Source: Candidatus Kapaibacterium sp. (GTDB lineage: Bacteria > Bacteroidota > Ignavibacteria > Kapaibacteriales > UBA2268). From it: a stretch of 64,000 nucleotides of DNA. Below, in pieces: positions 1 to 64,000 of the stretch. A program made the position numbers and the translations under genes. How positions within the stretch are numbered: the stretch's first letter is position 1; each line of letters starts with the position of its first letter. The notes below the pieces were generated by a model. That model saw only the letters and a list, made by a program, of their open reading frames with translations, was not told the DNA's origin and did no database searches. The stretch is from assembly GCA_963664875.1 (NCBI GenBank), contig OY761611.1, forward strand, positions 1,376,001 through 1,440,000, written 5' to 3'.

Positions 1-401
1 CCATTACCCTCAATTATTATTATTTCGAAATCAGAATGGCGATGCTCCCTCTCTTGTGAAACAACAAGGTACCAATCTGCTAATCTGCTGAGTGTAGTTT
101 GCTCCGCTTCATTTAGACCGCTGAAGAAATCTGTAGATGTTATTCTCCAACAATCAGTCTTTAAATTTTTGCGAATATGAATGTAGCCTTTCATTATCAG
201 TGATTTTACAATTTCTTCTCTTGCAAATCCTTCAAATCGAATTTTTTCGTCATACTTCTTATAAGTCTTTCGGATGTTCATCAAGGTCAAACCAAAAAGA
301 TTGGGATTATCAATTACAGTATCTATGTGTTTTGCTCTCACTTCAATAACAGCAGACTCTTCAGTTATATTCTTAGGTAGAATCCAATATGCGTTTGCCA
401 T
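1..401 (-). CDS. Hypothetical protein, partial (runs off left edge); not in ORF track
   Basis: Manual translation from ATG at 401: MANAYWILPKNITEESAVIEVRAKHIDTVIDNPNLFG...FEGFAREEIVKSLIMKGYIHIRK..., open to position 1; GGAGAG RBS upstream, just after the stop of the 413-1048 ORF. Confidence 0.75.
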   Translation of the reverse strand, partial: MANAYWILPKNITEESAVIEVRAKHIDTVIDNPNLFGLTLMNIRKTYKKYDEKIRFEGFAREEIVKSLIMKGYIHIRKNLKTDCWRITSTDFFSGLNEAEQTTLSRLADWYLVVSQEREHRHSDFEIIIIEGN

Positions 402-412
402 ATCTCTCTCCA

Positions 413-1048
413 TTATTTCAAAGACAATCCCGGTAATTGTGTGCTAATAAACTTATACCACTTTCCATCATAAGCAAAAGCAGGTCTGTTGTAATCATAA
501 AACGTCTTTTCTCTTGTAACATAAAGCTGATATAAAGGCATCCTATTTATCAGCACTTGTTTATAAACCTTTTCCTTCAGCAATTGCTGTCTGCTGAAAT
601 CAATAGCTTCTTCTTCAGTCAAAGGATGAGGAAATCTTATTGTTCTTATCGCCCATCGGAAGACTAAATAACTTTCTTTATAAGTAGTTTCAGTCTTTAG
701 GATTTCATCATAATACTCTTGATCTAAGGAAATTGTATATTCAATATCTTCCTTACTTAGTCCAAGAAGTTCAAGATAAGTCTTTGGAATTGGAATCAAT
801 AAATTGTCCCATCCCTCTCTTCTTCCAATAAACTTATTTAGTTTTGTCCAACCCATTTTTTCGGCAAGGTATCTCGAGCCTTGCGGATTTTTGTAGAAAT
901 CTTTGAATTCTGCTGAGCGAGATTGAATTAGGCAACGCGTGTTGTAATATCTGTAATACTTTTTCTCTGTCCGAGTTGGAATTGAGAATCCGGGTATTGG
1001 TTTTGCTGATGGCATGGAAAATACTCCTATGTTAAAATGGAGTACCAA
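413..1048 (-). CDS. Hypothetical protein (start possibly ATG at 1015)
   Basis: 211-aa ORF, no recognisable motif; GGAG upstream of the internal Met. Confidence 0.65.
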   Translation of the reverse strand: MVLHFNIGVFSMPSAKPIPGFSIPTRTEKKYYRYYNTRCLIQSRSAEFKDFYKNPQGSRYLAEKMGWTKLNKFIGRREGWDNLLIPIPKTYLELLGLSKEDIEYTISLDQEYYDEILKTETTYKESYLVFRWAIRTIRFPHPLTEEEAIDFSRQQLLKEKVYKQVLINRMPLYQLYVTREKTFYDYNRPAFAYDGKWYKFISTQLPGLSLK

Positions 1049-1376
1049 GAAGTGGTTTTTGCTTATAAAAGCCGTATCACTTTACCACCGTGGCATTTTT
1101 GCTCGGTTGGTACACTTATGTGTTCTTGATACAAAAAATCGTTTATAATTGATTTACGTAAGAATATTGATTTTGTTATTGAAAGAACATTTCCACTTAA
1201 AATTCTAAATGACTATGATGCAAGATGTATTACAACAAATAAGATTGCAACATTCAACCAATAAGTGCAACTGATGTTAAAATATAAACTATTTTCGAAC
1301 ATCTTATAATCTATTGACTGAAAGAATAATATCACAAAGTTAGAAAGTATCGCTTAAAATAATATTTGGAATTTTT

Positions 1377-2360
1377 ATGTGTGATAAAAGACTTACGCAA
1401 TTAATATTGTACTCGAGAGACGTTCTACCGAATCAATACCCACCATCATATATTGGCAAGATGGTCAAATGTGTAGAAGATTTGCTAATACCTTTTGAAG
1501 ACACTGATAAAATAAATATAATAGTCGATGCTATATATACAATAGATGCAAAATTAAAACCGATGGATTACTTGACGGAAATTTTTGTCGAACAAGAAGA
1601 AGGCCCATATAAAAGAATCGATGAATTTGCTTATGTAAAAGCAAAATTGTTTTTATTGGAAAAACTTAAAAAGATAAAAGGTGAAAAAAACACATTTTGT
1701 AATTTTGAAAAATACGAACCGTTTTCTGAATACCCTGAGGAATTTAGATTTTCAGAAGATTTGATAAAAAATGAAATTGAATTTTTTTCTGAAGAAGAGA
1801 CTCTTGAATATTTAACAGATAAAATAAAGACACTATGGGGAATTGTAAATTTCCATCCAAATATAGATGAGACAGTTTTTGATGAGACTTTGAAAAAAAC
1901 ATATCATTTTAACTCACACACAAAATGCTCTGACATCGTTGCAAGATATTCGAAACTTCAAGAATCTGCTGCTTCAACGCTTCTGTATTTAGAGAAAGAG
2001 TATGCCTTAAGTAATAATCAAATAAAATTTCAAACCAATAATACACTTTCTAATACACGACAAGAAATAAGAAACTCTGCTTATTATACAATAGTAGAAG
2101 ATAAAATAAAATGGGAGAAACCTTTAAACCTGCTTTCAGTGTATTTATGCGAAATCGCAAAAGAAATACCTGAAATGAAAGGACTCCAAGGTAAAGCTGT
2201 TATAACATACTTTGTTGAACGATCCAAATTAATCCTAACTGAAAAAAATATTTCGTCACTAAAGACATACGCAAAAGATTACTTGAATAATACACATGAT
2301 TTCAACGATGAGCTTGATAACAAAGTAAAAGTTAACTTAAAAAATTGTCTACTATCATAA
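1377..2360 (+). CDS. Hypothetical island protein
   Basis: 327-aa ORF in very AT-rich DNA, followed by a hairpin. Confidence 0.7.
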   Translation: MCDKRLTQLILYSRDVLPNQYPPSYIGKMVKCVEDLLIPFEDTDKINIIVDAIYTIDAKLKPMDYLTEIFVEQEEGPYKRIDEFAYVKAKLFLLEKLKKIKGEKNTFCNFEKYEPFSEYPEEFRFSEDLIKNEIEFFSEEETLEYLTDKIKTLWGIVNFHPNIDETVFDETLKKTYHFNSHTKCSDIVARYSKLQESAASTLLYLEKEYALSNNQIKFQTNNTLSNTRQEIRNSAYYTIVEDKIKWEKPLNLLSVYLCEIAKEIPEMKGLQGKAVITYFVERSKLILTEKNISSLKTYAKDYLNNTHDFNDELDNKVKVNLKNCLLS

Positions 2361-2364
2361 TCTC

Positions 2365-2397
2365 AGAGGGAATTTTTATTCCCTCTCATTTCTTTTT
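2365..2397 (+). terminator. Probable intrinsic terminator
   Basis: AGAGGGAAT-TTTT-ATTCCCTCT stem followed by T-rich tract. Confidence 0.65.
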
Positions 2398-2514
2398 ACT
2401 CTGCAAAACGACGCGTATATCAGTCCGAAAAAAAAAATTTAATCGGTAATATCTATTCCCTTACAACTCATATACTTTGCCTCATATTTGAAAACAATTT
2501 TCAAGGAGGCTCAT

Positions 2515-2664
2515 ATGAGAGCTATATCTAAAAAGATGATATCATCAGTGCAAGATGTGGATGCTGTTGATATATTTCTGCATTTAACAAATCCTAATAA
2601 CAAATGGATTTTCAATTCTTTACCCAATCTTTTAGTACAGAGTAGGAGGCAGCATGGAAAATAA
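2515..2664 (+). CDS. Small ORF (49 aa) overlapping the primase start
   Basis: AAGGAGG RBS at 2503-2509, ATG 2515, TAA 2662-2664. Confidence 0.5.
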   Translation: MRAISKKMISSVQDVDAVDIFLHLTNPNNKWIFNSLPNLLVQSRRQHGK

Positions 2665-3601
2665 ATCTTTCAGTAGTAATAGGACTAGTTGTCCTGAATG
2701 CGGAGCAAAAAGGGCATTTGCAGAATATGATGATGGCTCAGGTGGATATTGTCATTCATGTGGTAAAACTGTTATGTATAACTCGACTAAAAAGCAAGGT
2801 AAGCAAATGAAAAAACAACAAGAGAAGAGTCAATTGTTACAAACTATTACTCTTGAGCAATTTAATGAGTTAAGATCATGTGATGATTCAAATTTTAACG
2901 AGTATTTTGGTGAGCTATTTGGTGATGCTTTTAACAAACATTGTAATGATAATTATTTTTTAAGAGCTGATGATTATGGTGCAACAATCTTTACTTTTAT
3001 AGATTCTCAGGGATTTATTAGAAATTTAAAAAGCATGGCATACAAACAAGATGGTCATAGAGATAAGGTGGGATTTGTTCTAAAAATCAAGGAGAAAGAG
3101 ACTACTATACCTGTATTTTATGGATATCGATATGCAAAAAAAGGAAAATACGATATGATTAAATCCACTTCTGTGAAGAAACATTATTCACAGTGCCTGT
3201 TTGGTGAATACTACCTCAATTCACACAACTACATGATTGTAGGAGATCGAACCTATAAGTATGATGACAAGACCCCAGTTATATTATTAGAATCAGAAAA
3301 ATCTGTCTTAATATCTTCATTTCATTATCCATCTGTCATCTTCCTTGCAACAGGTGGAACGAATGGGTTAACAGAAGAAAAAGCGGAAATATTGAAAGAT
3401 AGAATTGTTTATATCATGTTTGACAACGAAGAAAAAGCTCAACTGAGAGCTGAAAAGGCAAAGATTGTTTTGACAGGAATTGCAAAGTCGGTTGATATAA
3501 TTGATATTTTCAAAAATTACAAGGTTGAAGAAGGTTATGATTTAGCTGATATTTTAGAACAACAAGCAATTTTAAGAGGAGAACAGAAAGATGACAAATA
3601 A
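2654..3601 (+). CDS. Primase-like protein (zinc ribbon + TOPRIM, DUF6371-like)
   Basis: CPECG...YCHSCG zinc finger; LFGE, ESEKS, LATGG, FDN and GYDLAD TOPRIM-type motifs; AGGAGG RBS. Confidence 0.8.
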   Translation: MENKSFSSNRTSCPECGAKRAFAEYDDGSGGYCHSCGKTVMYNSTKKQGKQMKKQQEKSQLLQTITLEQFNELRSCDDSNFNEYFGELFGDAFNKHCNDNYFLRADDYGATIFTFIDSQGFIRNLKSMAYKQDGHRDKVGFVLKIKEKETTIPVFYGYRYAKKGKYDMIKSTSVKKHYSQCLFGEYYLNSHNYMIVGDRTYKYDDKTPVILLESEKSVLISSFHYPSVIFLATGGTNGLTEEKAEILKDRIVYIMFDNEEKAQLRAEKAKIVLTGIAKSVDIIDIFKNYKVEEGYDLADILEQQAILRGEQKDDK

Positions 3602-4652
3602 TTTAAAACCGATAAGAGAATTCAATCTTATTCAAGAGTTGAATAACTATAATCACAAAAAGATTAAACAAAACACAATGAATTTTCGATTGGAACAAGC
3701 TGCTAATCAACCTCAGATGGAAGAATTATTTGGTTCTTATTTACAACGTGGAGAAATTTCAATAATCGCAGGTAACACAGGAGATGGTAAATCCACTTTA
3801 GCAGTTCAAATTGCTGACAGAATCACAAGGCAAAAAGGAATATGGAATGAAGTGAATACGCAAAAATATCCAATAATATACTATGATTTTGAGATGTCAG
3901 ACCAATCATTGCTAAAAAGATATCAATCTTATACTTTCGAATCTAACTTTTATTGTCCTGACGTTAGTGAAATTATTAAGAATTCAAATGGCGTATTTTC
4001 TATAGATACAATCAAGAATGATATCAACACTTTTGATGCTAATATAATCTTTATCGATAATATTACTGCAATGTCGCAAAAATCAACAATTGATCAAGAC
4101 TCTGCAAATAAACTAATGCGTGGATTAAAAACTCTACAAAGTACGTACAATACCACTATTTGTGTGTTAGCTCATGTGCCTAAAATTCCAAGTAATGTTC
4201 CTTTGCATATTAACCATGTCGCAGGGAGTAAAAATATTGTAAATTTTGCAGATAGTGTGCATATAATCGGACAGAGCAATCAATTACCTAATAGACGTTA
4301 TCTGAAGCAAGTTAAAAATCGTAATTCAGAAATGGAATCACAGGTAATGGTTATAGATTTAATCTGCGAAGATTATCTTCATTTTGATTTTATCAAGATG
4401 GATGATGAACGTAATCATATCGATGTTGATACGATTATGGAAGATAATAAGAAAAATAAACATATTGACATTGCTAATGAATTGATTGGTACTGATGCAA
4501 TAAAATACACTGATTTTGTAGATAATTACGCAAAAAAATACAATAAATCGATTGAAACGGGTAAGAAAGCAATTCAATATTTGAAGTTACACAATATAAT
4601 ACAGCAGAACGAATCGAAAGAATGGGAAGTCAATCCTGACTATCTAATTTAG
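3591..4652 (+). CDS. AAA ATPase / RecA-DnaB-type (RepA-like) helicase
   Basis: Walker A AGNTGDGKST, YYDFE, Walker B IIFIDN, LAHVPK, AGSK; overlaps primase end. Confidence 0.85.
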   Translation: MTNNLKPIREFNLIQELNNYNHKKIKQNTMNFRLEQAANQPQMEELFGSYLQRGEISIIAGNTGDGKSTLAVQIADRITRQKGIWNEVNTQKYPIIYYDFEMSDQSLLKRYQSYTFESNFYCPDVSEIIKNSNGVFSIDTIKNDINTFDANIIFIDNITAMSQKSTIDQDSANKLMRGLKTLQSTYNTTICVLAHVPKIPSNVPLHINHVAGSKNIVNFADSVHIIGQSNQLPNRRYLKQVKNRNSEMESQVMVIDLICEDYLHFDFIKMDDERNHIDVDTIMEDNKKNKHIDIANELIGTDAIKYTDFVDNYAKKYNKSIETGKKAIQYLKLHNIIQQNESKEWEVNPDYLI

Positions 4653-5028
4653 TGTAATTAGTGTAAAAACAATTAGTGTACTTTTACACTTTACACTTTA
4701 CACTTACATCTTTCTTTGGGTGAGCTTTTAAGGGCTCACCCTTATTTTTGATTTTAATCGTAAGAAAAAAAAGAAATTTTCTAAACTATTTAAACAACAC
4801 AGTTTACTTCAATTGATTTATATCCTTATTATATCAAGAAGTTGATTTCTAAGAATACAAAGAATTCTTTTTTTATTTTTCGAAAATTATCTACCTAATT
4901 AAGTTTAGTAAGCTTCTTTTAGTTCTAAATATTCTTTTCTTTTATTTTGACAAATAACAAACCTGTTGCAATTGCAACTATAGTGTAAAGTGTAAAAGTA
5001 CACTATTTATTTTTACATCTTTTACACT
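4651..5028. repeat. AGTGTAA/TTACACT heptamer clusters with 24-bp perfect inverted repeat; candidate replication origin
   Basis: 4674-4697 TAGTGTACTTTTACACTTTACACT is the exact reverse complement of 4982-5005; about 10 exact or near heptamer copies; AT-rich centre. Confidence 0.7.
4718..4749 (+). terminator. Probable terminator after helicase
   Basis: GGGTGAGC...GCTCACCC stem then TTATTTTT. Confidence 0.65.
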
Positions 5029-5395
5029 AACTCCGAAATCCAAAATCTATTTGCAAAACATACAGTCGTATGAGTCGTAATATTATAATAAGGAAGTATT
5101 TTTGAAATGGTAAATATTGAAGAAATCTATATAATTGGGTGCTCTGACGGGTGACTGGGGAAACAAAAAAAGGTAGAACCTTTACTAGCTCTACCGTTTC
5201 ATTGATACCGAGTACAGAAGGAGGGTGATTAGAATCAAAATGTATCGGATGATTTAACACATTCTTTTTTTGTTTTTCGCTTCCTCTCACAACTGAAAAG
5301 TCAAGAATTCTAAATACTCACTATGCCATCTTCAAATATTTTCGCCCGTTATCTTCAATAATCTGATTTTTCATTATTTGTATCTTTTTCGGAGA

Positions 5396-5498
5396 AGTAA
5401 GCCAATAATTTTTACAAAAATACAAAATTTATGTTTTTTTCTCTTCTGCATTTGAAAGCAATCTTATGCAGGATTAGTTTAGCAAATGGGGATCAATT
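5396..5498 (+). repeat. ~100-bp imperfect direct repeat, copy 1 (left of cas operon)
   Basis: Aligns by eye with 18544-18645 (AGTAAGCCA...ACAAAAATACAAAATTTATGTTTTTT...TTATGCA...TTAGCAAATGG). Confidence 0.85.
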
Positions 5499-5690
5499 TT
5501 AATCGAGAAAATTGGGTTATTTTTTGGAAAATTAAGATATGCAACCCTCAAGGCAGCAATATAAATATCTCATATATGGTTTCCAATTATCATATAATAC
5601 ATTTTTCGAAGGAGATAATCAGTTCTATATGAATTCTAACTTGAAAATAGTTCGTCAAGTTATCCGTTCGCTTTGTAAATCTCAAATCAA

Positions 5691-5760
5691 TTCCTCAATC
5701 AGTTAATTAGAGGTATAAATTAAAATATGTAACATTCACTACCTACAAGGGATGTGAAAT
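5691..5760 (+). ncRNA. Candidate degenerate mini-CRISPR / CreR-like regulatory RNA
   Basis: Two repeat-like segments ending GTATAAAT (5720) and GTGAAAT (5760); intervening 16 nt match minus strand 5855-5840 at 14/16 next to a CCA PAM. Confidence 0.6.
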
Positions 5761-5864
5761 TCAAAAGAAATCAAAATTATATAAATTCTTTTTTTAAAAT
5801 AATATTTAGATTCTTGAATCGTAAAAAACAATAGCTAATAAAGTTACATTTTTTATGGTGCATC

Positions 5865-6593
5865 ATGAGAATAGTAGTAGAGTTAGAATCTTCTAATCAT
5901 ATTCTATTACCACATTCTATCAATAGTGTTATACAGTCTTTTTTATATAATGTAGTAAAAGGTGATTCTGAATTTGATGAGATGCACAAAAGTATCAGTT
6001 ATAAAAATTTTACGTTTTCAACGATTCGAGAACGATTCCGAAAAGTAGAAGGTGGAAGACTATATGGAAATTCTATATCTTTTGTCTTCTCAACCAACCA
6101 GCAAACATTAATAAATACATTACTGAACAGTATAATGTTCGCTTCAAATTTAGATTTAGCAGGCAATTCAGTAAGATTCAAATCTGTCTCACCAATTCAG
6201 AAGAAATCCTTTACTACAACCGAGAAAATGAAGACATTAAGTCCAATAACTGTCTACGATGATATTGTGAATTCCGAAGGTAAAAAGTTTAGGAGCTATT
6301 GTTTAGATGTGCATTCTGAAAGATTCACAAGATTACTTCGCAACAATCTGATAAGAAAAGCAAGTAAACTTTATAATTGGGATTTATCGGATTCTGAATT
6401 TGAGATTGAATGCTTATCAAACCCAAAAATTGTCTCTGCGACTTATAAGCATAAGAATAATGTGATTAAAGGCATCGATGCAATATTTAAGCTTACTGGT
6501 GATGAAAGATTGATTCAAGTTGCTTATGAAGTTGGCTTAGGCAGTAAAAATGCTCAGGGTTGGGGTTGTATAGAATTTGCAGGAGAAAAATAA
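5865..6593 (+). CDS. cas6: CRISPR endoribonuclease Cas6
   Basis: C-terminal G-loop GLGSKNAQGWG, TLSPI motif, FTFS; first gene of cas operon. Confidence 0.95.
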   Translation: MRIVVELESSNHILLPHSINSVIQSFLYNVVKGDSEFDEMHKSISYKNFTFSTIRERFRKVEGGRLYGNSISFVFSTNQQTLINTLLNSIMFASNLDLAGNSVRFKSVSPIQKKSFTTTEKMKTLSPITVYDDIVNSEGKKFRSYCLDVHSERFTRLLRNNLIRKASKLYNWDLSDSEFEIECLSNPKIVSATYKHKNNVIKGIDAIFKLTGDERLIQVAYEVGLGSKNAQGWGCIEFAGEK

Positions 6594-8467
6594 TGTTTTT
6601 AAATGCTTTATACGAAATTGGTGAATATCATAAAAAAAACATACTTAACAAAGGTGGTCTTCCTGAGCTCACTTTGAAAGAGGTACAATATCTTCATAAA
6701 ACAGGTACATATCAAAAGGTTGTAATTATGAATATACAAAGTTCCAATAGCACAGTATCCTTTTCAACCGAGGAATTAGAATCGACCGGAGATCACTCTC
6801 TACACTATTTATACAAATATCGTAATGGCTCCCAAGCAGGTAACGAATTTTCTTTTACTAACAAAATAAATATACAAAAAGAAAAGGATAAGAATAAAGA
6901 GAAAGCTGAAATCGATTGGAACAAATTCTTCAACTACTATAAAGCTAACAAAAATTCTTGGATTACTTGGTTAGAAGCTTGCATAGCTGAAGAATTTTAT
7001 CAAACAACTCAAAATATATTAAGAGCAATCATTCAAAATATTGAGAATATCAAATCTTATATTGAGACCTTATTTACGAATGATGATACTTTTAAAAAAG
7101 GCTGCATTTTTACGGTAAAATATAACGGTAAATATTTAAACGAAATCAAAGAGTGCGTTGAATGTTTTGACTATTGTGTGCAAAAACACAATAAGTCAGG
7201 AAACACAGAGCCAAATGTTTGCTGCTCTTTTTGCGGAAGTAACCAAAATGTCAGATATGGTATTCCAGAAGCATTCAAATTCGCAACCATAGATAAAGAA
7301 GGATTCGCAACTGACTTCAATGTTGACACAAATAGGGATTATCCAGTTTGTATCGAATGTCGTACAATCTTGACTTCAGGAAGACAATTTATTGATGATA
7401 ATTTGTCTTATTATTTCCACGGCTTAAAATATAAGGTTGTTCCACACTCTGTTTTTAAATCAGAAGTGTTGCTTGACAATATGTTATATAACTTAAAAGA
7501 AGCCAAAAATCCAAATTTATCTCAAAATCACTCTAATTTTATGTCTGATCCTGATGGTATCATTGAAGAAGCTTCTGAACTAAACAATAGTGTATTGTTA
7601 AATTTAGTGTTTTTATCACAGAAAGGCGTCGGTGGTGAACAAATTGATCTACTTATGCAAGATGTACTTCCAACTCGCTTAGCTGCGATAATAAAAGTAA
7701 AACATGATTTAGAAAATATGTACCCCTATAAAACGAAAGATGGTGAAATTAAACATATGCTTTTCAATATGGGCACAATCTTCAATTTTTACCAACATAA
7801 GAAAAGTAAAAATGCACCATTTGATAAATCATTTTTCGAACTTGTGGAAGCTATATTTAAAGGTGGTAAACTTAATAAAGATTTGATTGTCTCTAAGTTC
7901 ATGGATAAAATTCGGGAAGATGTTTATGAACCAGACAAAAAGCACCCCCATAACTACACTAAAGATTCCATAAGAATAATGCAATTCCTATCAAAATTAG
8001 ATATAGTAGATTTCAAATATAAAGGTAAACCTATGAAAGACAATATTTTCAAAGAATATTTTGAGCAAATAGGCATAGTCGATTCTTCATACTTAGCGGG
8101 CGTAATGCTTATCGGAGCCTTAGTAACCAAAGTTCGTATAGTACAGAAAGAAAATCTGGACAATGATCCCTTCAAGAAAAATCTAAAAGGATACAATTTA
8201 AACCGTGATGAGATTATTTTGCTTGCTAATAAAGTAAAAGCGAAGTTAGAAGAGTATAATGCTTTTAAAGGAACTGAAAATATAATTTTTGGAACTGCTT
8301 TTAAGCTTATGATGGATGCAACTCCAGTATCAAATGCCATGTCAAACTGGTATCTGATTGGTGGCATGAGTTTAGAATATGAAATTATGGGCATAGCAAT
8401 CGAATACCTAAAATCGCAAAAACCAAACTCTCAAGCAGAAGAACAAGAAAGCAATGAATCCAATTAA
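6593..8467 (+). CDS. cas8b: Type I-B large subunit Cas8b (Csh1/TM1802-like)
   Basis: ATG overlaps cas6 stop (TAATG); CSFCG...FKFATIDKEGF...YPVCIEC zinc motif; position between cas6 and cas7. Confidence 0.88.
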   Translation: MFLNALYEIGEYHKKNILNKGGLPELTLKEVQYLHKTGTYQKVVIMNIQSSNSTVSFSTEELESTGDHSLHYLYKYRNGSQAGNEFSFTNKINIQKEKDKNKEKAEIDWNKFFNYYKANKNSWITWLEACIAEEFYQTTQNILRAIIQNIENIKSYIETLFTNDDTFKKGCIFTVKYNGKYLNEIKECVECFDYCVQKHNKSGNTEPNVCCSFCGSNQNVRYGIPEAFKFATIDKEGFATDFNVDTNRDYPVCIECRTILTSGRQFIDDNLSYYFHGLKYKVVPHSVFKSEVLLDNMLYNLKEAKNPNLSQNHSNFMSDPDGIIEEASELNNSVLLNLVFLSQKGVGGEQIDLLMQDVLPTRLAAIIKVKHDLENMYPYKTKDGEIKHMLFNMGTIFNFYQHKKSKNAPFDKSFFELVEAIFKGGKLNKDLIVSKFMDKIREDVYEPDKKHPHNYTKDSIRIMQFLSKLDIVDFKYKGKPMKDNIFKEYFEQIGIVDSSYLAGVMLIGALVTKVRIVQKENLDNDPFKKNLKGYNLNRDEIILLANKVKAKLEEYNAFKGTENIIFGTAFKLMMDATPVSNAMSNWYLIGGMSLEYEIMGIAIEYLKSQKPNSQAEEQESNESN

Positions 8468-8485
8468 TAAAGTATAGGCAATAAC

Positions 8486-9439
8486 ATGAGTAATATTAAA
8501 TCTTCAGAAATCATATTTTTATATGACTTAGAAAAATGCAATCCAAATGGTGATCCAATAGCCAACAACTTACCAAGAATAGATGAAGAAACATCAAAAG
8601 TTTATGCAACCGATGTTTTTCTTAAGCATCATATAAGAGAGTACATGTATCAGAATACAATTCCGAAATTAGATGGTAATTTTGACATCTGGGTCAGAGA
8701 TACAAGAGAAGAAAATGGTGGGAAAGTAGTTGATGCAAAGAAGAGATATGAAAGTCTTAATATAAGTGCAAAAGATGATAAAGCTAAAGAAGAATTCTTA
8801 GAAAGATGCCTAGATGCACAAATGTTCGGTGCAGTAGTACCACTAAAAAAGGAAAACTATCATTTAACTGGAGCTTGGCAGTTTATGAATATCAAATCTT
8901 TACATCAAGTAGATGTAATTACAGATAAAGGTATTACTACTTTTGCTTCAGGTGATAATAAATCTCAAGGAACTTTCAGAGAAGATCACTACGTGAATTA
9001 TGCTTTGATGCAATCATATAGCAGAGTAAATGCAAATGCTGCCGAGAAAAATCTATTAAAACAAGAAACTTTAGATGCTGGTTTAGAAGCTATGTGGTAT
9101 GGAATCAAAAATTTAAATACACGTAGTAAATTGGGTCATGATTCTAAGTTACTTTTAGTTGTAGAATACAAAACAAACAATCGTTTTATTGGAAACAAAC
9201 TTAACAATTCCATAACTCTCACACTTAAGGATGGTGTAATCACAGAGAAAGGTATCAGAGCAGGTTCTGATTATAACCTTAATATGGATGCTTTACAAAA
9301 TCTATTAGTATCGAATAAATCTATTATCCACAAAATTAAATTTCACTACGAAGCTCATGATCCTCACGTTTCTTCATTTAAGGATTTTAAAGCTAATTTA
9401 CAAAAAGAAGGTATAGAGATTGAAGATTTAAAATACTAA
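8486..9439 (+). CDS. cas7: Type I-B Cas7b (Csh2)
   Basis: NPNGDP..NLPRID, TDVFLKHHIREY, DAQMFGAV, TRSK motifs. Confidence 0.93.
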   Translation: MSNIKSSEIIFLYDLEKCNPNGDPIANNLPRIDEETSKVYATDVFLKHHIREYMYQNTIPKLDGNFDIWVRDTREENGGKVVDAKKRYESLNISAKDDKAKEEFLERCLDAQMFGAVVPLKKENYHLTGAWQFMNIKSLHQVDVITDKGITTFASGDNKSQGTFREDHYVNYALMQSYSRVNANAAEKNLLKQETLDAGLEAMWYGIKNLNTRSKLGHDSKLLLVVEYKTNNRFIGNKLNNSITLTLKDGVITEKGIRAGSDYNLNMDALQNLLVSNKSIIHKIKFHYEAHDPHVSSFKDFKANLQKEGIEIEDLKY

Positions 9440-9448
9440 GGTGAAAAA

Positions 9449-10156
9449 ATGAAAGTTCTCATTTTCGAAATAAGTGGTGAGTTTGCACATTTCAAACCTT
9501 ATGATACAACTTCAACCAAGCTAAGTTACCCATTCCCAACTCCACCAACTGTTTTAGGAATGATTGGTGCCATTTTAGGTTTGTCAAAGCAAGATCAGCA
9601 GTATCTAAAAATATTGAACGATGCTAATACTAAAGTAGCTGTTTCAATTTTGAACCCAGTCAAAAAGTTACATTGGGGCTTAAATCTTCTAAATACAAAA
9701 GGTAACATTGTTGACTTATCTAACGGTCATACTCAAGTATTGACCGAGTTTATTAAAGATGCTCGTTATAGAATTATTGTGTCAATGGAAAAGCAAGATT
9801 TATATAATTCTCTCAAAGAAAGATTAGAAAAGAAAGAGTCTTATTATGATCTGTGCTTGGGTATCACAGAATGTTTAGCTGACTTTGAATTTGTAGGAGA
9901 ATACGAAGCAAGTCTGAACAAATATAATTCTATCGAAGTAGATTCTGTTATACCCATAGACGAATCAATCGAAAACAAGATAGACTTTACATCAGTACAA
10001 GAAAAAATAACAATGCCAAGAATACCATATAAAATGGAAGTAGGAAGAATTGCATCTTATAGGAATGTACTTGTGAACGAAGGAGCCAAACCAATAGCAA
10101 TAAAAAATATAGAATGTTATACGACTGATGTTTGCAATTTCTTGTTTTTGAATTGA
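9449..10156 (+). CDS. cas5: Type I-B Cas5b
   Basis: GEFAHFK...SYPFPTPPTVLGMIGAILG; LCLGITECLA. Confidence 0.93.
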   Translation: MKVLIFEISGEFAHFKPYDTTSTKLSYPFPTPPTVLGMIGAILGLSKQDQQYLKILNDANTKVAVSILNPVKKLHWGLNLLNTKGNIVDLSNGHTQVLTEFIKDARYRIIVSMEKQDLYNSLKERLEKKESYYDLCLGITECLADFEFVGEYEASLNKYNSIEVDSVIPIDESIENKIDFTSVQEKITMPRIPYKMEVGRIASYRNVLVNEGAKPIAIKNIECYTTDVCNFLFLN

Positions 10157-10157
10157 T

Positions 10158-12494
10158 ATGATTATGTTACTATCTCATCCAGACACTATATTATCAGACC
10201 ACCTCGAAGGAGTGCTGCTCAATTCTGTTCGTATGTACGAAGAAATGAATATCACTTCTTCATATGGTGTTGATTATTTAAAAGTTGTAAAGTTGGTAGC
10301 TTTGTTTCACGATTTCGGGAAGTGTACTAATTATTTCCAAAATTATATTCGTGGAGATAAAAGTGGAAGTTCTCTTTTAAGACAACATTCCATATTAAGT
10401 GCTATTGTAGTTTCACATTTAGTTATATCAGTTGTTGAAAGTAAACATGCAGAAGAACTTTCACTTTATGCTTTTCTCTCAGTATTGTATCATCATGGTA
10501 ATCTTAATAACTTATATAATAAATTGCTTGGAATCAATAGCAATGATACAATTGTATTACTCAGCCAACAAATAAATGCAGTATCCTTTGATTCAGTAAA
10601 CGAATGCTATAATCCACTGCTCAAAGATTACTTATCTATTGATATCACTTTTACGGCTGAAAAGCTGACAGAATATATTGATACTCTAAAATCTTCAATA
10701 CGTAAACTCAACAAAACTTTAAGGAAAATAAAAGAAACAAACTCTTTTGAATCTTATCTGCATTTGATGACATTCTGGTCTTTACTTGTTGATGCAGATA
10801 AAAAACATGCAAACTTCAAAGAGGTATTGCAAAAGCATTCGTCTAAAATTGATACAGATGCTGCTAAAAAGTACATTATGAAATTTCCAAAAGACGAATC
10901 ACCGATGTGTAAACTTAGAACAGAAGCTTTTGAGACAGTTGAACAGAATATTCTAAAATCATCAGACAAAGCTGATATTTTTAGCGTAGAATTGCCTACC
11001 GGAGCAGGAAAGACACTAAACGTTTTGAATGCAGCACTTCGATTGAGAAATAAAAGGTATGATGAAACCGGGAAGTACAAAAAAATTATAAACGGTCTGC
11101 CGTTTTTATCAATCATTGATCAAACAGCAAAAGTCTATAGAGACGTATTTGATTTAGATGACAGCAATTCAGATGTTATGACTGTTCAGCACTCTTTGGC
11201 TGACTATTCCTTATTCAAACAGGGGGATGTCGAATATAAAGATGATTCCAGAGCGGAGATGCTAATCGAAACATGGGAATCTGAGATAATAGTTACCACA
11301 TTTGTGCAAATATTCCATACCTTGTTTACCAATAAAAACGGCAATGCAAGGAAATTCCATACAATATCCAATTCAATTTTAGTATTAGATGAGGTTCAAG
11401 CTATTCCTTCTAAATATCATAAACTTGTAAATGAGATGTTTCAAGCTTTAGTTAAAGTTTACAACACTGATATTATTACAATGACTGCTACTAATATTTA
11501 CGAGTTCGATAATGCAAAACGTTTATGTGATGCTACATTTTATAATGACTTAGATAGAATTGTTTTGAAATATTTTGATGATGTACTAACAGTCGAAGAA
11601 TTCTTTCAAAAGCTTGATTTGCAGGCAGACAAATCTTATATGTTTGTTATGAATACAATCAAAAGTGCTAAAATACTGCACCAATTGCTGTCTGATTCAC
11701 TACAGGAAGAAGTTGCCTTCTTATCGACAGAGATTATTCCATTTCAGAGATTAGGTATCATATCTGATATTAAGAATAAAAAATATAGATTTTTGGTTAC
11801 AACGCAACTTATCGAAGCTGGAGTAGATGTTACATTTGATGTTGTCTATCGTGATATGACCAGAATGGATTCAATTGTGCAAACAGCAGGCAGATGTAAT
11901 AGGCATTACACAGATAAACAAGGAGAAGTAAATGTTATTAAGCTGAAAGACAAAAGAAAAGAGTATGCAGAGTATATTTATGATTCAATGGACTTATTCC
12001 AAACATCTGAAACGCTTAAAACATATCTTGATGGACAGAACATGATTCGAGAATCTAATTTTTACAATCTAATAAAAGACTTTAGTGCAAAACTACAGGC
12101 AAAAACAACAGATTCAAATGCTTATATTGAAGCAGTAAATCAGTTAAAATTTATCAACTCACAGGAAGACAAATATAATATTGCAACATTCAAACTGATA
12201 GATAATTCTGATTATGAGAAAATAGATGTGTTTGTAGAGTATAATCAGGAAGCCGTTGATATTTGGCAAAAGTATATGCAAATCAAGAAAATTGAAAATA
12301 GATTTGACAGGAAACTACAGTTTAAGCTTATTAAAAATATCTTCCAGAAGTATGTGATTAGCGTTTCAAAGCAAAGATATTGTACGGATTCAAATGCAGA
12401 TGGATTATATTATATACCGCAAGGGCAATTAGAATTTTCATATGGGAAGGTCGGTTTCATGGGATTTGGGCTTGAAGCAAATAATATAATTTAG
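10158..12494 (+). CDS. cas3: Cas3 HD nuclease-helicase
   Basis: FHDFGK, HHG, LVDAD (HD); LPTGAGKT, LDEVQ, MTAT, TQLIEAGVD, QTAGRCNR (SF2). Confidence 0.95.
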   Translation: MIMLLSHPDTILSDHLEGVLLNSVRMYEEMNITSSYGVDYLKVVKLVALFHDFGKCTNYFQNYIRGDKSGSSLLRQHSILSAIVVSHLVISVVESKHAEELSLYAFLSVLYHHGNLNNLYNKLLGINSNDTIVLLSQQINAVSFDSVNECYNPLLKDYLSIDITFTAEKLTEYIDTLKSSIRKLNKTLRKIKETNSFESYLHLMTFWSLLVDADKKHANFKEVLQKHSSKIDTDAAKKYIMKFPKDESPMCKLRTEAFETVEQNILKSSDKADIFSVELPTGAGKTLNVLNAALRLRNKRYDETGKYKKIINGLPFLSIIDQTAKVYRDVFDLDDSNSDVMTVQHSLADYSLFKQGDVEYKDDSRAEMLIETWESEIIVTTFVQIFHTLFTNKNGNARKFHTISNSILVLDEVQAIPSKYHKLVNEMFQALVKVYNTDIITMTATNIYEFDNAKRLCDATFYNDLDRIVLKYFDDVLTVEEFFQKLDLQADKSYMFVMNTIKSAKILHQLLSDSLQEEVAFLSTEIIPFQRLGIISDIKNKKYRFLVTTQLIEAGVDVTFDVVYRDMTRMDSIVQTAGRCNRHYTDKQGEVNVIKLKDKRKEYAEYIYDSMDLFQTSETLKTYLDGQNMIRESNFYNLIKDFSAKLQAKTTDSNAYIEAVNQLKFINSQEDKYNIATFKLIDNSDYEKIDVFVEYNQEAVDIWQKYMQIKKIENRFDRKLQFKLIKNIFQKYVISVSKQRYCTDSNADGLYYIPQGQLEFSYGKVGFMGFGLEANNII

Positions 12495-12620
12495 TCGTCT
12501 GGCTCGTATAATACAAAAATCACTGAACCTCGACGACTTATTTATTGGAGTTTGAGATACTTTTCTAATGCTACGAACGATACGATTTATTAAAATAGCT
12601 TGTTCTTTGAAAATTTGAGG
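12495..12620 (+). promoter_or_regulatory. CRISPR leader containing boxA-like GTTCTTTGAAAA (12602-12613)
   Basis: Non-coding gap between cas3 and first repeat; degenerate repeats are at the opposite end; same 12-mer occurs in both rrn leaders. Confidence 0.8.
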
Positions 12621-13244
12621 ATAGAAATACCTGCTATAAGCAGGGATGATTTGTCAGATTGTTCGCCTCTGATGCTGTTAGCTGTATAGAAATACCTGCT
12701 ATAAGCAGGGATGATGGTATATCACGAGTTGGTACACCACCATCGTAGGTATAGAAATACCTGCTATAAGCAGGGATGATGATGCAGTTGATATTGATAT
12801 TGAACCGACAGAGCAAATAGAAATACCTGCTATAAGCAGGGATGATATAGTGGTTTATAACAATGGTGAAAAAGTTACTTTTGAATAGAAATACCTGCTA
12901 TAAGCAGGGATGATTCAATTCTTTCTGGTCTATCTAATCCGAATAATTCTATAGAAATACCTGCTATAAGCAGGGATGATATGTTCTTTATGTACTTCAT
13001 TCCACTTGGAAAGTTCATAGAAATACCTGCTATAAGCAGGGATGATGGATTAAACAAAGCTCTAAAATCGCAAGGTCGTTCAATAGAAATACCTGCTATA
13101 AGCAGGGATGATTTTTCTAATTCTCCTATATAAAAAAAGCGGTCTGTATAGAAATACCTGCTATAAGCAGGGATGATTTAAGTAAGCATACATACTAAGG
13201 CAACCTGCTTCTTGATAGAAATACCTGCTATAAGCAGGGATGAT
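12621..13244 (+). CRISPR. Array segment 1: chimeric repeat ATAGAAATACCTGCTATAAGCAGGGATGAT, 10 copies (10th is the IS junction), 9 spacers
   Basis: Repeats start at 12621, 12686, 12751, 12817, 12885, 12951, 13017, 13083, 13148, 13215; spacers 35-38 nt. Confidence 0.97.
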
Positions 13245-14426
13245 TTGTTCTTTGTAAATATCATATAATATAGTAAATTATAGAAAGCCAAACACAAACT
13301 TTTCTAATCTGGGGGGATTTATGGAAAAGCAAACGTTAGTAAATTATCTTGATAAGTTGACAGATAAGCGTCGCAGGGAAGGCACACGCCATAATCAATC
13401 ATTTGTATTATTGCTGGTTTTGATGGCGACTATGAGCGGACAATATGGCTATCGTGGCATAGAAAGATTTATAAAGAAGAATGCCGAAGACATACTGAAA
13501 TATTTAAAGCCTCATAAAGATAGATTACCAACTTACGCAACAATTTTTAGAGTGGTAAATAATATAGATTTTGATGAATTTGCACAGATTTTTAAAGAGT
13601 GGTCAAAAGTTTATGCAAAGCCTCAAAGCGGTGAAATAATCAGTATAGATGGCAAAGCTTTGAAAGGCACATTAGTAGAATACAATTCGAAATACCAGAA
13701 CTTTATAAGCATTGTTTCTGCACATTCTCAATCAAGTAAAATGTCACTAAGTATAAGCAAATATGAGAATAAAAAATCAAGCGAGATAAGCGTAGTTGAA
13801 GAAATGATTAGAGATTTAGAACTGACTGGCGTAGTCTTTACAATGGATGCTTTACACTGTCAAAAAAACTCTAAGAACAATTGTTAGTACTAACAACAAC
13901 TATATTATTTGCGTAAAAAAGAATCAAGGTCGTTTGTACAAAGAACTGGAGAGTTTGAGTTCGAGCTGGTCAACAAAGATCGATTATTATAAAACCGAAG
14001 AAACTAATAGAGACAGACGAGAAACTCGTAAAGTATATGTATATTCATTAAACGATAAAATTAAGAACGAGTGGTCCGGATCACAGCAATTAGTAAAGGT
14101 ACAAAGGATTAGAAAAACAAAACAAATGCAGGAAGTTCATGTACATTATTATTTGAGCAGTCAAGAAAAACCAGCAAAGTATTATATGCAGAGCATACGA
14201 GGACATTGGGGCATTGAAAACCAGCTACATTGGGTAAAGGATGTGGTAATGAAAGAAGATGCTTGGAAAGTGAGAAATACACAAGCAGCTTCAGTCATGA
14301 GTATAATAAAGTCAATTTGTATCAATATTTTTAGGTCAAAGAAGCGTATTGATTGTACCAACTTTTTCTATGAGACTGCCGACAATGTAGAACTATTGGT
14401 GACTTTGTTAGAATGAATCAACCCTG
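13235..14426 (+). mobile_element. ISAs1-family IS, copy 1 (1192 bp)
   Basis: Ends CAGGGATGATTTGTTCT / AGAATGAATCAACCCTG (14/17 inverted match); 10-bp duplication CTGCTATAAG at 13225-13234 and 14427-14436. Confidence 0.95.
13321..14416 (+). CDS. ISAs1 DDE transposase split in two frames (13321-13887, 13847-14416)
   Basis: IDGKALKG, KSSEI, TMDALHCQK, VKKNQ, IRGHWGIENQLHWVKDVVMKED; frame break at A7 run 13862-13868. Confidence 0.9.
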
Positions 14427-14965
14427 CTGCTATAAGGGGTTTAAACTAAAAGGCAATAAGCTGTATTTGACGTTAGGACTTGATAGAAATACCTGCTATA
14501 AGGGGTTTAAACTTTGGTAATGATGCTAAGAGCTGCAGCACATCACTAATAGAAATACCTGCTATAAGGGGTTTAAACGAAGGCAGCCATGATGACATGG
14601 TAGATGCGACAACAATAGAAATACCTGCTATAAGGGGTTTAAACTTATTTCACCTCTGTGATAAAATTTTCAGCACTAAGATAGAAATACCTGCTATAAG
14701 GGGTTTAAACAATTCTAATGAATATTCTTTAGCTGTTTCCCGTGCAAATAGAAATACCTGCTATAAGGGGTTTAAACGAAATTAAAGAAAAAAAACTATT
14801 AGATTTTGCTGAATAGAAATACCTGCTATAAGGGGTTTAAACTAGACTTCAACTGAGACATAAACTGAGAAATATTAAATAGAAATACCTGCTATAAGGG
14901 GTTTAAACCATTCATTAAAAACTTACAATAAAAAAGCATGGAAAAATAGAAATACCTGCTATAAG
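14427..14965 (+). CRISPR. Array segment 2: original repeat ATAGAAATACCTGCTATAAGGGGTTTAAAC, 7 full repeats plus two IS-split halves, 8 spacers
   Basis: Full repeats at 14483, 14549, 14615, 14681, 14748, 14813, 14879. Confidence 0.97.
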
Positions 14966-16157
14966 CAGGGATGATTTGTTCTTTGTAAATATCATATAAT
15001 ATAGTAAATTATAGAAAGCCAAACACAAACTTTTCTAATCTGGGGGGATTTATGGAAAAGCAAACGTTAGTAAATTATCTTGATAAGTTGACAGATAAGC
15101 GTCGCAGGGAAGGCACACGCCATAATCAATCATTTGTATTATTGCTGGTTTTGATGGCGACTATGAGCGGACAATATGGCTATCGTGGCATAGAAAGATT
15201 TATAAAGAAGAATGCCGAAGACATACTGAAATATTTAAAGCCTCATAAAGATAGATTACCAACTTACGCAACAATTTTTAGAGTGGTAAATAATATAGAT
15301 TTTGATGAATTTGCACAGATTTTTAAAGAGTGGTCAAAAGTTTATGCAAAGCCTCAAAGCGGTGAAATAATCAGTATAGATGGCAAAGCTTTGAAAGGCA
15401 CATTAGTAGAATACAATTCGAAATACCAGAACTTTATAAGCATTGTTTCTGCACATTCTCAATCAAGTAAAATGTCACTAAGTATAAGCAAATATGAGAA
15501 TAAAAAATCAAGCGAGATAAGCGTAGTTGAAGAAATGATTAGAGATTTAGAACTGACTGGCGTAGTCTTTACAATGGATGCTTTACACTGTCAAAAAAAC
15601 TCTAAGAACAATTGTTAGTACTAACAACAACTATATTATTTGCGTAAAAAAGAATCAAGGTCGTTTGTACAAAGAACTGGAGAGTTTGAGTTCGAGCTGG
15701 TCAACAAAGATCGATTATTATAAAACCGAAGAAACTAATAGAGACAGACGAGAAACTCGTAAAGTATATGTATATTCATTAAACGATAAAATTAAGAACG
15801 AGTGGTCCGGATCACAGCAATTAGTAAAGGTACAAAGGATTAGAAAAACAAAACAAATGCAGGAAGTTCATGTACATTATTATTTGAGCAGTCAAGAAAA
15901 ACCAGCAAAGTATTATATGCAGAGCATACGAGGACATTGGGGCATTGAAAACCAGCTACATTGGGTAAAGGATGTGGTAATGAAAGAAGATGCTTGGAAA
16001 GTGAGAAATACACAAGCAGCTTCAGTCATGAGTATAATAAAGTCAATTTGTATCAATATTTTTAGGTCAAAGAAGCGTATTGATTGTACCAACTTTTTCT
16101 ATGAGACTGCCGACAATGTAGAACTATTGGTGACTTTGTTAGAATGAATCAACCCTG
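14966..16157 (+). mobile_element. ISAs1-family IS, copy 2 (1192 bp, apparently identical to copy 1)
   Basis: Same ends, same length, identical translated ORFs; duplication CTGCTATAAG at 14956-14965 and 16158-16167. Confidence 0.95.
15052..16147 (+). CDS. ISAs1 transposase split in two frames (15052-15618, 15578-16147)
   Basis: Same proteins as copy 1; A7 run at 15593-15599. Confidence 0.9.
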
Positions 16158-18490
16158 CTGCTATAAGGGGTTTAAACTTGAGATATTATTGTAAAATTGT
16201 GATTATTTGATTTCATAGAAATACCTGCTATAAGGGGTTTAAACGAGTGCAAAGTGTTCCATTCTTGTCGAGCCATACGGAATAGAAATACCTGCTATAA
16301 GGGGTTTAAACCTAATATATATTTTCATTATTCACTCCTAAATTGATAATAGAAATACCTGCTATAAGGGGTTTAAACACTACTGTGTTGAAAGATATGT
16401 TAAATGCCATATCAGATAGAAATACCTGCTATAAGGGGTTTAAACATATATTCAGTAAGAAGTTTTAAACAAGACCCATTAATAGAAATACCTGCTATAA
16501 GGGGTTTAAACTTTATAATGTCGTAATCTTTGTTAGCCTGAATGTTAATAGAAATACCTGCTATAAGGGGTTTAAACTCTGCTTCCTTATGTGATTTGCG
16601 GGTAGTACTACTATAGAAATACCTGCTATAAGGGGTTTAAACGCAAAGTTGTGCATTTTAGAAGCGACTGGCAACTCATAGAAATACCTGCTATAAGGGG
16701 TTTAAACTCGTTTTGATGCCGTTTACAACTGTGCCGATGCCTGCATAGAAATACCTGCTATAAGGGGTTTAAACGCAGCTGCAACCGGGTCATCGAGCGA
16801 TACATTGAATATAGAAATACCTGCTATAAGGGGTTTAAACATGCTTTTTGATATATTATTTGGCATTTGCAATTGAATAGAAATACCTGCTATAAGGGGT
16901 TTAAACAAGTTTGGAGTTTTCAATTTCATGTCTTCGAACAAATAGAAATACCTGCTATAAGGGGTTTAAACAAATTGATTTGAACGGCGTTGCATTCAGC
17001 ACGTCAAATAGAAATACCTGCTATAAGGGGTTTAAACACGTTTGCGGCTCTAATGCCTGCTTTTAAAAAGCTCAATAGAAATACCTGCTATAAGGGGTTT
17101 AAACGTAGATTATACTTCGGAGGAATCAGTAGAATTGATAATAGAAATACCTGCTATAAGGGGTTTAAACTTAACGAATTGGTCATTAACATAACCGATT
17201 GTTTGCGGATAGAAATACCTGCTATAAGGGGTTTAAACTGTTGAAGAGGAATGGAAGCATATTACTTGTCCTCGATAGAAATACCTGCTATAAGGGGTTT
17301 AAACGAATCAATCTCAATAAACAATATATTACTTTTAGTAATAGAAATACCTGCTATAAGGGGTTTAAACTGTTGAAGAGGAATGGAAGCATATTACTTG
17401 TCCTCGATAGAAATACCTGCTATAAGGGGTTTAAACAAAGCTGTGCCGGGGTTCGCTTAAATCTCTGATAAATAGAAATACCTGCTATAAGGGGTTTAAA
17501 CATCACTAATGAAGTCAGATTGAAGGTAGCTCGTTCGATAGAAATACCTGCTATAAGGGGTTTAAACTTGGCTGAACCGCTACGAGGCAATGGTATTGAT
17601 TTAATAGAAATACCTGCTATAAGGGGTTTAAACATGAATGCCGAGGCAGTAGAGGGGCGTGCAAGGCGTATAGAAATACCTGCTATAAGGGGTTTAAACG
17701 ACGTTCTGATATTAAGTCTTTGTCCAATCTGTACGAATAGAAATACCTGCTATAAGGGGTTTAAACAATATTGTTTTGTTAAAAGCTATCTCGAAAACTA
17801 TAATAGAAATACCTGCTATAAGGGGTTTAAACTCGTTTTTACCTGTTTTTTCTTTTGTTCCATTTTGATAGAAATACCTGCTATAAGGGGTTTAAACGTA
17901 ACTCCGTGCCAATCTCACTAAATATATTTGCATATAGAAATACCTGCTATAAGGGGTTTAAACTCAAAACTCTTAATCATATCAATACCGACTTCACTTA
18001 TAGAAATACCTGCTATAAGGGGTTTAAACCAATATTTCGAGCAGATACGAAACGATGCCGAGTTTATAGAAATACCTGCTATAAGGGGTTTAAACTTGTC
18101 AGCTATTGACAAAATGCTCAATGAAGCAGAATAGAAATACCTGCTATAAGGGGTTTAAACAATTCTGAAACATATTTTGCAATTTTTTTTAGTTTTATAG
18201 AAATACCTGCTATAAGGGGTTTAAACTTGACTACATTGTTTTCTTTACATATTCTAAATACCTATAGAAATACCTGCTATAAGTGGTTTAAACATCGAAA
18301 CTTACGGCAATGTAGCGACTGCTCTGAATATAGAAATACCTGCTATAAGGGGTTTAAACACAGTTAAAAGGTTTACTTGTCATGTGATAATAGAATAGAA
18401 ATACCTGCTATAAGGGGTTTAAATTGTGCTGACTGTATCGAATTTACGGTAGAAAATGAAATAGAAATACCTGCTATAAGGAGTTTAATT
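16158..18490 (+). CRISPR. Array segment 3: original repeat, 35 full repeats plus IS-split half, 35 spacers
   Basis: Repeats from 16215 to 18461; trailer-end variants at 18264 (G>T), 18395 (ends AAAT), 18461 (GAGTTTAATT) give + orientation. Confidence 0.97.
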
Positions 18491-18543
18491 GAATATCGGT
18501 GGTGCAATTTATTAAGGAGAAAATACCACATTTATTTCAGTGC

Positions 18544-18645
18544 AGTAAGCCACTAATTTTGACAAAAATACAAAATTTATGTTTTTTATCTTCAGCATTT
18601 GTAGTCAATTTTATGCAAGACTAGTTAGCAAATGGAAGGTCAATT
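18544..18645 (+). repeat. ~100-bp imperfect direct repeat, copy 2 (right of array)
   Basis: Matches 5396-5498. Confidence 0.85.
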
Positions 18646-18707
18646 CTCGGAGGGAATTGTCAAAAGAATCAAGCACTATTGTTTTACTTCTGCTATTTTT
18701 TTAAATT

Positions 18708-19661
18708 ATGATAATATTTAGTCAACTAAAAACGGATTTCATCATGTCAAAAAATACAATTCCATCAAATTCAGCAATTGATTTCCAACATCTCTTCAAC
18801 GAGTTGGTGTATCATTACTTCCCTACTCCAATGATTAATTATCATCTTGAGCGATTTGAAACAAAAGATGATAAGATCCTTTATTTAAAAGAAATGCAAA
18901 TTCGTTTTTATCATCTAACACTAATAAAATGTGACTATTGCGAACAGACAAAAGATATACCATTACTTCATACAGAAGCACGACCGAATTTCCATGATTA
19001 TCGTATAAGTATCAGTAATGTTAAAGTTGATGATAACTTCAAGCACTACATCTACGGACCACTCAAATTCAATGATGTAGAAGCTACAAAAGTATTTAAC
19101 AGATTTGATATACTTCTAAACAGAACACTCATGCTGTTCAAACCTGATCCGACGTTTTTAACGAACTGGGAAGAAGTAAAGGGACATCTGCAAAATATTA
19201 GTTCTGTCAAGAACAAAAAGAAGTATTTGCTGCAATTAAACTCAAACTTCAACAACCACCCTCATTATTGGGGCACAAGAGAAGAACAGGAATCTTTCAA
19301 GAAATTGCTTTCTGCAAAATATCAAAAACTTAAGCAGATAGTATTTGAAGCAAGTGCAGAACCAACATTCAAAAAACAAGAAAAAGTTGAATCCCAAAAT
19401 TTGGAAAAGCAGAGAGCTGAACAAACAACAAGTTCTGACAGAGCAAAACAAAAAACATCTTTTGCAGAGAACAATTCCAATGACTTCATAAAAATAGAGG
19501 AAGTAACGCAAATACTAAAAATTTGCAAACCTACAGTTTACAGCTATCGCAATAAAGGTTTGATACAGTCATACAAAATGGGTAGAAATGTCTATTATAA
19601 AAGAAGTGAAATCTTTGAAGCACTAAATAATGGCAAAGTAAAGTATGGTAAAACTAAGTAA
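18708..19661 (+). CDS. Protein with C-terminal excisionase/MerR-like HTH
   Basis: FIKIEEVTQILKICKPTVYSYRNKGLIQSYKMGRNVYYKRSEI. Confidence 0.8.
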   Translation: MIIFSQLKTDFIMSKNTIPSNSAIDFQHLFNELVYHYFPTPMINYHLERFETKDDKILYLKEMQIRFYHLTLIKCDYCEQTKDIPLLHTEARPNFHDYRISISNVKVDDNFKHYIYGPLKFNDVEATKVFNRFDILLNRTLMLFKPDPTFLTNWEEVKGHLQNISSVKNKKKYLLQLNSNFNNHPHYWGTREEQESFKKLLSAKYQKLKQIVFEASAEPTFKKQEKVESQNLEKQRAEQTTSSDRAKQKTSFAENNSNDFIKIEEVTQILKICKPTVYSYRNKGLIQSYKMGRNVYYKRSEIFEALNNGKVKYGKTK

Positions 19662-19761
19662 AGAAAACATAGGAAAAAATCAATTCTGTAGAGAATTTGT
19701 AGAGATTTAAAGCCCTATTTTTTTATTCGATTGATATAAAAAGAGTTACGAGTGTAAATAG

Positions 19762-20123
19762 TGGAGGTGGCGGGACTCGAACCCGCGTCCGAAGAGCTTC
19801 AATTATAGCTTCTACATGCTTAGTCTTCCTATTTTATTTCGCATAAAGATTTACCGGAAAACGGGTGTAATTATGCTATCCCTAATTTGATCTTACGCAG
19901 CACCTTAAGGAGTAATACGTACGCCAGCCTGTCTAAAGTCGACACCTGACACAAAACGAACAGGCACATTCTGTGGCAGATGGGCTACCTTTTTATTTAA
20001 GCAGCCAATGCATAATTTTCGTTTGCATTTATTATAGTTACCGGTTGTATTTACGAGCTTCACCGGTGGAGCTCGACATGCGACCAATAACCTCCATCAC
20101 CTCGTCGAAGCCAGGTCACCCCC
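19762..20123 (-). ncRNA. ssrA: tmRNA, tag (A)ANENYALAA
   Basis: 5' GGGGGTG pairs with 3' CACCTCC-A (G3.U); GGTTCGAGTCC T-arm; tag frame at 20026-19997. Confidence 0.97.
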
Positions 20124-20304
20124 ATTTAAGAACGACTTGTAATATATAGCTTTTATCTATCATTTGCAAATTATTATTTTTATCTTTTCGTTTTCTTAGG
20201 TTTTTTTGTTCTTTTTTGCTTCAAGAATCTTTTATTTCTATTATCTTGCTAAAAAGTGATAATATTCTTATTTTGTTGCTTTACTTACTTATTTGTGACT
20301 GGGT

Positions 20305-20682
20305 ATGTCTGCTGAATCAAATATTTCTTTAACCCTGCTGGAAACAGACCGAATTCTTATGGTTAAGGTTATGGGTAATTATTTTGATAAACCTAATAAT
20401 TTGGATATGATTACAAATGCTATCAAACTTTATGATGTAAAAAAGTTGCTGCTCGATTTTACAGCAGGTTCTTACCTTACCAGCCCCTCAGCGGTTTACA
20501 ATAGGCCTAATGAGGCTGTTAAAAAAGGCTTTACTCAGGAATTAAAAATTGCTACTTTGGTCAGAAATATCAATTCGAGGACTGAAATAGTAGAAACCAT
20601 TTTCAAAAACAAAGGTTTTCAGATCGAACTCTTTGTTAGCTATGATGAGGCTATTGATTGGTTAAATGAAAAAACAGAATAA
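20305..20682 (+). CDS. Hypothetical protein, SpoIIAA/STAS-like
   Basis: KLLLDF...KIATLV...ELFVSYDEAIDWL pattern. Confidence 0.65.
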   Translation: MSAESNISLTLLETDRILMVKVMGNYFDKPNNLDMITNAIKLYDVKKLLLDFTAGSYLTSPSAVYNRPNEAVKKGFTQELKIATLVRNINSRTEIVETIFKNKGFQIELFVSYDEAIDWLNEKTE

Positions 20683-20703
20683 AGAATTTACTAAGGATTC
20701 AAA

Positions 20704-21081
20704 ATGAAATCAATTATCATTGCCGGTGTTACAGTTGTAAACCTTGCTCTTATATTTTATTCTATTGCGATTATTACAGAGCAACGCAAAAACATTATAA
20801 ATAAACGCGTTGTCTTCTTCCTTACTTTTGGTGTATTTTTTGATATTTTAGCTACAAGTTTCATGATAATAGGCTCTGAAAACAGTGCTTTCTCGCCCCA
20901 TGGTATTCTTGGGTATTCCTCTTTAACCGGAATGCTTATTGATGCTATTTTAGTTTGGCGACATAAATCAAAACATGGACTCGACACAGCTCCCACCAAG
21001 GGATTACATTTATACTCGCGATTTGCTTATATATGGTGGCTTTTAGCTTATATTACCGGTGCTATTCTTGTAATGAGATAA
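20704..21081 (+). CDS. Four-helix membrane protein (HsmA/TIGR03987-like)
   Basis: Four hydrophobic segments; LALIFYSI, GVFFDILAT, HGILG. Confidence 0.7.
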   Translation: MKSIIIAGVTVVNLALIFYSIAIITEQRKNIINKRVVFFLTFGVFFDILATSFMIIGSENSAFSPHGILGYSSLTGMLIDAILVWRHKSKHGLDTAPTKGLHLYSRFAYIWWLLAYITGAILVMR

Positions 21082-21137
21082 TAAAGTGATAAATGGCATT
21101 TAAAAAACCAATCATATTGCTATCTTGTTTATTGGGA

Positions 21138-21397
21138 GGCTGTCTCATACGTCAAAACAATCTATATTAACTTGACGATTACTCAATACAGTATGTGATC
21201 TGAGTTAAGTAAAATGTAGAGACGCAATGATTGCGTCTCAAGCTGGTCGCCCTTACAGGGCTCTATATTTCAATGACTTATCTTTCCCGGGGCGTTGCCC
21301 CGGGCTAATATATTTGAGGCTTTCAGCCTCCTATTGTATTAATATTTTTCGCACGAAATAAGTCTAATAAAATATAGAGGGTACTTATGAGACAGCC
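21138..21397. mobile_element. MITE-like non-coding element containing REP-like palindromes
   Basis: Terminal inverted repeat GGCTGTCTCATA / TATGAGACAGCC; internal hairpins at 21215-21240, 21249-21261, 21286-21304, 21316-21330. Confidence 0.6.
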
Positions 21398-21518
21398 ACT
21401 TGTTCAATTATTCATGTCTTACTTTTACGAATTGAATTCTTCTTCGTAATAAATGAAGTTACAAGTATTTTATAAGTGATAATCACAAATGAGGAGTAGA
21501 GTGATTGTTTTGTCGGCA

Positions 21519-22907
21519 TCACTTTGAATCTGCAACTTCATTCATTGACTCACCGTCGAATTCCATACTATAAAAATATATTGTGCATGCTATTGCAGCT
21601 ATGCAATCATTCATGATTTTGGGATCTACCTTGTCTGGAGTATCCGACGGAGAATGATGCTCTCTGAAATATAAGTTTTCCGAATCAGGCCAAAATCCCA
21701 TGCCGGGTATGCCGTAGCTCATCATTGGACGAATATCTGTACCGCTACCTTGGTCTAATATCTCATATTTCCCGTATGTTTTTGACAAGAGATTCGCAGC
21801 TTCTTTTAGCTTTACCCTCATCGAGTCAATACCGGTATAGCCAAGTCTTGCAGGCTTATAGACTCCGGCGTCAGCTTCCAGCATGAGAACGTGTGGTTCG
21901 TTTTTGTGCATTTCAGCGTATTGCTCGCCCCCTTGACCTCCGGTTTCTTCTGCCCCCCAAAGTACAGTCCTAATAGTATGATTGGGCAAAAGATCTAAAT
22001 CTTTGAGCAATTTCACGGCAAACCATGTCGCTATACTTGGCCCCAAATCATCTTGAGCACCTGTACCCGTATCCCAAGAATCAATATGACCACCTATAGC
22101 AATGATTGAATTCGGAAATTTTTTGCCTTTAAGTTCTGCAGTAACATTGTAAGTATCAACATCATTAAGTGTTTCACAATTCATTGTCAAATTAACAACA
22201 GCTCGTTCCCCTCTTGCCTGAATTCTGGAAAACATTTGAGATTCTTCCATAGTAATAGCACCATGAGGTATTCGAGGAACAGAGTCATTATACCGCATAA
22301 TCCCTGTATGAGGCAGTTGCAGGCCATGTGGGCTCACTGAGCGAACCAATGATGCCACTGCTCCGTATTTGGAAGCACTATCTGCAGCAAAGACTCTATA
22401 CATCACATGCTGACTGTAATTTTGGAAATCCACATCATAAACAACAATCTTTCCTTTAATTTTGTCTGCATTTTTTTGCAAATCACTCCAATCATGGACT
22501 ACAAATACTTCTGAACTAATGCCGCCTGAAGGAGTGGCTACAGAGCCGCCAAGACTTAGAAATCGCAATTCTCTGTGGTGTGGTGCAATTAATGTGAGAG
22601 ACTCATTATTGCGTTTCCAGTGTGGTACTTTGATGGGTTCCTTTTTAACATTTACAAATCCGTCAGCCTTGAACAATTCGTAACATTTATCTATTGCCCT
22701 TTCCAGTCCTACCGAACCGGACAGCCTGTTACCATAGGTATCGCAAAGCATTGCCATTCTTTCCCATGCAAGAGAATCATGATGTGCTGCCTCATAAATT
22801 CTATCAAATATAGTTTTGTATTTATCCTGCAATCCGGAATGTAATAAGATAGGAGTCGTGATAAAGAGAAAGAGTATCAGTTTTAAAGTTTTCATGTTTT
22901 GTTCCAA
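21519..22907 (-). CDS. M28 family peptidase (carboxypeptidase Q-like), secreted
   Basis: Signal peptide, GNRLSGS, PA domain, GGHIDSWDTGTGAQDD, GAEETG, HHSPSDT. Confidence 0.9.
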   Translation of the reverse strand: MEQNMKTLKLILFLFITTPILLHSGLQDKYKTIFDRIYEAAHHDSLAWERMAMLCDTYGNRLSGSVGLERAIDKCYELFKADGFVNVKKEPIKVPHWKRNNESLTLIAPHHRELRFLSLGGSVATPSGGISSEVFVVHDWSDLQKNADKIKGKIVVYDVDFQNYSQHVMYRVFAADSASKYGAVASLVRSVSPHGLQLPHTGIMRYNDSVPRIPHGAITMEESQMFSRIQARGERAVVNLTMNCETLNDVDTYNVTAELKGKKFPNSIIAIGGHIDSWDTGTGAQDDLGPSIATWFAVKLLKDLDLLPNHTIRTVLWGAEETGGQGGEQYAEMHKNEPHVLMLEADAGVYKPARLGYTGIDSMRVKLKEAANLLSKTYGKYEILDQGSGTDIRPMMSYGIPGMGFWPDSENLYFREHHSPSDTPDKVDPKIMNDCIAAIACTIYFYSMEFDGESMNEVADSK

Positions 22908-23094
22908 ACGAATTGTTTCCTAAACAAATCTAAGAAAAAAAACCTTATGATGTGCTATCTGATAATATAAGAATAAATACAGGGAAGGAGGGTTTGAGAT
23001 TTTAAGTTTTAAAATCGATAAAAAAAACAAGGATACACTTAAATATTATATGCATACCCTTGTTCTATTCTGTTTGAGATTGGGATTGTAATGA

Positions 23095-23598
23095 TTATTT
23101 GATTGCTTTCAAAGCTTCTTCGTAATTAGGTTCTTGAGCGATTTCAGGGACTTGTTCGTTATAAACTACGTTTCCTTCTTCGTTTAAAACTACTACTGCT
23201 CTTGACATTAAACCTGCCAAAGGTCCATCTGCGATACCTACGCCATAAGCTTTGCTAAATTCAGAATCTTCTCTTAGCTCAGACACTGAAATAACGTTTT
23301 CCAAACCTTCTGTAGCACAGAAACGTTTGTGAGCAAAAGGTAAATCTTTTGAAACGCAAAGAACTACTGTATTTTCTAATTTATCTGCTTCTGCATTAAA
23401 TTTCCTAACAGAAGTCGCACAAACAGGTGTATCTAAAGAAGGAAAAATGTTTAGAACAACTTTTTTGCCTTTATAAGATTCTAATGAAACATCAGCCAAA
23501 TCTGAAGTTGTTAATTTGAATTCAGGTGCTTTTGCTCCAACTTGTGGCAAATCGCCAACTGTATTGAAAGGATTGCCTTGTAATGTAATTTTAGCCAT
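23095..23598 (-). CDS. tpx: Thiol peroxidase
   Basis: [30 protein letters not shown]. Confidence 0.95.
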
Positions 23599-23741
23599 TT
23601 TGAATTCTCCGCTAAGTAATTTGAGTATTGATTTATTGAGTCAGTTCTTAAAACGTAAATGCTTGAACTTTTATTTTAGGCATAGCTTAAAAAAGAATTT
23701 TTTTGAAGTGATGACATACCTGAAATGCGCTTAGACATATC

Positions 23742-25787
23742 TTAAGGTTTGCATAACAATTGCTCGGAGGCGTTGGGTATAGATAGGCTAAAAGTAGTTC
23801 CGGCAGTTGGATTGTTTTGGAAAGAAATCTCAGCATCTATTATTTTTACCATTTTGCAGGCTATTATCAGAGACAGACCTGTCCCCTTTTCACCGGCAGT
23901 ACCTGTGCGTGATTTGATTTTTTCGGGCATACAAATATGAATATTTTCTTCTTCTACGCCCAAACCAAAGTCTATGAAATCAACTTTTAAACTCCTGCCT
24001 TCTTGAATATAAGCAATATCCACTTTGGAGTTTGCAGGGGAATATTTAATTGCATTGCTGAGCAAACACATAACTACAAATTCGATAATATTGCGGTCAG
24101 TTTCTGCAGTATAGAAATTCTCGATATGATTTATAGAAATATTTTTTTCTTTTGCTCTGTTCTGCATTATCCTAATGCACCTACATACAATTTCGCTGAT
24201 ATTGGTATCTTCAAGATGGACTTTCAGATCACCTCGATTGATATCGTTTAGCAGAATCATATAATCAAGAAAATTCCTTAAAATCTTAGATGTTTGGCTT
24301 AGGATTTTTATAGGAACAGTATAGTTTTTTGAGAATTTGTTACTTCTAATTTCTTTCTCAAGTATATCGCTGGAAAACATAATTCCCTGAATTTGATCTC
24401 TGAACTCACGATAGACAACATGGGCAAGTTTTGCACTATTGTCCTTGGATTCTTTTGTCTCAACGAATAGATTTTCTGCTTGTCGTAATGTTTCTTCTAA
24501 AATATCTTTCTCTTGTTTGAGCGTTTTCATTTTCTTTTTGCGTTTACTACTTCTAACAAAAGCAAAAATGGTAAGTAAAGATATTGCTAATGTTATAGAA
24601 GACCAAATTGTAAGATGTTTATCAAATGCATGTTTTACTTTTTCAAGCTTGACATTTTTCTCAGTCAATTTTTTTTGAACATCCTGCAACTCGAAAGTTT
24701 TGTGAATTTCCTTTAAATCGCTTTTATCGTCCTGCTCTTTTACCTTTTTGAGGTATGCATACGCCGAATCAATATTTCCTATCTTCTCGAAATATCTGCA
24801 AATTTGGAAATAAGTCTCACGCAGTATGACATCATATTCGTTTGAAGTTGCAATAACAAGAGCCTTGTTGAGATATACATAAGCATTATTGAGACTATTC
24901 ATTTCTAAATACAATTCTCCCATTTTTAAAAATGCATGGGCAGAATAATATTTATTATTAGGGTCTATGGAAGACAACATCTTTTTTGCATAATACAATG
25001 AGCTGTCCATCTGATTTTTTCTGGCAAACAGGTTCTGTAGCTGACTGTAAACTATTGTAAGTTGATTAAAGTATGAGTTTTGCTTATACCAACTCTCTAC
25101 TTTATCGAGCATTGCGAGAGCTTCACTGTACTTATTCAAACTTATGAACACGGACGAAAGATTGGTGAGCATATCATGATATAGCAAGGCATTTTTGTTA
25201 GTATCTAATATCTCTATGGATTCGAATAATGTTGTTTGTGCTTTATCAAAATCTTCTATCTGAAAGTAAATCCCCGAAATAGCATTGTTAGTCATCACAA
25301 TCAGCGAAGTATCTTTGCATTGCAGAGCTACTTCTTTTGCTCGAAACTGAAGTTTGAGGGCTTCGACAAAAAGAGAATTAGATTTGTAAACAAAAGAATA
25401 TTGCAGCAGTGCCCTTCCATATAGATTACTTTGTCTTACCAATCTGACATCCCTCAAGTGACGTTCTAAAATAAAGCGAACGCTGTCCATAAGTCCGAGT
25501 CTATGATATGCTCTTGAGTAGTTGAAAATAATATCAGCACTGTTTGGCTGGTTATCTAATTTTGAATAATACTTTTTTAAAATTTCAAGACTTTTTAATG
25601 GCTCTTTGTCCAGATTTGCTATCGCACTTTGCAAAAGAGAATCCTGCCTTGCATTTTGGGTAATGAAAGCAGATTTTGATACCGTACAAACAACAAACAA
25701 TGCACAAATCAATATGACAATTATTTTTGTAATTGTGATTTCTCTCAATTTCTGATTGACTAAAAAAAGTAACTTCAATAGAATCAA
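23742..25787 (-). CDS. TPR-repeat sensor histidine kinase-like protein
   Basis: TPR region, TM helix, LLSNAIKYS, DFGLG, GTAGEKGTGLSL, GTTF; H-box atypical. Confidence 0.85.
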   Translation of the reverse strand: MILLKLLFLVNQKLREITITKIIVILICALFVVCTVSKSAFITQNARQDSLLQSAIANLDKEPLKSLEILKKYYSKLDNQPNSADIIFNYSRAYHRLGLMDSVRFILERHLRDVRLVRQSNLYGRALLQYSFVYKSNSLFVEALKLQFRAKEVALQCKDTSLIVMTNNAISGIYFQIEDFDKAQTTLFESIEILDTNKNALLYHDMLTNLSSVFISLNKYSEALAMLDKVESWYKQNSYFNQLTIVYSQLQNLFARKNQMDSSLYYAKKMLSSIDPNNKYYSAHAFLKMGELYLEMNSLNNAYVYLNKALVIATSNEYDVILRETYFQICRYFEKIGNIDSAYAYLKKVKEQDDKSDLKEIHKTFELQDVQKKLTEKNVKLEKVKHAFDKHLTIWSSITLAISLLTIFAFVRSSKRKKKMKTLKQEKDILEETLRQAENLFVETKESKDNSAKLAHVVYREFRDQIQGIMFSSDILEKEIRSNKFSKNYTVPIKILSQTSKILRNFLDYMILLNDINRGDLKVHLEDTNISEIVCRCIRIMQNRAKEKNISINHIENFYTAETDRNIIEFVVMCLLSNAIKYSPANSKVDIAYIQEGRSLKVDFIDFGLGVEEENIHICMPEKIKSRTGTAGEKGTGLSLIIACKMVKIIDAEISFQNNPTAGTTFSLSIPNASEQLLCKP

Positions 25788-26321
25788 TTGTGGTGTTGGA
25801 TTAGTATAAGATAAGAAAAATATTTAATATAAAATACTAATTATTTGGTATGACAAACTCGTTTTAAAGCTTAGAAGTAAATACGTTTTTACTCTTAATT
25901 CCAACTACTATACACTCCAATAGATTACAGAACAGGCATTATTGGAAGCTTCAGTTAAGTAATTTAGAGGTTTGTTGGCATCAACTTATTAAGTCAATTA
26001 TAGACAGGATAATATTTTCATAAACCGAATAAAAGACTCTTTTGCATCTTGGATATATATTTCAGATAATATTTCGGCAATATAATTTAAATTTAAACAT
26101 CTAAGCACATTAGGCGTATTATACTCTATATGTTGATAATTTCAGTCGTTTTTTCTTTGAGCAAGCCTTATATTGCAAATTGGTATTATGTTTAATATCT
26201 GAAACTTTATCAATATACAAATATTCTCTTTTTGATACGTCCAATCTTATAAGAGATGCAAAACTTTTAGGCAAAGCTAATAAATCGTATAAATAATTTA
26301 ATAACAAAGGTTTCAGGAGCT

Positions 26322-28871
26322 ATGGAAGGTAATTTTTCTAATAGGGTAAACGAAGTAATCAAGCTCAGCAGAGAGGAAGCTATCCGCTTGGGTCATGATT
26401 ATATTGGAACAGAACATTTGCTCCTTGGTATTATCAGGGAAGGCGAGGGAATAGCTTGCCAAATCCTTAAAAATCTCGGCGCGGATTTATACAAACTCAA
26501 AAAAAGTATCGAAGAAACAGTTAGGCCTTCGACTTCCACTTTGACTATCGGCAACATACCGCTTACTAAACAAGCGGAAAAGGTGCTTAAGATAACTTAT
26601 TTGGAAGCGAAATTATATAAATCTGATATGATTGGCACTGAGCATCTTTTACTCTCTTTGCTAAGAGATGACGAAAATATTGCTGCTCAGATTCTTTTCC
26701 AGTTTACTATCAATTACGACGCTGTTCGAAAAGAATTAGACAATATTATTAGTGGCAATCCCTCTACTCCGCCTGCTCCGCAGCATACTTCGAAATCTCC
26801 GAAGCAAGCGAAGGAAAGAGTAAAAACTCCTGTGCTTGATAACTTTGGCAGAGACCTAACTAAACTTGCTTTGGAAGACAAATTAGATCCGGTAATTGGC
26901 AGACAAAAGGAAATAGAGCGTGTTTCGCAGGTTCTTTCTCGACGCAAAAAGAACAATCCTGTTCTTATAGGCGAACCGGGCGTTGGTAAAACTGCAATCG
27001 TGGAAGGTCTTGCTTTGAGAATCGTCAAAAAGCAAGTTTCACGCGTGCTATTCGATAAGAGAATTGTTACTTTAGATCTTGCGTCTTTGGTAGCAGGCAC
27101 AAAGTACCGTGGTCAGTTTGAAGAAAGAATGAAAGCTGTAATCAATGAATTAGAAAAAGCCCAAGACGTGATTCTTTTCATTGATGAGATACATACAATT
27201 GTAGGTGCCGGCGGAGCTTCCGGTTCACTTGATGCATCTAATATGTTTAAGCCTGCTTTGGCTCGCGGCGACATACAATGTATAGGTGCAACCACGCTCG
27301 ATGAGTACCGTCAAAATATCGAAAAAGACGGAGCATTGGAGCGTAGATTCCAAAAAATCATCGTGGATCAGCCTTCTGTCGAAGAAACAAGAATTATCCT
27401 CGACAAAATCAAAGACAGATACGAAGAGCACCACAATGTAATATATTCTGAAGATGCTTTGGATACTTGTGTGCGTCTTGCAGAAAGATATATCTCAGAC
27501 AGAATGTTCCCGGACAAAGCGATTGATGTATTAGACGAAGCCGGTGCAAGAGTTCACCTCTCTAATATTTCAGTGCCTGAGCACATTCTCGAATTTGAGA
27601 AAAAAATAGAAGATGTTAGAATAGAAAAAAATCAGGTTGTCAAACAGCAGAATTTCGAAGAAGCTGCAAGGCTCAGAGATTCTGAAAAGCGTTTGCAAGC
27701 TGAGCTCGAAGAAGCAAAAGAAGCATGGGAAAAACAAGTTTCTGAGAAAGTGTATCCTGTTACTGAAGATGATATAGCAGACATAGTGGCTATGATCACG
27801 GGCGTGCCTGTAAACAAAGTAGCAGAAAGCGAATCTAAAAAACTATTACAACTTGCTGATGACCTTAAGAAAATGGTTGTCGGTCAGGACAACGCTATAC
27901 AAGAACTTGCAAAAGCTATTCGCAGAGCAAGGGCCGGTCTGAAAGATCCAAGTCGCCCGATAGGTTCGTTTATGTTCCTCGGGCCAACAGGTGTAGGTAA
28001 AACAGAATTAGCAAAAGCTCTTGCAAGAGTAATGTTTGACTCGGAAGATGCTCTAATTAGAGTTGACATGAGTGAATACATGGAAAAATACAGCGTTTCC
28101 CGCTTTGTAGGAGCGCCTCCGGGATATGTTGGCTATGAAGAAGGTGGCCAGCTAACTGAAAAAGTAAGACGCAAGCCTTATAGCATCATTCTACTTGACG
28201 AGATTGAAAAAGCTCACCCAGATGTATTTAATGTGCTTCTTCAGGTATTCGACGATGGCCAGCTCACTGATGGTAACGGCAGAAAAGTTGACTTTAAAAA
28301 TACTATTATCATCATGACTTCAAATGTCGGTACAAAAGATGTAAAAGCAGGTGGTAAGATAGGATTCACAGAAAACACTCCGGATAGTGAGTATGAAGCA
28401 GTGAAAAACACAATAGAAGATTCTGTTAAAAATCTCTTTAATCCTGAGTTTATCAATAGGATAGATGATTTAATTATCTTCCGCAAGCTTACAAAAGAGA
28501 ATATTTATGGAATTATTGATATTCAGCTTAATCAGCTCAAAAACAGAATGAAAGTCAATAATATGACATTAGAGTTTGACCAGGCTGCTCTCGATATGCT
28601 TGTTGATAAAGGATTCGACGAAAAATTTGGTGCTCGTCCATTGCGACGTGCATTGCAAAAATATGTCGAAGACGAGCTTGCAGAAGAAATGCTGAAGGGC
28701 AATTTGCTTCCGGGTGCAAAAATTATCGGTACTTTAAATACGGAAACAAACAAAATTGAATATAATTTCAATGGCGGAGAACGAGTTATTGACGAAAGAG
28801 AAATCAAAACTCCTATCATCGAAGAAAAGGAAAACTTCGAAATAAAGCCGGGTGAAATTAACGAAAATTAA
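26322..28871 (+). CDS. clpC: ATP-dependent Clp protease ATP-binding subunit ClpC
   Basis: Clp N repeats, [11 protein letters not shown] domain, [17 protein letters not shown]. Confidence 0.96.
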
Positions 28872-28890
28872 ACCTTGCAAATTTACCTAT

Positions 28891-28930
28891 AAAAAAAACC
28901 TCTGTTTTTAGCTAAACAGAGGTTTTTTTT
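28891..28930. terminator. Bidirectional terminator
   Basis: A8-CCTCTGTTT...AAACAGAGG-T8 between convergent genes. Confidence 0.85.
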
Positions 28931-28947
28931 GAATTGCCATCAGAGGA

Positions 28948-29082
28948 TTAGTTTCTTCTGTCTTCAAAAGTTTCTTCTGATTTTTCTTTTATTCTTTTTA
29001 CAATATAAAAAACAATAATAGCAGCGGTGATTAGACCAAGCATTATGTATCCTAAGATAAAAAGTATTGGTATGAGTTCCAT
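28948..29082 (-). CDS. Small single-TM protein
   Basis: MELIPILFILGYIMLGLITAAIIVFYIVKRIKEK...FEDRRN directly after ybjQ-like gene. Confidence 0.6.
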   Translation of the reverse strand: MELIPILFILGYIMLGLITAAIIVFYIVKRIKEKSEETFEDRRN

Positions 29083-29086
29083 TTTT

Positions 29087-29404
29087 TTACTTTTTGAGTT
29101 TAACAGCAGTTCCATACACCAATATTTCAGCAGCACCCTGCATCACTGCCGAAGTAGTAAACCTAACATTCAAAACAGCATCAGCGCCGAGCCTTTCAGC
29201 ATCTTCCACTAAACGCTCCAAAGCCTGCTCTCTGGAGTCTGCAAGCAACTTAGTATAATTTGCTATTTCCCCACCTACTACATTTTTCAGACCGGCAAGG
29301 AAATCGCTACCAATATTGCGGGCTCTTACAGTACTGCCACGTACTATACCCAAATATTCAGATATTTCATGCCCTATCAAATCGTTTGTGTTTGTTAAAA
29401 TCAT
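29087..29404 (-). CDS. YbjQ/UPF0145 family protein
   Basis: GIVRGSTVRARNIG.DFLAGLKNVVGGE...VYGTAVKL. Confidence 0.9.
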   Translation of the reverse strand: MILTNTNDLIGHEISEYLGIVRGSTVRARNIGSDFLAGLKNVVGGEIANYTKLLADSREQALERLVEDAERLGADAVLNVRFTTSAVMQGAAEILVYGTAVKLKK

Positions 29405-29432
29405 TAGTCCATTTCCGAAAGTATTTATGAAA

Positions 29433-30608
29433 TCAATCGATATTCTCTACTATCATTGCTACGGCTTCGCCACCACCTATGCAAAGCGATGCCATTCCAT
29501 ATTTCTTATCCCTTTGCTTCAGGGCATATATCAAAGTTGTCAGCACTCTTGCTCCCGAAGCTCCAATGGGATGCCCCAGAGCTATTGCACCACCATTTAC
29601 ATTTATCTTTTCGTATGGGATATTAAGTTTTCTTGCTCCAATAATAGAAACAGTAGCAAAAGCTTCGTTAATCTCAAACAAATCGATATCCTCAATCGCA
29701 ATACCTGCTTTATCGGCTGCCTTTTTCATAGCTTCTACGGGAGCAGTTGTAAACCACTCCGGTTCCTGAGCGTGAGTAGCATAAGCAATAATCTTAGCAA
29801 TAGGTTTCTTATTATGCTTGCTAACATAGCTATCGGAAGCAATCACCAACGCAGCCGCTCCGTCATCAATTGAAGAAGCATTAGCAGCAGTAATTGTTCC
29901 CTCTTTTTTAAATACGGGTTTTAGCGAAGGAAGTTTCTCAAAATTAACTTTCGATGGTTCTTCATCTAAATCAACAGTAATATCGCCTTTGCGTGTAGAA
30001 ATTACTACCGGCACAATCTCATCAACAAACAAACCGGATTCCTGTGCTTTGATGGCACGTTTGTAACTCAAAGTTGCAAATTCGTCCTGATCTGCTCTGG
30101 AGATTTTGCATTCATCAGCACACAACTCGCCGGCAATACCCATGTGAAATTTATTATAGACATCCCATAATCCGTCATTGACCATCGAATCTACAAGTTC
30201 TCCGTTTCCCATTCTATAGCCTGTGCGAGCATTAGGCAGTAGGTATGGAGCATTCGACATAGACTCCTGCCCTCCGGCAACAACAAGACTTGATTCTCCC
30301 AAACGAATCGACTGATCAGCAAGCATAACAGCCTTTAAACCACTTCCGCAGACTTTGTTGATTGTCATACATGGGACATGATATGGCAATCCGGCAAATA
30401 CAGCAGCCTGTCTGGCAGGTGCCTGCCCGACTCCTGCAGTGAGTACGTTACCCATTATTACTTCATTTACATGTGTTTTATCGATTTCAGCCTGAGCAAG
30501 AGCCGCTTCGATTGCTTTAGCTCCTAACTGGGGTGCAGTCAGATTCGAAAATGCACCCATGAATGCACCAATGGGTGTTCGTTTTGCAGACAATATATAA
30601 GTCGCCAT
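29433..30608 (-). CDS. Acetyl-CoA C-acetyltransferase (thiolase)
   Basis: INKVCGSG, EINEAF, GHPIGASG, LCIGGG. Confidence 0.95.
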   Translation of the reverse strand: MATYILSAKRTPIGAFMGAFSNLTAPQLGAKAIEAALAQAEIDKTHVNEVIMGNVLTAGVGQAPARQAAVFAGLPYHVPCMTINKVCGSGLKAVMLADQSIRLGESSLVVAGGQESMSNAPYLLPNARTGYRMGNGELVDSMVNDGLWDVYNKFHMGIAGELCADECKISRADQDEFATLSYKRAIKAQESGLFVDEIVPVVISTRKGDITVDLDEEPSKVNFEKLPSLKPVFKKEGTITAANASSIDDGAAALVIASDSYVSKHNKKPIAKIIAYATHAQEPEWFTTAPVEAMKKAADKAGIAIEDIDLFEINEAFATVSIIGARKLNIPYEKINVNGGAIALGHPIGASGARVLTTLIYALKQRDKKYGMASLCIGGGEAVAMIVENID

Positions 30609-30876
30609 ATTTGATCTTTCCTTGAAAATTGCAAATAAAATATCTCAATAACTTAGAAACGGTATTGGCAAAATGATATTTTCAAAAATGTGTAAAAAAA
30701 AACATTATAAAATTATCTCCATGATATAATGGAAAGTCTTATAATTTATAGACTTACAAGAATTTGGTATATAATGAGTAATTTTTGGTAGAATAAATTA
30801 TCAATCTTCTACTTTAATTTTTCAAATATGTGTTATATATTTGCTTGTTGCAGTGTAACACAGTTTTGCAATAGGC

Positions 30877-31512
30877 ATGAAAATAATACAAATAGAAGCA
30901 GGTCCTCTAATGAACAACGCTTTTATAGTTTACTGCGAAGAAACTATGGAAGCAGCAGTTGTAGATGTACCTTTAGAAAGTAAAAATATATTTACTCAAG
31001 AGCTTGAGAGAGAAGGTTTGACATTAAGGTCTATACTTCTCACTCATTCGCATTTTGACCATATTGGCGACTGTGCCGAATTGCAATCATCTACCAATGC
31101 TGAAATCTATATTCATCAGGATGATGCTTATCGCTTAGAAAATCCCAACGAACATACTGTAATTAGTCTGCCTCCTATCGAGGGTGTAACAGATTATAAA
31201 CTACTTACAGATGGCATGGAAGTTGCGATAGGTAACTGTAAACTTGGAGTTATCCATACTCCGGGACATACTGAAGGTAGTGTTTGTTTTATAGATCATA
31301 TAGACAAACTTGTATTTTCAGGTGATACTTTGTTTCGAGAATCAGTAGGAAGATGTGATTTGCCGGGCGGCAATATGACTACTTTGATGCAATCAATAAA
31401 AACCAAGCTTATGGTACTGGACGACGACTATAAAGTGCTTCCGGGACACGGTCCTTTTACCAGCATAGGCATGGAAAAAAAATACAATCAGTTTAGAGCA
31501 AACTTTTTATGA
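30877..31512 (+). CDS. MBL-fold hydrolase (glyoxalase II-like)
   Basis: THSHFDHIG, TPGHTEG, FSGDTLF, PGHG. Confidence 0.92.
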   Translation: MKIIQIEAGPLMNNAFIVYCEETMEAAVVDVPLESKNIFTQELEREGLTLRSILLTHSHFDHIGDCAELQSSTNAEIYIHQDDAYRLENPNEHTVISLPPIEGVTDYKLLTDGMEVAIGNCKLGVIHTPGHTEGSVCFIDHIDKLVFSGDTLFRESVGRCDLPGGNMTTLMQSIKTKLMVLDDDYKVLPGHGPFTSIGMEKKYNQFRANFL

Positions 31513-31997
31513 TAAAAGCAATAATATTATCCTTATTTTTGTTTTTGTCCGGATGTTCTTATTCTTTCAAAGGAGGTTCGGTACCTGCTCATTTAAAAAC
31601 TGTATATGTAGCACCCGTGATTGATAAAAGCAATTACGGCAATCCTACATACATTACTGACTTAAGTAATAAAATTATCGACGAAATTCGCTCGGATAAC
31701 TCACTTAAGATTGTAGAAATCGGTGGAGATTCGAGATTAGAAGTAACTATTACTTCTATAAATGAAAGGACTACTTCTGTTTCTGCTAATGAATTAGAGC
31801 AGGATAGGAAGGTTGTGGTAGCTTGCAAGGTTTCTTTTACAGACAAAATCAATAACAAGGTGATTCTGGAAAAGAGCTTCAGCAAAGACAGATTTTTTGA
31901 TGTTAACCAAGTACCGGATAGTCGTGATGAAGCTATCGGCGAGATAATCGGAGAGTTATCCGAAGAAATTATATTTGCGATTGTTTCGGGCTGGTAA
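31509..31997 (+). CDS. LptE-family lipoprotein
   Basis: Lipobox LSGC, YSFKGGS, C-terminal W typical of FCB LptE-like proteins. Confidence 0.75.
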   Translation: MIKAIILSLFLFLSGCSYSFKGGSVPAHLKTVYVAPVIDKSNYGNPTYITDLSNKIIDEIRSDNSLKIVEIGGDSRLEVTITSINERTTSVSANELEQDRKVVVACKVSFTDKINNKVILEKSFSKDRFFDVNQVPDSRDEAIGEIIGELSEEIIFAIVSGW

Positions 31998-32044
31998 ATA
32001 ATTAAGGGGTTGTTTGTTAATTAAGGGTGAGATGATCTCAACCT

Positions 32045-33499
32045 ATGGAACTTTACGTATTAATAACCTACTTTTTGGCTTTGACTGTTCTTTTCACTTT
32101 CGGTATTCATGGACTGATACTATTGTATTATTACAGAAAAACCGGTGGAAATGCAATTCAAGACTTAAAGTTAGACGAGGGTAACGCACCTAATGTTACC
32201 ATACAGTTGCCTCTCTTCAATGAGATGTATGTGGCTGAAAGACTTATTCGTTCAGTTTGTGCCATCAATTATCCTAAGGATAAACTCGAGGTGCAGGTTT
32301 TAGATGACTCAACGGACGAAACTCAGGAACTTTGTAAGACATTGGTAAAAGAATATCAAGACAGAGGTTTTGATATTAAGTATTTACACAGAACAGACAG
32401 AAGCGGCTACAAAGCAGGTGCTTTGAAAGAAGGTTTGGCTGTCGCCAAAGGTGATTTTGTAGCTATTTTTGATGCTGACTTTGTACCTAAACCTGAGTTT
32501 TTAGAAAAAACTATCCCACAGTTTAATGCTGATAATATCGGTATGGTTCAAACTCGTTGGGAGCATCTTAACGAAGATTACTCCTATCTGACAAGAGCTC
32601 AGGCACTTGCTTTAGACGGACACTTTGTTATCGAGCAGCAGGTCAGAAACAAGGCAGGATTCTTTATCAATTTTAACGGTACTGCCGGAATCTGGAGAAA
32701 AGAGTGTATCATTGATGCGGGTAACTGGCAACCGGATACACTTACTGAAGATTTGGATTTGAGCTACAGAGCACAACTCAAAGGCTGGAAGTTTGTTTTC
32801 CTAAATGATGTTACTTCTCCGGCTGAGTTGCCGGCAGACATCAACGCACTGAAAACTCAGCAATTCCGCTGGACTAAAGGTGCAGTGGAAACAGCTATTA
32901 AAACACTGCCTTCGGTATTCAAATCCTCGCTTTCCTGGAAAATGAAGTTTGAGTGCTTCGTACATTTGACAAGCAACATAGTGTTTCCTTTTATTATATT
33001 GGTAGCACTGCTTAATGTACCTATAGTGGTTATCAAAAATCACATCGGTGGTTTTGACGAGTTTTACTCGTTGATGTCTATCTTTGTGCTTGCTTCTATC
33101 TCTACTTTCCTTTTCTATTCGTTTGCACAAAAAGCAATACATTTAGATTGGCAAAGGAGATTGCTGCTCTTCCCTGTTTTCTTAGCAGGAAGTATGGGGC
33201 TGGCAGTAAACAACACAAAAGCCGTATTAGAGGCTATAATTGGTAAAAAAACAGGTTTTGCCCGTACTCCTAAAGGCGGTATCATCAAAAAATCCGATAA
33301 ATGGAACAAAAAGAAATACGGCGAAAACCGAATTAGTGCTATAGTTGTTATCGAGTTGCTCCTTGCGGCATATTTTGTAATTGGGATAGGCATTTCTGCT
33401 TATTATTTGGAAATAGCTGCTATTCCATTCCAATTTATGTTTCTAATGGGCTTCGGTACTGTTGGTTATCTTTCTTTGAAGCATGCTTTAGGAAAATAA
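32045..33499 (+). CDS. GT2 cellulose-synthase-like glycosyltransferase
   Basis: DDSTD, KAGAL, FDAD, TEDLD, QQFRW. Confidence 0.93.
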   Translation: MELYVLITYFLALTVLFTFGIHGLILLYYYRKTGGNAIQDLKLDEGNAPNVTIQLPLFNEMYVAERLIRSVCAINYPKDKLEVQVLDDSTDETQELCKTLVKEYQDRGFDIKYLHRTDRSGYKAGALKEGLAVAKGDFVAIFDADFVPKPEFLEKTIPQFNADNIGMVQTRWEHLNEDYSYLTRAQALALDGHFVIEQQVRNKAGFFINFNGTAGIWRKECIIDAGNWQPDTLTEDLDLSYRAQLKGWKFVFLNDVTSPAELPADINALKTQQFRWTKGAVETAIKTLPSVFKSSLSWKMKFECFVHLTSNIVFPFIILVALLNVPIVVIKNHIGGFDEFYSLMSIFVLASISTFLFYSFAQKAIHLDWQRRLLLFPVFLAGSMGLAVNNTKAVLEAIIGKKTGFARTPKGGIIKKSDKWNKKKYGENRISAIVVIELLLAAYFVIGIGISAYYLEIAAIPFQFMFLMGFGTVGYLSLKHALGK

Positions 33500-33741
33500 G
33501 CCAAATAGAACTATGTAGAATATATTTGAATTAAAAAGGAAGTAGAATCAATATGTTTGGTTCTACTTTTTTTTGTGTATATGGTGATATGACATATCTA
33601 TTCCACCCTAGTAAGAAATAGACATATCATGTAGTTCGTCAGCATTTATAACGTAGCAGTTTATTTTAGCATAAGGCTATTGGAATAGTCTTTAGATGCG
33701 TTTTAAACTACACTAATTTTTTAACACAATATTATAGTCCT

Positions 33742-34002
33742 ATGGCAAAAAAACAGTGTCAGAGTTGCGGGATGCCCCTAAAATTAGATTCTACCGGTTG
33801 GGGTACTAACGCTGATGGTTCGAAAAGTAGCACTTTCTGTATTATGTGCTATGAGCATGGCAATTTTACTAAGCCGGAGATCAATAGCGGTGAAAAAATG
33901 CAGCAATTTGTCTTCGAACTTCTTAGAGCTAAGCATATTCCTAAATTTCTGGTAAAGCTTATGATTAGAGATATACCCAAATTAGAGAGATGGAGTAAGT
34001 AA
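33742..34002 (+). CDS. Zinc-ribbon domain protein
   Basis: CQSCGMPL...FCIMCY...IPKLERW. Confidence 0.85.
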   Translation: MAKKQCQSCGMPLKLDSTGWGTNADGSKSSTFCIMCYEHGNFTKPEINSGEKMQQFVFELLRAKHIPKFLVKLMIRDIPKLERWSK

Positions 34003-34104
34003 ACCACTAAGTTTTTGCAAATATGACAAACAAAAAATTCCATAAGAAGGAATTTTATGATAATTTTGAAGAATATGATTAACTAAATTTTTAAAGAGGA
34101 TATT

Positions 34105-35190
34105 ATGCAAATAGGTATCGTTGGTTTGCCTTTTTCCGGTAAGACTACACTTTTCCAAACTCTTGCACAAATTCATTTAGATCAGTCTGCACTACAAAAA
34201 AGAGATACTAATCAGGCAATTGTAAAAGTTCCTGACAGCCGATTGGATAAACTAAATGCTATATTTAACCCAAAAAAATCAGTAAATGCTACGATTGAAA
34301 TGGTTGATCTTGTCAGCGTTTCTAAAGGTGACAGAAATTCTAATCAGTTCGCAGGACAGTTCCTCGGAAAGGTGAAAACTAACGACGCATTATTGCATGT
34401 TGTTCGTGGTTTCGAAGACGACTCTGTGCCACATTCGGAAGGCTCTATTGACATTTGGAGAGATATTGAGACTTTAGAAGAAGAATTTATGTTTATAGAT
34501 TTGGAATGGTTAGAAAACAGATTCGACAAACTTGACAAAGATTTAAAAAAACCTAAGACCAAAGAGTCTGCGGCTAAAGAAATTGAAGCAATGAAAAGAT
34601 GGAAAGATGCTTTAGAAAACGGCACACCGCTAAGAGAACTCGAAATGTCTGCTGACGAAATCGGCTACATTAAAAATTATGCTCCTCTTACTGCAAAACC
34701 ATTGTTGATTGCAATTAACCTTTCTGAAGAAAATGTAGCTAATGCTGCCAAAATTGTAGAAGAAGTTAAATCCAAAATCAAAGGTGAACATGTCAGAGTA
34801 GAGCCTTTCTTCGCTAAAATCGAATTAGAGCTTTCTCAGTTAGATGATGAAGAAAAACAGATTTTTATGGATGAATACGGTTTGACGGACTCTCCTTTGG
34901 ACAGGATGATTCGTGGCGCATACGAGCTTTTGGGCTTGCAATCTTTCTTTACTGTTGGCGAAGATGAAAACAGAGCTTGGACAATTAAAAAAGGTTCTAC
35001 AGCTCAGGAGGCTGCAGGAACTATTCATACGGATTTCTACAACAAGTTTATTCGCGCTGAAGTTACTGCTTATGCAGACTTTATGGAATTTGGCTCGTTT
35101 GTAAAATGTAAGGAAAACGGCAAATTCCGATTGGAAGGCAAAGAGTACATCGTTCACGATGGCGACATTATGAATATCAGACATGGTTAA
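34105..35190 (+). CDS. ychF: Redox-regulated ATPase YchF
   Basis: GIVGLPFSGKTTLF, LLHVVRGF, LTAKP, TGS domain FFTVG...RAWT...IHTDF...FIRAE. Confidence 0.93.
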   Translation: MQIGIVGLPFSGKTTLFQTLAQIHLDQSALQKRDTNQAIVKVPDSRLDKLNAIFNPKKSVNATIEMVDLVSVSKGDRNSNQFAGQFLGKVKTNDALLHVVRGFEDDSVPHSEGSIDIWRDIETLEEEFMFIDLEWLENRFDKLDKDLKKPKTKESAAKEIEAMKRWKDALENGTPLRELEMSADEIGYIKNYAPLTAKPLLIAINLSEENVANAAKIVEEVKSKIKGEHVRVEPFFAKIELELSQLDDEEKQIFMDEYGLTDSPLDRMIRGAYELLGLQSFFTVGEDENRAWTIKKGSTAQEAAGTIHTDFYNKFIRAEVTAYADFMEFGSFVKCKENGKFRLEGKEYIVHDGDIMNIRHG

Positions 35191-35415
35191 GTCATCAATG
35201 ATATAGAGGCTTAGGATTTTATATTCTAAAAATATATTAGTGTGATTCAGGCAATTAGCATTTGAAGGAATCACATTTTTATTATATCTCTTCAATTAGC
35301 GTTAGGATGTCCGATATATTATGGTCAAAAAAAAATCAAGCGATAAAACTAAATTGTCTTATCGCTTGTAAAATTTTTGCTATTTAGGAGTCCTTGCCTC
35401 CACCCAAATACAGAA

Positions 35416-36081
35416 CTATTCGAAATCTTCGTGCATACCTGATTTATATATCATACGAATGATACCTACGGTACTTTTTACTTCAAGTTTTTTCAAAATG
35501 TTCTTTCTGTGTGTTTCTACTGTTCGAGGGCTAATTTCAAGTAATTTAGCAACTTCAGAAGAAGTGTATTCCTGATTGAGGTATTTGATTATTCCTTTCT
35601 CTCTGTCAGTCAGAGTGTCAAGCTTTTCTCTGGCTTCTATCATTTCATCATTTTCATGATTGCCAAAATCATTAAGAATTATGTCTATAGTGCTGACGCT
35701 GCAATAGTTTTTGGCTACAAGCACCTGCCTGATAGAATTCAGTATTTCTTCTTTAGAATCTGATTTTAGGAGAAAACCATTTACTCCAAGTTTAAGAATA
35801 GATTGGATAAACTTAGGATTGTTTTCGCCGGTAAGGATAACAATTTTCAAATCTTGAGATTTCTTTTTTAGCTTTCTGATGAGCTCTCTAATATCAGTGC
35901 CCGGCATTATAGCATCGAGAAGCAAAACATCCGGGTATTTACTTTCGATATTGTCTAATACTTCAGCGCCATCACGGGAAATACTTACTACTTCGTAATT
36001 ATCTACACTACTGATATACTCGGAGAGTAATTTTGCTACTAATTCATGATCATCAGCTATTGCTACTTTGATTTTTTCCAT
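35416..36081 (-). CDS. NarL/LuxR-family response regulator
   Basis: IADDH, LLLD, GFLLK; LTDRE...ISPRTVETHRKN. Confidence 0.93.
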   Translation of the reverse strand: MEKIKVAIADDHELVAKLLSEYISSVDNYEVVSISRDGAEVLDNIESKYPDVLLLDAIMPGTDIRELIRKLKKKSQDLKIVILTGENNPKFIQSILKLGVNGFLLKSDSKEEILNSIRQVLVAKNYCSVSTIDIILNDFGNHENDEMIEAREKLDTLTDREKGIIKYLNQEYTSSEVAKLLEISPRTVETHRKNILKKLEVKSTVGIIRMIYKSGMHEDFE

Positions 36082-36223
36082 AGTAAAGCTCGGTGCTTAT
36101 CTAAATAATAAAGTTCAATAACTACAAAATACGTTAGTTGAACAAAATATCCAAAAAAATAATGATAAATAGGTAATACTACTTAGAAAAATACCAAATA
36201 AACCTATTTTTTTTAAAAAATAT

Positions 36224-36913
36224 TTATAAATCGCCTATTTTTTTTAGTGTTCTGTCCATCATAAGATGCTTCTCTGCATTCAAAGCTTCGCAAGAATTAT
36301 CTCCATAATCTACATGAACTTTGCCAATATTACGAGCAACACTAAGCGCTATAGTGTGTAGATACTTACTTCTACCACCAATCATAAAAATACAATTATT
36401 CATAGCATCTTTTACAAAGTTTTCCTGAGATTGGAGCTGAGACTCGATACTGTATAGATAGGGTTCAAAATATTCATCATTTAACTTTTTGTTATTTTTA
36501 GCAATCTCATAAAGCATCAGGTAGCCGCATCTCTTTTCTGTGTCGTCGTTGCTTTGTGTCCATTTTTCTGCCAAATTTTGCAAAAAAGTAACTTTCGGCA
36601 TCAATACACTACAATAGGTATGGGCAAGCATCCAATAGTTCAAATCATTTTTTTGTTGATTTACCTGCTCCTCGCTTACCTTTTTTGGATCCTCGAGCAT
36701 AATTGAAAGTAATTTGCAATCTAAATAATCCTCATTCCACAATTCGAGTGCAAGTTCGTGATTTTTGCCAAGGTCTTTAGCTATTTTTTTCAGTTGAGTC
36801 AGTCCAATTCCGAAGGATTTGATGTTCTTTGCAGGAGAAGTCCTTTCCCAAATTGCAATGCCTCTTTCGTTTTTATTTTCTTCTAAAATCTTATAAATAT
36901 CCTGAACATTCAT
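36224..36913 (-). CDS. DNA alkylation repair protein (AlkD-like)
   Basis: FGIGLTQLKKIAK...HELALELW; VKDAMN; IGKVHVDYGDNSC. Confidence 0.8.
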   Translation of the reverse strand: MNVQDIYKILEENKNERGIAIWERTSPAKNIKSFGIGLTQLKKIAKDLGKNHELALELWNEDYLDCKLLSIMLEDPKKVSEEQVNQQKNDLNYWMLAHTYCSVLMPKVTFLQNLAEKWTQSNDDTEKRCGYLMLYEIAKNNKKLNDEYFEPYLYSIESQLQSQENFVKDAMNNCIFMIGGRSKYLHTIALSVARNIGKVHVDYGDNSCEALNAEKHLMMDRTLKKIGDL

Positions 36914-36973
36914 ATTGTTGCCGTCAATAATACTTAATCTGATAAGGAATATTACGTATGAGTAAGTCTCATA

Positions 36974-39082
36974 TTATCTACACATTTTAGTAACTCGAAT
37001 ACTTATCCTTCTGTTTTGCTTTCTGATATTTTCAATCTCATCTCTACTGAGTTTTACTGATTCTTCATAGCTTGGTTCTTTTACTTTAGGCATGGTCGCT
37101 CCCAAGCCTACTGCACCTATTATTCGTTCTTGGCTAACCCCTTGCTCCACTAACCATTCCCGAACTCTTCGTGCTCTTTGCTCCGATAGCCTTTGGTTTG
37201 TAAACGTATCGCCTTCGCTCGAAGCATGGCCTTCTATAATTATTTCCATATTGTCGCATTGATTGATATACTCAAGCATTTTAGCTAAGCTTTTAGCTGT
37301 CTTTTCGTTACTAAAATCAAATCTGCTCGAATTCACCAAAAAATGCACATCAGGAAAATCAGTACGAATTGTTTTCAGAGGTTCTGCAGGGCATCCGTTT
37401 TTTCCTCTTTGCAAAGAGTGAATTCCTGCTAAAAGCGGGCAGTCATCAACTCCGTCTATAATATCATCGAAATCAGTATCGGCATTTAGAGGGTCAGTTT
37501 TTGTTACATTAATTTCTTCAAAATCAGTCAGCATATCTGAATCTGTATCTATAAGTTTCGGGTTGGTTTTATGCAACTCTACCTCAAGACCGTCCGATAT
37601 GCCATCATCATCAGTGTCAAGGCTAAGCGGATTTGTTTTGTGAATTAGTATTTCGTCGTAGTCGCTTAACCTATCCTCATCAGTATCTTTCTCTAAAGGA
37701 TTGGTCATATATTTCAAAACCTCATCACCGTCGGAAAGCCCGTCTGAGTCAGTATCAGCTAGCAAAGGATTAGTCATATATTCGAACACTTCCTGTCCGT
37801 CTTTCAGAAAATCATCGTCAGTATCAGCAATATTCGGATCAGTTTTATATACAAAAAATTCCTGATAATCATCTAATCCGTCTCTATCTGTATCGATTAG
37901 AAGGGGATTTGTAAAAGATTTATTTATTTCATCACCGTCAGAAATTCCATCATTATCAGTATCTGTAAGGTTAGGATTGGTTTTTTTATGATAAATTTCA
38001 TCCCCATCACTTAAGCCATCGCTGTCGGTATCTGAAAGCAAAGGATTTGTATGGTGAAGTGTGATTTCGTCACCGTCAATAATTCCGTCTTCGTCTGTAT
38101 CTGCTCTTGCCGGATTGGTTGTTCTGGTAACCTCCTCTCCGTCATTCAATCCATCGCTGTCGGTGTCTGCCATAAGAGGATTCGATTTGAAAATATTTAC
38201 CTCTTCATAATCAGATAGATTATCTTTGTCAGTGTCAATATCCATAGGATTAGTTCTATATTTTCTGACCTCTTCGCCGTCGTCTAATCCATCGCTGTCG
38301 GTATCCTCTTCATAGGGATTAGTTCCAAGTTTTTCTTCTTCAGAATTGGTAAGACCATCCGAATCAAAATCATCATTAGTGAAGAAATAATAGCTAAGCC
38401 CAAGTCCAAAAGTCATATACTTATCGTCAGAAGGACTATCCTCATGGGATAAGTCATCCAAATAGTCAGTCCCCGTAATTCTATATAAGGCTTTACCCGA
38501 AATAACAATATCCGGAGTAATATTAATTTCAAAACCAAAGCCTATAGGAAAAACTACTTTAGATTTATCGTATTTGCCTAAATAATTATTTGGGAGAGTG
38601 CCACCGTTACCGGAAGCTCCGGAGCGAGGTTCCCAATCTAAGTAAGAAATCCCTGCAATCAGTGAGGGCACTATATCTTCTTTAGTAAAAAAGTTATATG
38701 CAAAAAGCAAATCGAAGGAAGTGAGCCTTACATTGTTTTTAGGCTGTATTACTGACAAAAGAGTATTCCCGTTTCCATCAGTAAAGAAATCCCCGTATTG
38801 AGCTCCTTTACCGTAATAATCGTCATATCGATTGAGATAAACCAAATCAGTTTTGAATATCATTGTTCCTAAGCTAAAAGAGCCAATTACAGAAAATTCG
38901 TTGTAGATATTATATTTGATATAAATATCACCATTCAAGCCAAATTGATTATCTGTAAACTCTCCCCAATATTTTACAAAACCGGCATTGATACCTGCAG
39001 AAAGACGCTGTGCCTCACTTTTTGCAAAAACAGAAACAGGAAGTAAAATCAATATTAAAAGTAAAAGAGTGTATTTTTTCAT
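36974..39082 (-). CDS. OmpA-family protein with Ca-binding TSP3-like repeats
   Basis: Signal peptide, barrel region (TDYLD), about 14 TNPxxxDTDxDGLxDGxE repeats, IEGHAS...NQRLSEQRA...NRR. Confidence 0.9.
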   Translation of the reverse strand: MKKYTLLLLILILLPVSVFAKSEAQRLSAGINAGFVKYWGEFTDNQFGLNGDIYIKYNIYNEFSVIGSFSLGTMIFKTDLVYLNRYDDYYGKGAQYGDFFTDGNGNTLLSVIQPKNNVRLTSFDLLFAYNFFTKEDIVPSLIAGISYLDWEPRSGASGNGGTLPNNYLGKYDKSKVVFPIGFGFEINITPDIVISGKALYRITGTDYLDDLSHEDSPSDDKYMTFGLGLSYYFFTNDDFDSDGLTNSEEEKLGTNPYEEDTDSDGLDDGEEVRKYRTNPMDIDTDKDNLSDYEEVNIFKSNPLMADTDSDGLNDGEEVTRTTNPARADTDEDGIIDGDEITLHHTNPLLSDTDSDGLSDGDEIYHKKTNPNLTDTDNDGISDGDEINKSFTNPLLIDTDRDGLDDYQEFFVYKTDPNIADTDDDFLKDGQEVFEYMTNPLLADTDSDGLSDGDEVLKYMTNPLEKDTDEDRLSDYDEILIHKTNPLSLDTDDDGISDGLEVELHKTNPKLIDTDSDMLTDFEEINVTKTDPLNADTDFDDIIDGVDDCPLLAGIHSLQRGKNGCPAEPLKTIRTDFPDVHFLVNSSRFDFSNEKTAKSLAKMLEYINQCDNMEIIIEGHASSEGDTFTNQRLSEQRARRVREWLVEQGVSQERIIGAVGLGATMPKVKEPSYEESVKLSRDEIENIRKQNRRISIRVTKMCR

Positions 39083-39247
39083 TCGCTTATCTTTTCAGTT
39101 TCCAATTGGTATAATAAACTCCAAACAGCTTAAAGTTTCAAAATTTAGCAAATTTTAACACTTTATCCAAATAGAGTTATTAGACTTTGAAGCTATGTAT
39201 ATGTTGCATCTATAAAATAGTAAATAATTGCATAAGATGACTGGACA

Positions 39248-39911
39248 ATGCTTGTATTATTCTTTTTAAAAAGAATTTGTGTTTCAATCAAGTACTTTTG
39301 CAAAAGATGCACGCATTCTTGATAGTCTCTCTAATTTACAGATAGATTATGAAGAATATGCCGTTAGCGACATATATCTTTCAATGTCAAAAACAGAATT
39401 ATTAAATTTAGCTTTTGAAGATGGTTTTTATTTAGTCGATTCCTCAGAAAACAATCTTACTGTTTCTTAATATGACCTTTTACGAGAGTTGTCTATTACA
39501 GAAAATCGGATTTTTACTTTCCTGAATAACAGATTAGTTAGATTCGACATTCACATTATATGCAGATACAATGTATATTTTTCAGATATGATAAGAGAAG
39601 CAGAAGTTAGGCAGGTCATCTTTTATTTAGTTCTAGATTATTCACACTACGACCTTGAGTTACAAAAAGATCTTTATACAAATTCTGGAGTCATAAAAAT
39701 TAAAGACAGGATATTCACTTTTGAAGAATTTAGAAAAAACAATATAGATGTAGATTTCTACAATGGTATTTTGGATGGAAGCATCTCTATTCAAAGTAAT
39801 AATAAAAAAAATCATAAGTATTATGACATAGGAGTAGCAAATTATACCTCGGATGATTCAATTAGTGGAGTTGCGGAGCTCCATATTACCCATGGATTTA
39901 TTGACCAATAA
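39248..39911 (+). pseudogene. Possible disrupted hypothetical gene
   Basis: ORFs 39279-39470 and 39489-39911 are in the same frame separated by one TAA; upstream ATG at 39248 is in another frame. Confidence 0.45.
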
Positions 39912-39988
39912 TATCTCAAAAAAATCCCCACTCAGAAAAATATCCAAGCAGGGATTCAATTTATGTTTTAGTGCGTGGGGTTAATGTA

Positions 39989-41650
<1,662 letters not shown>

Positions 41651-41674
41651 TTAATCAAATTGTACAAAACAAAA

Positions 41675-41962
41675 TTAGTCATTGATAATAGCGAAAACGT
41701 CACTTTCACGCATCATCAAAAGCTCTTCTCCGTCCACATTGACTTCAGTACCGGAGTATTTTCCATAAAGCACTTTATCGCCTACCTTAACTTGCATTTC
41801 AATCAAATTGCCATTCTCAACTTTTCCTTTACCGGTAGCGATAATTTCACCTTGCATAGGTTTTTCTTTTGCAGTATCCGGCAAAATAATACCACCTTTA
41901 GTAGTTTCCTCTGCCTTTGCAGGTCTCACGATAATGCGATCATGCAATGGTTGTAGCGTCAT
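41675..41962 (-). CDS. groS: Co-chaperonin GroES
   Basis: [26 protein letters not shown]. Confidence 0.98.
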
Positions 41963-42018
41963 CTTTTTTCTCCCAAAAATTTGTGCTTACAAGTGAAAAA
42001 TATTATTTAGTAAAACTA

Positions 42019-42045
42019 TTAGCACTCTGTTTTATCGAGTGCTAA
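42019..42045. promoter_or_regulatory. CIRCE element (HrcA operator)
   Basis: Perfect TTAGCACTC-N9-GAGTGCTAA upstream of groES. Confidence 0.97.
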
Positions 42046-42203
42046 CAATACAACGCAAATATAAAATATTTATTGCTATCGTACCAAATATTTTTTTATA
42101 TCCTCCAAAGATAATTTGAAGGCAATTTCCACATATTCTCTGGACTCCCATAAACGCAAAAAAGTCTGCATAAACTAATATACAGACTTTTTTAAAAAAA
42201 GAA

Positions 42204-42319
42204 TCCGGCAGCGACCTACTCTTCCACGCAGTCACCCACGCAGTACCATCGGCGCAACAGGTCTTAACTACTCTGTTCGGAAAGGGAAGAGGTGTAGCCC
42301 CTGTGCCATAGCCACCGGA
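42204..42319 (-). rRNA. rrf: 5S rRNA, operon A
   Basis: CCGAAC loop, GATGGTACT, AGAGTAGGTCG; ends approximate. Confidence 0.95.
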
Positions 42320-42437
42320 AAAAAAGATTTATATAAGGAAGTAAAATACGTTTATATAGAGCAAAAGGAATAAAGATGAAACAATATAATAATTTGTAAG
42401 TCTAAAGAGATTGGTATAACAACTCAAAACTATTATT

Positions 42438-45253
<2,816 letters not shown>

Positions 45254-45453
45254 GAATTAGTTTTGAGTTGTTATACTAATCTCTTCGACGCAAATTATTA
45301 AGTTTCATACTTACATTTATATCTTTGCAGATACTTTTGGCTCTATTGTATTTTACTTTACTGCCTTTGTATGGGCAGTAACACCTTAATTGTCAAATAA
45401 CTTTTCAATTTTGTAAATTTTCTTACAGGAATGCGCTTAGCATCCATTGTTTG

Positions 45454-45526
45454 TGGATCTAAGCGGGATCGAACCGCTAACCTCCGGCTTGCAAAGCCGG
45501 CGCTCTCCCAGTTGAGCTATAGACCC
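45454..45526 (-). tRNA. tRNA-Ala(TGC)
   Basis: Cloverleaf GGGTCTA...TTGCAA...GGTTCGATCC...TAGATCCA, G3.U70. Confidence 0.95.
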
Positions 45527-45540
45527 TGATTTCGCATATG

Positions 45541-45614
<74 letters not shown>

Positions 45615-45671
45615 ATAGTCTCTCATGCATTCTCAAAAAATAGGAAGCACGTCAATTATAAAGTACTCTTG

Positions 45672-47166
<1,495 letters not shown>

Positions 47167-47580
47167 TTTATATAAAGAATTGTTATTCTCTGTTTATTTG
47201 CTTGTGAGTTTGATCACAAAAATTGTTTTACTCTTTTTAATTGACTGTGCTTCCTGTTTTCAAAGAACGCCGATTCGCATTCAATTGCAAGTTCAAAATT
47301 AAGAACTTTTTCTGTTCTTCACAAATTAATATTTAAAAACTTAATCAGCCTCTTCAATATTAACTCGCCTTCATTACCTGCTTTCTTAGAACGTCTTTTC
47401 TTTCCCTTCATCGCGGGACAGAATTCAAAACTACGGACTTTTTTTTAAATCTCCAAATTTTATTTTTAGATTTTTTTCCGCCTCATAGTGCTGAAGTTTG
47501 ATCTCGCGTGAGATGCTTGCTTTAGAGTAAAAAACCCTTATCACTTTTGAAGTGAGAAGGGTTAATTCTCAATATTAGAA

Positions 47581-47696
47581 TCCGGCAGCGACCTACTCTT
47601 CCACGCAGTCACCCACGCAGTACCATCGGCGCAACAGGTCTTAACTACTCTGTTCGGAAAGGGAAGAGGTGTAGCCCCTGTGCCATAGCCACCGGA
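47581..47696 (-). rRNA. rrf: 5S rRNA, operon B
   Basis: Same sequence as operon A copy. Confidence 0.95.
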
Positions 47697-47824
47697 AAAA
47701 AAGATTTATATAAGGAAGTAAAATACGTAATATATAGAGCAAAAGTATAATAGAAGTAAGAGATGAAACAATATAATAATTTGTAAGTCTAAAGAGATTG
47801 GTATAACAACTCAAAACTATTATT

Positions 47825-50639
<2,815 letters not shown>

Positions 50640-50839
50640 GAATTAGTTTTGAGTTGTTATACTAATCTCTTCGACGCAAATTATTAAGTTTCATACTTAC
50701 ATTTATATCTTTGCAGATACTTTTGGCTCTATTGTATTTTACTTTACTGCCTTTGTATGGGCAGTAACACCTTAATTGTCAAATAACTTTTCAATTTTGT
50801 AAATTTTCTTACAGGAATGCGCTTAGCATCCATTGTTTG

Positions 50840-50912
50840 TGGATCTAAGCGGGATCGAACCGCTAACCTCCGGCTTGCAAAGCCGGCGCTCTCCCAGTTG
50901 AGCTATAGACCC
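50840..50912 (-). tRNA. tRNA-Ala(TGC)
   Basis: Same as 45454-45526. Confidence 0.95.
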
Positions 50913-50926
50913 TGATTTCGCATATG

Positions 50927-51000
<74 letters not shown>

Positions 51001-51057
51001 ATAGTCTCTCATGCATTCTCAAAAAATAGGAAGCACGTCAATTATAAAGTACTCTTG

Positions 51058-52552
<1,495 letters not shown>

Positions 52553-53236
52553 TTTATATAAAGAATTGTTATTCTCTGTTTATTTGCTTGTGAGTTTGAT
52601 CACAAAAATTGTTTTACTCTTTTTAATTGACTGTGCTTCCTGTTTTCAAAGAACGCCGATTCGCATTCAATTGCAAGTTCAAAATTAAGAACTTTTTCTG
52701 TTCTTCACAAATTAATATTTAAAAACTTAATCAGCCTCTTCAATATTAACTCGCCTTCATTACCTGCTTTCTTAGAACGTCTTTTCTTTCCCTTCATCGC
52801 GGGACAGAATTCAAAACTACGGACTTTTTTTTAAATCTCCAAATTTTATTTTTCGATTTTTTTCCGCCTCATAGTGCTGAAGTTTGATCTCGCGCATCAC
52901 CGAAAAGAACTCTTAACATCACCCCGTTTTCAAGGGGACACAAAATTACGAAATCTCTCAACAAACACCAAATGTTTTTTTCAACTTTTTTTCGCCTGCT
53001 CTAAGAGATTTGTAAAAGAACTGTTAACTTCTGCCCTCATTTCTTAAGGGATACAAATATATCCTTTTTCCCTTTTCTGTGCAAGCTTTTTTTTGACTTT
53101 TTCTGCGTTTTTGTCCAAAGAATTGAACAAATTTTTCCGTATATTTATAATATAGGACAAGTGCAATTTTGATTTAGATATTCCTACAAAATTCATAAGC
53201 CTTACTAATTTGACGAACTCATACTCAGAGGTTGAA

Positions 53237-54094
53237 ATGATCAAAAGGATTTTAGTACCATTAGATGCCTCGCTTTATTGCGAAAAGTCAATCGAACAAG
53301 CCATTACAGTTGCAAAAATTCACGACGCTGAAATCACAGGGCTGGTAATTCTTGATATTAAAGGTATAAACAAATCTGTTGGTCCGGTACCTGCAGGAGC
53401 TGCTTACTACGCAAAAAAATTAGAAAAGAACAAAGTCAAAGTTGCAGATAATCTAATCAAAAGTCTGCTCAATAAGTTTGAAGAAAAATGTAAAGATGCA
53501 AAAGCCAAATATCTCATCCATGAGAGACAAGGTCTTCCCAGCAAAAAGATATTGGAAGAATCTATGTTCTACGACTTACTTGTGATTGGTAAAAAGACTT
53601 ATTACGAGTTTGATGCAGACAAAGATAAAGGCGGAGCTTCTTTCGAAGAAATTTTGGATCATAGTATCACTCCAATACTGACTGTTCCGGCTAACTTTCA
53701 TGCCCCAAATCTTGAAAAATCTAATGTAAAAGTACTGATTTCTTATGATGGCAGCCTTCCTTGTAGCAGGAGTGTCCAAAGGTTTGCTCAGCTTGCCGGG
53801 CTTGTTGGTAAAAATATCGAAATTCATGTAGTAATGTCGCATGACAATGAGAAACTTGCCGGTCACTATCTGATGGATATAAAGAAATACCTAAAGGCAC
53901 ATAATTTCAATAATGTGCACACAGTATATACTCCTGAGAACGTAAAGAAATTTATTGGAAACAATTATTTAGATTGGGCAGATATGTATGTTTTGGGAGC
54001 TCACTCTCAAAAAGGTCTTACAGAATATCTGACCGGTTCATATACAAAATATCTGATAAACAATACAAACGCACCAATTTTTATTGGGCAATAA
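53237..54094 (+). CDS. Universal stress protein (two USP domains)
   Basis: MIKRILVPLDAS, DLLVIG, VLISYDGS, VLGAHS; GAGG RBS before ATG 53237. Confidence 0.88.
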   Translation: MIKRILVPLDASLYCEKSIEQAITVAKIHDAEITGLVILDIKGINKSVGPVPAGAAYYAKKLEKNKVKVADNLIKSLLNKFEEKCKDAKAKYLIHERQGLPSKKILEESMFYDLLVIGKKTYYEFDADKDKGGASFEEILDHSITPILTVPANFHAPNLEKSNVKVLISYDGSLPCSRSVQRFAQLAGLVGKNIEIHVVMSHDNEKLAGHYLMDIKKYLKAHNFNNVHTVYTPENVKKFIGNNYLDWADMYVLGAHSQKGLTEYLTGSYTKYLINNTNAPIFIGQ

Positions 54095-54113
54095 ATTTTA
54101 GAAAGGGTGGCAA

Positions 54114-55034
54114 TTAGTCGCCCTTTATTATTTCTCTTAACGCTTCTACTAACGCTTCGAATCTAAATTCATACCCTGCCTTGATTAAATTGTCAGGATA
54201 TACTTTTTGCCCCTCTAATACCATAGATGCCATCTCACCCATTATAATCTTTAATATAAATGATGGAACAGGTAATAGATTAGGTCTTCTCATAATTTTT
54301 GCTAAAGCTTTAGAAAACTTTGCCATATATACTGCATCAGGAGCTACCAAATTAAATACGTCTTCTTTAGGTGTGGTTTCTATAATGTAAATTATCGCCT
54401 TTACTATATCTTCTATATGAATCCATGGAACGTACTGTTTGCCTGAGCCAATTTGACCTCCTACGAAAAATTTATAAGGTAGCATCATTTTTTCAAGTGC
54501 GCCTCCATTTTCGCTAAGAACTACTCCAATTCTTATGATTTTTGTATCAACTTTAGAGCTTTTAGTTGCATTTTCCCACATTTCACATACATCACTCAAA
54601 AAACTTACGCCTTTAGAGGCGTTCTCAGGCACTTTTTCCGATACATTACCATAATACCCTACTGCAGAGGCTGAAATAAAGAGACTCACTTTCGAATTAT
54701 CTCCACATAAATCATTGGCAAGATATTCTGTCCCATTTACTCTTGAGTTTATAATTTTTGTTTTGATATCCTCGCTCCAGCGGCTCTGGGCAATTGGATA
54801 ACCTGCGAGATTTATTATAGAATAAGACTCGCCTTTAAACACACGCTCTACATCATCGCGAATATCATGAGGATACTCAGAATCCCAAATGATACATTCG
54901 GTTTTAACATCGTCAATTTTATTTACTTTTTTTCTACTAAGGAGGACTATATTATATCCTAAATGATTTAATTGTCGAACGAGTGCTTTTCCTATCAAAC
55001 CGGTGCCGCCGGTAATTAGAATATTCTTTGTCAT
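54114..55034 (-). CDS. TIGR01777-family NAD-dependent epimerase
   Basis: ITGGTGLIG, INLAG, SASAVGYYG, GSGKQYVPWIH. Confidence 0.92.
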   Translation of the reverse strand: MTKNILITGGTGLIGKALVRQLNHLGYNIVLLSRKKVNKIDDVKTECIIWDSEYPHDIRDDVERVFKGESYSIINLAGYPIAQSRWSEDIKTKIINSRVNGTEYLANDLCGDNSKVSLFISASAVGYYGNVSEKVPENASKGVSFLSDVCEMWENATKSSKVDTKIIRIGVVLSENGGALEKMMLPYKFFVGGQIGSGKQYVPWIHIEDIVKAIIYIIETTPKEDVFNLVAPDAVYMAKFSKALAKIMRRPNLLPVPSFILKIIMGEMASMVLEGQKVYPDNLIKAGYEFRFEALVEALREIIKGD

Positions 55035-55162
55035 GACACAGCCTAATATTTGTTACCATTATAAACCGACGAAGCAATTTCCATAAAATTAGGCACAAAA
55101 AAAGCGTAGTCAGAATAAACTACGCTTTTATCAAAAATTTTGCTTATGATTCTAAGTGATGA

Positions 55163-55612
55163 CTACTCGTCTTCGTTTATAACCCAAACTTTTAGAGTAG
55201 CGATAACTTCAGGGTGAAGTTTAACTTTAACATCAAATACACCCAATGATTTGATAGCATCTTCGATAACGATATTTCTTTTATCGATATCATAGCCTTT
55301 AAGAGCAAGCTCTTGACCAATCATTTGTGGAGTAACAGAACCATAGAGACGACCTTCTTCGCCGACTTTCATAGCGATACTGATCTGAACATCAACGATT
55401 TTCTCAGCCAATGCTTCGGCTTTACCTTTTTCCTCTTCCATACGTTTGAGGTATTGTCTTTTCTCAGCTTCAAGGCGTTTCATAGCACCATCAGTAGCAA
55501 GATAAGCGTATCCTCTAGGGATAAGGTAGTTTCTGGCATAGCCGTCTTTTACGTTAAGGATGTCACCCATAACACCGAGTTTATCAACATCTTGGCGCAA
55601 AATGACTTTCAT
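55163..55612 (-). CDS. rplI: 50S ribosomal protein L9
   Basis: VKDGYARNYLIP, GRLYGSVT, LHPEV. Confidence 0.97.
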   Translation of the reverse strand: MKVILRQDVDKLGVMGDILNVKDGYARNYLIPRGYAYLATDGAMKRLEAEKRQYLKRMEEEKGKAEALAEKIVDVQISIAMKVGEEGRLYGSVTPQMIGQELALKGYDIDKRNIVIEDAIKSLGVFDVKVKLHPEVIATLKVWVINEDE

Positions 55613-55665
55613 TATTTCTATCCCTCAGTTAAATTTTTATCAAATTATACTTGTGATGCTCATGC

Positions 55666-56085
55666 TTACGCATCAACTTCATTTTTATCGGCTGCTTTTT
55701 TTTCTTCTGCTTTTGCATTTTCTTCAGCAGCAGCTGCAGCTTCTTCTCTACCGGCAGAAAGCTCTCTTTCTTTTCTGAATTCTTTGAGTTTATCAGGCAA
55801 TACAAGAGTCAAATGACGTAACACTGTATCTTCAAGATCTAAGAATCTTTCCAATACAGGTACAGAGCTTGGCATTGTTTCAAAAGATACATAGATATAA
55901 AAACCATTGTATTTTTTGTTGATTGGATAAGCCAAACGTCTGCGACCCCATTTGTTGATCTCCAATACTTCACCGCCATGATTTTCGATATAGCCTTTAA
56001 CTTTAGTCAAGACTGTTTCGATATCCGCATCTTCGAGAGCAGCATTTACTATAAATGTAGTCTCATATACACGGCGTATGCTCAT
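55666..56085 (-). CDS. rpsF: 30S ribosomal protein S6
   Basis: YETTFI, WGRRRLAYPINK...GFY, VLRHL. Confidence 0.96.
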   Translation of the reverse strand: MSIRRVYETTFIVNAALEDADIETVLTKVKGYIENHGGEVLEINKWGRRRLAYPINKKYNGFYIYVSFETMPSSVPVLERFLDLEDTVLRHLTLVLPDKLKEFRKERELSAGREEAAAAAEENAKAEEKKAADKNEVDA

Positions 56086-56551
56086 TGTTTACTCCTAAAA
56101 ATATTAAATTGATTTCGTCCCGCCTGCGCTTTTTGCAAGGGGGTTCAGATACAAAGCGACAAATATACCACATATTTGTCAAATTTGCAACTCTTTTTGA
56201 CAATGTGCAGATTATTTGGAGGAATGTTACCGATAGCAACTACAAATATAATAATAATTGAGAACTTCTCAAATTATTTTAGAGTTTTTTATGCTATCCA
56301 TTACTTTCTTCCCAGCGTTCCGACTTGTATTGCAATTTCATATAATTAAAGAACTTAGCTATTTGCTTTATTCTTAGTGCTGTATTTATTTTTTATGAAA
56401 TTTAGTGGTAAGTTTACTTTTTTCATCACTTGTTTTGAATATTTGACTATATTTGTTCTCTATAATAATAGCATATCCCGTTTAGCAATATTAACTTAGC
56501 TTTCGGGAGCAAGTAAAACTCCAGCATTATCAATTATCTCAGGTGCGTATC

Positions 56552-57931
56552 ATGGTAGAAGGTACTCTTAACACGAATGAAAATGTACAACAAAATGTTG
56601 ACAACCAAGAAAATATGAATGTTGAACCTAAAACTGAAGAAGTACAGCAAGAAGCTGCTCAGGAAATGACTGCTTCCACACCTGAGGTAAACTCCGAATC
56701 TCCGGCTGAAGCTAAGCAAAAACACTACGAAGAACTCTTCGAAAAACTCAAAGATTGCAGCGTTAACGGAAAATCTTTTGATGTTAAAGTTTCTGCTCGC
56801 ATTCGTGGTGGTCTTCGCGTTATGTTCGAAGATATGCCTCTTTTCCTTCCTGCTTCTCATTTCTGTTTGAAAAAGAATCCGACAGAAGACGAACTTGCTG
56901 CTTACATCGGCAAAGATGTTACAGTTATGATTCACGAGCTTCAAGAAGAAGAAAACAGAAAAACTGTTATCGTTAGCAGAAAAAAACTTTTAGAAGAAGA
57001 TTTCTGGAGCAATATCAAAGTTGGCGATAAAGTAAAAGGTAGTGTGTCTTCTATAGCTAAATTCGGTATTTTTATCGATCTTGGTGGCATCGAAGGTCTA
57101 ATCCATATTTCAAGACTTTCTCAAATGCACATTGGCGACCCTAAAGATGTAGCTAAAAAAGGCGATGAATTGGAAGCTGTAGTTGTTGAAATCGATCGAG
57201 AAAACAGCAGAATCGCTCTCAGCAGAAAAGAATTAGAACCATCTCCTTGGTCAGGCATCACTCAAGAATTCGAAATCGGCTCTGTTCATAAAGGTATCGT
57301 TCGCAGATTTACTGACTTCGGTGCTTATATTGAATTAAGAAAAGGCATTGACGGTCTTTTGAGAAACAGCGAGCTTTCTTGGACTAAACGCATCCAAAAA
57401 CCTGCTGCTATTCTCGAAAAAAATCAGGAAATCGAAGTTAAAGTTGTTGCTATTTCAGAAGAAAAGCAAACTATGGCTCTTAGCGTCAAACAGCTTAGCG
57501 ACAATCCTTGGCCGGCGATGAAAGAAAAATTTGAAGTAGGCTCAGAACTTAATGGTACTATTTCTCAGGTAGTTCAGCAAGGTATCGTTGTTACTGTAGA
57601 TGGAGATATCGATGGTTTTATGCCTCGCAGCAAAATGACTCATATCCCTCGCGGTGCTAAGTTGCCTTATAACGTAGGCGATGCTATCGAAGTGTTGGTT
57701 GCTGATTTAGTGATTGACGAAGAGTCTCTCATTTTACAACCAAAATTGAGCGAAGAACAAATCGCTTCTGCTTCTAACGACTCAGAACAACGCGATAGAA
57801 GACCTCGTGCTCCTAAAAAATCTGTTACTCCTGAATCTGCTAAAGCAAGTGCTGCCGGCAGTTCTTTCTCAATCGGTGATTTGCTCTCTGAAGCATCTAA
57901 AACTGATTTAATGAAAAAAGTTAACAACTAA
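56552..57931 (+). CDS. Ribosomal protein S1-like protein (about four S1 domains)
   Basis: FLPASH, FGIFIDLGGIEGLIHIS, DFGAYIEL..GIDGLL..SELSW, DGFMP. Confidence 0.85.
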   Translation: MVEGTLNTNENVQQNVDNQENMNVEPKTEEVQQEAAQEMTASTPEVNSESPAEAKQKHYEELFEKLKDCSVNGKSFDVKVSARIRGGLRVMFEDMPLFLPASHFCLKKNPTEDELAAYIGKDVTVMIHELQEEENRKTVIVSRKKLLEEDFWSNIKVGDKVKGSVSSIAKFGIFIDLGGIEGLIHISRLSQMHIGDPKDVAKKGDELEAVVVEIDRENSRIALSRKELEPSPWSGITQEFEIGSVHKGIVRRFTDFGAYIELRKGIDGLLRNSELSWTKRIQKPAAILEKNQEIEVKVVAISEEKQTMALSVKQLSDNPWPAMKEKFEVGSELNGTISQVVQQGIVVTVDGDIDGFMPRSKMTHIPRGAKLPYNVGDAIEVLVADLVIDEESLILQPKLSEEQIASASNDSEQRDRRPRAPKKSVTPESAKASAAGSSFSIGDLLSEASKTDLMKKVNN

Positions 57932-58200
57932 TATAAAAATATCCCGTATTAAACCGATACATAATATTTGTATCGGTTTTTTTTTGTCCGACAGAGAATT
58001 ACGAAAAACATCTTTACTTATTGAAGTACTTGTTTTTTTTTGCAAATTAGGATATTCTTTACATTTTCTGTTGAACTTAAAACATTCCTGTCAGTACATA
58101 CATAGATACAATTATTCCCTTTCAATTTGGGATATTGGTTTATTTTCTTTGAAAAAATACGTATATTATTCTTTTATAAATTTTGCGATTTATACCTTTT

Positions 58201-58935
58201 ATGGGCAAATATTTATCTCATATTTTTTGTTTTGCTTTAGCTGTTGCTTATTTTTCTTTGAATGCGACTGCTCAGCAGCAAGATTTCAGACCTCTGAAAA
58301 AGCCAAATACAGACTCTTTAAATACCGGGAGGGACAGTTCCGGGGTTACCTCCCCTTCTGCCTCTGATAATGATTTCACATCGCAGCAGGATAGTGCTTT
58401 TTTTACTGCTATGAATCTTAGAATTCCTACCGGTTCACGTCTGCAATACGATTTGGCTCTATCGGAAAGTGCCTGGAGATTGCAAAAAGATATTGAAAAC
58501 GGTTCGCCTTGGCAAATTGCTATCAATAATATCAGGGCTATCCCTCGTGAGTATTTCGCTCCCGATCCGGCTGATGTTTATAATCACGAATATAACATAA
58601 AACAGGCTCTTAGCGTTCCTTATATGAATACATATAACCCGTATGGATTGAAAATTCCTTTGGGTGCTATTGGCAAACTTTTGGGCTTAGTGCAGGATGT
58701 TTCTCCAAAGATGGCTTTCGAATTAGACTATAATGCTGAGGTAGAAATCGTAATTTATTCTGTGCAGGCATCTGTAGTCGCTACCATCTTTAAGGGCTCC
58801 AAAAAACCCGGGTATCACACATATACATGGAACGGCAGAAATGATCAAGGCAAGAAAATGCCTCCGGGCGACTATATTGGCGAAATTCGAATCGGTAACA
58901 GAAAATACATCAGAAAACGAATTGTAATATACTAA
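58201..58935 (+). CDS. Secreted protein with C-terminal FlgD-like Ig domain
   Basis: Signal peptide; YTWNGRNDQGKKMPPGDY. Confidence 0.75.
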   Translation: MGKYLSHIFCFALAVAYFSLNATAQQQDFRPLKKPNTDSLNTGRDSSGVTSPSASDNDFTSQQDSAFFTAMNLRIPTGSRLQYDLALSESAWRLQKDIENGSPWQIAINNIRAIPREYFAPDPADVYNHEYNIKQALSVPYMNTYNPYGLKIPLGAIGKLLGLVQDVSPKMAFELDYNAEVEIVIYSVQASVVATIFKGSKKPGYHTYTWNGRNDQGKKMPPGDYIGEIRIGNRKYIRKRIVIY

Positions 58936-58982
58936 TAGCTGAATAAAATGGGGTATAATCATGATATTGTACCTCATTTTTT

Positions 58983-60413
58983 TTACTTTGCGATGTTGCT
59001 CGCCATACCGTCAAATACAAAATGATGAAATGGCAACACTGCATACCAGTATAGTCTTCCCAATAATCCATTCGGTCTAAAAGTCGCTGTTTGCTGCAGA
59101 TAAGTCTTATCGTCTTTTTTGATTAGTTCGAACTCAAGCCATGCTTCGCCGGGTAGCTTCATCTCTGCATATAAAAGAAGACGCTTTCTCTCTTTGTTAG
59201 CAACTATAACTCTCCAAAAATCGAGAGCATCGCCTGCATTTATTTCATGGCGGTTTGTTCTGCCTCGTCGAAGTCCGACTCCTCCCCATACTTTGTCTAA
59301 AAAGCCTCTGACAGACCAAAGCCAATCCGCATAATACCAGCCGGTATCACCTCCTATGCTCCAGAGTTTATTCATAGTTTGCGTAATATCTTTCACTTCC
59401 TTTCTGCGAAAATCCTTGAATGTGCCAAACTCAGGAACCTTGAGTACTTTGTCAATATGCGAGTATTTTGTGTCACTATTTATAGAGTCTTTCCATGATG
59501 AAAGCACATTGTCCTGCTCAATTTTTTTGAAAGCAAGAGCGACTGCATCTTTGTAACTGATAAGCTCCAAGTCAATCAAATCTTTTATCTTTCGCTCTCC
59601 GCAGACAACATCTATCTTCATAGAATTAACTAAATTGACTGCTAATGGGTAAGACGTTGATGTAATGAAATATAGCCAATAAGAAGAAAGTCGAGGTGTC
59701 ATAATCGGTAGAGCAAGTATCTTGCGACGCAAACCTCTGACATCTGCATATTGTAGCAACATTTCTTTGTATGTTAGCACATCATCGCTCCCTATGTCAA
59801 AGCTTTTGCCGTAAAACCTTTCGTCCAATGGAATTTTTGTAAGATATTCGATTACATTCCTAACAGCTATCGGCTGGCACCTGCTTTTTAGCCAACGGGG
59901 AGTAATCATCAAAGGTAGCTTTTCGGTAATATCTCTTATAATTTCAAATGAGGCAGAACCGGAGCCAATTATTATACCAGCCCGCAAAGTAGTAAGAGCA
60001 GAGGTAGCACTACTCAAAACGTTTTCTACATTACGGCGCGAGCGTAGATGCTCTGAAAGCTCCTCCGAATTGCTGATGCCACTCAAATATATCGTATGCT
60101 TACAATGAGTCATATTCAACAAAGAAACAAAATTTTCTGCTGCAACCGTCTCTTTTGATTCAAAATTGCTGACAGAGCTACTCATAGCATGGATAAGGAA
60201 GTAAGCGACGTCTATTTCCTTTGGCAATATATCAGGAGGATTATTCTCTAAAAAGTCAATTTCTACAAGTTTGATCCGGTTTTCAGGATAAATAGATTTG
60301 TCGAAGCGTGAAATGTCTCGCAGACAGCAATAGACTGTGTGCCCTTGTTCGATTAGTACAGGGATCAGGCGTTTACCTATATAGCCATTGGCACCGGTTA
60401 GTAGTATATTCAT
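58983..60413 (-). CDS. SDR-like oxidoreductase with DUF2867 (YbjT-like)
   Basis: LTGANGYIG, SEHLRSR, GSGSASFE, LYAEMKLPGEAWLEF. Confidence 0.9.
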   Translation of the reverse strand: MNILLTGANGYIGKRLIPVLIEQGHTVYCCLRDISRFDKSIYPENRIKLVEIDFLENNPPDILPKEIDVAYFLIHAMSSSVSNFESKETVAAENFVSLLNMTHCKHTIYLSGISNSEELSEHLRSRRNVENVLSSATSALTTLRAGIIIGSGSASFEIIRDITEKLPLMITPRWLKSRCQPIAVRNVIEYLTKIPLDERFYGKSFDIGSDDVLTYKEMLLQYADVRGLRRKILALPIMTPRLSSYWLYFITSTSYPLAVNLVNSMKIDVVCGERKIKDLIDLELISYKDAVALAFKKIEQDNVLSSWKDSINSDTKYSHIDKVLKVPEFGTFKDFRRKEVKDITQTMNKLWSIGGDTGWYYADWLWSVRGFLDKVWGGVGLRRGRTNRHEINAGDALDFWRVIVANKERKRLLLYAEMKLPGEAWLEFELIKKDDKTYLQQTATFRPNGLLGRLYWYAVLPFHHFVFDGMASNIAK

Positions 60414-60506
60414 ACATTAGGAGACGCATGATTAGCATATTATTGAAAAAGCGACTTACCTCTTTCAAAGTAAGCCGCAAAAATACATTTCAAATCGTCA
60501 CACTAT

Positions 60507-62744
60507 TTACTTTACTACAAACTTATGGCTATAAAGCGAGCCGTTTGCAGCGTAACTGATAAAATATACTCCCTTTGGTATTTCGCCAAGATATATTTCA
60601 GTTTCGCTACCCGTGTGATTAAAAGTAAAGTTAGTTACACCTTTTCCCGAAACATCACAGATTGAAATCAAATCCAATTCAGGAATTTCAGTGTCATGTT
60701 CTATTGTAATTGTATTGTTGCTTACAGGATTGGGATAAAGTTTATCCGAAGAGTTAAATACTATAGGCTCTTTTGTAGAAGTTTGGATAAGATCAAACAC
60801 ATAAAGACAACCGTTTTTATCTGTGTGTACAAACATGCCATTAGCTTGTTTTTTTAGATAAACACTATAAGTACGATAGGTTATATCTTTCGTATGAAAA
60901 TATAAAGTTGAAAAATCTATAAGCCCGATAGTTTCATTATCATAAAAATCATAGATTTCCATACCTTCACTAGTTGATATAAGAGCTGTAGTATCTGATA
61001 AGAAGTCATAATTGGTATCTACATACCTTTTTCCAAAGTTATAAACACTATCTTGGTCGAAATTTTTAATTAGAACTTCGGTTCCGCTTGCCCCCCAAGT
61101 AGAGTATATAATAATTTCTTTATCATACATATACCTGAATTTTTGATAATAACTAGATTTTATATCCTCTAACATTCCTATTTCTTGCAATTCTTCAGTT
61201 TGCATATCTAATTTGTATATCTTCTCAACATAATTAGTATCAGCAAGCATTACTCTTAAGCCATCTTTATGCTTAAAAATTCGAAAAGCAATTGTAGATG
61301 GTGTTGGTAATTTTATGTATGATATATCTTGTTCTCCTGTTTCAATATTATATTTTGTAATAAAACCTTTTTTACCGGCTATTAGAAACTCAGTATTAGA
61401 AATAAATTGTATATCTTCAAACATATAGCCTTCAGTTGACATATCCAATTTCTTAATCAAATTCCCATTTGTATTATCAAACACAAAAAGTGGACTTGGG
61501 ATTGATAAGTATATCAAATATTTCTCATCATCAGAAATCTCTATTGGATCTCCATCAATATTATACCCAATATCTCCATCAAAATATTGCCAATTTGTTT
61601 TACCGGTAACTAAATCTTTAGATACAATAGATCCCATTTTGTCATTATTAACTGTGATCAATGCAGAACTACTATATATTCCTAAATTATACGGAGCAGT
61701 GCTAGGACATATAAATAATGTTTCTAAACTTTCTACATCTAAAATATTAGTTTGCCCTTTAAAACTACTTTCTTCGATCAATAATCGAGTACTATCAATA
61801 AAGGATAGTTGTTCCGCACTAAAATGCAAATCGATTTCTTTCTTAGTATTCGTTTTTAGATTATATAAAGTAATTCCATTAGAACTATTTGCAGCCAGAT
61901 ATTTATTGCCGATTGACATGGAAATCTTATCCGTATCTATATATGTATCTATTGGAAGTTTATTAACTACTTGTTTTTGTACTACATCATAGATAAAAAT
62001 ATATTCTAAAGTTCTACTTCTACCATATAAATATTTACCATCTGCACTTACTTCAATATCTAATGTCCACTCTTGAATATATTGATGTAGTGGTGTAACA
62101 GCATTTGTCAATAAATTATATGAAAATACTCGACCATATATACTAGTGAAATAGACATTTTCTGAAGTATTATCACAAGCAAAAGACGATATTTCATCTT
62201 CAAATGCAAGCGAATCTGCAGTATTGGTATTAAAATCGTAAAGATATACTGTATTCATCATTTTAGCATCTGAAGGCAACCCATATGTAATATATGGTGA
62301 ATAACATAACTTATTCGCTTTCTTGTTAAATCCAAACTCAAACGTTAATCCCCCTGGATACCCTCGTAAATAAGGGATTTCTTGTATTACTTCATAGTTT
62401 TCAAGCTTGCAAACATGAAGATCGTTGTCTACAAACAAACCACTATCACCCAGTAAACAAATATTAGACAATGCTCTGTAAGGGGCTTCATATGTCGTAT
62501 CCTTGAGAAGAAATTTCTTCATATATCCAGTTTCAAGATCAACCACCATCATATATCTATGATCGCTGGTTACGTACAATTCATTTTTTATATTTGAAAA
62601 TTCTGATTGACACTTTGCTATCTCGTTACGCTTATAGATGCCTGGTAATTGCACTTTTACCTGACCGTAAGCAGTTAAAACAAAACATAAACCGAATAAT
62701 AAAACAGAGACAATTTTAATCATGATTTTGCTAAATAATAACAC
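60507..62744 (-). CDS. Secreted beta-propeller-like protein with T9SS-type C-terminal sorting domain
   Basis: Signal peptide, beta-rich repeats, LYPNPV...IPKGVYFI...HKFVVK. Confidence 0.8.
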   Translation of the reverse strand: MLLFSKIMIKIVSVLLFGLCFVLTAYGQVKVQLPGIYKRNEIAKCQSEFSNIKNELYVTSDHRYMMVVDLETGYMKKFLLKDTTYEAPYRALSNICLLGDSGLFVDNDLHVCKLENYEVIQEIPYLRGYPGGLTFEFGFNKKANKLCYSPYITYGLPSDAKMMNTVYLYDFNTNTADSLAFEDEISSFACDNTSENVYFTSIYGRVFSYNLLTNAVTPLHQYIQEWTLDIEVSADGKYLYGRSRTLEYIFIYDVVQKQVVNKLPIDTYIDTDKISMSIGNKYLAANSSNGITLYNLKTNTKKEIDLHFSAEQLSFIDSTRLLIEESSFKGQTNILDVESLETLFICPSTAPYNLGIYSSSALITVNNDKMGSIVSKDLVTGKTNWQYFDGDIGYNIDGDPIEISDDEKYLIYLSIPSPLFVFDNTNGNLIKKLDMSTEGYMFEDIQFISNTEFLIAGKKGFITKYNIETGEQDISYIKLPTPSTIAFRIFKHKDGLRVMLADTNYVEKIYKLDMQTEELQEIGMLEDIKSSYYQKFRYMYDKEIIIYSTWGASGTEVLIKNFDQDSVYNFGKRYVDTNYDFLSDTTALISTSEGMEIYDFYDNETIGLIDFSTLYFHTKDITYRTYSVYLKKQANGMFVHTDKNGCLYVFDLIQTSTKEPIVFNSSDKLYPNPVSNNTITIEHDTEIPELDLISICDVSGKGVTNFTFNHTGSETEIYLGEIPKGVYFISYAANGSLYSHKFVVK

Positions 62745-62783
62745 ACTAATATTGTTTAATTCAATATAATAAATAATCCCACA

Positions 62784-62830
62784 AATAACAAACGGCTTAT
62801 TTCAAATTCTGAAATAAGCCGTTTGTTATT
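62784..62830. terminator. 21-bp perfect hairpin after pepP
   Basis: AATAACAAACGGCTTATTTCA-5 nt-TGAAATAAGCCGTTTGTTATT. Confidence 0.75.
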
Positions 62831-62856
62831 GTATTCTTAAAGATTAATAGATATCT

Positions 62857-64000
62857 CTATCTGCCTTCGTTCATCAATTCTTCGATTTCATCAGAGTCAG
62901 CCGGAATTGTTTCCATCAAGTCAACAGGGCCGTTTTCTGTTACTAAGATGTCGTTTTCGATACGAATACCGATGCCTTCTTCAGGGATATAAATACCCGG
63001 TTCGCAGGAGAATACCATGCCCGGTACCAATTTTTCCTGTTTGAAGCCAAGATCATGCACGTCTAAGCCCATGAAGTGAGAGGTGCCATGCATGTAATAT
63101 TTAAAGAATAACGGACTATTAGGGTCTTGGTTTTTCACTTCTTCCGCAGTGAAAAGCCCCAACTTAATCATCTCCTCTTCCATAAGTCCGCAAACTTCCT
63201 TATGGTACTCGTCGATAGTAGCCCCAACAACTAATTTAGAAATAGCTTGTTTCATTACACCTCTTACCGAATCATAGCAAGCTTTTTGTCTTTCTGTAAA
63301 TTTACCATTTACAGGTATAGTACGGCTCAAATCTCCGGCATAGTTAGCATACTCAGCACCAAAGTCAAGCAAAAGAAGATCTCCGTCTTTACATTCTTTG
63401 TCGTTTTCTACGTAGTGAAGCACGCAAGCTGATTCGCCGGAAGCAACAATCGGATTATAAGAGTGACCTGTTGCTCTGTTACTTAAAAACTCATGTATAA
63501 TTTCAGCTTCAACTTCGTACTCCATAACTCCCGGTTTCACGAATTTAAGCAATCTGCGGAACGCTTTTTCTGTGATGTCGCAAGCTTCTCTCATCAAACC
63601 AACTTCGATAGGAGATTTGGAAACTCGGATTTTGTGCATGATTTTCGCAGCACGGTAGTACTCATGCAAAGGCCATTTAGATTTGATTTCATTGATAAAT
63701 CTTATATCGCCATACTGCACATTTGTAGCAAAGCGGATATTCTCGTTAGTGTTCATATAAACACCGTCGCAATTTGCCATTAAGTCAGCCATTACGCTAT
63801 CAAACTGCTCCAACCAGTAAACAGTTTTAATACCCGATACCTGAGTAGCTTCAGGCTTAGAATATTTTTTGCCATACCAGCGAGCCATATAGTCGTTAGT
63901 TTCCTCTACGAAGAGCACTTCGCGTAGATTTTCCCTTGTGCAGTCAGGGAAGATAACAAGAATGGATTTAGACTGATCAATACCGCTAAGGTAGAACATA
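62857..64000 (-). CDS. pepP: Xaa-Pro aminopeptidase (aminopeptidase P), 5' end outside window
   Basis: CVLHY, LLDFGAE..NYAGDLSRT, HGTSHFMGLDVHD, EPGIY, GIRIENDI. Confidence 0.93.
   Translation of the reverse strand, partial: MFYLSGIDQSKSILVIFPDCTRENLREVLFVEETNDYMARWYGKKYSKPEATQVSGIKTVYWLEQFDSVMADLMANCDGVYMNTNENIRFATNVQYGDIRFINEIKSKWPLHEYYRAAKIMHKIRVSKSPIEVGLMREACDITEKAFRRLLKFVKPGVMEYEVEAEIIHEFLSNRATGHSYNPIVASGESACVLHYVENDKECKDGDLLLLDFGAEYANYAGDLSRTIPVNGKFTERQKACYDSVRGVMKQAISKLVVGATIDEYHKEVCGLMEEEMIKLGLFTAEEVKNQDPNSPLFFKYYMHGTSHFMGLDVHDLGFKQEKLVPGMVFSCEPGIYIPEEGIGIRIENDILVTENGPVDLMETIPADSDEIEELMNEGR

Follow-up and report, generated by a model that had tools for sequence, protein, structure and literature searches.

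Is the DNA in front of cas6 in this window (the whole stretch of 64,000 nucleotides analysed here, from a complete genome of 3.83 Mb with 36% G+C) the source of a crRNA-like RNA that guides Cascade back onto its own operon, or is it simply upstream DNA? The question was raised by a first-pass annotation that placed a hidden mini-array at 5691-5858, with a short spacer aimed at the cas6 upstream region in the manner of CreR. We favor the second answer, at a probability of roughly 0.5: the stretch 5691-5858 contains no CRISPR-derived mini-array but ordinary AT-rich upstream DNA, and the matches within it are coincidental. The matches upstream of cas6 exist, yet they are indistinguishable from chance in AT-rich DNA; from matches at or near background we infer the absence of function. 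The cas operon would then be transcribed from an unlocated promoter, and would not be guided onto itself by a crRNA-like RNA.

The genes cas6-cas8b-cas7-cas5-cas3 form an effector operon at 5865-12494 on the + strand, with the cas6 ATG at 5865. The NCBIfam matches are TIGR01877 for Cas6 (1.3e-36), TIGR02556/TIGR02591 for cas8b, TIGR02590 for cas7/Csh2, TIGR02592 for cas5/Cas5h, and TIGR01587 together with TIGR01596 for cas3. The CRISPR arrays of the system follow at 12621-18490 on the same strand, broken by two 1192-bp copies of an ISAs1-family element (13235-14426 and 14966-16157); their repeat is ATAGAAATACCTGCTATAAGGGGTTTAAAC, and the 52 spacers in the window are 35-38 nt long. The operon and its adjoining array are a type I-B CRISPR-Cas system with a Hmari-like effector module. 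Of the adaptation genes by which type I-B is also defined, no cas1, cas2 or cas4 adjoins the operon in the window, and the single cas1 of the genome is found at 2,155,717, some 775 kb from the operon, within a second type I locus. Directly upstream of cas6 is the intergenic region that concerns us (5291-5864), which has 574 nt, a G+C content of 27% and no match in a search of Rfam; the 87-aa ORF adjoining it (5027-5290) has no match in Pfam or NCBIfam.

A relative with a comparable cassette, G004, has a Cas6 that is 86% identical, the same gene order and a repeat (ATAGAAATACCTAATTTAAGGGGTTTAAAT) of the same family, and it too is without adaptation genes at the operon. In the source genome and in this relative, degenerate repeats are found at the array end distant from cas3. 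These array-end repeats, along with two spacers shared in the same orientation with another array of the genome, back the repeat orientation assumed in the first-pass annotation (+ strand, 3' end GTTTAAAC), and all comparisons below follow it.

Does any part of the upstream region derive from the CRISPR repeat? The starting observation holds, in that 5706-5720 (ATTAGAGGTATAAAT) agrees with the 3' half of the repeat (ATAAGGGGTTTAAAC) at 11/15 as claimed. It belongs to a candidate first repeat, psiR1 (5691-5720, + strand), that is repeat-like in its 3' half only and scores 14/30 overall, with 8/22 over the first 22 nt. The last 8 nt of psiR1, GTATAAAT, are handle-like: they match GTTTAAAC at 6/8 and the two-genome consensus GTTTAAAY at 7/8, where the consensus combines the repeats of the source genome (ending in AAAC) with those of the relative (ending in AAAT). 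The altered base, T to A, is one that does not vary among the 10 repeat variants profiled.

These likenesses can be set against several backgrounds. A score of 14/30 to the full repeat is equalled or beaten at 16/545 positions of the intergenic region, and among 398,633 AT-rich genome positions 86 reach 11/15 to the 3' half, which gives an expectation of 0.12 per strand in a region of 574 nt. With gapped local alignment, psiR1 and the candidate second repeat, psiR2, both score 16 against the repeat, where the best score in 1000 dinucleotide shuffles has a mean of 17.8 (sd 2.5). The longest exact run common to candidate and repeat is 4 nt. A profile of the 10 repeat variants (source genome and relative) finds nothing in 5291-5900 with nhmmer at E<=100; an Infernal model made of the repeat sequence and its predicted hairpin, run with filters off, gives 12 matches at E<=10 in positions 1-12600 of the window and none in 5291-5864. 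A clear derivation of the upstream segment from the CRISPR repeat is therefore not seen in the full-length score, the local score or either model, and the repeat-like segments upstream of cas6 are at noise level.

A mini-array also needs a second repeat, often a degraded one, at a suitable distance. The first-pass annotation had seen one in psiR2 (5737-5760, + strand), for which the best ungapped agreement with the repeat 3' half is 10/15, at 5745. This segment does not stand up as a repeat: its local score is that of noise and it is out of register, beginning 16 nt past psiR1 as opposed to the 35-38 nt of the arrays. No recognizable second repeat is found in register 20-60 nt downstream of psiR1, and the canonical position, 5757-5786, agrees with the repeat at 12/30. 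With a spacer of 16 nt against 35-38 nt in the arrays, and with only 12/30 where the second repeat should be, the geometry is wrong. Each candidate has the potential for a small hairpin followed by an A-rich tail, in loose likeness to the true repeat, which is a point in favor of a guide or a mini-array: psiR1 has a predicted hairpin CCUCAAU/AUU(A)GAGG just 5' of its handle (z -1.7), and for psiR2 a small hairpin in two steps, ending in AAAU, is predicted that is similar to the way the true repeat folds (z -0.6). The z-scores are insignificant in both cases.

The best repeat-like stretch of the region is located elsewhere, at 5559-5588 on the + strand. It agrees with the repeat at 19/30, and its likeness resides in the first 22 nt (16/22) and not in the last 8 (3/8). 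Its local score of 23 has a P of 0.045 in 1000 shuffles, and it begins exactly 132 nt (2 x 66 nt, two array periods) upstream of 5691. One may ask whether the pieces at 5559, 5691 and 5743 are the functionless remains of an old array, or of a junction between a repeat and an insertion sequence (IS), with the inverted match described below being coincidental. Besides the spacing and the P value at 5559, the element TACCT...AGGGATG that 5740-5755 has in common with a chimeric junction of repeat and IS end would fit such a decayed remnant. Against it, the intermediate in-register position, 5625, agrees with the repeat at 6/30, the HMM and the CM have no match (at 5559-5588 or elsewhere in the region), and the relative has no array upstream of cas6. 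We regard a remnant of this kind as very improbable.

We now consider the guide and its target. The candidate guide, or "spacer", is the 16-mer TAAAATATGTAACATT at 5721-5736 on the + strand, and 5840-5855, read as its reverse complement (TAAAAAATGTAACTTT; minus strand 5855-5840), agrees with it at all but positions 6 and 14 (14/16). The trinucleotide CCA (minus strand 5858-5856) is directly 5' of the match, so that the putative target with its CCA occupies 5840-5858, and the match is located 10 nt before the cas6 ATG. All this is as the first-pass annotation described it. The seed is perfect at positions 1-5 and 7-13 and comes directly after the handle-like 8-mer, and the site it points to is 10-25 nt upstream of the ATG. 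The first-pass annotation also held that Cascade ignores position 6, in agreement with Shmakov et al. (bioRxiv 10.1101/2023.03.03.530964), according to whom type I complexes do not read it. Past the 16-mer, the next 20 nt agree with the flank of the target at 3/20.

How often would such a match arise by chance? The inverted pair is the sole one of at least 14/16 in the 574-nt region. The shuffle test that the first-pass annotation had itself called for does not lift the match above chance, since a pair of at least 14/16 appears in 298 of 1000 dinucleotide shuffles. When a handle of at least 6/8 is demanded directly before the match, the composite is found in 9.9% of 5000 shuffles, in 23/504 AT-rich tiles of real sequence and in 263/6592 tiles overall; when the handle is followed by a 10/10 seed, the figures are 14% of 5000 shuffles and 48/506 real AT-rich tiles. 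Lenient versions of the composite test are satisfied by 14-32% of controls. The strict composite (7/8 to GTTTAAAY, 14/16, and a target no more than 60 nt from the start codon) is satisfied in 0.28% of 4000 shuffles and 2/3996 real tiles, and the version with a handle of at least 6/8, a match of at least 14/16 and a CCN PAM in 0.2% of 5000 shuffles and 0/504 tiles, where the strict criteria were set post hoc and CCA was called a I-B PAM only once it had been seen. Because the criteria were picked after the fact, a fair chance figure is between the strict and the lenient extremes. Since a handle-like 8-nt word with a 14/16 match turns up in 4-10% of control regions of 27% G+C, evidence from the PAM, from conservation or from RNA is needed to single out a functional guide.

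What would a functional guide look like here? Two descriptions of known regulators are relevant. According to Shmakov et al. (10.1101/2023.03.03.530964), about 19% of bacterial I-B loci have a mini-array upstream of cas6 whose target is located between the element and cas6; position 6 may be mismatched, and a canonical PAM is beside the target. The recognition of those elements relied on BLASTN, with at least 16 bp matched to the repeat; their upstream repeat is "highly similar" and their spacers have 20-60 bp. Liu et al. (bioRxiv 10.1101/2023.03.10.532045) describe CreR and CreA as degenerated mini-CRISPR RNAs that regulate Cas in I-B, I-E and V-A systems, the autorepression being demonstrated with reporters and seed mutants. 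The first pseudo-repeat of CreR/CreA, as described there, retains mainly the 8-nt handle.

The candidate has its location and its seed logic in common with these descriptions, together with a plausible handle. The intergenic region before cas6 is long and has the putative target between candidate and gene, the seed-side match is at least 10 nt and a mismatch falls on position 6, as in the I-B mini-arrays; the proposed logic, in which a handle beside a pseudo-spacer, a PAM-proximal match to the promoter of the effector cas genes and a PAM-flanked target lead to repression and not to cutting, is that of CreR/CreA. A seed-side match of at least 10 nt is indeed found at the cas6 start, although the promoter itself is not found. 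The differences are equally plain. Where the I-B mini-arrays are recognized by a repeat match of at least 16 bp, the longest exact repeat run of the candidate is 4 nt, and the proposed spacer is 16 nt; compared with CreR/CreA, the candidate handle is at 6/8 (7/8 to the lineage consensus), the remaining part of psiR1 is at chance, and no second pseudo-repeat is in register. The Racr RNAs, or solitary repeat units (PMC10651486), are likewise repeat-like RNAs outside arrays, and are reported to interact with Cas proteins; they are described as near-identical repeat copies carried by phages, whereas the candidate is chromosomal and barely repeat-like.

With these models in mind, a CreR-like guide can be drawn whose geometry differs from that first proposed. 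An RNA would be cut, or begun, so that GUAUAAAU forms its 5' handle, and would load into the I-B Cascade. Positions 1-5 and 7-13 (plus 15-16) would pair with the + strand at 5840-5855 beside the CCA PAM, Cascade would cover the 25 nt directly in front of the cas6 ATG and reduce transcription of the operon that encodes it; with so short a match, Cas3 would not cut. In place of a 16-nt spacer, the guide could be a pseudo-spacer of 36 nt (5721-5756) whose complementarity is PAM-proximal only, as in CreA/CreR. Several features speak for such a guide, including the 7/8 handle, a seed that is perfect except at the position that type I complexes skip (10.1101/2023.03.03.530964), the rarity of the strict composite, and a position and layout that fit the I-B mini-arrays and CreR. 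In addition, no other pair of a handle and a perfect seed in the first 20 kb of the window points at the start of cas6.

The same guide has several features that argue against it. Outside the handle psiR1 is at chance (8/22) and has no HMM or CM match, the handle itself carries the T to A change at an invariant position, no second repeat follows in register within 20-60 nt, the lenient tests are passed by 14-32% of controls, and a third copy of the motif, at 5529, is left unexplained. To these may be added a + strand without a TAnnTTTG box in the region and a relative without a counterpart, both of which are taken up below. We hold a CreR-like guide in this altered geometry to be unlikely, if a serious candidate; spelled out as a degenerate, HMM-invisible guide (GUAUAAAU handle with a 13-nt seed) that represses an adaptation-less type I-B Cascade, it is in our estimate an unlikely reading.

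The third copy of the motif points in another direction. At 5529-5545 on the + strand, AAATTAAGATATGCAAC agrees at 15/17 with 5717-5733 (AAATTAAAATATGTAAC), and what looks like a guide and its target may then be two opposite-orientation copies of one binding site. In such an arrangement a motif of about 13-17 nt, TAA-r-A-w-ATG-y-AAC, would be bound in three copies by a DNA-binding regulator, with direct copies at 5529-5545 and 5717-5733 and an inverted, promoter-proximal site at 5840-5856 that overlaps the cas6 start region. It is common for an operator to have several sites that face both ways. Because of the copy at 5529-5545, a protein operator is a rival of about equal standing as an explanation of the inverted match. 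A direct and an inverted partner that share one member are found in 64/2000 shuffles and 8/504 real AT-rich tiles, which favors the operator; the pattern, however, was found post hoc, and its p, about 0.02-0.03, carries little weight. Also against an operator, the genome has no copies of the exact 13-mer other than those upstream of cas6, one per strand. No regulator gene was identified adjoining the operon (the 87-aa ORF has neither a Pfam nor an NCBIfam match), and the motif is not conserved in the relative. Taken by itself, the operator is quite unlikely.

An inverted match within a transcribed leader may also act as RNA. If the operon had a long 5' leader, 5721-5733 would pair with 5843-5855 in a cis-acting hairpin and mask the region upstream of the cas6 start, and this pairing is in fact present in both the minimum-energy and the centroid folds of 5700-5880. 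The fold as a whole is ordinary, however (z -0.41, with 72/200 shuffles folding at least as well), the loop would be about 100 nt, and nothing of it is conserved. A hairpin of this sort we rate as highly improbable, and even jointly with the relic described above it is improbable. The preferred reading continues to be that of ordinary AT-rich DNA with coincidental matches.

Can the PAM decide between a guide and a coincidence? PAM choice varies among I-B systems. In C. difficile, experiments have established CCN/YCN as a type I-B PAM (PMC8406132), so that the reliance of the first-pass annotation on CCN is sound for that organism and lends some plausibility to the guide, but it has no bearing on the Cas8b of the present system. 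The PAM of this system would have to be read from protospacers, and none came to light for any spacer tried. Among the 52 window spacers, the search against the own genome gives two full-length matches, both of which are spacers of the second array and neither a protospacer. Three array stretches against 50,697 phage records yield nothing, or matches at the level of chance (E 0.2-0.8, to Streptococcus and Bacillus phages). When the main array and 7.9 kb of the second one are compared with 254 genomes of the order, only other arrays and partial AT-rich words of 23-29 nt match, and the remaining arrays match only arrays in four other genomes of the genus. Eight exact spacer words of 26-28 nt searched against viral contigs, and one against a metagenome collection, have 0 matches. 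For 364 distinct spacers (those of the relative and of the second array), one matched a multi-copy REP-like word in its own genome; the first 1-5 nt of the spacer fall outside each match, and a PAM cannot be read from it.

A promoter was looked for as well. In this organism the Bacteroidota-type box is TAnnTTTG, as it is found before the 16S genes and, across 1482 upstream regions, is most frequent 28-57 nt ahead of the start codon. On the + strand of 5291-5864 there is no TAnnTTTG box, and no sigma-70-like site either; neither for the cas operon nor for the putative guide is a promoter thus recognized. The putative target shares positions with TACATTTT (5847-5854), and this word falls short of a complete TAnnTTTG box.

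The next question is whether the arrangement is conserved, with a target that varies along with its guide. In a comparison that rests on one close relative, the 874-nt cas6-upstream region of G004 has no match to 5291-5864 at E<=0.001 (at the level of BLAST), and no handle-plus-seed pair is aimed at its own cas6 start. The relative thus has neither a homologous upstream region nor an analogous pair, and co-variation of guide and target is not seen. No other Cas6 of more than 30% identity is found in 41 relatives, 401 genomes of the class, species-representative genomes or metagenome contigs; the Cas6 search finds a single locus among the species-representative genomes and none among the metagenome contigs. 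No RNA run is listed as containing 5300-6600. The stretch is also present in 6 DNA runs of 2 studies, and the contigs of 4 of these runs are identical over 4700-12700. As the letters are identical in the runs, with neither insertions nor deletions, they offer no strain variation in which co-variation could be tested. In sum, the hidden mini-array claimed for 5691-5858 is not supported, on three counts, namely that no repeat-like sequence rises above background, that no second repeat is at the canonical distance, and that there is no conservation in the relative. As a separate observation, the relative has 6-7 tandem units of 60 nt about 1.7 kb upstream of its cas6 (L015 14491-14952), partly inside a 162-aa ORF.

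If the type I-B locus has no adaptation genes, from where do its spacers come? The second type I locus, at 2149157-2176348 of the genome, contains genes in the order cas6, unknown, cas3, unknown, cas7-like, cas4, cas1, cas2, adjoins a tyrosine recombinase gene, and has an array of about 19 kb whose repeat is CATCTAATCGCACCACTGTAGTATTGAAAT; arrays of this repeat family are found in several genera of the family. Two window spacers (18161-18196 and 18227-18263) recur in the second array (2169572-2169606 and 2163632-2163667 of the genome, at 35/35 and 34/36), in the same orientation and with the same 5' boundary, next to a repeat that ends in ATTGAAAT. A third window spacer, 14579-14614, agrees at 84% with 67652-67693 of contig C1 in the relative G004, within the second-type array there. 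The arrays with common spacers carry unrelated repeats. Taken with the single cas1 of the genome, the common spacers suggest one supplier for both arrays, namely the adaptation genes at the second locus. The layout is the same in the relative, where the adaptation genes are not beside the type I-B operon.

The second system has a candidate of its own upstream of cas6. About 600 nt upstream of that gene are two 35-nt direct repeats (L014 2463-2497 and 2528-2562) that are 94% alike, 65 nt apart, or one array period, and flanked by G-rich and C-rich arms. They have TATTGAAA in common with the 3' end, or handle, of the repeat of the second system, and the first copy is followed by 10 nt (TACAATATTA) that are found again about 55 nt before the cas6 of that system, the match being short. 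Judged by its sequence, this pair looks more like a two-repeat mini-array than does the candidate upstream of the type I-B cas6. There is no counterpart of the pair in the relative.

We turn to the arrays of the window, which contain a better-founded observation than the mini-array. The ISAs1-family element that breaks them has 1192 bp, a transposase in two overlapping frames (188 and 189 aa), ends CAGGGATGAT...ATCAACCCTG and a 10-bp target duplication. It exists in seven copies in the genome (the two of the window and those at 2078469, 2085321, 2173057, 2592041 and 3618111), six of them identical. Besides the two of the window, one copy is inside the array of the second system. The insertion sites are CCT(N4-7)GGGG-like words or REP-like palindromes, and the CRISPR repeat (CCTGCTATAAGGGG) resembles them, which explains why two insertions occurred at the same position of two repeats.

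The ten leader-proximal repeats, 12621-13244, are chimeras in which 20 nt of the normal repeat are joined to CAGGGATGAT, the first 10 nt of the IS, and the same is found at 14946-14975. The tenth chimeric repeat is the actual junction of repeat and IS, and there are nine unique spacers among the ten. These chimeras fit a continuing acquisition of spacers after the IS had entered the first repeat: a ruler-type integrase would measure 30 bp from the leader and copy the chimera at each acquisition. The chimeric repeat folds strongly into a hairpin (-8.7 kcal/mol, z -3.1), and GGGATGAT, which would serve as its 5' handle, is not the same as GTTTAAAC. In a text search of the literature, no publication was listed that uses the words "chimeric repeat" in this sense. 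The observation on the IS and the chimeric repeats is more solid than the mini-array finding.

The cassette has further features at its borders. A direct repeat of about 113 nt, at 5387-5498 and 18535-18645 (84% identical), brackets the cas operon and the arrays and contains a small inverted repeat CTGCAT...ATGCAG; part of it (5438-5541) is found in four copies, at 82-83%, in another genome of the genus. This repeat may mark the borders of an inserted cassette, or may be a multi-copy regulatory or mobile sequence. The surroundings of the cassette resemble those of mobile elements (1377-4652, 18708-19661 and 19759-20123), with a DUF6371/zinc-ribbon protein and an AAA_25/DnaB-like ATPase upstream, and with a protein that has an HTH_17 (excisionase-type) domain and a tmRNA gene downstream. 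A tmRNA gene is a common integration site. Elsewhere in the window there is a SAM-I/IV riboswitch at 1046-1137, and two complete rRNA operons, each with 16S, two tRNAs, 23S and 5S, are in tandem on the minus strand at 42203-52552.

What would the guide mean for the biology of this lineage, if it were true after all? It would join the I-B mini-arrays already known upstream of cas6 as a further case, one in which the repeat part has decayed to an unusual degree, and would add a Candidatus Kapaibacterium-related lineage and an extreme of repeat decay to the cas autoregulators described, which would be useful and not surprising. It would also mean that regulatory crRNA-like RNAs can outlast nearly all similarity to the repeat, and that surveys based on repeat similarity would undercount them.

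What the first reader, a model, noticed from the sequence alone, without database searches (positions are those of the whole stretch)
12621..13244. CRISPR repeat rewritten by a transposon end and then propagated
Seen: all leader-side repeats read ATAGAAATACCTGCTATAAG+CAGGGATGAT, whereas the 42 full repeats beyond IS copy 1 end GGGTTTAAAC (three trailer variants). CAGGGATGAT is exactly the first 10 nt of the ISAs1 element (13235, 14966). Length stays 30 nt and spacers stay 35-38 nt. Known: acquisition duplicates the leader-adjacent repeat. Inference: the IS landed in the then-first repeat and the integrase, measuring 30 bp from the leader junction, copied the chimera 9 times. This implies the last third of the repeat is dispensable for integration and gives a one-step route to new repeat families. 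I do not know of a described case.
Basis: partly seen in the sequence, partly recalled or inferred. Interest (0 to 1): 0.95.

Follow-up and report, generated by a model that had tools for sequence, protein, structure and literature searches.

The report
Transposon-end chimera copied as CRISPR repeat
A jumping gene landed in the first repeat of a bacterial CRISPR array, and the spacer-capturing enzyme then copied the half-repeat, half-transposon sequence nine times, which shows in nature that it measures the far end of the repeat and does not read it.

Summary
Window 12621-18490 is a type I-B CRISPR array of 53 repeats behind cas6-cas8b-cas7-cas5-cas3. The 10 leader-side repeats are 20 nt of repeat plus CAGGGATGAT. 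Those 10 nt are the left terminus of a 1192-bp ISAs1-family IS with 7 copies in the genome. The tenth chimeric repeat is the junction with IS copy 1, which has a 10-bp target duplication. Removing the IS and one duplicate restores a perfect repeat.

A same-genus relative has the same leader followed by the original-type repeat, so the chimera is derived. Contigs from four public runs reproduce the structure, so it is not a misassembly.

Best explanation: the IS hit the then-first repeat, and Cas1-Cas2 kept integrating at the leader junction, duplicating exactly 30 bp in 9 of 9 events.

New here: this locus has no cas1, cas2 or cas4. The only set in the genome sits 780 kb away beside a 270-repeat array with a different repeat, so integration was probably in trans.

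The last third of a I-B repeat was already shown to be dispensable by mutagenesis in Haloarcula hispanica (Wang 2016). The mechanism is therefore known. A natural, IS-born, propagated chimera was not found in print. Whether chimeric crRNAs work is untested.

The parts
5865..12494 (+). Type I-B effector operon: cas6 (5865-6593), cas8b (6560-8467), cas7 (8486-9439), cas5 (9449-10156), cas3 (10158-12494). No cas4, cas1 or cas2 follows.
   Evidence: Pfam and NCBIfam hits: TIGR01877, TIGR02556/TIGR02591, TIGR02590, TIGR02592, TIGR01587+TIGR01596. The only Cas1 and Cas2 in the genome are at G000 2155714-2156848.
12495..12620 (+). Leader of 126 nt. Its last 21 nt (12600-12620, TTGTTCTTTGAAAATTTGAGG) are a motif conserved in the sister species.
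   Evidence: The alignment with the G094 leader has the same end motif directly before the first repeat.
12621..13244 (+). Ten chimeric repeats (repeat nt 1-20 plus IS nt 1-10) and 9 unique spacers of 35-38 nt. The tenth repeat is the repeat/IS junction.
   Evidence: Reproduced by Logan contigs.
13235..14426 (+). ISAs1-family IS copy 1 (1192 bp). Ends CAGGGATGAT...ATCAACCCTG. The transposase is split at an A7 run (ORFs 13321-13887 and 13847-14416).
   Evidence: NF033564 122.7 bits, PF13808, PF01609. There are 7 genomic copies, and the other 6 include 5 identical ones and one with 5 mismatches.
14427..14446 (+). Second copy of the target duplication CTGCTATAAG plus the original last 10 nt of the interrupted repeat (GGGTTTAAAC).
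   Evidence: Removing the IS and one duplicate restores the 30-nt repeat.
14447..14965 (+). Array segment 2: 8 spacers, 7 original repeats, and the first 20 nt of repeat 18.
14966..16157 (+). IS copy 2, identical to copy 1, at the same position of repeat 18 with the same target duplication.
16158..18490 (+). The 20-nt 3' remnant of repeat 18, then array segment 3 (repeats 19-53). The last repeats are degenerate, marking the trailer end.

Best explanation
An ISAs1-family insertion sequence prefers hairpin-like targets of the form CCNNNNNNGG followed by GG. It inserted after nt 20 of the repeat that then lay next to the leader. The 30 bp after the leader became repeat nt 1-20 plus IS nt 1-10.

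The spacer integrase (Cas1-Cas2, with Cas4) kept recognising the intact leader and the 5' two-thirds of the repeat. It made its second cut 30 bp downstream whatever the sequence there. Each of 9 later acquisitions therefore duplicated the chimera. The tenth copy is still joined to the IS.

The integrase is most likely the only set in the genome. It is encoded in a second type I-B locus 780 kb away and acts in trans. The sister species shows the same division of labour.

Shown: the anatomy, the IS origin of the 10 nt, that the chimera is the derived state, and the exact 30-bp copies.

Inferred: the order of events, which integrase acted, and the ruler-like second cut.
For: - Anatomy and exactness: 9 of 9 copies are exactly 30 bp, and the nucleotide after position 30 varies.
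- IS terminus: found in 7 of 7 copies and in the G093 relative of the IS.
- Target duplication: 10 bp at both array insertions.
- Ancestral state: in G094 the homologous cas3 and leader (ending TTGTTCTTTGAAAATTTGGGG) are followed by 36 repeats ATAGAAATACCTAATTTAAGGGGTTTAAAT, which become degenerate at the far end.
- Integrase: there is one Cas1 (TIGR03641, type I-B Cas1b, 430 bits) and one Cas2 in the genome, both beside array 2. G094 likewise has no adaptation genes at locus 1, and it has a locus 2 with an identical array-2 repeat.
- Shared spacers: two are shared between arrays 1 and 2, in the same orientation and with the same 5' boundary.
- Spacer lengths: indistinguishable between the two arrays (p=0.79) and between new and old spacers in array 1 (p=0.40, small counts).
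- Acquisition history: none of the 317 G000 spacers matches the G094 array regions held in L039 and L040, so array 1 grew after the species split.
- Arbitrary ~30-bp duplication in the sister array: a 35-nt insert flanked by a 29-bp duplication that starts at repeat nt 23.
- Experimental precedent: in H. hispanica I-B, repeats mutated at 21-25, 26-30 or 23-30 still acquire spacers, and the duplication still ends at 30 bp 'sequence-independently' (PMC4872114, abstract and sections 13-14).
- Not a misassembly.
Against: - No strain without the IS, and none with fewer or more chimeric units, was found, so the order of events is inferred from a single genome.
- No protospacer was found for any spacer, so PAM-guided acquisition of the 9 new spacers is not shown.
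- Array 1 and array 2 repeats agree at only about 12 of 30 positions (my count by eye). Array 1 lacks the AACCC-like motif at 11-15 that is essential in H. hispanica. Use in trans by the locus-2 integrase is therefore plausible but unproven.
- In H. hispanica, changing the 18-22 motif impaired adaptation and often gave 31-bp copies. Here 18-22 changed from AAGGG to AAGCA, yet all 9 copies are 30 bp, so the published anchor model does not transfer exactly.
- If chimeric crRNAs are inactive, nine neutral acquisitions had to become fixed without selection.
Confidence: 0.85

Rival explanations
1. The same chimera-copying took place, but the integrase was a cas4-cas1-cas2 module that once lay next to this array and has since been lost, not the locus-2 set acting in trans.
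For: Canonical I-B operons carry cas4-cas1-cas2 between cas3 and the leader (general knowledge). The two arrays have quite different repeats and very divergent Cas6 proteins.
Against: The sister species G094 has the same cas3-leader-array layout without adaptation genes, and a conserved leader. Cas8b is only 59% identical between the species, so the layout is old. No spacer is shared between the species, so the whole array grew afterwards. No Cas1 or Cas2 remnant lies elsewhere in the genome.
Confidence: 0.1
2. Assembly artefact: the chimeric repeats arose from collapsing or mis-joining IS and CRISPR reads.
For: IS copies and CRISPR repeats are classic sources of assembly error.
Against: Ten chimeric repeats flank nine different spacers, which a mis-join cannot produce. 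k-mer contigs from 4 of 4 runs in 2 studies give the leader joined to the chimeric repeat, chimeric repeat-spacer-chimeric repeat pieces, and pieces from the chimeric repeat into the IS interior. No differences were listed.
Confidence: 0.01
3. The chimeric repeats arose without spacer acquisition, either by gene conversion from the IS junction or by repeated IS insertion and imprecise excision leaving a 10-nt footprint.
For: The IS clearly favours this repeat. Two insertions lie at the same position, and 3 of 7 copies are in CRISPR arrays.
Against: Conversion needs homology on both sides, and the spacers are unique. Nine identical deletions of about 1.2 kb, each removing exactly IS nt 11-1192 plus 20 nt, are implausible. 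The chimeric repeats form one uninterrupted block at the leader end, as polar acquisition predicts.
Confidence: 0.02
4. CAGGGATGAT was an older natural repeat variant, and the match to the IS end is coincidence or the IS end derives from the repeat.
For: None beyond the formal possibility.
Against: A 10-nt match has about a 1 in 10^6 chance. The IS has the matching right inverted repeat, and the same end occurs at 4 non-CRISPR sites. The IS relative in G093 has CAGGGTTGAT. G093 gave no Cas1 match and no Cas8b match. The sister array has the original repeat at the leader.
Confidence: 0.01

Closest known systems
Repeat-mutant adaptation assays in Haloarcula hispanica type I-B (Wang et al. 2016, PMC4872114; abstract and sections 13-14 read)
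   Same: The repeat is 30 bp and Cas1 is of the same NCBIfam family (cas1_HMARI). Duplication starts at the leader junction and ends at a fixed distance whatever the sequence. Mutated 3' parts of the repeat are copied into new repeats.
   Different: Here the 'mutation' is natural: 10 nt of an IS terminus, followed by the rest of the IS in place of a spacer. It was propagated over 9 events in a wild genome. The array's repeat lacks the AACCC and GTGGG motifs at the published positions. All copies stayed at 30 bp although positions 21-22 of the 18-22 anchor changed. The integrase is encoded at another locus.
Two molecular rulers in the E. coli type I-E repeat (Goren et al. 2016, PMC5039180; only the search listing and the start of the abstract seen)
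   Same: The idea that repeat size is measured and not read.
   Different: A different subtype and a laboratory mutagenesis study. No transposon-derived sequence is involved.
Non-canonical spacer integration creating neo-CRISPR loci (Nivala, Shipman and Church 2018; not held; known to me only from its citation in PMC6698737, and from recall)
   Same: Cas1-Cas2 duplicates about a repeat length of whatever sequence lies at the integration site. The 29-bp duplication with a 35-nt insert in the G094 array looks like such an event.
   Different: The main finding lies at the canonical leader junction of a real array, and the new 'repeat' was used again and again.
IS and transposon insertions in CRISPR arrays: Xanthomonas citri (PMC6889575, passages read), Mycobacterium tuberculosis (as cited there), and Tn7-like elements that target CRISPR repeats (PMC11837452, one passage read)
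   Same: Mobile elements insert in repeats or spacers. The Tn7-like paper raises the possibility that arrays go on acquiring spacers after an insertion.
   Different: In the passages I read, none reports repeats rebuilt from the element's end, or their propagation.
Casposon-origin hypothesis for CRISPR repeats (recalled; PMC4046053 seen only in a search listing)
   Same: A transposon terminus becomes part of the repeat unit of an array.
   Different: That is a hypothesis about the deep origin of CRISPR and involves Cas1-encoding casposons. This is a recent event with an unrelated DDE-transposase IS.

Membership tests
Type I-B CRISPR-Cas (locus in the window) | Cas8b, Cas7, Cas5 and Cas6 of I-B type, plus Cas3 | tested here: met
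   TIGR02556 183.5 bits (cut-off 156.95), TIGR02590 188.4 (171.55), TIGR02592 126.7 (97), TIGR01877 126.9 (58.65). Cas3: HD domain over its cut-off, helicase core 97.0 just below 102.45. Pfam hits agree.
Type I-B CRISPR-Cas (locus in the window) | Adaptation module cas4-cas1-cas2 in the operon | tested here: not met
   cas3 ends at 12494 and the leader follows. The single genomic Cas1 and Cas2 are at G000 2155714-2156848.
Type I-B CRISPR-Cas (locus in the window) | Array of about 30-nt repeats with 34-38-nt spacers, a leader next to the cas genes, and a degenerate trailer repeat | tested here: met
   53 repeats of 30 nt, spacers of 35-38 nt, last repeat GAGTTTAATT. No Rfam CRISPR-DR family matched.
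ISAs1 family insertion sequence | ISAs1-type DDE transposase | tested here: met
   NF033564 122.7 bits (cut-off 70) on ORF1. PF13808 and PF01609.
ISAs1 family insertion sequence | Terminal inverted repeats, target-site duplication, several copies | tested here: met
   The ends CAGGGATGAT and CAGGGTTGAT (the right end read as its reverse complement) match at 9 of 10 positions. There are 7 copies. A 10-bp direct duplication is seen at 4 of 7, a 9 of 10 match at 1 of 7, and inverted-type flanks at 2 of 7. The family's usual duplication size of 8-10 bp is recalled, not checked.
ISAs1 family insertion sequence | Single uninterrupted transposase ORF | tested here: not met
   The ORF is split at an A7 run into 188 and 189 aa in the copies here. 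The same split and A7 run occur in the 81%-identical IS of G093, so slippage is probably programmed (inference).
Ruler-type repeat duplication by Cas1-Cas2 (H. hispanica I-B model) | Copy length stays constant when the repeat's 3' third is changed | tested here: met
   9 of 9 chimeric copies are exactly 30 bp.
Ruler-type repeat duplication by Cas1-Cas2 (H. hispanica I-B model) | Essential AACCC at 11-15 and anchor GTGGG/GTTGG at 18-22 | tested here: inconclusive
   The array 1 repeat has CTGCT at 11-15, and AAGGG at 18-22, which is AAGCA in the chimera. Array 2 has CACCA and GTAGT. The motifs are not conserved in array 1, yet it acquired spacers.
Ruler-type repeat duplication by Cas1-Cas2 (H. 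hispanica I-B model) | Direct demonstration that Cas1-Cas2 makes the cuts | not testable with these tools
   Needs an adaptation assay or in vitro integration.

The most novel reading that the evidence does not exclude
The chimeric repeat may be a working new repeat, not just a tolerated integration substrate. Cas6 would still cut it, and Cascade would load crRNAs whose 8-nt 5' handle is GGGATGAT in place of GTTTAAAC. An IS insertion would then have created a new functional repeat lineage in one step. The lineage would be fed by an integrase borrowed from another locus that recognises only the leader and the first two-thirds of the repeat. This would be a present-day parallel to the proposed transposon-end origin of CRISPR repeats.
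Probability: 0.15. Interest if true: 0.85.

Novelty: new variant of a known kind. Interest (0 to 1): 0.6.

Why it matters
It is a natural experiment on how the spacer integrase defines a repeat. With the last 10 bp replaced by foreign DNA and an entire IS behind it, nine successive acquisitions still copied exactly 30 bp.

This agrees with mutagenesis in one archaeal I-B system. It extends the result to a bacterial I-B array whose repeat lacks the published motifs and whose integrase is apparently supplied by a different locus.

It also sets up a clean test of how far adaptation and interference are uncoupled. The nine newest spacers carry a changed crRNA 5' handle and a much stronger hairpin (-8.7 against -4.1 kcal/mol).

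Finally, it shows one way that repeat sequences can jump instead of drifting.

Tried and rejected
**Protospacer searches found nothing usable.**
- New spacers against phage records gave only E >= 0.2 hits to Bacillus phages.
- New spacers against plasmids gave no match.
- Old spacers against phages gave no match.
- New spacers against 254 genomes of the order gave only weak hits, and the best two overlap repeat sequence.
- Only short 17-24-nt matches were found in the own genome.
- PAM and strand therefore could not be analysed.

**Search for relatives of the array.**
- There is no array with this repeat in the 129 other family genomes. Six genomes have single hits with 1-2 mismatches.
- There was one single hit in genome contigs and one in metagenome contigs. 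Both are lone chance matches, not arrays.
- The leader-junction pattern found nothing in metagenomes.

**Other negative or unavailable results.**
- Rfam: no family matched.
- In one search, run X5 shows no depth over about 12948-13190. This is not evidence of absence.
- The Nivala 2018 paper is not held.
- Supplements were not consulted. Supplementary Data S1 of PMC4872114 lists duplicated sequences and may bear on the comparison.

**Literature.** Searches found no report of an IS-derived chimeric repeat being propagated. The library is open-access only, so this is not proof of absence.

**Ideas considered and dropped.**
1. The IS subterminal TTGTTCTTTGTAAAT acts as a second leader. The geometry does not fit, because integration would fall inside the IS.
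2. The IS in array 2 marks a boundary between repeat-variant blocks. This was my error, corrected: it lies inside the 'G' block.
3. Misassembly, gene conversion, excision footprints and coincidence: see the rival explanations.

Full report
**1. Observation**

The 20-nt core ATAGAAATACCTGCTATAAG occurs 53 times in the window, all on the + strand, from 12621 to 18461. Shuffles give 0. It occurs nowhere else in the genome.

Parsing the array gives this layout:
- Repeats 1-10 end CAGGGATGAT and are separated by 9 different spacers of 35, 35, 36, 38, 36, 36, 36, 35 and 37 nt.
- Repeat 10 runs directly into a 1192-bp element (13235-14426).
- Repeats 11-17 end GGGTTTAAAC.
- Repeat 18 again reads CAGGGATGAT because a second, identical element starts there (14966-16157).
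- Repeats 19-53 end GGGTTTAAAC, except nos. 50, 52 and 53, which are degenerate.

Each element is followed by CTGCTATAAG+GGGTTTAAAC. Removing the element and one CTGCTATAAG restores a perfect 30-nt repeat.

**2. The element**

ORF1 matches the NCBIfam ISAs1 transposase model (122.7 bits against a cut-off of 70) and PF13808. ORF2 matches the DDE domain PF01609.

The genome is a single 3.83-Mb contig and holds 7 copies. Five of the other 6 are identical to copy 1, and one differs at 5 positions. All 7 begin CAGGGATGAT and end ATCAACCCTG, so the termini match 9 of 10 as inverted repeats.

Four copies lie outside CRISPR arrays, in sites of the form CCNNNNNNGG followed by GG. Direct 10-bp duplications are seen at 4 of 7 copies, a 9 of 10 match at one, and inverted-type flanks at two.

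A sister species (G093) has 9 copies of an 81%-identical IS of the same length, with ends CAGGGTTGAT...ATCAACCCTG and the same kind of target. The 10 nt in the chimeric repeats are therefore IS sequence. The repeat's CCTGCTATAAGGGG resembles the preferred target, which explains two hits at the same position.

**3. Which end is the leader, and which repeat is ancestral**

Upstream lie cas6, cas8b, cas7, cas5 and cas3 of type I-B, followed by 126 nt and then repeat 1. Degenerate repeats lie at the far end.

A same-genus genome (G094; Cas8b 59% identical) has the same gene order. Its cas3 is the same length, and its leader ends TTGTTCTTTGAAAATTTGGGG, against ...TTTGAGG here. After the leader come 36 repeats ATAGAAATACCTAATTTAAGGGGTTTAAAT, which become degenerate at the far end.

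The left side is therefore the leader, and the original 3' end is the ancestral state next to it. The chimera is derived.

**4. Not an artefact**

Contigs built independently from 4 of 4 public runs (3 samples, 2 studies; possibly one strain) cover three structures:
- cas3 through the leader to the end of the first chimeric repeat (12300-12649/12650);
- several chimeric repeat-spacer-chimeric repeat pieces;
- chimeric repeat into the IS interior.

No differences were listed.

**5. Who integrated the spacers**

This locus has no cas4, cas1 or cas2. A six-frame search finds one Cas1 and one Cas2 in the genome, 780 kb away. They lie in a second I-B locus, ordered cas6-?-cas3-?-cas7-cas4-cas1-cas2. 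Its Cas1 scores 430 bits on the I-B Cas1b model.

That locus is followed by an array of 270 repeats CATCTAATCGCACCACTGTAGTATTGAAAT. These are also 30 nt, with 34-38-nt spacers.

G094 shows the same split. Its locus 1 has no adaptation genes, and its locus 2 has an identical array-2 repeat.

Further points in favour of use in trans:
- None of G000's 317 spacers matches the G094 array regions held in L039 and L040, so array 1 was filled after the species diverged.
- Two old array-1 spacers recur in array 2 with the same orientation and 5' boundary.
- Spacer-length distributions do not differ (p=0.79).
- The four leaders share the motif GTTCTTTGA(A/C)AA(T/C)TT and a GAAAAT...GG ending.

I conclude that the locus-2 integrase serves both arrays. 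This is likely but unproven. The two Cas6 proteins are almost unrelated, so crRNA processing is probably locus-specific.

**6. Mechanism**

The simplest history is this. The IS entered the repeat next to the leader. The integrase still found the leader junction and the first 20 nt of the repeat, and it cut 30 bp downstream in IS sequence. Gap repair then duplicated the 30-bp chimera. This happened nine times, each time exactly 30 bp.

This matches mutagenesis in H. hispanica I-B, where repeats changed at 21-25, 26-30 or 23-30 still expand and duplication 'terminated sequence-independently' (PMC4872114).

It does not match that model in detail. The proposed anchor at 18-22 is AAGGG here and AAGCA in the chimera, and 11-15 is CTGCT, yet no 31-bp copies occur.

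Two further observations from the same system fit sequence-blind copying:
- Array 2 shows long blocks that differ only at repeat position 30: T x135 (one of them with a G-to-A change at position 10), A x100, G x9, T x24.
- The G094 array contains a 35-nt insert flanked by a 29-bp duplication made of 8 nt of repeat plus 21 nt of spacer. It lies just after CTAATTTAAGGG, which resembles the leader end.

**7. What remains open**

- No strain lacking the IS, or holding a different number of chimeric units, was found.
- No protospacer was found.
- Function of the new units is unknown. Their predicted 5' handle would be GGGATGAT in place of GTTTAAAC. That is my inference from the usual 8-nt handle of type I systems. 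The chimeric repeat folds into a 6-bp hairpin of -8.7 kcal/mol, against -4.1 for the original.

**8. Comparison and novelty**

IS insertions in arrays are common (PMC6889575). Transposons that target repeats are described, with the remark that arrays may go on acquiring spacers afterwards (PMC11837452). Ruler-type duplication is established in the laboratory.

Eight full-text searches found no report of a natural repeat rebuilt from an IS terminus and then propagated. I rate it a new variant of a known kind. It is a neat, well-supported natural experiment. Its main added value is the in-trans integrase and the open question of whether the chimeric units function.

Noticed in passing
L039 (G094) about 4924-5083, minus strand: In the sister species' array, a 35-nt insert is flanked by a perfect 29-bp direct duplication that starts at repeat nt 23 (8 nt of repeat plus 21 nt of spacer). 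It looks like an off-register spacer integration next to a sequence that mimics the leader end.
   Followed up: partly
G000:C1:2172994-2174264 (outside the window): A third IS copy sits inside a spacer of array 2 that contains the IS's favourite target CCCCTCAAGAGGGG, so 3 of 7 IS copies are in CRISPR arrays. Its flanks, CCTCAAGAGG and CCTCTTGAGG, are inverted and not direct. The copy at 2078469 shows the same thing. This is unexplained.
   Followed up: partly
window 13861-13869 and 15592-15600: The transposase is split at a CAAAAAAAC run into ORFs of 188 and 189 aa in the copies here. The same run and the same split occur in the 81%-identical IS of G093, which suggests programmed slippage and not decay.
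   Followed up: partly
window 12600-12614 versus 13245-13259: The leader motif TTGTTCTTTGAAAAT and the IS subterminal TTGTTCTTTGTAAAT match at 14 of 15 positions. The motif is conserved in all four leaders compared and in the G093 IS. Both may simply be Bacteroidetes-type promoter boxes (recalled consensus, untested).
   Followed up: partly
G000:C1:2157135-2176329 (outside the window): Array 2 has 270 repeats. Repeat position 30 changes in long blocks: T x135 (one with a G-to-A change at position 10), A x100, G x9, T x24. Single-base variants of the last repeat position were therefore propagated from the leader end several times.
   Followed up: partly
window 17239-17274 and 17371-17406; 18161-18196; 18227-18263: Array 1 holds one duplicated spacer (nos. 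34 and 36). Two old spacers recur in array 2 (nos. 187 and 99 there) with the same orientation and start.
   Followed up: yes
G000:C1:2078469-2086512 (outside the window): Two IS copies in opposite orientation are each preceded and followed by the same flanking sequences, which form a long palindrome around the insertion point. This could be a duplicated site or an inversion between the copies.
   Followed up: no
window 2654-4652 and 18708-19661: Upstream of the cas operon lie a DUF6371 protein and an AAA_25/DnaB-like ATPase, which may belong to a mobile element. Downstream of the array is a 317-aa ORF with a weak hit to the MADS1 defence HTH domain (27.9 bits, below its cut-off of 80).
   Followed up: no

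Follow-up and report, generated by a model that had tools for sequence, protein, structure and literature searches.

Insertion-sequence bases in the leader-end repeats of a Kapaibacterium type I-B CRISPR array

Interference module, array and insertion sequences

The window analyzed here is a 64,000-nucleotide stretch of the genome of a Candidatus Kapaibacterium species. It contains one CRISPR array (12621-18490, plus strand). A single operon beside the array encodes Cas8b together with Cas7, Cas5b, Cas6 and Cas3, which makes it a type I-B interference module (Table 1). The matches to TIGR01877 and TIGR01596 are above their cut-offs, while TIGR01587 scores 97 bits, just below its cut-off of 102. 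Cas8b scores 183.5 bits with TIGR02556 (cut-off 156.95) and 271 bits with PF09484. Neither the list of open reading frames (ORFs) nor profile searches gave a cas4, cas1 or cas2 gene between cas3 and the leader or past the array, so this is not a complete I-B locus.

Table 1. Coordinates of the features in the window
Feature	Position	Strand	Remarks
cas6, 242 aa	5865..6593	+	TIGR01877 cas_cas6 1.3e-36; PF01881
cas8b, 635 aa, TM1802/Csh1 type	6560..8467	+	TIGR02556 5.9e-54; TIGR02591 4.3e-26; PF09484 2.5e-80
cas7, 317 aa, Csh2 type	8486..9439	+	TIGR02590 1.9e-55, above cut-off
cas5b, 235 aa	9449..10156	+	TIGR02592 1.2e-36, above cut-off
cas3, 778 aa, HD and helicase	10158..12494	+	TIGR01596 2e-23; TIGR01587 1.2e-27; abuts leader
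CRISPR leader, 126 nt	12495..12620	+	Between cas3 end and repeat 1
Segment 1	12621..13244	+	Ten identical hybrid repeats, nine unique spacers
First hybrid repeat	12621..12650	+	nt 21-30 are the IS left end CAGGGATGAT; hairpin 12630-12644
Last 8 nt of first hybrid repeat	12643-12650	+	GGGATGAT
IS1, ISAs1 family, 1192 bp	13235..14426	+	Ends CAGGG...CCCTG
IS1 transposase, two overlapping ORFs	13321-13887 and 13847-14416	+	NF033564 transpos_ISAs1 1.7e-35 and 3.6e-41
Sequence after IS1	14427..14446	+	Target-site duplication CTGCTATAAG and native repeat nt 21-30 GGGTTTAAAC
Segment 2	14447..14945	+	8 spacers, 7 full native repeats
Hybrid repeat 18, at IS2 junction	14946..14975	+	Internal; single, never duplicated
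IS2	14966..16157	+	Repeat position and orientation as IS1
Sequence after IS2	16158..16177	+	Right-hand duplication and repeat 3' part
Segment 3	16178..18490	+	35 spacers, native repeats; repeats 50, 52 and 53 degenerate

We placed the leader to the left of the array because the repeats degenerate at the opposite end and because the left flank is homologous to the leader of a congener (genome G094). The same two observations rule out a right-hand leader. The congener has a collinear leader, likewise 126 nt long, and its Cas3 is 89% identical to that of the window; the final 22 nt of the leaders (TTGTTCTTTGAAAATTTG[A/G]GG) are nearly identical.

The repeats share a 20-nt core, ATAGAAATACCTGCTATAAG, found as 53 exact copies in the window, all on the plus strand, where chance would give none. 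The native 30-mer, ATAGAAATACCTGCTATAAGGGGTTTAAAC, has 39 exact copies in the whole genome; 3 degenerate copies stand besides these at the far end of the array. The hybrid 30-mer, ATAGAAATACCTGCTATAAGCAGGGATGAT, consists of nt 1-20 of the native type I-B repeat followed by CAGGGATGAT, the first 10 bp of an insertion sequence (IS). Its 11 copies genome-wide are repeats 1-10 (12621..13244) and repeat 18 (starting at 14946). A whole-genome count found neither 30-mer beyond the window array. All ten repeats from the leader to the first IS are hybrid, the tenth being the junction of repeat and IS1, and all repeats further on are native except the one at the IS2 junction. The nine spacers of segment 1 (35, 35, 36, 38, 36, 36, 36, 35 and 37 nt) each have hybrid repeats on either side; they lie at the leader end and are, as the original prediction held, the nine newest. 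The degenerate terminal repeats span 18264-18490 at the right-hand, old (trailer) end.

The two IS copies in the array show 0 differences over the 1191 bases compared, and by blastn both are 100% identical over 1192. The genome carries seven copies, of which six match IS1 at 100% identity and the other at 99.6%. With CAGGGATGAT as the start of this 1192-bp element, the IS origin of the CAGG that had been proposed for the hybrid repeat is borne out. The terminal inverted repeats, CAGGGATGATTTGTTC and CAGGGTTGATTCATTC, match at 13 of the 16 terminal bases. The two transposase ORFs score 122.7 and 141.4 bits with NF033564 (cut-off 70) and cover model positions 1-151 and 148-314.

A direct 10-bp duplication, CTGCTATAAG, borders each of the two array copies, and the bases at 14427-14446 are the 3' two thirds of the repeat interrupted by IS1. 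These flanks and duplications place the entry of the IS between repeat positions 20 and 21. Direct 10-bp duplications are found at four of the seven genomic copies, one of them with one mismatch, and the remaining three have inverted flanks. Five of the seven sit in CCTCAAGAGG- or CCTGAATGGG-type sequences flanked by C's and G's, and the genome has 16 further, empty 14-bp palindromes of the form CCCCTC[AA/TT]GAGGGG. Judging from these sites, the IS favours palindromes of the type CC(C)CT...AGGGG, and ACCTGCTATAAGGGGT in the repeat resembles such a target. One further similarity is probably a coincidence: TTGTTCTTTG is common to the leader and to the IS just past the hybrid repeat, but this 10-mer occurs 30 times in the genome, against about 15 expected by a hand estimate from base composition.

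The whole genome has a single Cas1 match, at C1:2155714, about 780 kb from the window array. It is a full-length Cas1b accompanied by Cas4 and Cas2, and belongs to a second I-B locus with the order cas6, unassigned ORF, cas3, unassigned ORF, weak Cas7-like ORF, cas4, cas1b, cas2, leader, array. This second array (array B; the window array is array A) has 270 repeats of sequence CATCTAATCGCACCACTGTAGTATTGAAAT, which is 30 bp long, as in array A. The congener resembles the window: its array A comes straight after cas3, without adaptation genes, and it has a second array with an identical B repeat. A more distant relative (genome G097), whose Cas3 is 39% identical to that of the window, has a canonical type I-B locus in the order cas3-cas4-cas1-cas2-leader-array, whereas the window and the congener have no cas4, cas1 or cas2 there. 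Since this relative keeps the three genes, adaptation genes were probably lost from locus A within the window lineage. The 30-bp repeat of the canonical locus, GATTAGAGCCTACCTATAAGGAATTGAAAC, has the block CTATAAGG and a TT-AAAC end in common with the window repeat, in register.

Searching segment 1 by blastn against 50,697 phage records for protospacers returned only chance-level matches to Bacillus phages (E at least 0.2). Scans of IMG/VR with parts of spacers 1, 2, 48 and 49 gave 0, 0, 0 and 1 matches, and the single match covers 20 query bases only. Outside the arrays, the 52 spacers of array A have no genomic match longer than 14-22 nt, and self-targeting in the host genome was likewise not found for the spacers of array B.

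Hairpin, tag and crRNA function

The minimum free energy (MFE) fold of the hybrid repeat RNA is a hairpin spanning positions 10-24 (window 12630-12644), in which a 6-bp stem, CCUGCU/AGCAGG, encloses the loop AUA. Its energy is -8.7 kcal/mol (z -3.1), matched by 1 of 200 shuffled sequences. The native repeat folds at -4.1 kcal/mol (z -0.85; matched by 40 of 200 shuffles) and has only interrupted pairing, CCU/AGG plus AAAU/GUUU. The hairpin was thus predicted correctly from the letters alone, as was the weak CCU/AGG pairing of the original repeat, to which the AAAU/GUUU pairs must be added. Because the repeat resembles an IS target, the CAGG of the IS end pairs with CCTG of the repeat to give the hairpin, which is a by-product of the choice of target by the IS.

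The predicted exchange of the last 8 nt is also found: GTTTAAAC in the native repeat becomes GGGATGAT in the hybrid, with six of the eight nucleotides differing (tag positions -7, -6, -5, -4, -3 and -1). Cas6 usually cuts 8 nt from the repeat end, as described in the consulted part of PMC5965381. Here that point separates positions 22 and 23 and lies within the new stem, which extends to position 24. The prediction that the cut site lies in the stem therefore stands as a difference of degree, since in the native fold too the site falls between paired segments.

Of the two outcomes offered in the original prediction, silencing or tolerance, indirect evidence leans towards the first, and on balance we think that crRNAs for spacers 1-9 are poorly made or loaded. 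The Cas6 cut site would be buried in a stable stem, and six of the eight nucleotides of the 5' tag read by Cas5 and Cas8 would be wrong. Spacers 1-9 would then be memory that for the most part cannot be read, whether it came from naive acquisition or from priming by older spacers. Comparison with relatives leans the same way. The congener shares the 3' part of the repeat, AAGGGGTTTAAA[C/T], whereas nt 13-17 differ between these two species of the genus, and the native tag can be aligned with the canonical ATTGAAAC tag found at the related I-B locus of G097.

Archaeal I-B systems provide precedents. As in the window, the tag altered by mutagenesis there is an 8-nt, repeat-derived 5' tag, in the sections of both studies that we cite (PMC6582329; PMC4326828). 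The native window tag, GUUUAAAC, agrees with that of Haloarcula, GUUGAAGC, at six of eight positions, U-6 and A-3 included. In Haloarcula, U-6G is reported to abolish priming and A-3C nearly to abolish it (Gong et al., 2019; PMC6582329). In Haloferax, tolerance of change is reported only for position -8 and, partly, for -1 (Maier et al., 2015; PMC4326828). The changes described in these sections affected one to three positions at a time, whereas the window has six at once and an upstream hairpin as well (PMC6582329; PMC4326828). Impairment is the favoured reading, but it leans on archaeal systems whose Cas8b is distant.

The strongest competitor, though an unlikely one, is that the hybrid is tolerated: Cas6 would bind the intact 5' part and cut at or close to the usual distance, or else at the foot of the hairpin, and Cascade would load crRNAs with the new tag, so that spacers 1-9 would confer normal or useful immunity. 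The first 20 nt of the hybrid repeat are unchanged. By sequence, the solved chains closest to the window Cas6 are 5yi6, 3qjp/3qjj and 3pkm. The P. furiosus enzyme is among these closest relatives and is described as holding repeat nt 1-10 on the side of the protein that faces away from its active site (PMC5965381, in part). The hybrid leaves these nucleotides unaltered and may still be bound. The acquisition and retention of nine spacers of normal length would also be compatible with usefulness, and Haloarcula priming reportedly copes with large crRNA changes, even loss of the 3' handle (PMC6582329, in part). Against this, the altered tag positions include -6 and -3, both critical in Haloarcula (PMC6582329, in part), and Haloferax accepts change only at -8 and partly at -1 (PMC4326828, in part). 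The conservation of the repeat 3' part across two species, its resemblance to canonical ATTGAAAC and the position of the cut site inside a stem of -8.7 kcal/mol likewise speak for impairment. Less probable again is that the hybrid has become a working repeat of a new kind, with Cas6 docking on the 5' part and cutting at the foot of the 6-bp hairpin or at the old distance, and with Cascade accepting a tag altered at six of eight positions.

We consider it improbable that the hairpin acts as a weak intrinsic terminator before T-rich spacer or IS sequence, attenuating the pre-crRNA inside segment 1 and ahead of the IS and leaving segments 2 and 3 under-expressed as well. A hairpin with a tail was flagged on the plus strand at 4 of the 11 hybrid repeats (12630, 13092, 13224 and 14955), and the consensus scan gave 15 sites on both strands against 1.8 expected, a count inflated by one repeated sequence. 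However, the tails, such as GATGATTTGT and GATGATTTTT, are poor U-tracts that begin 5-6 nt past the stem, and the flagged sites are matches to a consensus that may not fit a low-GC host.

The spacers directly after each IS are in a different position. They keep the native tag, but the repeat upstream of them lacks its first 10 nt. Their 5' processing is also doubtful.

Origin of the hybrid repeats

The layout of this one array suggests the following order of events. An ISAs1-family IS of 1192 bp inserted between positions 20 and 21 of the repeat that was then leader-proximal, duplicating 10 bp (CTGCTATAAG). From then on the leader was followed by 30 bp made up of 20 repeat nucleotides and the first 10 of the IS, CAGGGATGAT. 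[quoted passage not shown] Both the hairpin CCUGCU-AUA-AGCAGG and the eight new terminal nucleotides, GGGAUGAU, are by-products, as the IS end CAGG happens to complement the CCUG of the repeat.

Several features of the array bear on this account. The bases that follow the hybrid repeats of segment 1 vary (T, G, G, A, T, A, G, T, T); this variable 31st base, with the fixed boundary on the leader side, indicates a copied unit of exactly 30 bp. The IS2 hybrid serves as an internal control. It arose in an internal repeat and is present as one unit with no copies, which shows that duplication depends on the leader. The hybrid has replacements at 8 of the 10 distal repeat bases, yet the copied length is still 30 bp, and nine exact copies show a second integrase cut that is set by distance and blind to distal repeat sequence. 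The native AAGGG at positions 18-22 becomes AAGCA in the hybrid, and the G-run at 20-23 moves to 23-25, a shift of 3 bp. Since length is unaffected by the shift, the ruler should be anchored either in the leader or within repeat nt 1-20. A candidate for this anchor is the block CTATAAG (nt 14-20), which the hybrid retains and which the related G097 repeat also has, in register.

A similar result is known from engineered arrays of the H. hispanica I-B system. There, substitution of repeat nt 21-25, 26-30 or 23-30 is reported to leave a 30-bp duplication, with adaptation still detectable (Wang et al., 2016; PMC4872114). In the portions of that report used here, duplication starts at the leader-repeat junction and terminates at a fixed distance, independent of sequence, with the ruler anchored on GTGGG at positions 18-22, so that shifting GTGGG alters the copied length (PMC4872114). 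Both systems have a 30-bp repeat and a constant copied length whatever the distal sequence. They differ in that the window substitution is natural, transposon-made and bacterial, was propagated nine times and has been kept; its integrase genes are at a separate locus, and the shift of its G-run leaves the length unchanged (compared with the same portions of PMC4872114).

Integration is probably carried out in trans by the Cas4-Cas1-Cas2 set that the second I-B locus encodes at a distance of 780 kb. Two old spacers of array A match spacers of array B with 35/36 and 34/36 identity, sharing the 5' end and the orientation; one of the two pairs differs in length by 1 nt at the 3' end. Shared ends of this kind would be expected from a single PAM-selecting machinery that supplies the two arrays. 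The leaders have GTTCTTTGA[AC]AA in common and, by eye, both have TGAAAATT 6-7 nt ahead of the repeat. Against action in trans, the repeats of arrays A and B are just 12/30 identical by position, as compared by eye.

Concerted evolution of tandem repeats occurs in general. It is the only point in favour of a spread of the IS-derived 10 bp into existing repeats by recombination or gene conversion, which we regard, together with an assembly artefact, as very improbable: the boundary is perfect, with hybrid repeats up to IS1, native repeats beyond it bar the IS2 junction and no mosaic repeats, and conversion would have had to copy 10 bp of the IS nine times without the IS. As for an artefact, contigs from 3 samples in 2 studies, one sample possibly being the source of the window, carry the leader-to-hybrid-repeat and hybrid-repeat/spacer/hybrid-repeat units with 0 differences, so the hybrid structure is real DNA and not the product of a single assembly.

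In the genome and metagenome contig collections, an exact scan for the 20-nt core as a marker of sister arrays gave one lone chance match each, neither of them in a CRISPR. No IS-free array and no array with a differing number of hybrid units was found in these collections or in the contigs carrying the stretch. As a whole, the best explanation, which we consider probable, is an IS-made hybrid repeat copied nine times at the leader end, with an integrase that probably acts in trans and crRNAs that are somewhat more likely impaired than not.

Relation to known systems and significance

It is known already that IS elements occur in CRISPR-Cas loci, that repeat duplication can be measured by distance and that I-B systems depend on the crRNA handle. 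Full-text literature searches, whose coverage leaves out subscription journals, found no published IS-derived hybrid repeat propagated by spacer acquisition. IS transposition has been reported to inactivate CRISPR-Cas (Nat Commun 2023; PMC10359306), and the window is like that work in that an IS lands in a CRISPR-Cas locus and may disable immunity. According to the abstract, the insertions described there are into cas genes; in the window, by contrast, the IS copies are in repeats, the cas ORFs are intact and adaptation continued (PMC10359306).

The best-supported message is that of a natural second cut made blind to sequence, with adaptation continuing after the repeat had been rewritten. In a wild bacterial genome, the integrase measures repeat length by distance and ignores the last third of the repeat, a behavior shown earlier in engineered arrays. 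Adaptation is also separated from interference, nine spacers having been recorded after the part of the repeat that provides the crRNA tag was rewritten. The locus itself is likely to be an I-B module for interference alone that relies on a remote adaptation module, whose own array has a very different repeat.

What the nine spacers mean for the host depends on whether they are read. If they work, Cas6 and Cascade would tolerate far more handle change than mutagenesis suggests. A transposon end would then, in a single step, have moved the repeat from the unstructured to the hairpin class and given a live array a different 5' tag, and repeat and handle sequences could turn over while immunity is kept. 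If the nine spacers are silent, immune memory can pile up unread, and an IS can blunt new immunity while leaving the cas genes untouched.

Two loci, one adaptation module

The genome carries two type I-B-like loci, A in the window and B 780 kb away (coordinates of all features are collected in the table). Locus A holds interference genes only, and the sole cas4-cas1-cas2 genes of the genome are located in locus B. The same split of loci is found in a congener genome, G094. Its B repeat is identical to that of the window genome, and its A repeat differs at 6 of 30 positions.

Repeats of array B occur in blocks of end variants (...GAAAT in 159, ...GAAAA in 100 and ...GAAAG in 10; a single further repeat is altered internally). 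Two old array-A spacers are found again in array B with 35/36 and 34/36 identity, and in both pairs the 5' boundary and orientation agree. The two arrays took up the same protospacers, in invaders that differed slightly from each other.

Several irregularities were also seen. In array A, spacers 34 and 36 are identical, with one other spacer between them; either the spacer itself or, locally, a repeat-spacer unit has been duplicated. Array A of G094 has one spacer twice in tandem, as well as an aberrant unit. In this unit the repeat is truncated (...TGTTTAAAT) and an odd stretch of 50 nt stands before it; the start of the neighbouring spacer is repeated.

Insertion sequence junctions, target and transposase

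At both ISAs1-family insertion sequence (IS) copies in array A, the right IS end plus duplication reads ATCAACCCTGCTGCTATAAGGGGTTTAAAC. This is a near-repeat with a loop 3 nt longer, and the next spacer therefore has the native tag (the last 8 nt of the repeat) and the CCT/AGG mini-stem. The spacer after each IS lacks the first 10 nt of the repeat. The motif TTGTTCTTTG[A/T]AAA lies 21 nt ahead of repeat 1 in the leader of array A and a second time in the IS, directly 3' of the hybrid repeat (native repeat nt 1–20 followed by the first 10 bp of the IS). As a 14-mer it matches the genome only in this leader and the seven IS copies; its 10-mer is common, with 30 occurrences. The sharing is probably coincidence, and possibly reflects a shared promoter-like element.

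Array B, too, carries a copy of this IS, which interrupts it inside a spacer containing the palindromic IS target. This 14-bp palindrome, CCCCTC[AA/TT]GAGGGG, has 16 unoccupied sites in the genome, many more than expected by chance. Being the target that the IS prefers, it looks like a dispersed repeat element to which the IS homes. At three IS copies the flanks are inverted instead of direct; two of the three belong to a larger inverted duplication, in which they are 7 kb apart.

The transposase is broken into two ORFs at seven consecutive A's, and the second ORF is in the +1 frame. The six IS copies inspected across this split, out of seven in all, are sequence-identical there; the remaining copy is the one with 99.6% identity. 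Since the IS has clearly been active recently, the gene may not be dead but may instead rely on slippage at the A-run for full-length transposase.

Coordinates of the features (C1, coordinates in the organism's own genome; L, extracted stretches)
Feature	Window	Elsewhere	Remark
Locus A	5865-12494		
Locus B		C1:2149157-2156903 (L002 6157-13903)	
Array B		C1:2157126-2176349 (L002 from 14126, L003)	270 repeats
IS in array B		C1:2173057	
Array-A spacers recurring in B	18161-18196; 18227-18263	C1:2169571-2169606; C1:2163632-2163667	
Identical spacers 34, 36	17239-17274; 17371-17406		
G094 array-A irregularities		L018 about 5050-4950 and 5460-5340	minus strand
Motif in leader A	12600-12613		
Motif in IS	13245-13258		
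Right IS junctions	14417-14446; 16148-16177		
A-run	13862-13868; 15593-15599		
Unoccupied palindromes		C1:1593, 2056692, 2354615, 2356741, 2358861	examples
DUF6371, AAA_25/DnaB-like	2654-4652		
HTH_17	18708-19661		

Flanks of locus A

Upstream of locus A lie a DUF6371 protein and an AAA_25/DnaB-like ATPase. Array A is followed by an HTH_17 (excisionase-like) protein; in G094, too, a similar HTH protein comes after the array. Locus A, which is interference-only, may lie as a whole within a mobile island.

What the first reader, a model, noticed from the sequence alone, without database searches (positions are those of the whole stretch)
13225..16177. ISAs1 element inserted twice at the same nucleotide of the repeat
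Both copies have the same orientation and duplicate the same 10 bp (CTGCTATAAG, repeat positions 11-20), with 8 unique spacers between, so this is not a simple segmental duplication. The duplication leaves 20 nt of repeat 5' end upstream and an intact 3' 20 nt downstream, so flanking crRNAs may survive. Repeats upstream of copy 2 are normal, so copy 2 entered an internal repeat. Suggests an IS with preference for this repeat as a multi-copy landing site.
Basis: partly seen in the sequence, partly recalled or inferred. Interest (0 to 1): 0.75.

Follow-up and report, generated by a model that had tools for sequence, protein, structure and literature searches.

The report
Transposon end copied into CRISPR repeats
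A small jumping gene that likely aims at short G/C hairpins sits twice at the same base of a CRISPR repeat, and its first ten bases now form the tail of the nine newest repeats, likely copied there by the cell's own spacer-inserting enzymes.

Summary
Observation confirmed: two identical 1,192-bp ISAs1 copies (13235-14426, 14966-16157), same orientation, same 10-bp duplication, 8 spacers between. Five of 7 genomic copies lie elsewhere: 4 in a REP-like hairpin (one inside a spacer of a second array whose 273 repeats are untouched), 1 in a gene. All 11 non-repeat sites scored (this genome and a congener) read C-N8-G|GG; the repeat has that motif once, at positions 11-20, one strand, which explains the shared base and orientation. 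Two hits remain mildly more than expected. The finding leaves out the stranger part: the nine leader-side repeats are hybrids (repeat 1-20 plus IS bases 1-10), still exactly 30 bp; a relative strain has the native first repeat. This fits ruler-directed repeat copying, shown by mutagenesis in Haloarcula. IS in CRISPR repeats (IS6110) and REP-targeting IS are known; ISAs1 REP targeting and a propagated IS-derived repeat were not found in my searches. The scan noted a single chimeric repeat in another genome (e1-2453904) and this block itself (e1-6536224). Whether the hybrid repeats yield working crRNA is untested.

The parts
5865..12494 (+). Type I-B effector operon cas6, cas8b (TM1802), cas7 (Csh2), cas5h, cas3; no cas4/cas1/cas2
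   Evidence: the only cas1 of the genome is at C1:2155714-2156493 beside the second array
12495..12620 (+). Leader (126 bp) between cas3 and the first repeat
   Evidence: degenerate repeats lie at the far end (units 52, 54, 55); a relative strain has cas3-leader-native repeat on one contig (X6)
12621..13214 (+). Nine hybrid repeats (native repeat 1-20 + IS bases 1-10, 30 bp) with nine spacers of 35-38 bp
   Evidence: also in contigs of studies P1 and P2
13215..13234 (+). 5' 20 bp of the interrupted repeat 10; 13225-13234 is the left target duplication
13235..14426 (+). ISAs1 copy 1, 1,192 bp, CAGGG...CCCTG ends
13321..14416 (+). Transposase in two overlapping frames (13321-13887, 13847-14416), +1 break at an A7 run at 13862-13868
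   Evidence: same A7 run in the 81% relative, A8 or an unbroken frame in other relatives
14427..14446 (+). Right target duplication and 3' 20 bp of repeat 10
14447..14945 (+). Eight unique spacers with seven native repeats
14946..14965 (+). 5' 20 bp of the second interrupted repeat; 14956-14965 is the left target duplication
14966..16157 (+). ISAs1 copy 2, identical to copy 1
16158..16177 (+). Right target duplication and 3' 20 bp of the second interrupted repeat
16178..18490 (+). Older part of the array, 35 native repeats, degenerate at the trailer end

Best explanation
Two copies of an ISAs1 element sit at the one place in the repeat that matches the C-N8-G|GG pattern shared by its other sites, likely from two transposition events of an element that mainly targets REP-like hairpins, and the copy at the leader-side repeat likely had its first ten bases duplicated nine times by Cas1-Cas2. 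Steps: (1) shown: most copies sit in short GC-stem palindromes, and the repeat offers exactly one matching site, on one strand, centred on its own weak dyad; (2) inferred: 44 tandem copies of that site in non-coding DNA make the array a secondary target, perhaps helped by local hopping; (3) shown: copy 2 has native repeats upstream, so it entered an internal repeat; (4) inferred: copy 1 entered the first repeat, or became first after spacer loss, so the 30 bp behind the leader became repeat 1-20 plus IS end; (5) inferred: the genome's only Cas4-Cas1-Cas2, from the other locus, kept measuring 30 bp and copied the hybrid with each of nine new spacers; (6) predicted: the hybrid changes the 8-nt crRNA handle from GUUUAAAC to GGGAUGAU and forms a new 6-bp stem, so the nine newest spacers are probably poorly processed.
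For: 7 copies in the genome, 6 identical, 1 at 99.6%. 4 of 20 REP-like hairpins filled. In the second array the copy lies in a spacer that carries the REP hairpin, none of 273 repeats is hit, and that repeat has no C-N8-GGG on either strand. All 11 non-repeat sites scored (5 own, 6 of 9 from G001; 3 left out because their flanks are not a duplication pair) read C-N8-G|GG in IS orientation (listing); the native repeat has this motif only at position 11, forward strand. A matrix trained without the repeat ranks registers 11 and 12 highest in the repeat and in the top 0.07-0.19% of genome positions. Among 78 related loci, 30 had an exact duplication of 7 bp or more and 24 of these 30 (19 of the 25 that are not the congener's copies) start with C and end G|GG, counted by eye. 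One of the 78 (L076, 34% protein identity) abuts an 85-repeat array at the same kind of G|GG position. Hybrid block: 9 of 9 repeats carry IS base 10 at position 30, and in 6 of 9 the next base differs from the next older unit, so copying was 30 bp; spacer lengths and GC match the native part. Relative strain X6 has the native 3' end after repeat 1-20 behind the leader. Base 30 of the second array's repeat changes in uninterrupted blocks (T, 102 A, 9 G, T), so the same machinery propagates distal changes. In Haloarcula type I-B, mutants of repeat positions 21-25 and 26-30 were still duplicated at 30 bp (PMC4872114, sections 13-14 read).
Against: Two hits are more than a sequence rule alone predicts under most settings: P(2 or more of 7) is 0.0009 over all 6,448 oriented C-N8-GGG sites, 0.026 over the 1,110 outside long ORFs, 0.11 for centred CC-N8-GG and 0.56 for the strictest centred-palindrome rule; the matrix gives the repeats at most 0.1% of total weight. 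The motif was read off by eye with the repeat already in view. Transposition and repeat-mediated copying give the same product and cannot be told apart here. The L076 case has no matching duplication on its other side and the missing junction was not found in that genome, so it may be rearranged or mis-joined. No second propagated hybrid was found in 400 genomes of the own phylum, 200 cyanobacterial genomes plus the centre, or 5 chosen genomes. No RNA data.
Confidence: 0.7

Rival explanations
1. One transposition into a repeat, then a second copy made by repeat-mediated recombination or template switching, using the 20 bp of repeat on each side to paste repeat-IS-repeat into another repeat. 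The hybrid propagation would be unchanged.
For: Gives the same base and orientation by necessity and removes the residual excess. The array does rearrange through its repeats: one spacer occurs twice, at 17239 and 17371. Two REP copies have left duplications whose two loop bases are inverted, which looks like conversion between IS copies.
Against: Needs two exchanges on 20-bp arms around 1.2 kb; the element is recently mobile (6 identical copies); the target rule already predicts base and orientation.
Confidence: 0.15
2. The element is specialised for this CRISPR repeat as a safe multi-copy landing site.
For: 2 of 7 copies in 0.035% of the genome; a distant relative also abuts a CRISPR repeat.
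Against: 5 of 7 copies elsewhere; fill rate 4 of 20 in REP hairpins against 2 of 44 repeats; 0 of 273 repeats in array 2; 0 of 9 congener copies in repeats; 1 of 78 related loci next to an array. No array with this repeat in 129 other genomes of the family or in the metagenome scan, while the IS clade is widespread.
Confidence: 0.06
3. Insertion is drawn to the leader-side repeat while it is bent or nicked for spacer uptake; both copies entered what was then the first repeat, and native repeats between them were restored by conversion.
For: Copy 1 sits at what was the first of about 44 repeats, a 1-in-44 position if all repeats are equal.
Against: Copy 2 has seven native repeats upstream, which needs an extra conversion event; internal insertion followed by loss of upstream spacers also puts an IS at the first repeat.
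Confidence: 0.06
4. Assembly artefact: one copy placed twice, or two strains merged.
For: Copies are identical; no short-read contig spans a copy with both flanks.
Against: Single-contig complete genome; different spacers flank each copy; spacer 17 joined to the IS start and spacer 9 joined to the IS start are both seen in contigs, the first in two studies.
Confidence: 0.03

Closest known systems
IS6110 in the direct-repeat (CRISPR) locus of the Mycobacterium tuberculosis complex (PMC7820667, passages read)
   Same: An IS splits a CRISPR repeat with a target duplication; the junction looks like an atypical repeat made of part repeat and part IS end; some strains have two copies between three array pieces; the locus is called a hot spot.
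   Different: IS3 family with a 3-bp duplication; in the passages read the atypical repeat is the single junction, not a block of new repeats. Here the junction was copied nine times with new spacers.
REP-targeting insertion sequences (IS1397, ISKpn1, IS621, ISPsy8, ISPpu9/10, ISRm22; PMC1525189, passages read)
   Same: Most copies break a palindromic extragenic repeat at one fixed point.
   Different: That survey lists families IS3, IS110, IS4, IS256 and IS5 and does not contain the word ISAs1. Here the element is ISAs1, the duplication is the hairpin core itself (10 bp; 11-19 bp in relatives), and loosely matching sites such as a CRISPR repeat are also used.
Ruler-directed repeat duplication in type I-B adaptation (Haloarcula hispanica; PMC4872114, abstract and sections 13-14 read)
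   Same: 30-bp repeat; duplication starts at the leader junction and ends sequence-independently; changed distal bases are copied into new repeats.
   Different: Those are engineered mutants followed for days; this is a natural case caused by a transposon, with nine successive events, apparently by Cas1-Cas2 from another locus with a different repeat. The G run moved by 2 bp here without changing the length in at least 6 of 9 events.
IS insertion into cas genes as a way to inactivate CRISPR immunity (PMC10359306, passages read)
   Same: IS activity damages a CRISPR locus.
   Different: That work concerns cas genes and does not mention ISAs1; here the cas genes have open frames and the array is hit.

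Membership tests
ISAs1 family IS | Transposase matching the ISAs1 family model | tested here: met
   NF033564 above cut-off for both halves; PF13808 and PF01609
ISAs1 family IS | About 1.2-1.5 kb with short terminal inverted repeats starting CAGGG (recalled family traits) | tested here: met
   1,192 bp; ends CAGGGATGAT and CAGGGTTGAT (reverse complement)
ISAs1 family IS | Target duplication of about 8-10 bp (recalled) | tested here: met
   10 bp; exact in 4 of 7 copies, 1-2 mismatches in 3
ISAs1 family IS | Single uninterrupted transposase frame | tested here: not met
   +1 break at an A7 run; shared by the 81% relative, with A7, A8 or unbroken frames across the 15 relatives read, which suggests programmed slippage and not decay
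REP-targeting IS | Most copies lie in a palindromic extragenic repeat family at a fixed point | tested here: met
   4 of 7 own copies in one 20-member hairpin family; most congener copies in similar hairpins
REP-targeting IS | The transposase itself chooses the target | not testable with these tools
   needs a transposition assay
Dedicated CRISPR-repeat-targeting element | Most copies, here and in relatives, lie in CRISPR repeats | tested here: not met
   2 of 7 own, 0 of 9 congener, 1 of 78 related loci
Type I-B CRISPR-Cas | cas6, cas8b, cas7, cas5, cas3 with a 30-bp repeat array | tested here: met
   TIGR01877, TIGR02556, TIGR02590, TIGR02592, cas3 models
Type I-B CRISPR-Cas | Linked cas4-cas1-cas2 | tested here: not met
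   absent at this locus; one Cas1b (TIGR03641) with cas4 and cas2 about 0.77 Mb away
Ruler-directed copying of a changed first repeat | Variant repeats form one block at the leader end and match the 30 bp behind the leader at the time of change | tested here: met
   9 hybrids, all leader-side, identical to the copy-1 junction; native first repeat in a relative strain
Ruler-directed copying of a changed first repeat | Cas1-Cas2 shown to integrate at the hybrid repeat | not testable with these tools
   needs an adaptation assay

The most novel reading that the evidence does not exclude
A transposon end has been taken over as a working CRISPR repeat: the IS terminus pairs with the repeat's own bases to give a stronger hairpin, the host Cas6 and Cascade accept it, and the nine newest spacers are active. 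Hairpin-seeking ISAs1 elements would then be a recurring source of abrupt new repeat families. The mirror case is as testable: one insertion at the first repeat leaves memory writing intact but makes every later memory unreadable.
Probability: 0.2. Interest if true: 0.75.

Novelty: new variant of a known kind. Interest (0 to 1): 0.45.

Why it matters
The double insertion itself is a by-product of a target rule. Two things around it matter more. First, an ISAs1 clade with REP-hairpin targeting and 10-19-bp duplications adds a family to the known REP-targeting IS and explains which CRISPR repeats are at risk. Second, the hybrid block is a natural record of nine spacer uptakes after a third of the repeat was replaced: it shows in a wild genome that the distal 10 bp are not needed for uptake, that one Cas1-Cas2 can serve two unlike repeats, and how a repeat sequence can jump in one step. 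Native and hybrid repeats lie in one array under one leader, so one small-RNA library would show whether uptake and crRNA processing have become uncoupled.

Tried and rejected
Missing middle block in study P2: run X2 had no cover at 14500-14975, but X3 of the same sample holds spacer 17 and all runs have holes elsewhere; rejected. Self-targeting as a sign of dead crRNAs: 0 of 9 hybrid-era spacers and 0 of the other 43 match the chromosome outside arrays at full length; two old spacers match spacers of array 2; uninformative. Protospacers: the hybrid block against 50,697 phage records gave only chance-level matches (E 0.2-0.6); the rest of the array was not searched; no PAM could be read. 32-bp over-copying from the shifted G run: only the two oldest events share two extra bases with the older unit, 6 of 9 share none; rejected as the rule. 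Other arrays with this repeat: none in 129 family genomes (6 had one isolated match each); the metagenome scan gave one non-array match. Second propagated hybrid: hits were other tandem repeats or native repeats, judged from the matched text only; the pattern finds only CAGGG-type ends (AGGG) in three successive units. L056 was a tandem repeat, not CRISPR. Rfam: no match at 12400-18800. Leader alignment by MAFFT was out of register and not used. Promoter scan was at shuffle level (6 against 8.6). No RNA holder listed. Literature: 9 searches; ISAs1 + REP + target site gave 0 papers; none of the listings or passages seen described a propagated IS-derived repeat; subscription papers, ISfinder pages and all supplements were not seen.
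Full report
Observation. The array behind cas3 has 53 repeats and 52 spacers. Two identical 1,192-bp elements lie at 13235-14426 and 14966-16157 on the + strand. Each follows repeat bases 1-20 and is followed by bases 11-30, so CTGCTATAAG is duplicated. Eight different spacers and seven native repeats lie between them. Both reading frames match the ISAs1 model above cut-off. Contigs of short-read runs from two studies carry the junction of spacer 17 with the IS start, and the leader with the first hybrid repeat; none spans a whole copy, and one study may be the source of the assembly.

Where the other copies are. The genome is one complete contig with 7 full copies, 6 identical and 1 at 99.6%. 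Two are in this array. Four are in a REP-like family whose first hairpin is CCCCTC-NN-GAGGGG; 16 further members are empty. One of these four is inside a spacer of the second array: the spacer carries the hairpin, and none of that array's 273 repeats is hit. The seventh interrupts a gene at CCTGAATGGG|GG. Of 40 relatives searched, one congener (G001) has 9 copies at 81% identity and another a 58-bp trace. The G001 flanks are mostly similar hairpins and none of the flanks read is a CRISPR repeat. So the fill rate is 4 of 20 for REP hairpins, 2 of 44 for native repeats of this array and 0 of 273 for the other array.

Why the same base and orientation. I listed 11 sites outside the repeat: 5 own and 6 of the 9 from G001; three were left out because their two flanks are not a duplication pair. 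All 11 read C-N8-G|GG in the element's orientation. I read this by eye with the repeat in view, so it is not a blind test. The native repeat has the motif once, starting at position 11 on the forward strand, and not on the reverse strand; the second array's repeat has none. The predicted weak stem of the native repeat (10-12 with 19-21) is centred on the same point. A symmetric matrix trained without the repeat puts registers 11 and 12 on top within the repeat and in the best 0.07% (8 distinct sites) or 0.19% (G001 only) of genome positions. A protein search of species genomes kept 78 loci from the best 80 of 134 confirmed. Both ends were called in 62, and 30 had an exact duplication of 7 bp or more: 10 bp (5), 11 (6), 12 (5), 14 (2), 19 (12). 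By eye 24 of the 30 begin with C and end G|GG; five of the 30 repeat the congener's copies, leaving 19 of 25. Many lie in CCCC...GGGG hairpins. One of the 78 loci (L076, a Desulfobacterales bin, 34% identity) abuts an array of 85 repeats after repeat base 27, again at G|GG; its other flank is a different hairpin, and the missing junction was not found, so that case is weaker.

How much chance is left. Against random sequence two hits in the array are far beyond chance. Against the target rule the answer depends on the rule: P(2 or more of 7) is 0.0009 over all 6,448 oriented motif sites, 0.026 over the 1,110 outside ORFs of 120 codons or more, 0.11 for centred CC-N8-GG (42 of 512) and 0.56 with a third stem pair (42 of 166). 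The matrix gives the repeats at most 0.1% of the weight. A mild excess probably remains; local hopping, repeat-mediated copying or selection of this window for the feature could each supply it.

What the finding leaves out. The nine repeats between the leader and copy 1 all read repeat 1-20 plus CAGGGATGAT, the first ten IS bases, which is exactly the copy-1 junction. The leader is on this side: degenerate repeats are at the far end, and a wastewater relative about 93% identical has cas3, leader and repeat 1-20 followed by the native end GGGTTTAAA on one contig (X6; one contig, depth 3). All nine have IS base 10 at position 30, and in 6 of 9 the next base differs from that of the next older unit, so 30 bp were copied; spacer lengths (35-38) and GC (36% against 35%) match the native part. 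The locus has no cas4, cas1 or cas2, nor does the X6 contig between cas3 and the repeat; the only cas1 (type I-B) lies beside the second array. I infer that it acted in trans. In that second array base 30 changes in unbroken blocks (T, 102 A, 9 G, T), which fits the same copying of whatever follows the leader. In Haloarcula hispanica, mutants of repeat bases 21-25 and 26-30 were duplicated at 30 bp (PMC4872114; abstract and sections 13-14 read; supplements not seen). A related ruler is reported for type II-A (PMC6895254, abstract only) and type I-E (PMC5039180, listing only).

Function of the hybrid. The hybrid folds into a 6-bp stem (10-15 with 19-24; -8.7 kcal/mol, z -3.1) against -4.1 (z -0.85) for the native repeat; in spacer context the hybrid stem has mean pairing probability 0.72 over 9 units against 0.43 for the native stem. 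From general knowledge of type I-B (recalled), Cas6 cuts 8 nt from the 3' end; the handle would change from GUUUAAAC to GGGAUGAU, and the new stem ends 6 nt from the end. I therefore expect poor processing, with the nine spacers carried along while the large second array does the work. Against this, nine uptakes are shared by samples of two studies, which could mean selection. No RNA run is listed, no protospacer was found.

The transposase. The gene is broken by a +1 shift at an A7 run. The 81% relative has the same run; among 15 relatives read, 3 have A7, 8 have A8, and 4 have the run broken by G and an open frame. This points to programmed slippage (inferred; PMC1088944 seen as listing only) and fits six identical recent copies.

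Comparison with what is known. IS6110 splits the M. tuberculosis repeat, leaves an atypical part-IS repeat and occurs twice in some arrays (PMC7820667, passages). REP-targeting IS are known in five families, ISAs1 not among them in the paper read (PMC1525189, passages). IS hits in cas genes are surveyed in PMC10359306 (passages). A Sulfolobales review calls IS in arrays rare (PMC4390879, passages); PMC3184786 (passages) added nothing specific. Nine searches showed no ISAs1-REP report and no propagated IS-derived repeat; the library lacks most subscription papers. Pattern searches of 400 genomes of the phylum, 200 cyanobacterial genomes plus the centre and 5 chosen genomes found no second hybrid block, so it is rare or missed by the pattern. 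The scan has an unchecked note on a single chimeric repeat in another genome (e1-2453904) and a first-reader note on this block (e1-6536224); I had seen the block before these look-ups.

Verdict. The double insertion is real and mostly explained by hairpin targeting; the repeat is a secondary site. The lasting interest lies in the ISAs1 target rule and in the nine-fold copied hybrid repeat, a new variant of known processes. Interest 0.45.

Noticed in passing
G000:C1:2078469-2079660 and 2173057-2174248: Both copies inserted in the forward direction of the REP have a left duplication whose two loop bases are inverted (AA left, TT right), while all 16 empty REPs have one loop orientation; possibly conversion from the oppositely inserted copies or a template switch during gap repair. 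L110 shows a similar inverted pair.
   Followed up: partly
L090, L094-L097, L099, L100, L102-L104, L107, L109: Cyanobacterial ISAs1 relatives of about 1.3 kb have exact 19-bp target duplications, far longer than the 8-10 bp I recall for the family.
   Followed up: partly
G146 (L119-L146): A family of 122-124-bp MITEs with the ends of the local ISAs1; 6 of 8 pairs listed have 11-12-bp duplications in CCCC...GGGG hairpins.
   Followed up: partly
L179 (G146:C35), about 3,600 bp into the reverse strand: A second, unrelated insert of about 140 bp with an internal inverted repeat splits another repeat of the same 85-repeat array, and a similar one sits at the array's far end.
   Followed up: no
G000:C1:2157125-2176350: Second array of 273 repeats whose 30th base changes in unbroken blocks; two old spacers of the window's array match its spacers at 100% (35 bp) and 94% (36 bp).
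   Followed up: partly
window 5382-5510 and 18530-18660: A diverged direct repeat of about 130 bp (88% over the best 58 bp) brackets the whole cas-CRISPR locus, as if the module came in as a cassette.
   Followed up: no
It may be another element at the same site in a co-occurring strain, or a mis-join.
   Followed up: no
G000:C1:3618111-3619302: The seventh copy interrupts a gene just before a C-terminal hydrophobic tail that resembles a PEP-CTERM/IPTL-type sorting signal (label recalled).
   Followed up: no
G000:C1:2074000-2091000 (L003): A duplicated segment carries the IS in the same REP in both copies but in opposite orientations; a third copy of the REP context at 2056693 is empty.
   Followed up: partly
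window 17239-17274 and 17371-17406: The same spacer occurs twice, two units apart.
   Followed up: no
window 42189-45300 and 47566-50700: Two near-identical copies of a long ORF-poor segment 5.4 kb apart, probably tandem rRNA operons (identity as rRNA not tested).
   Followed up: no
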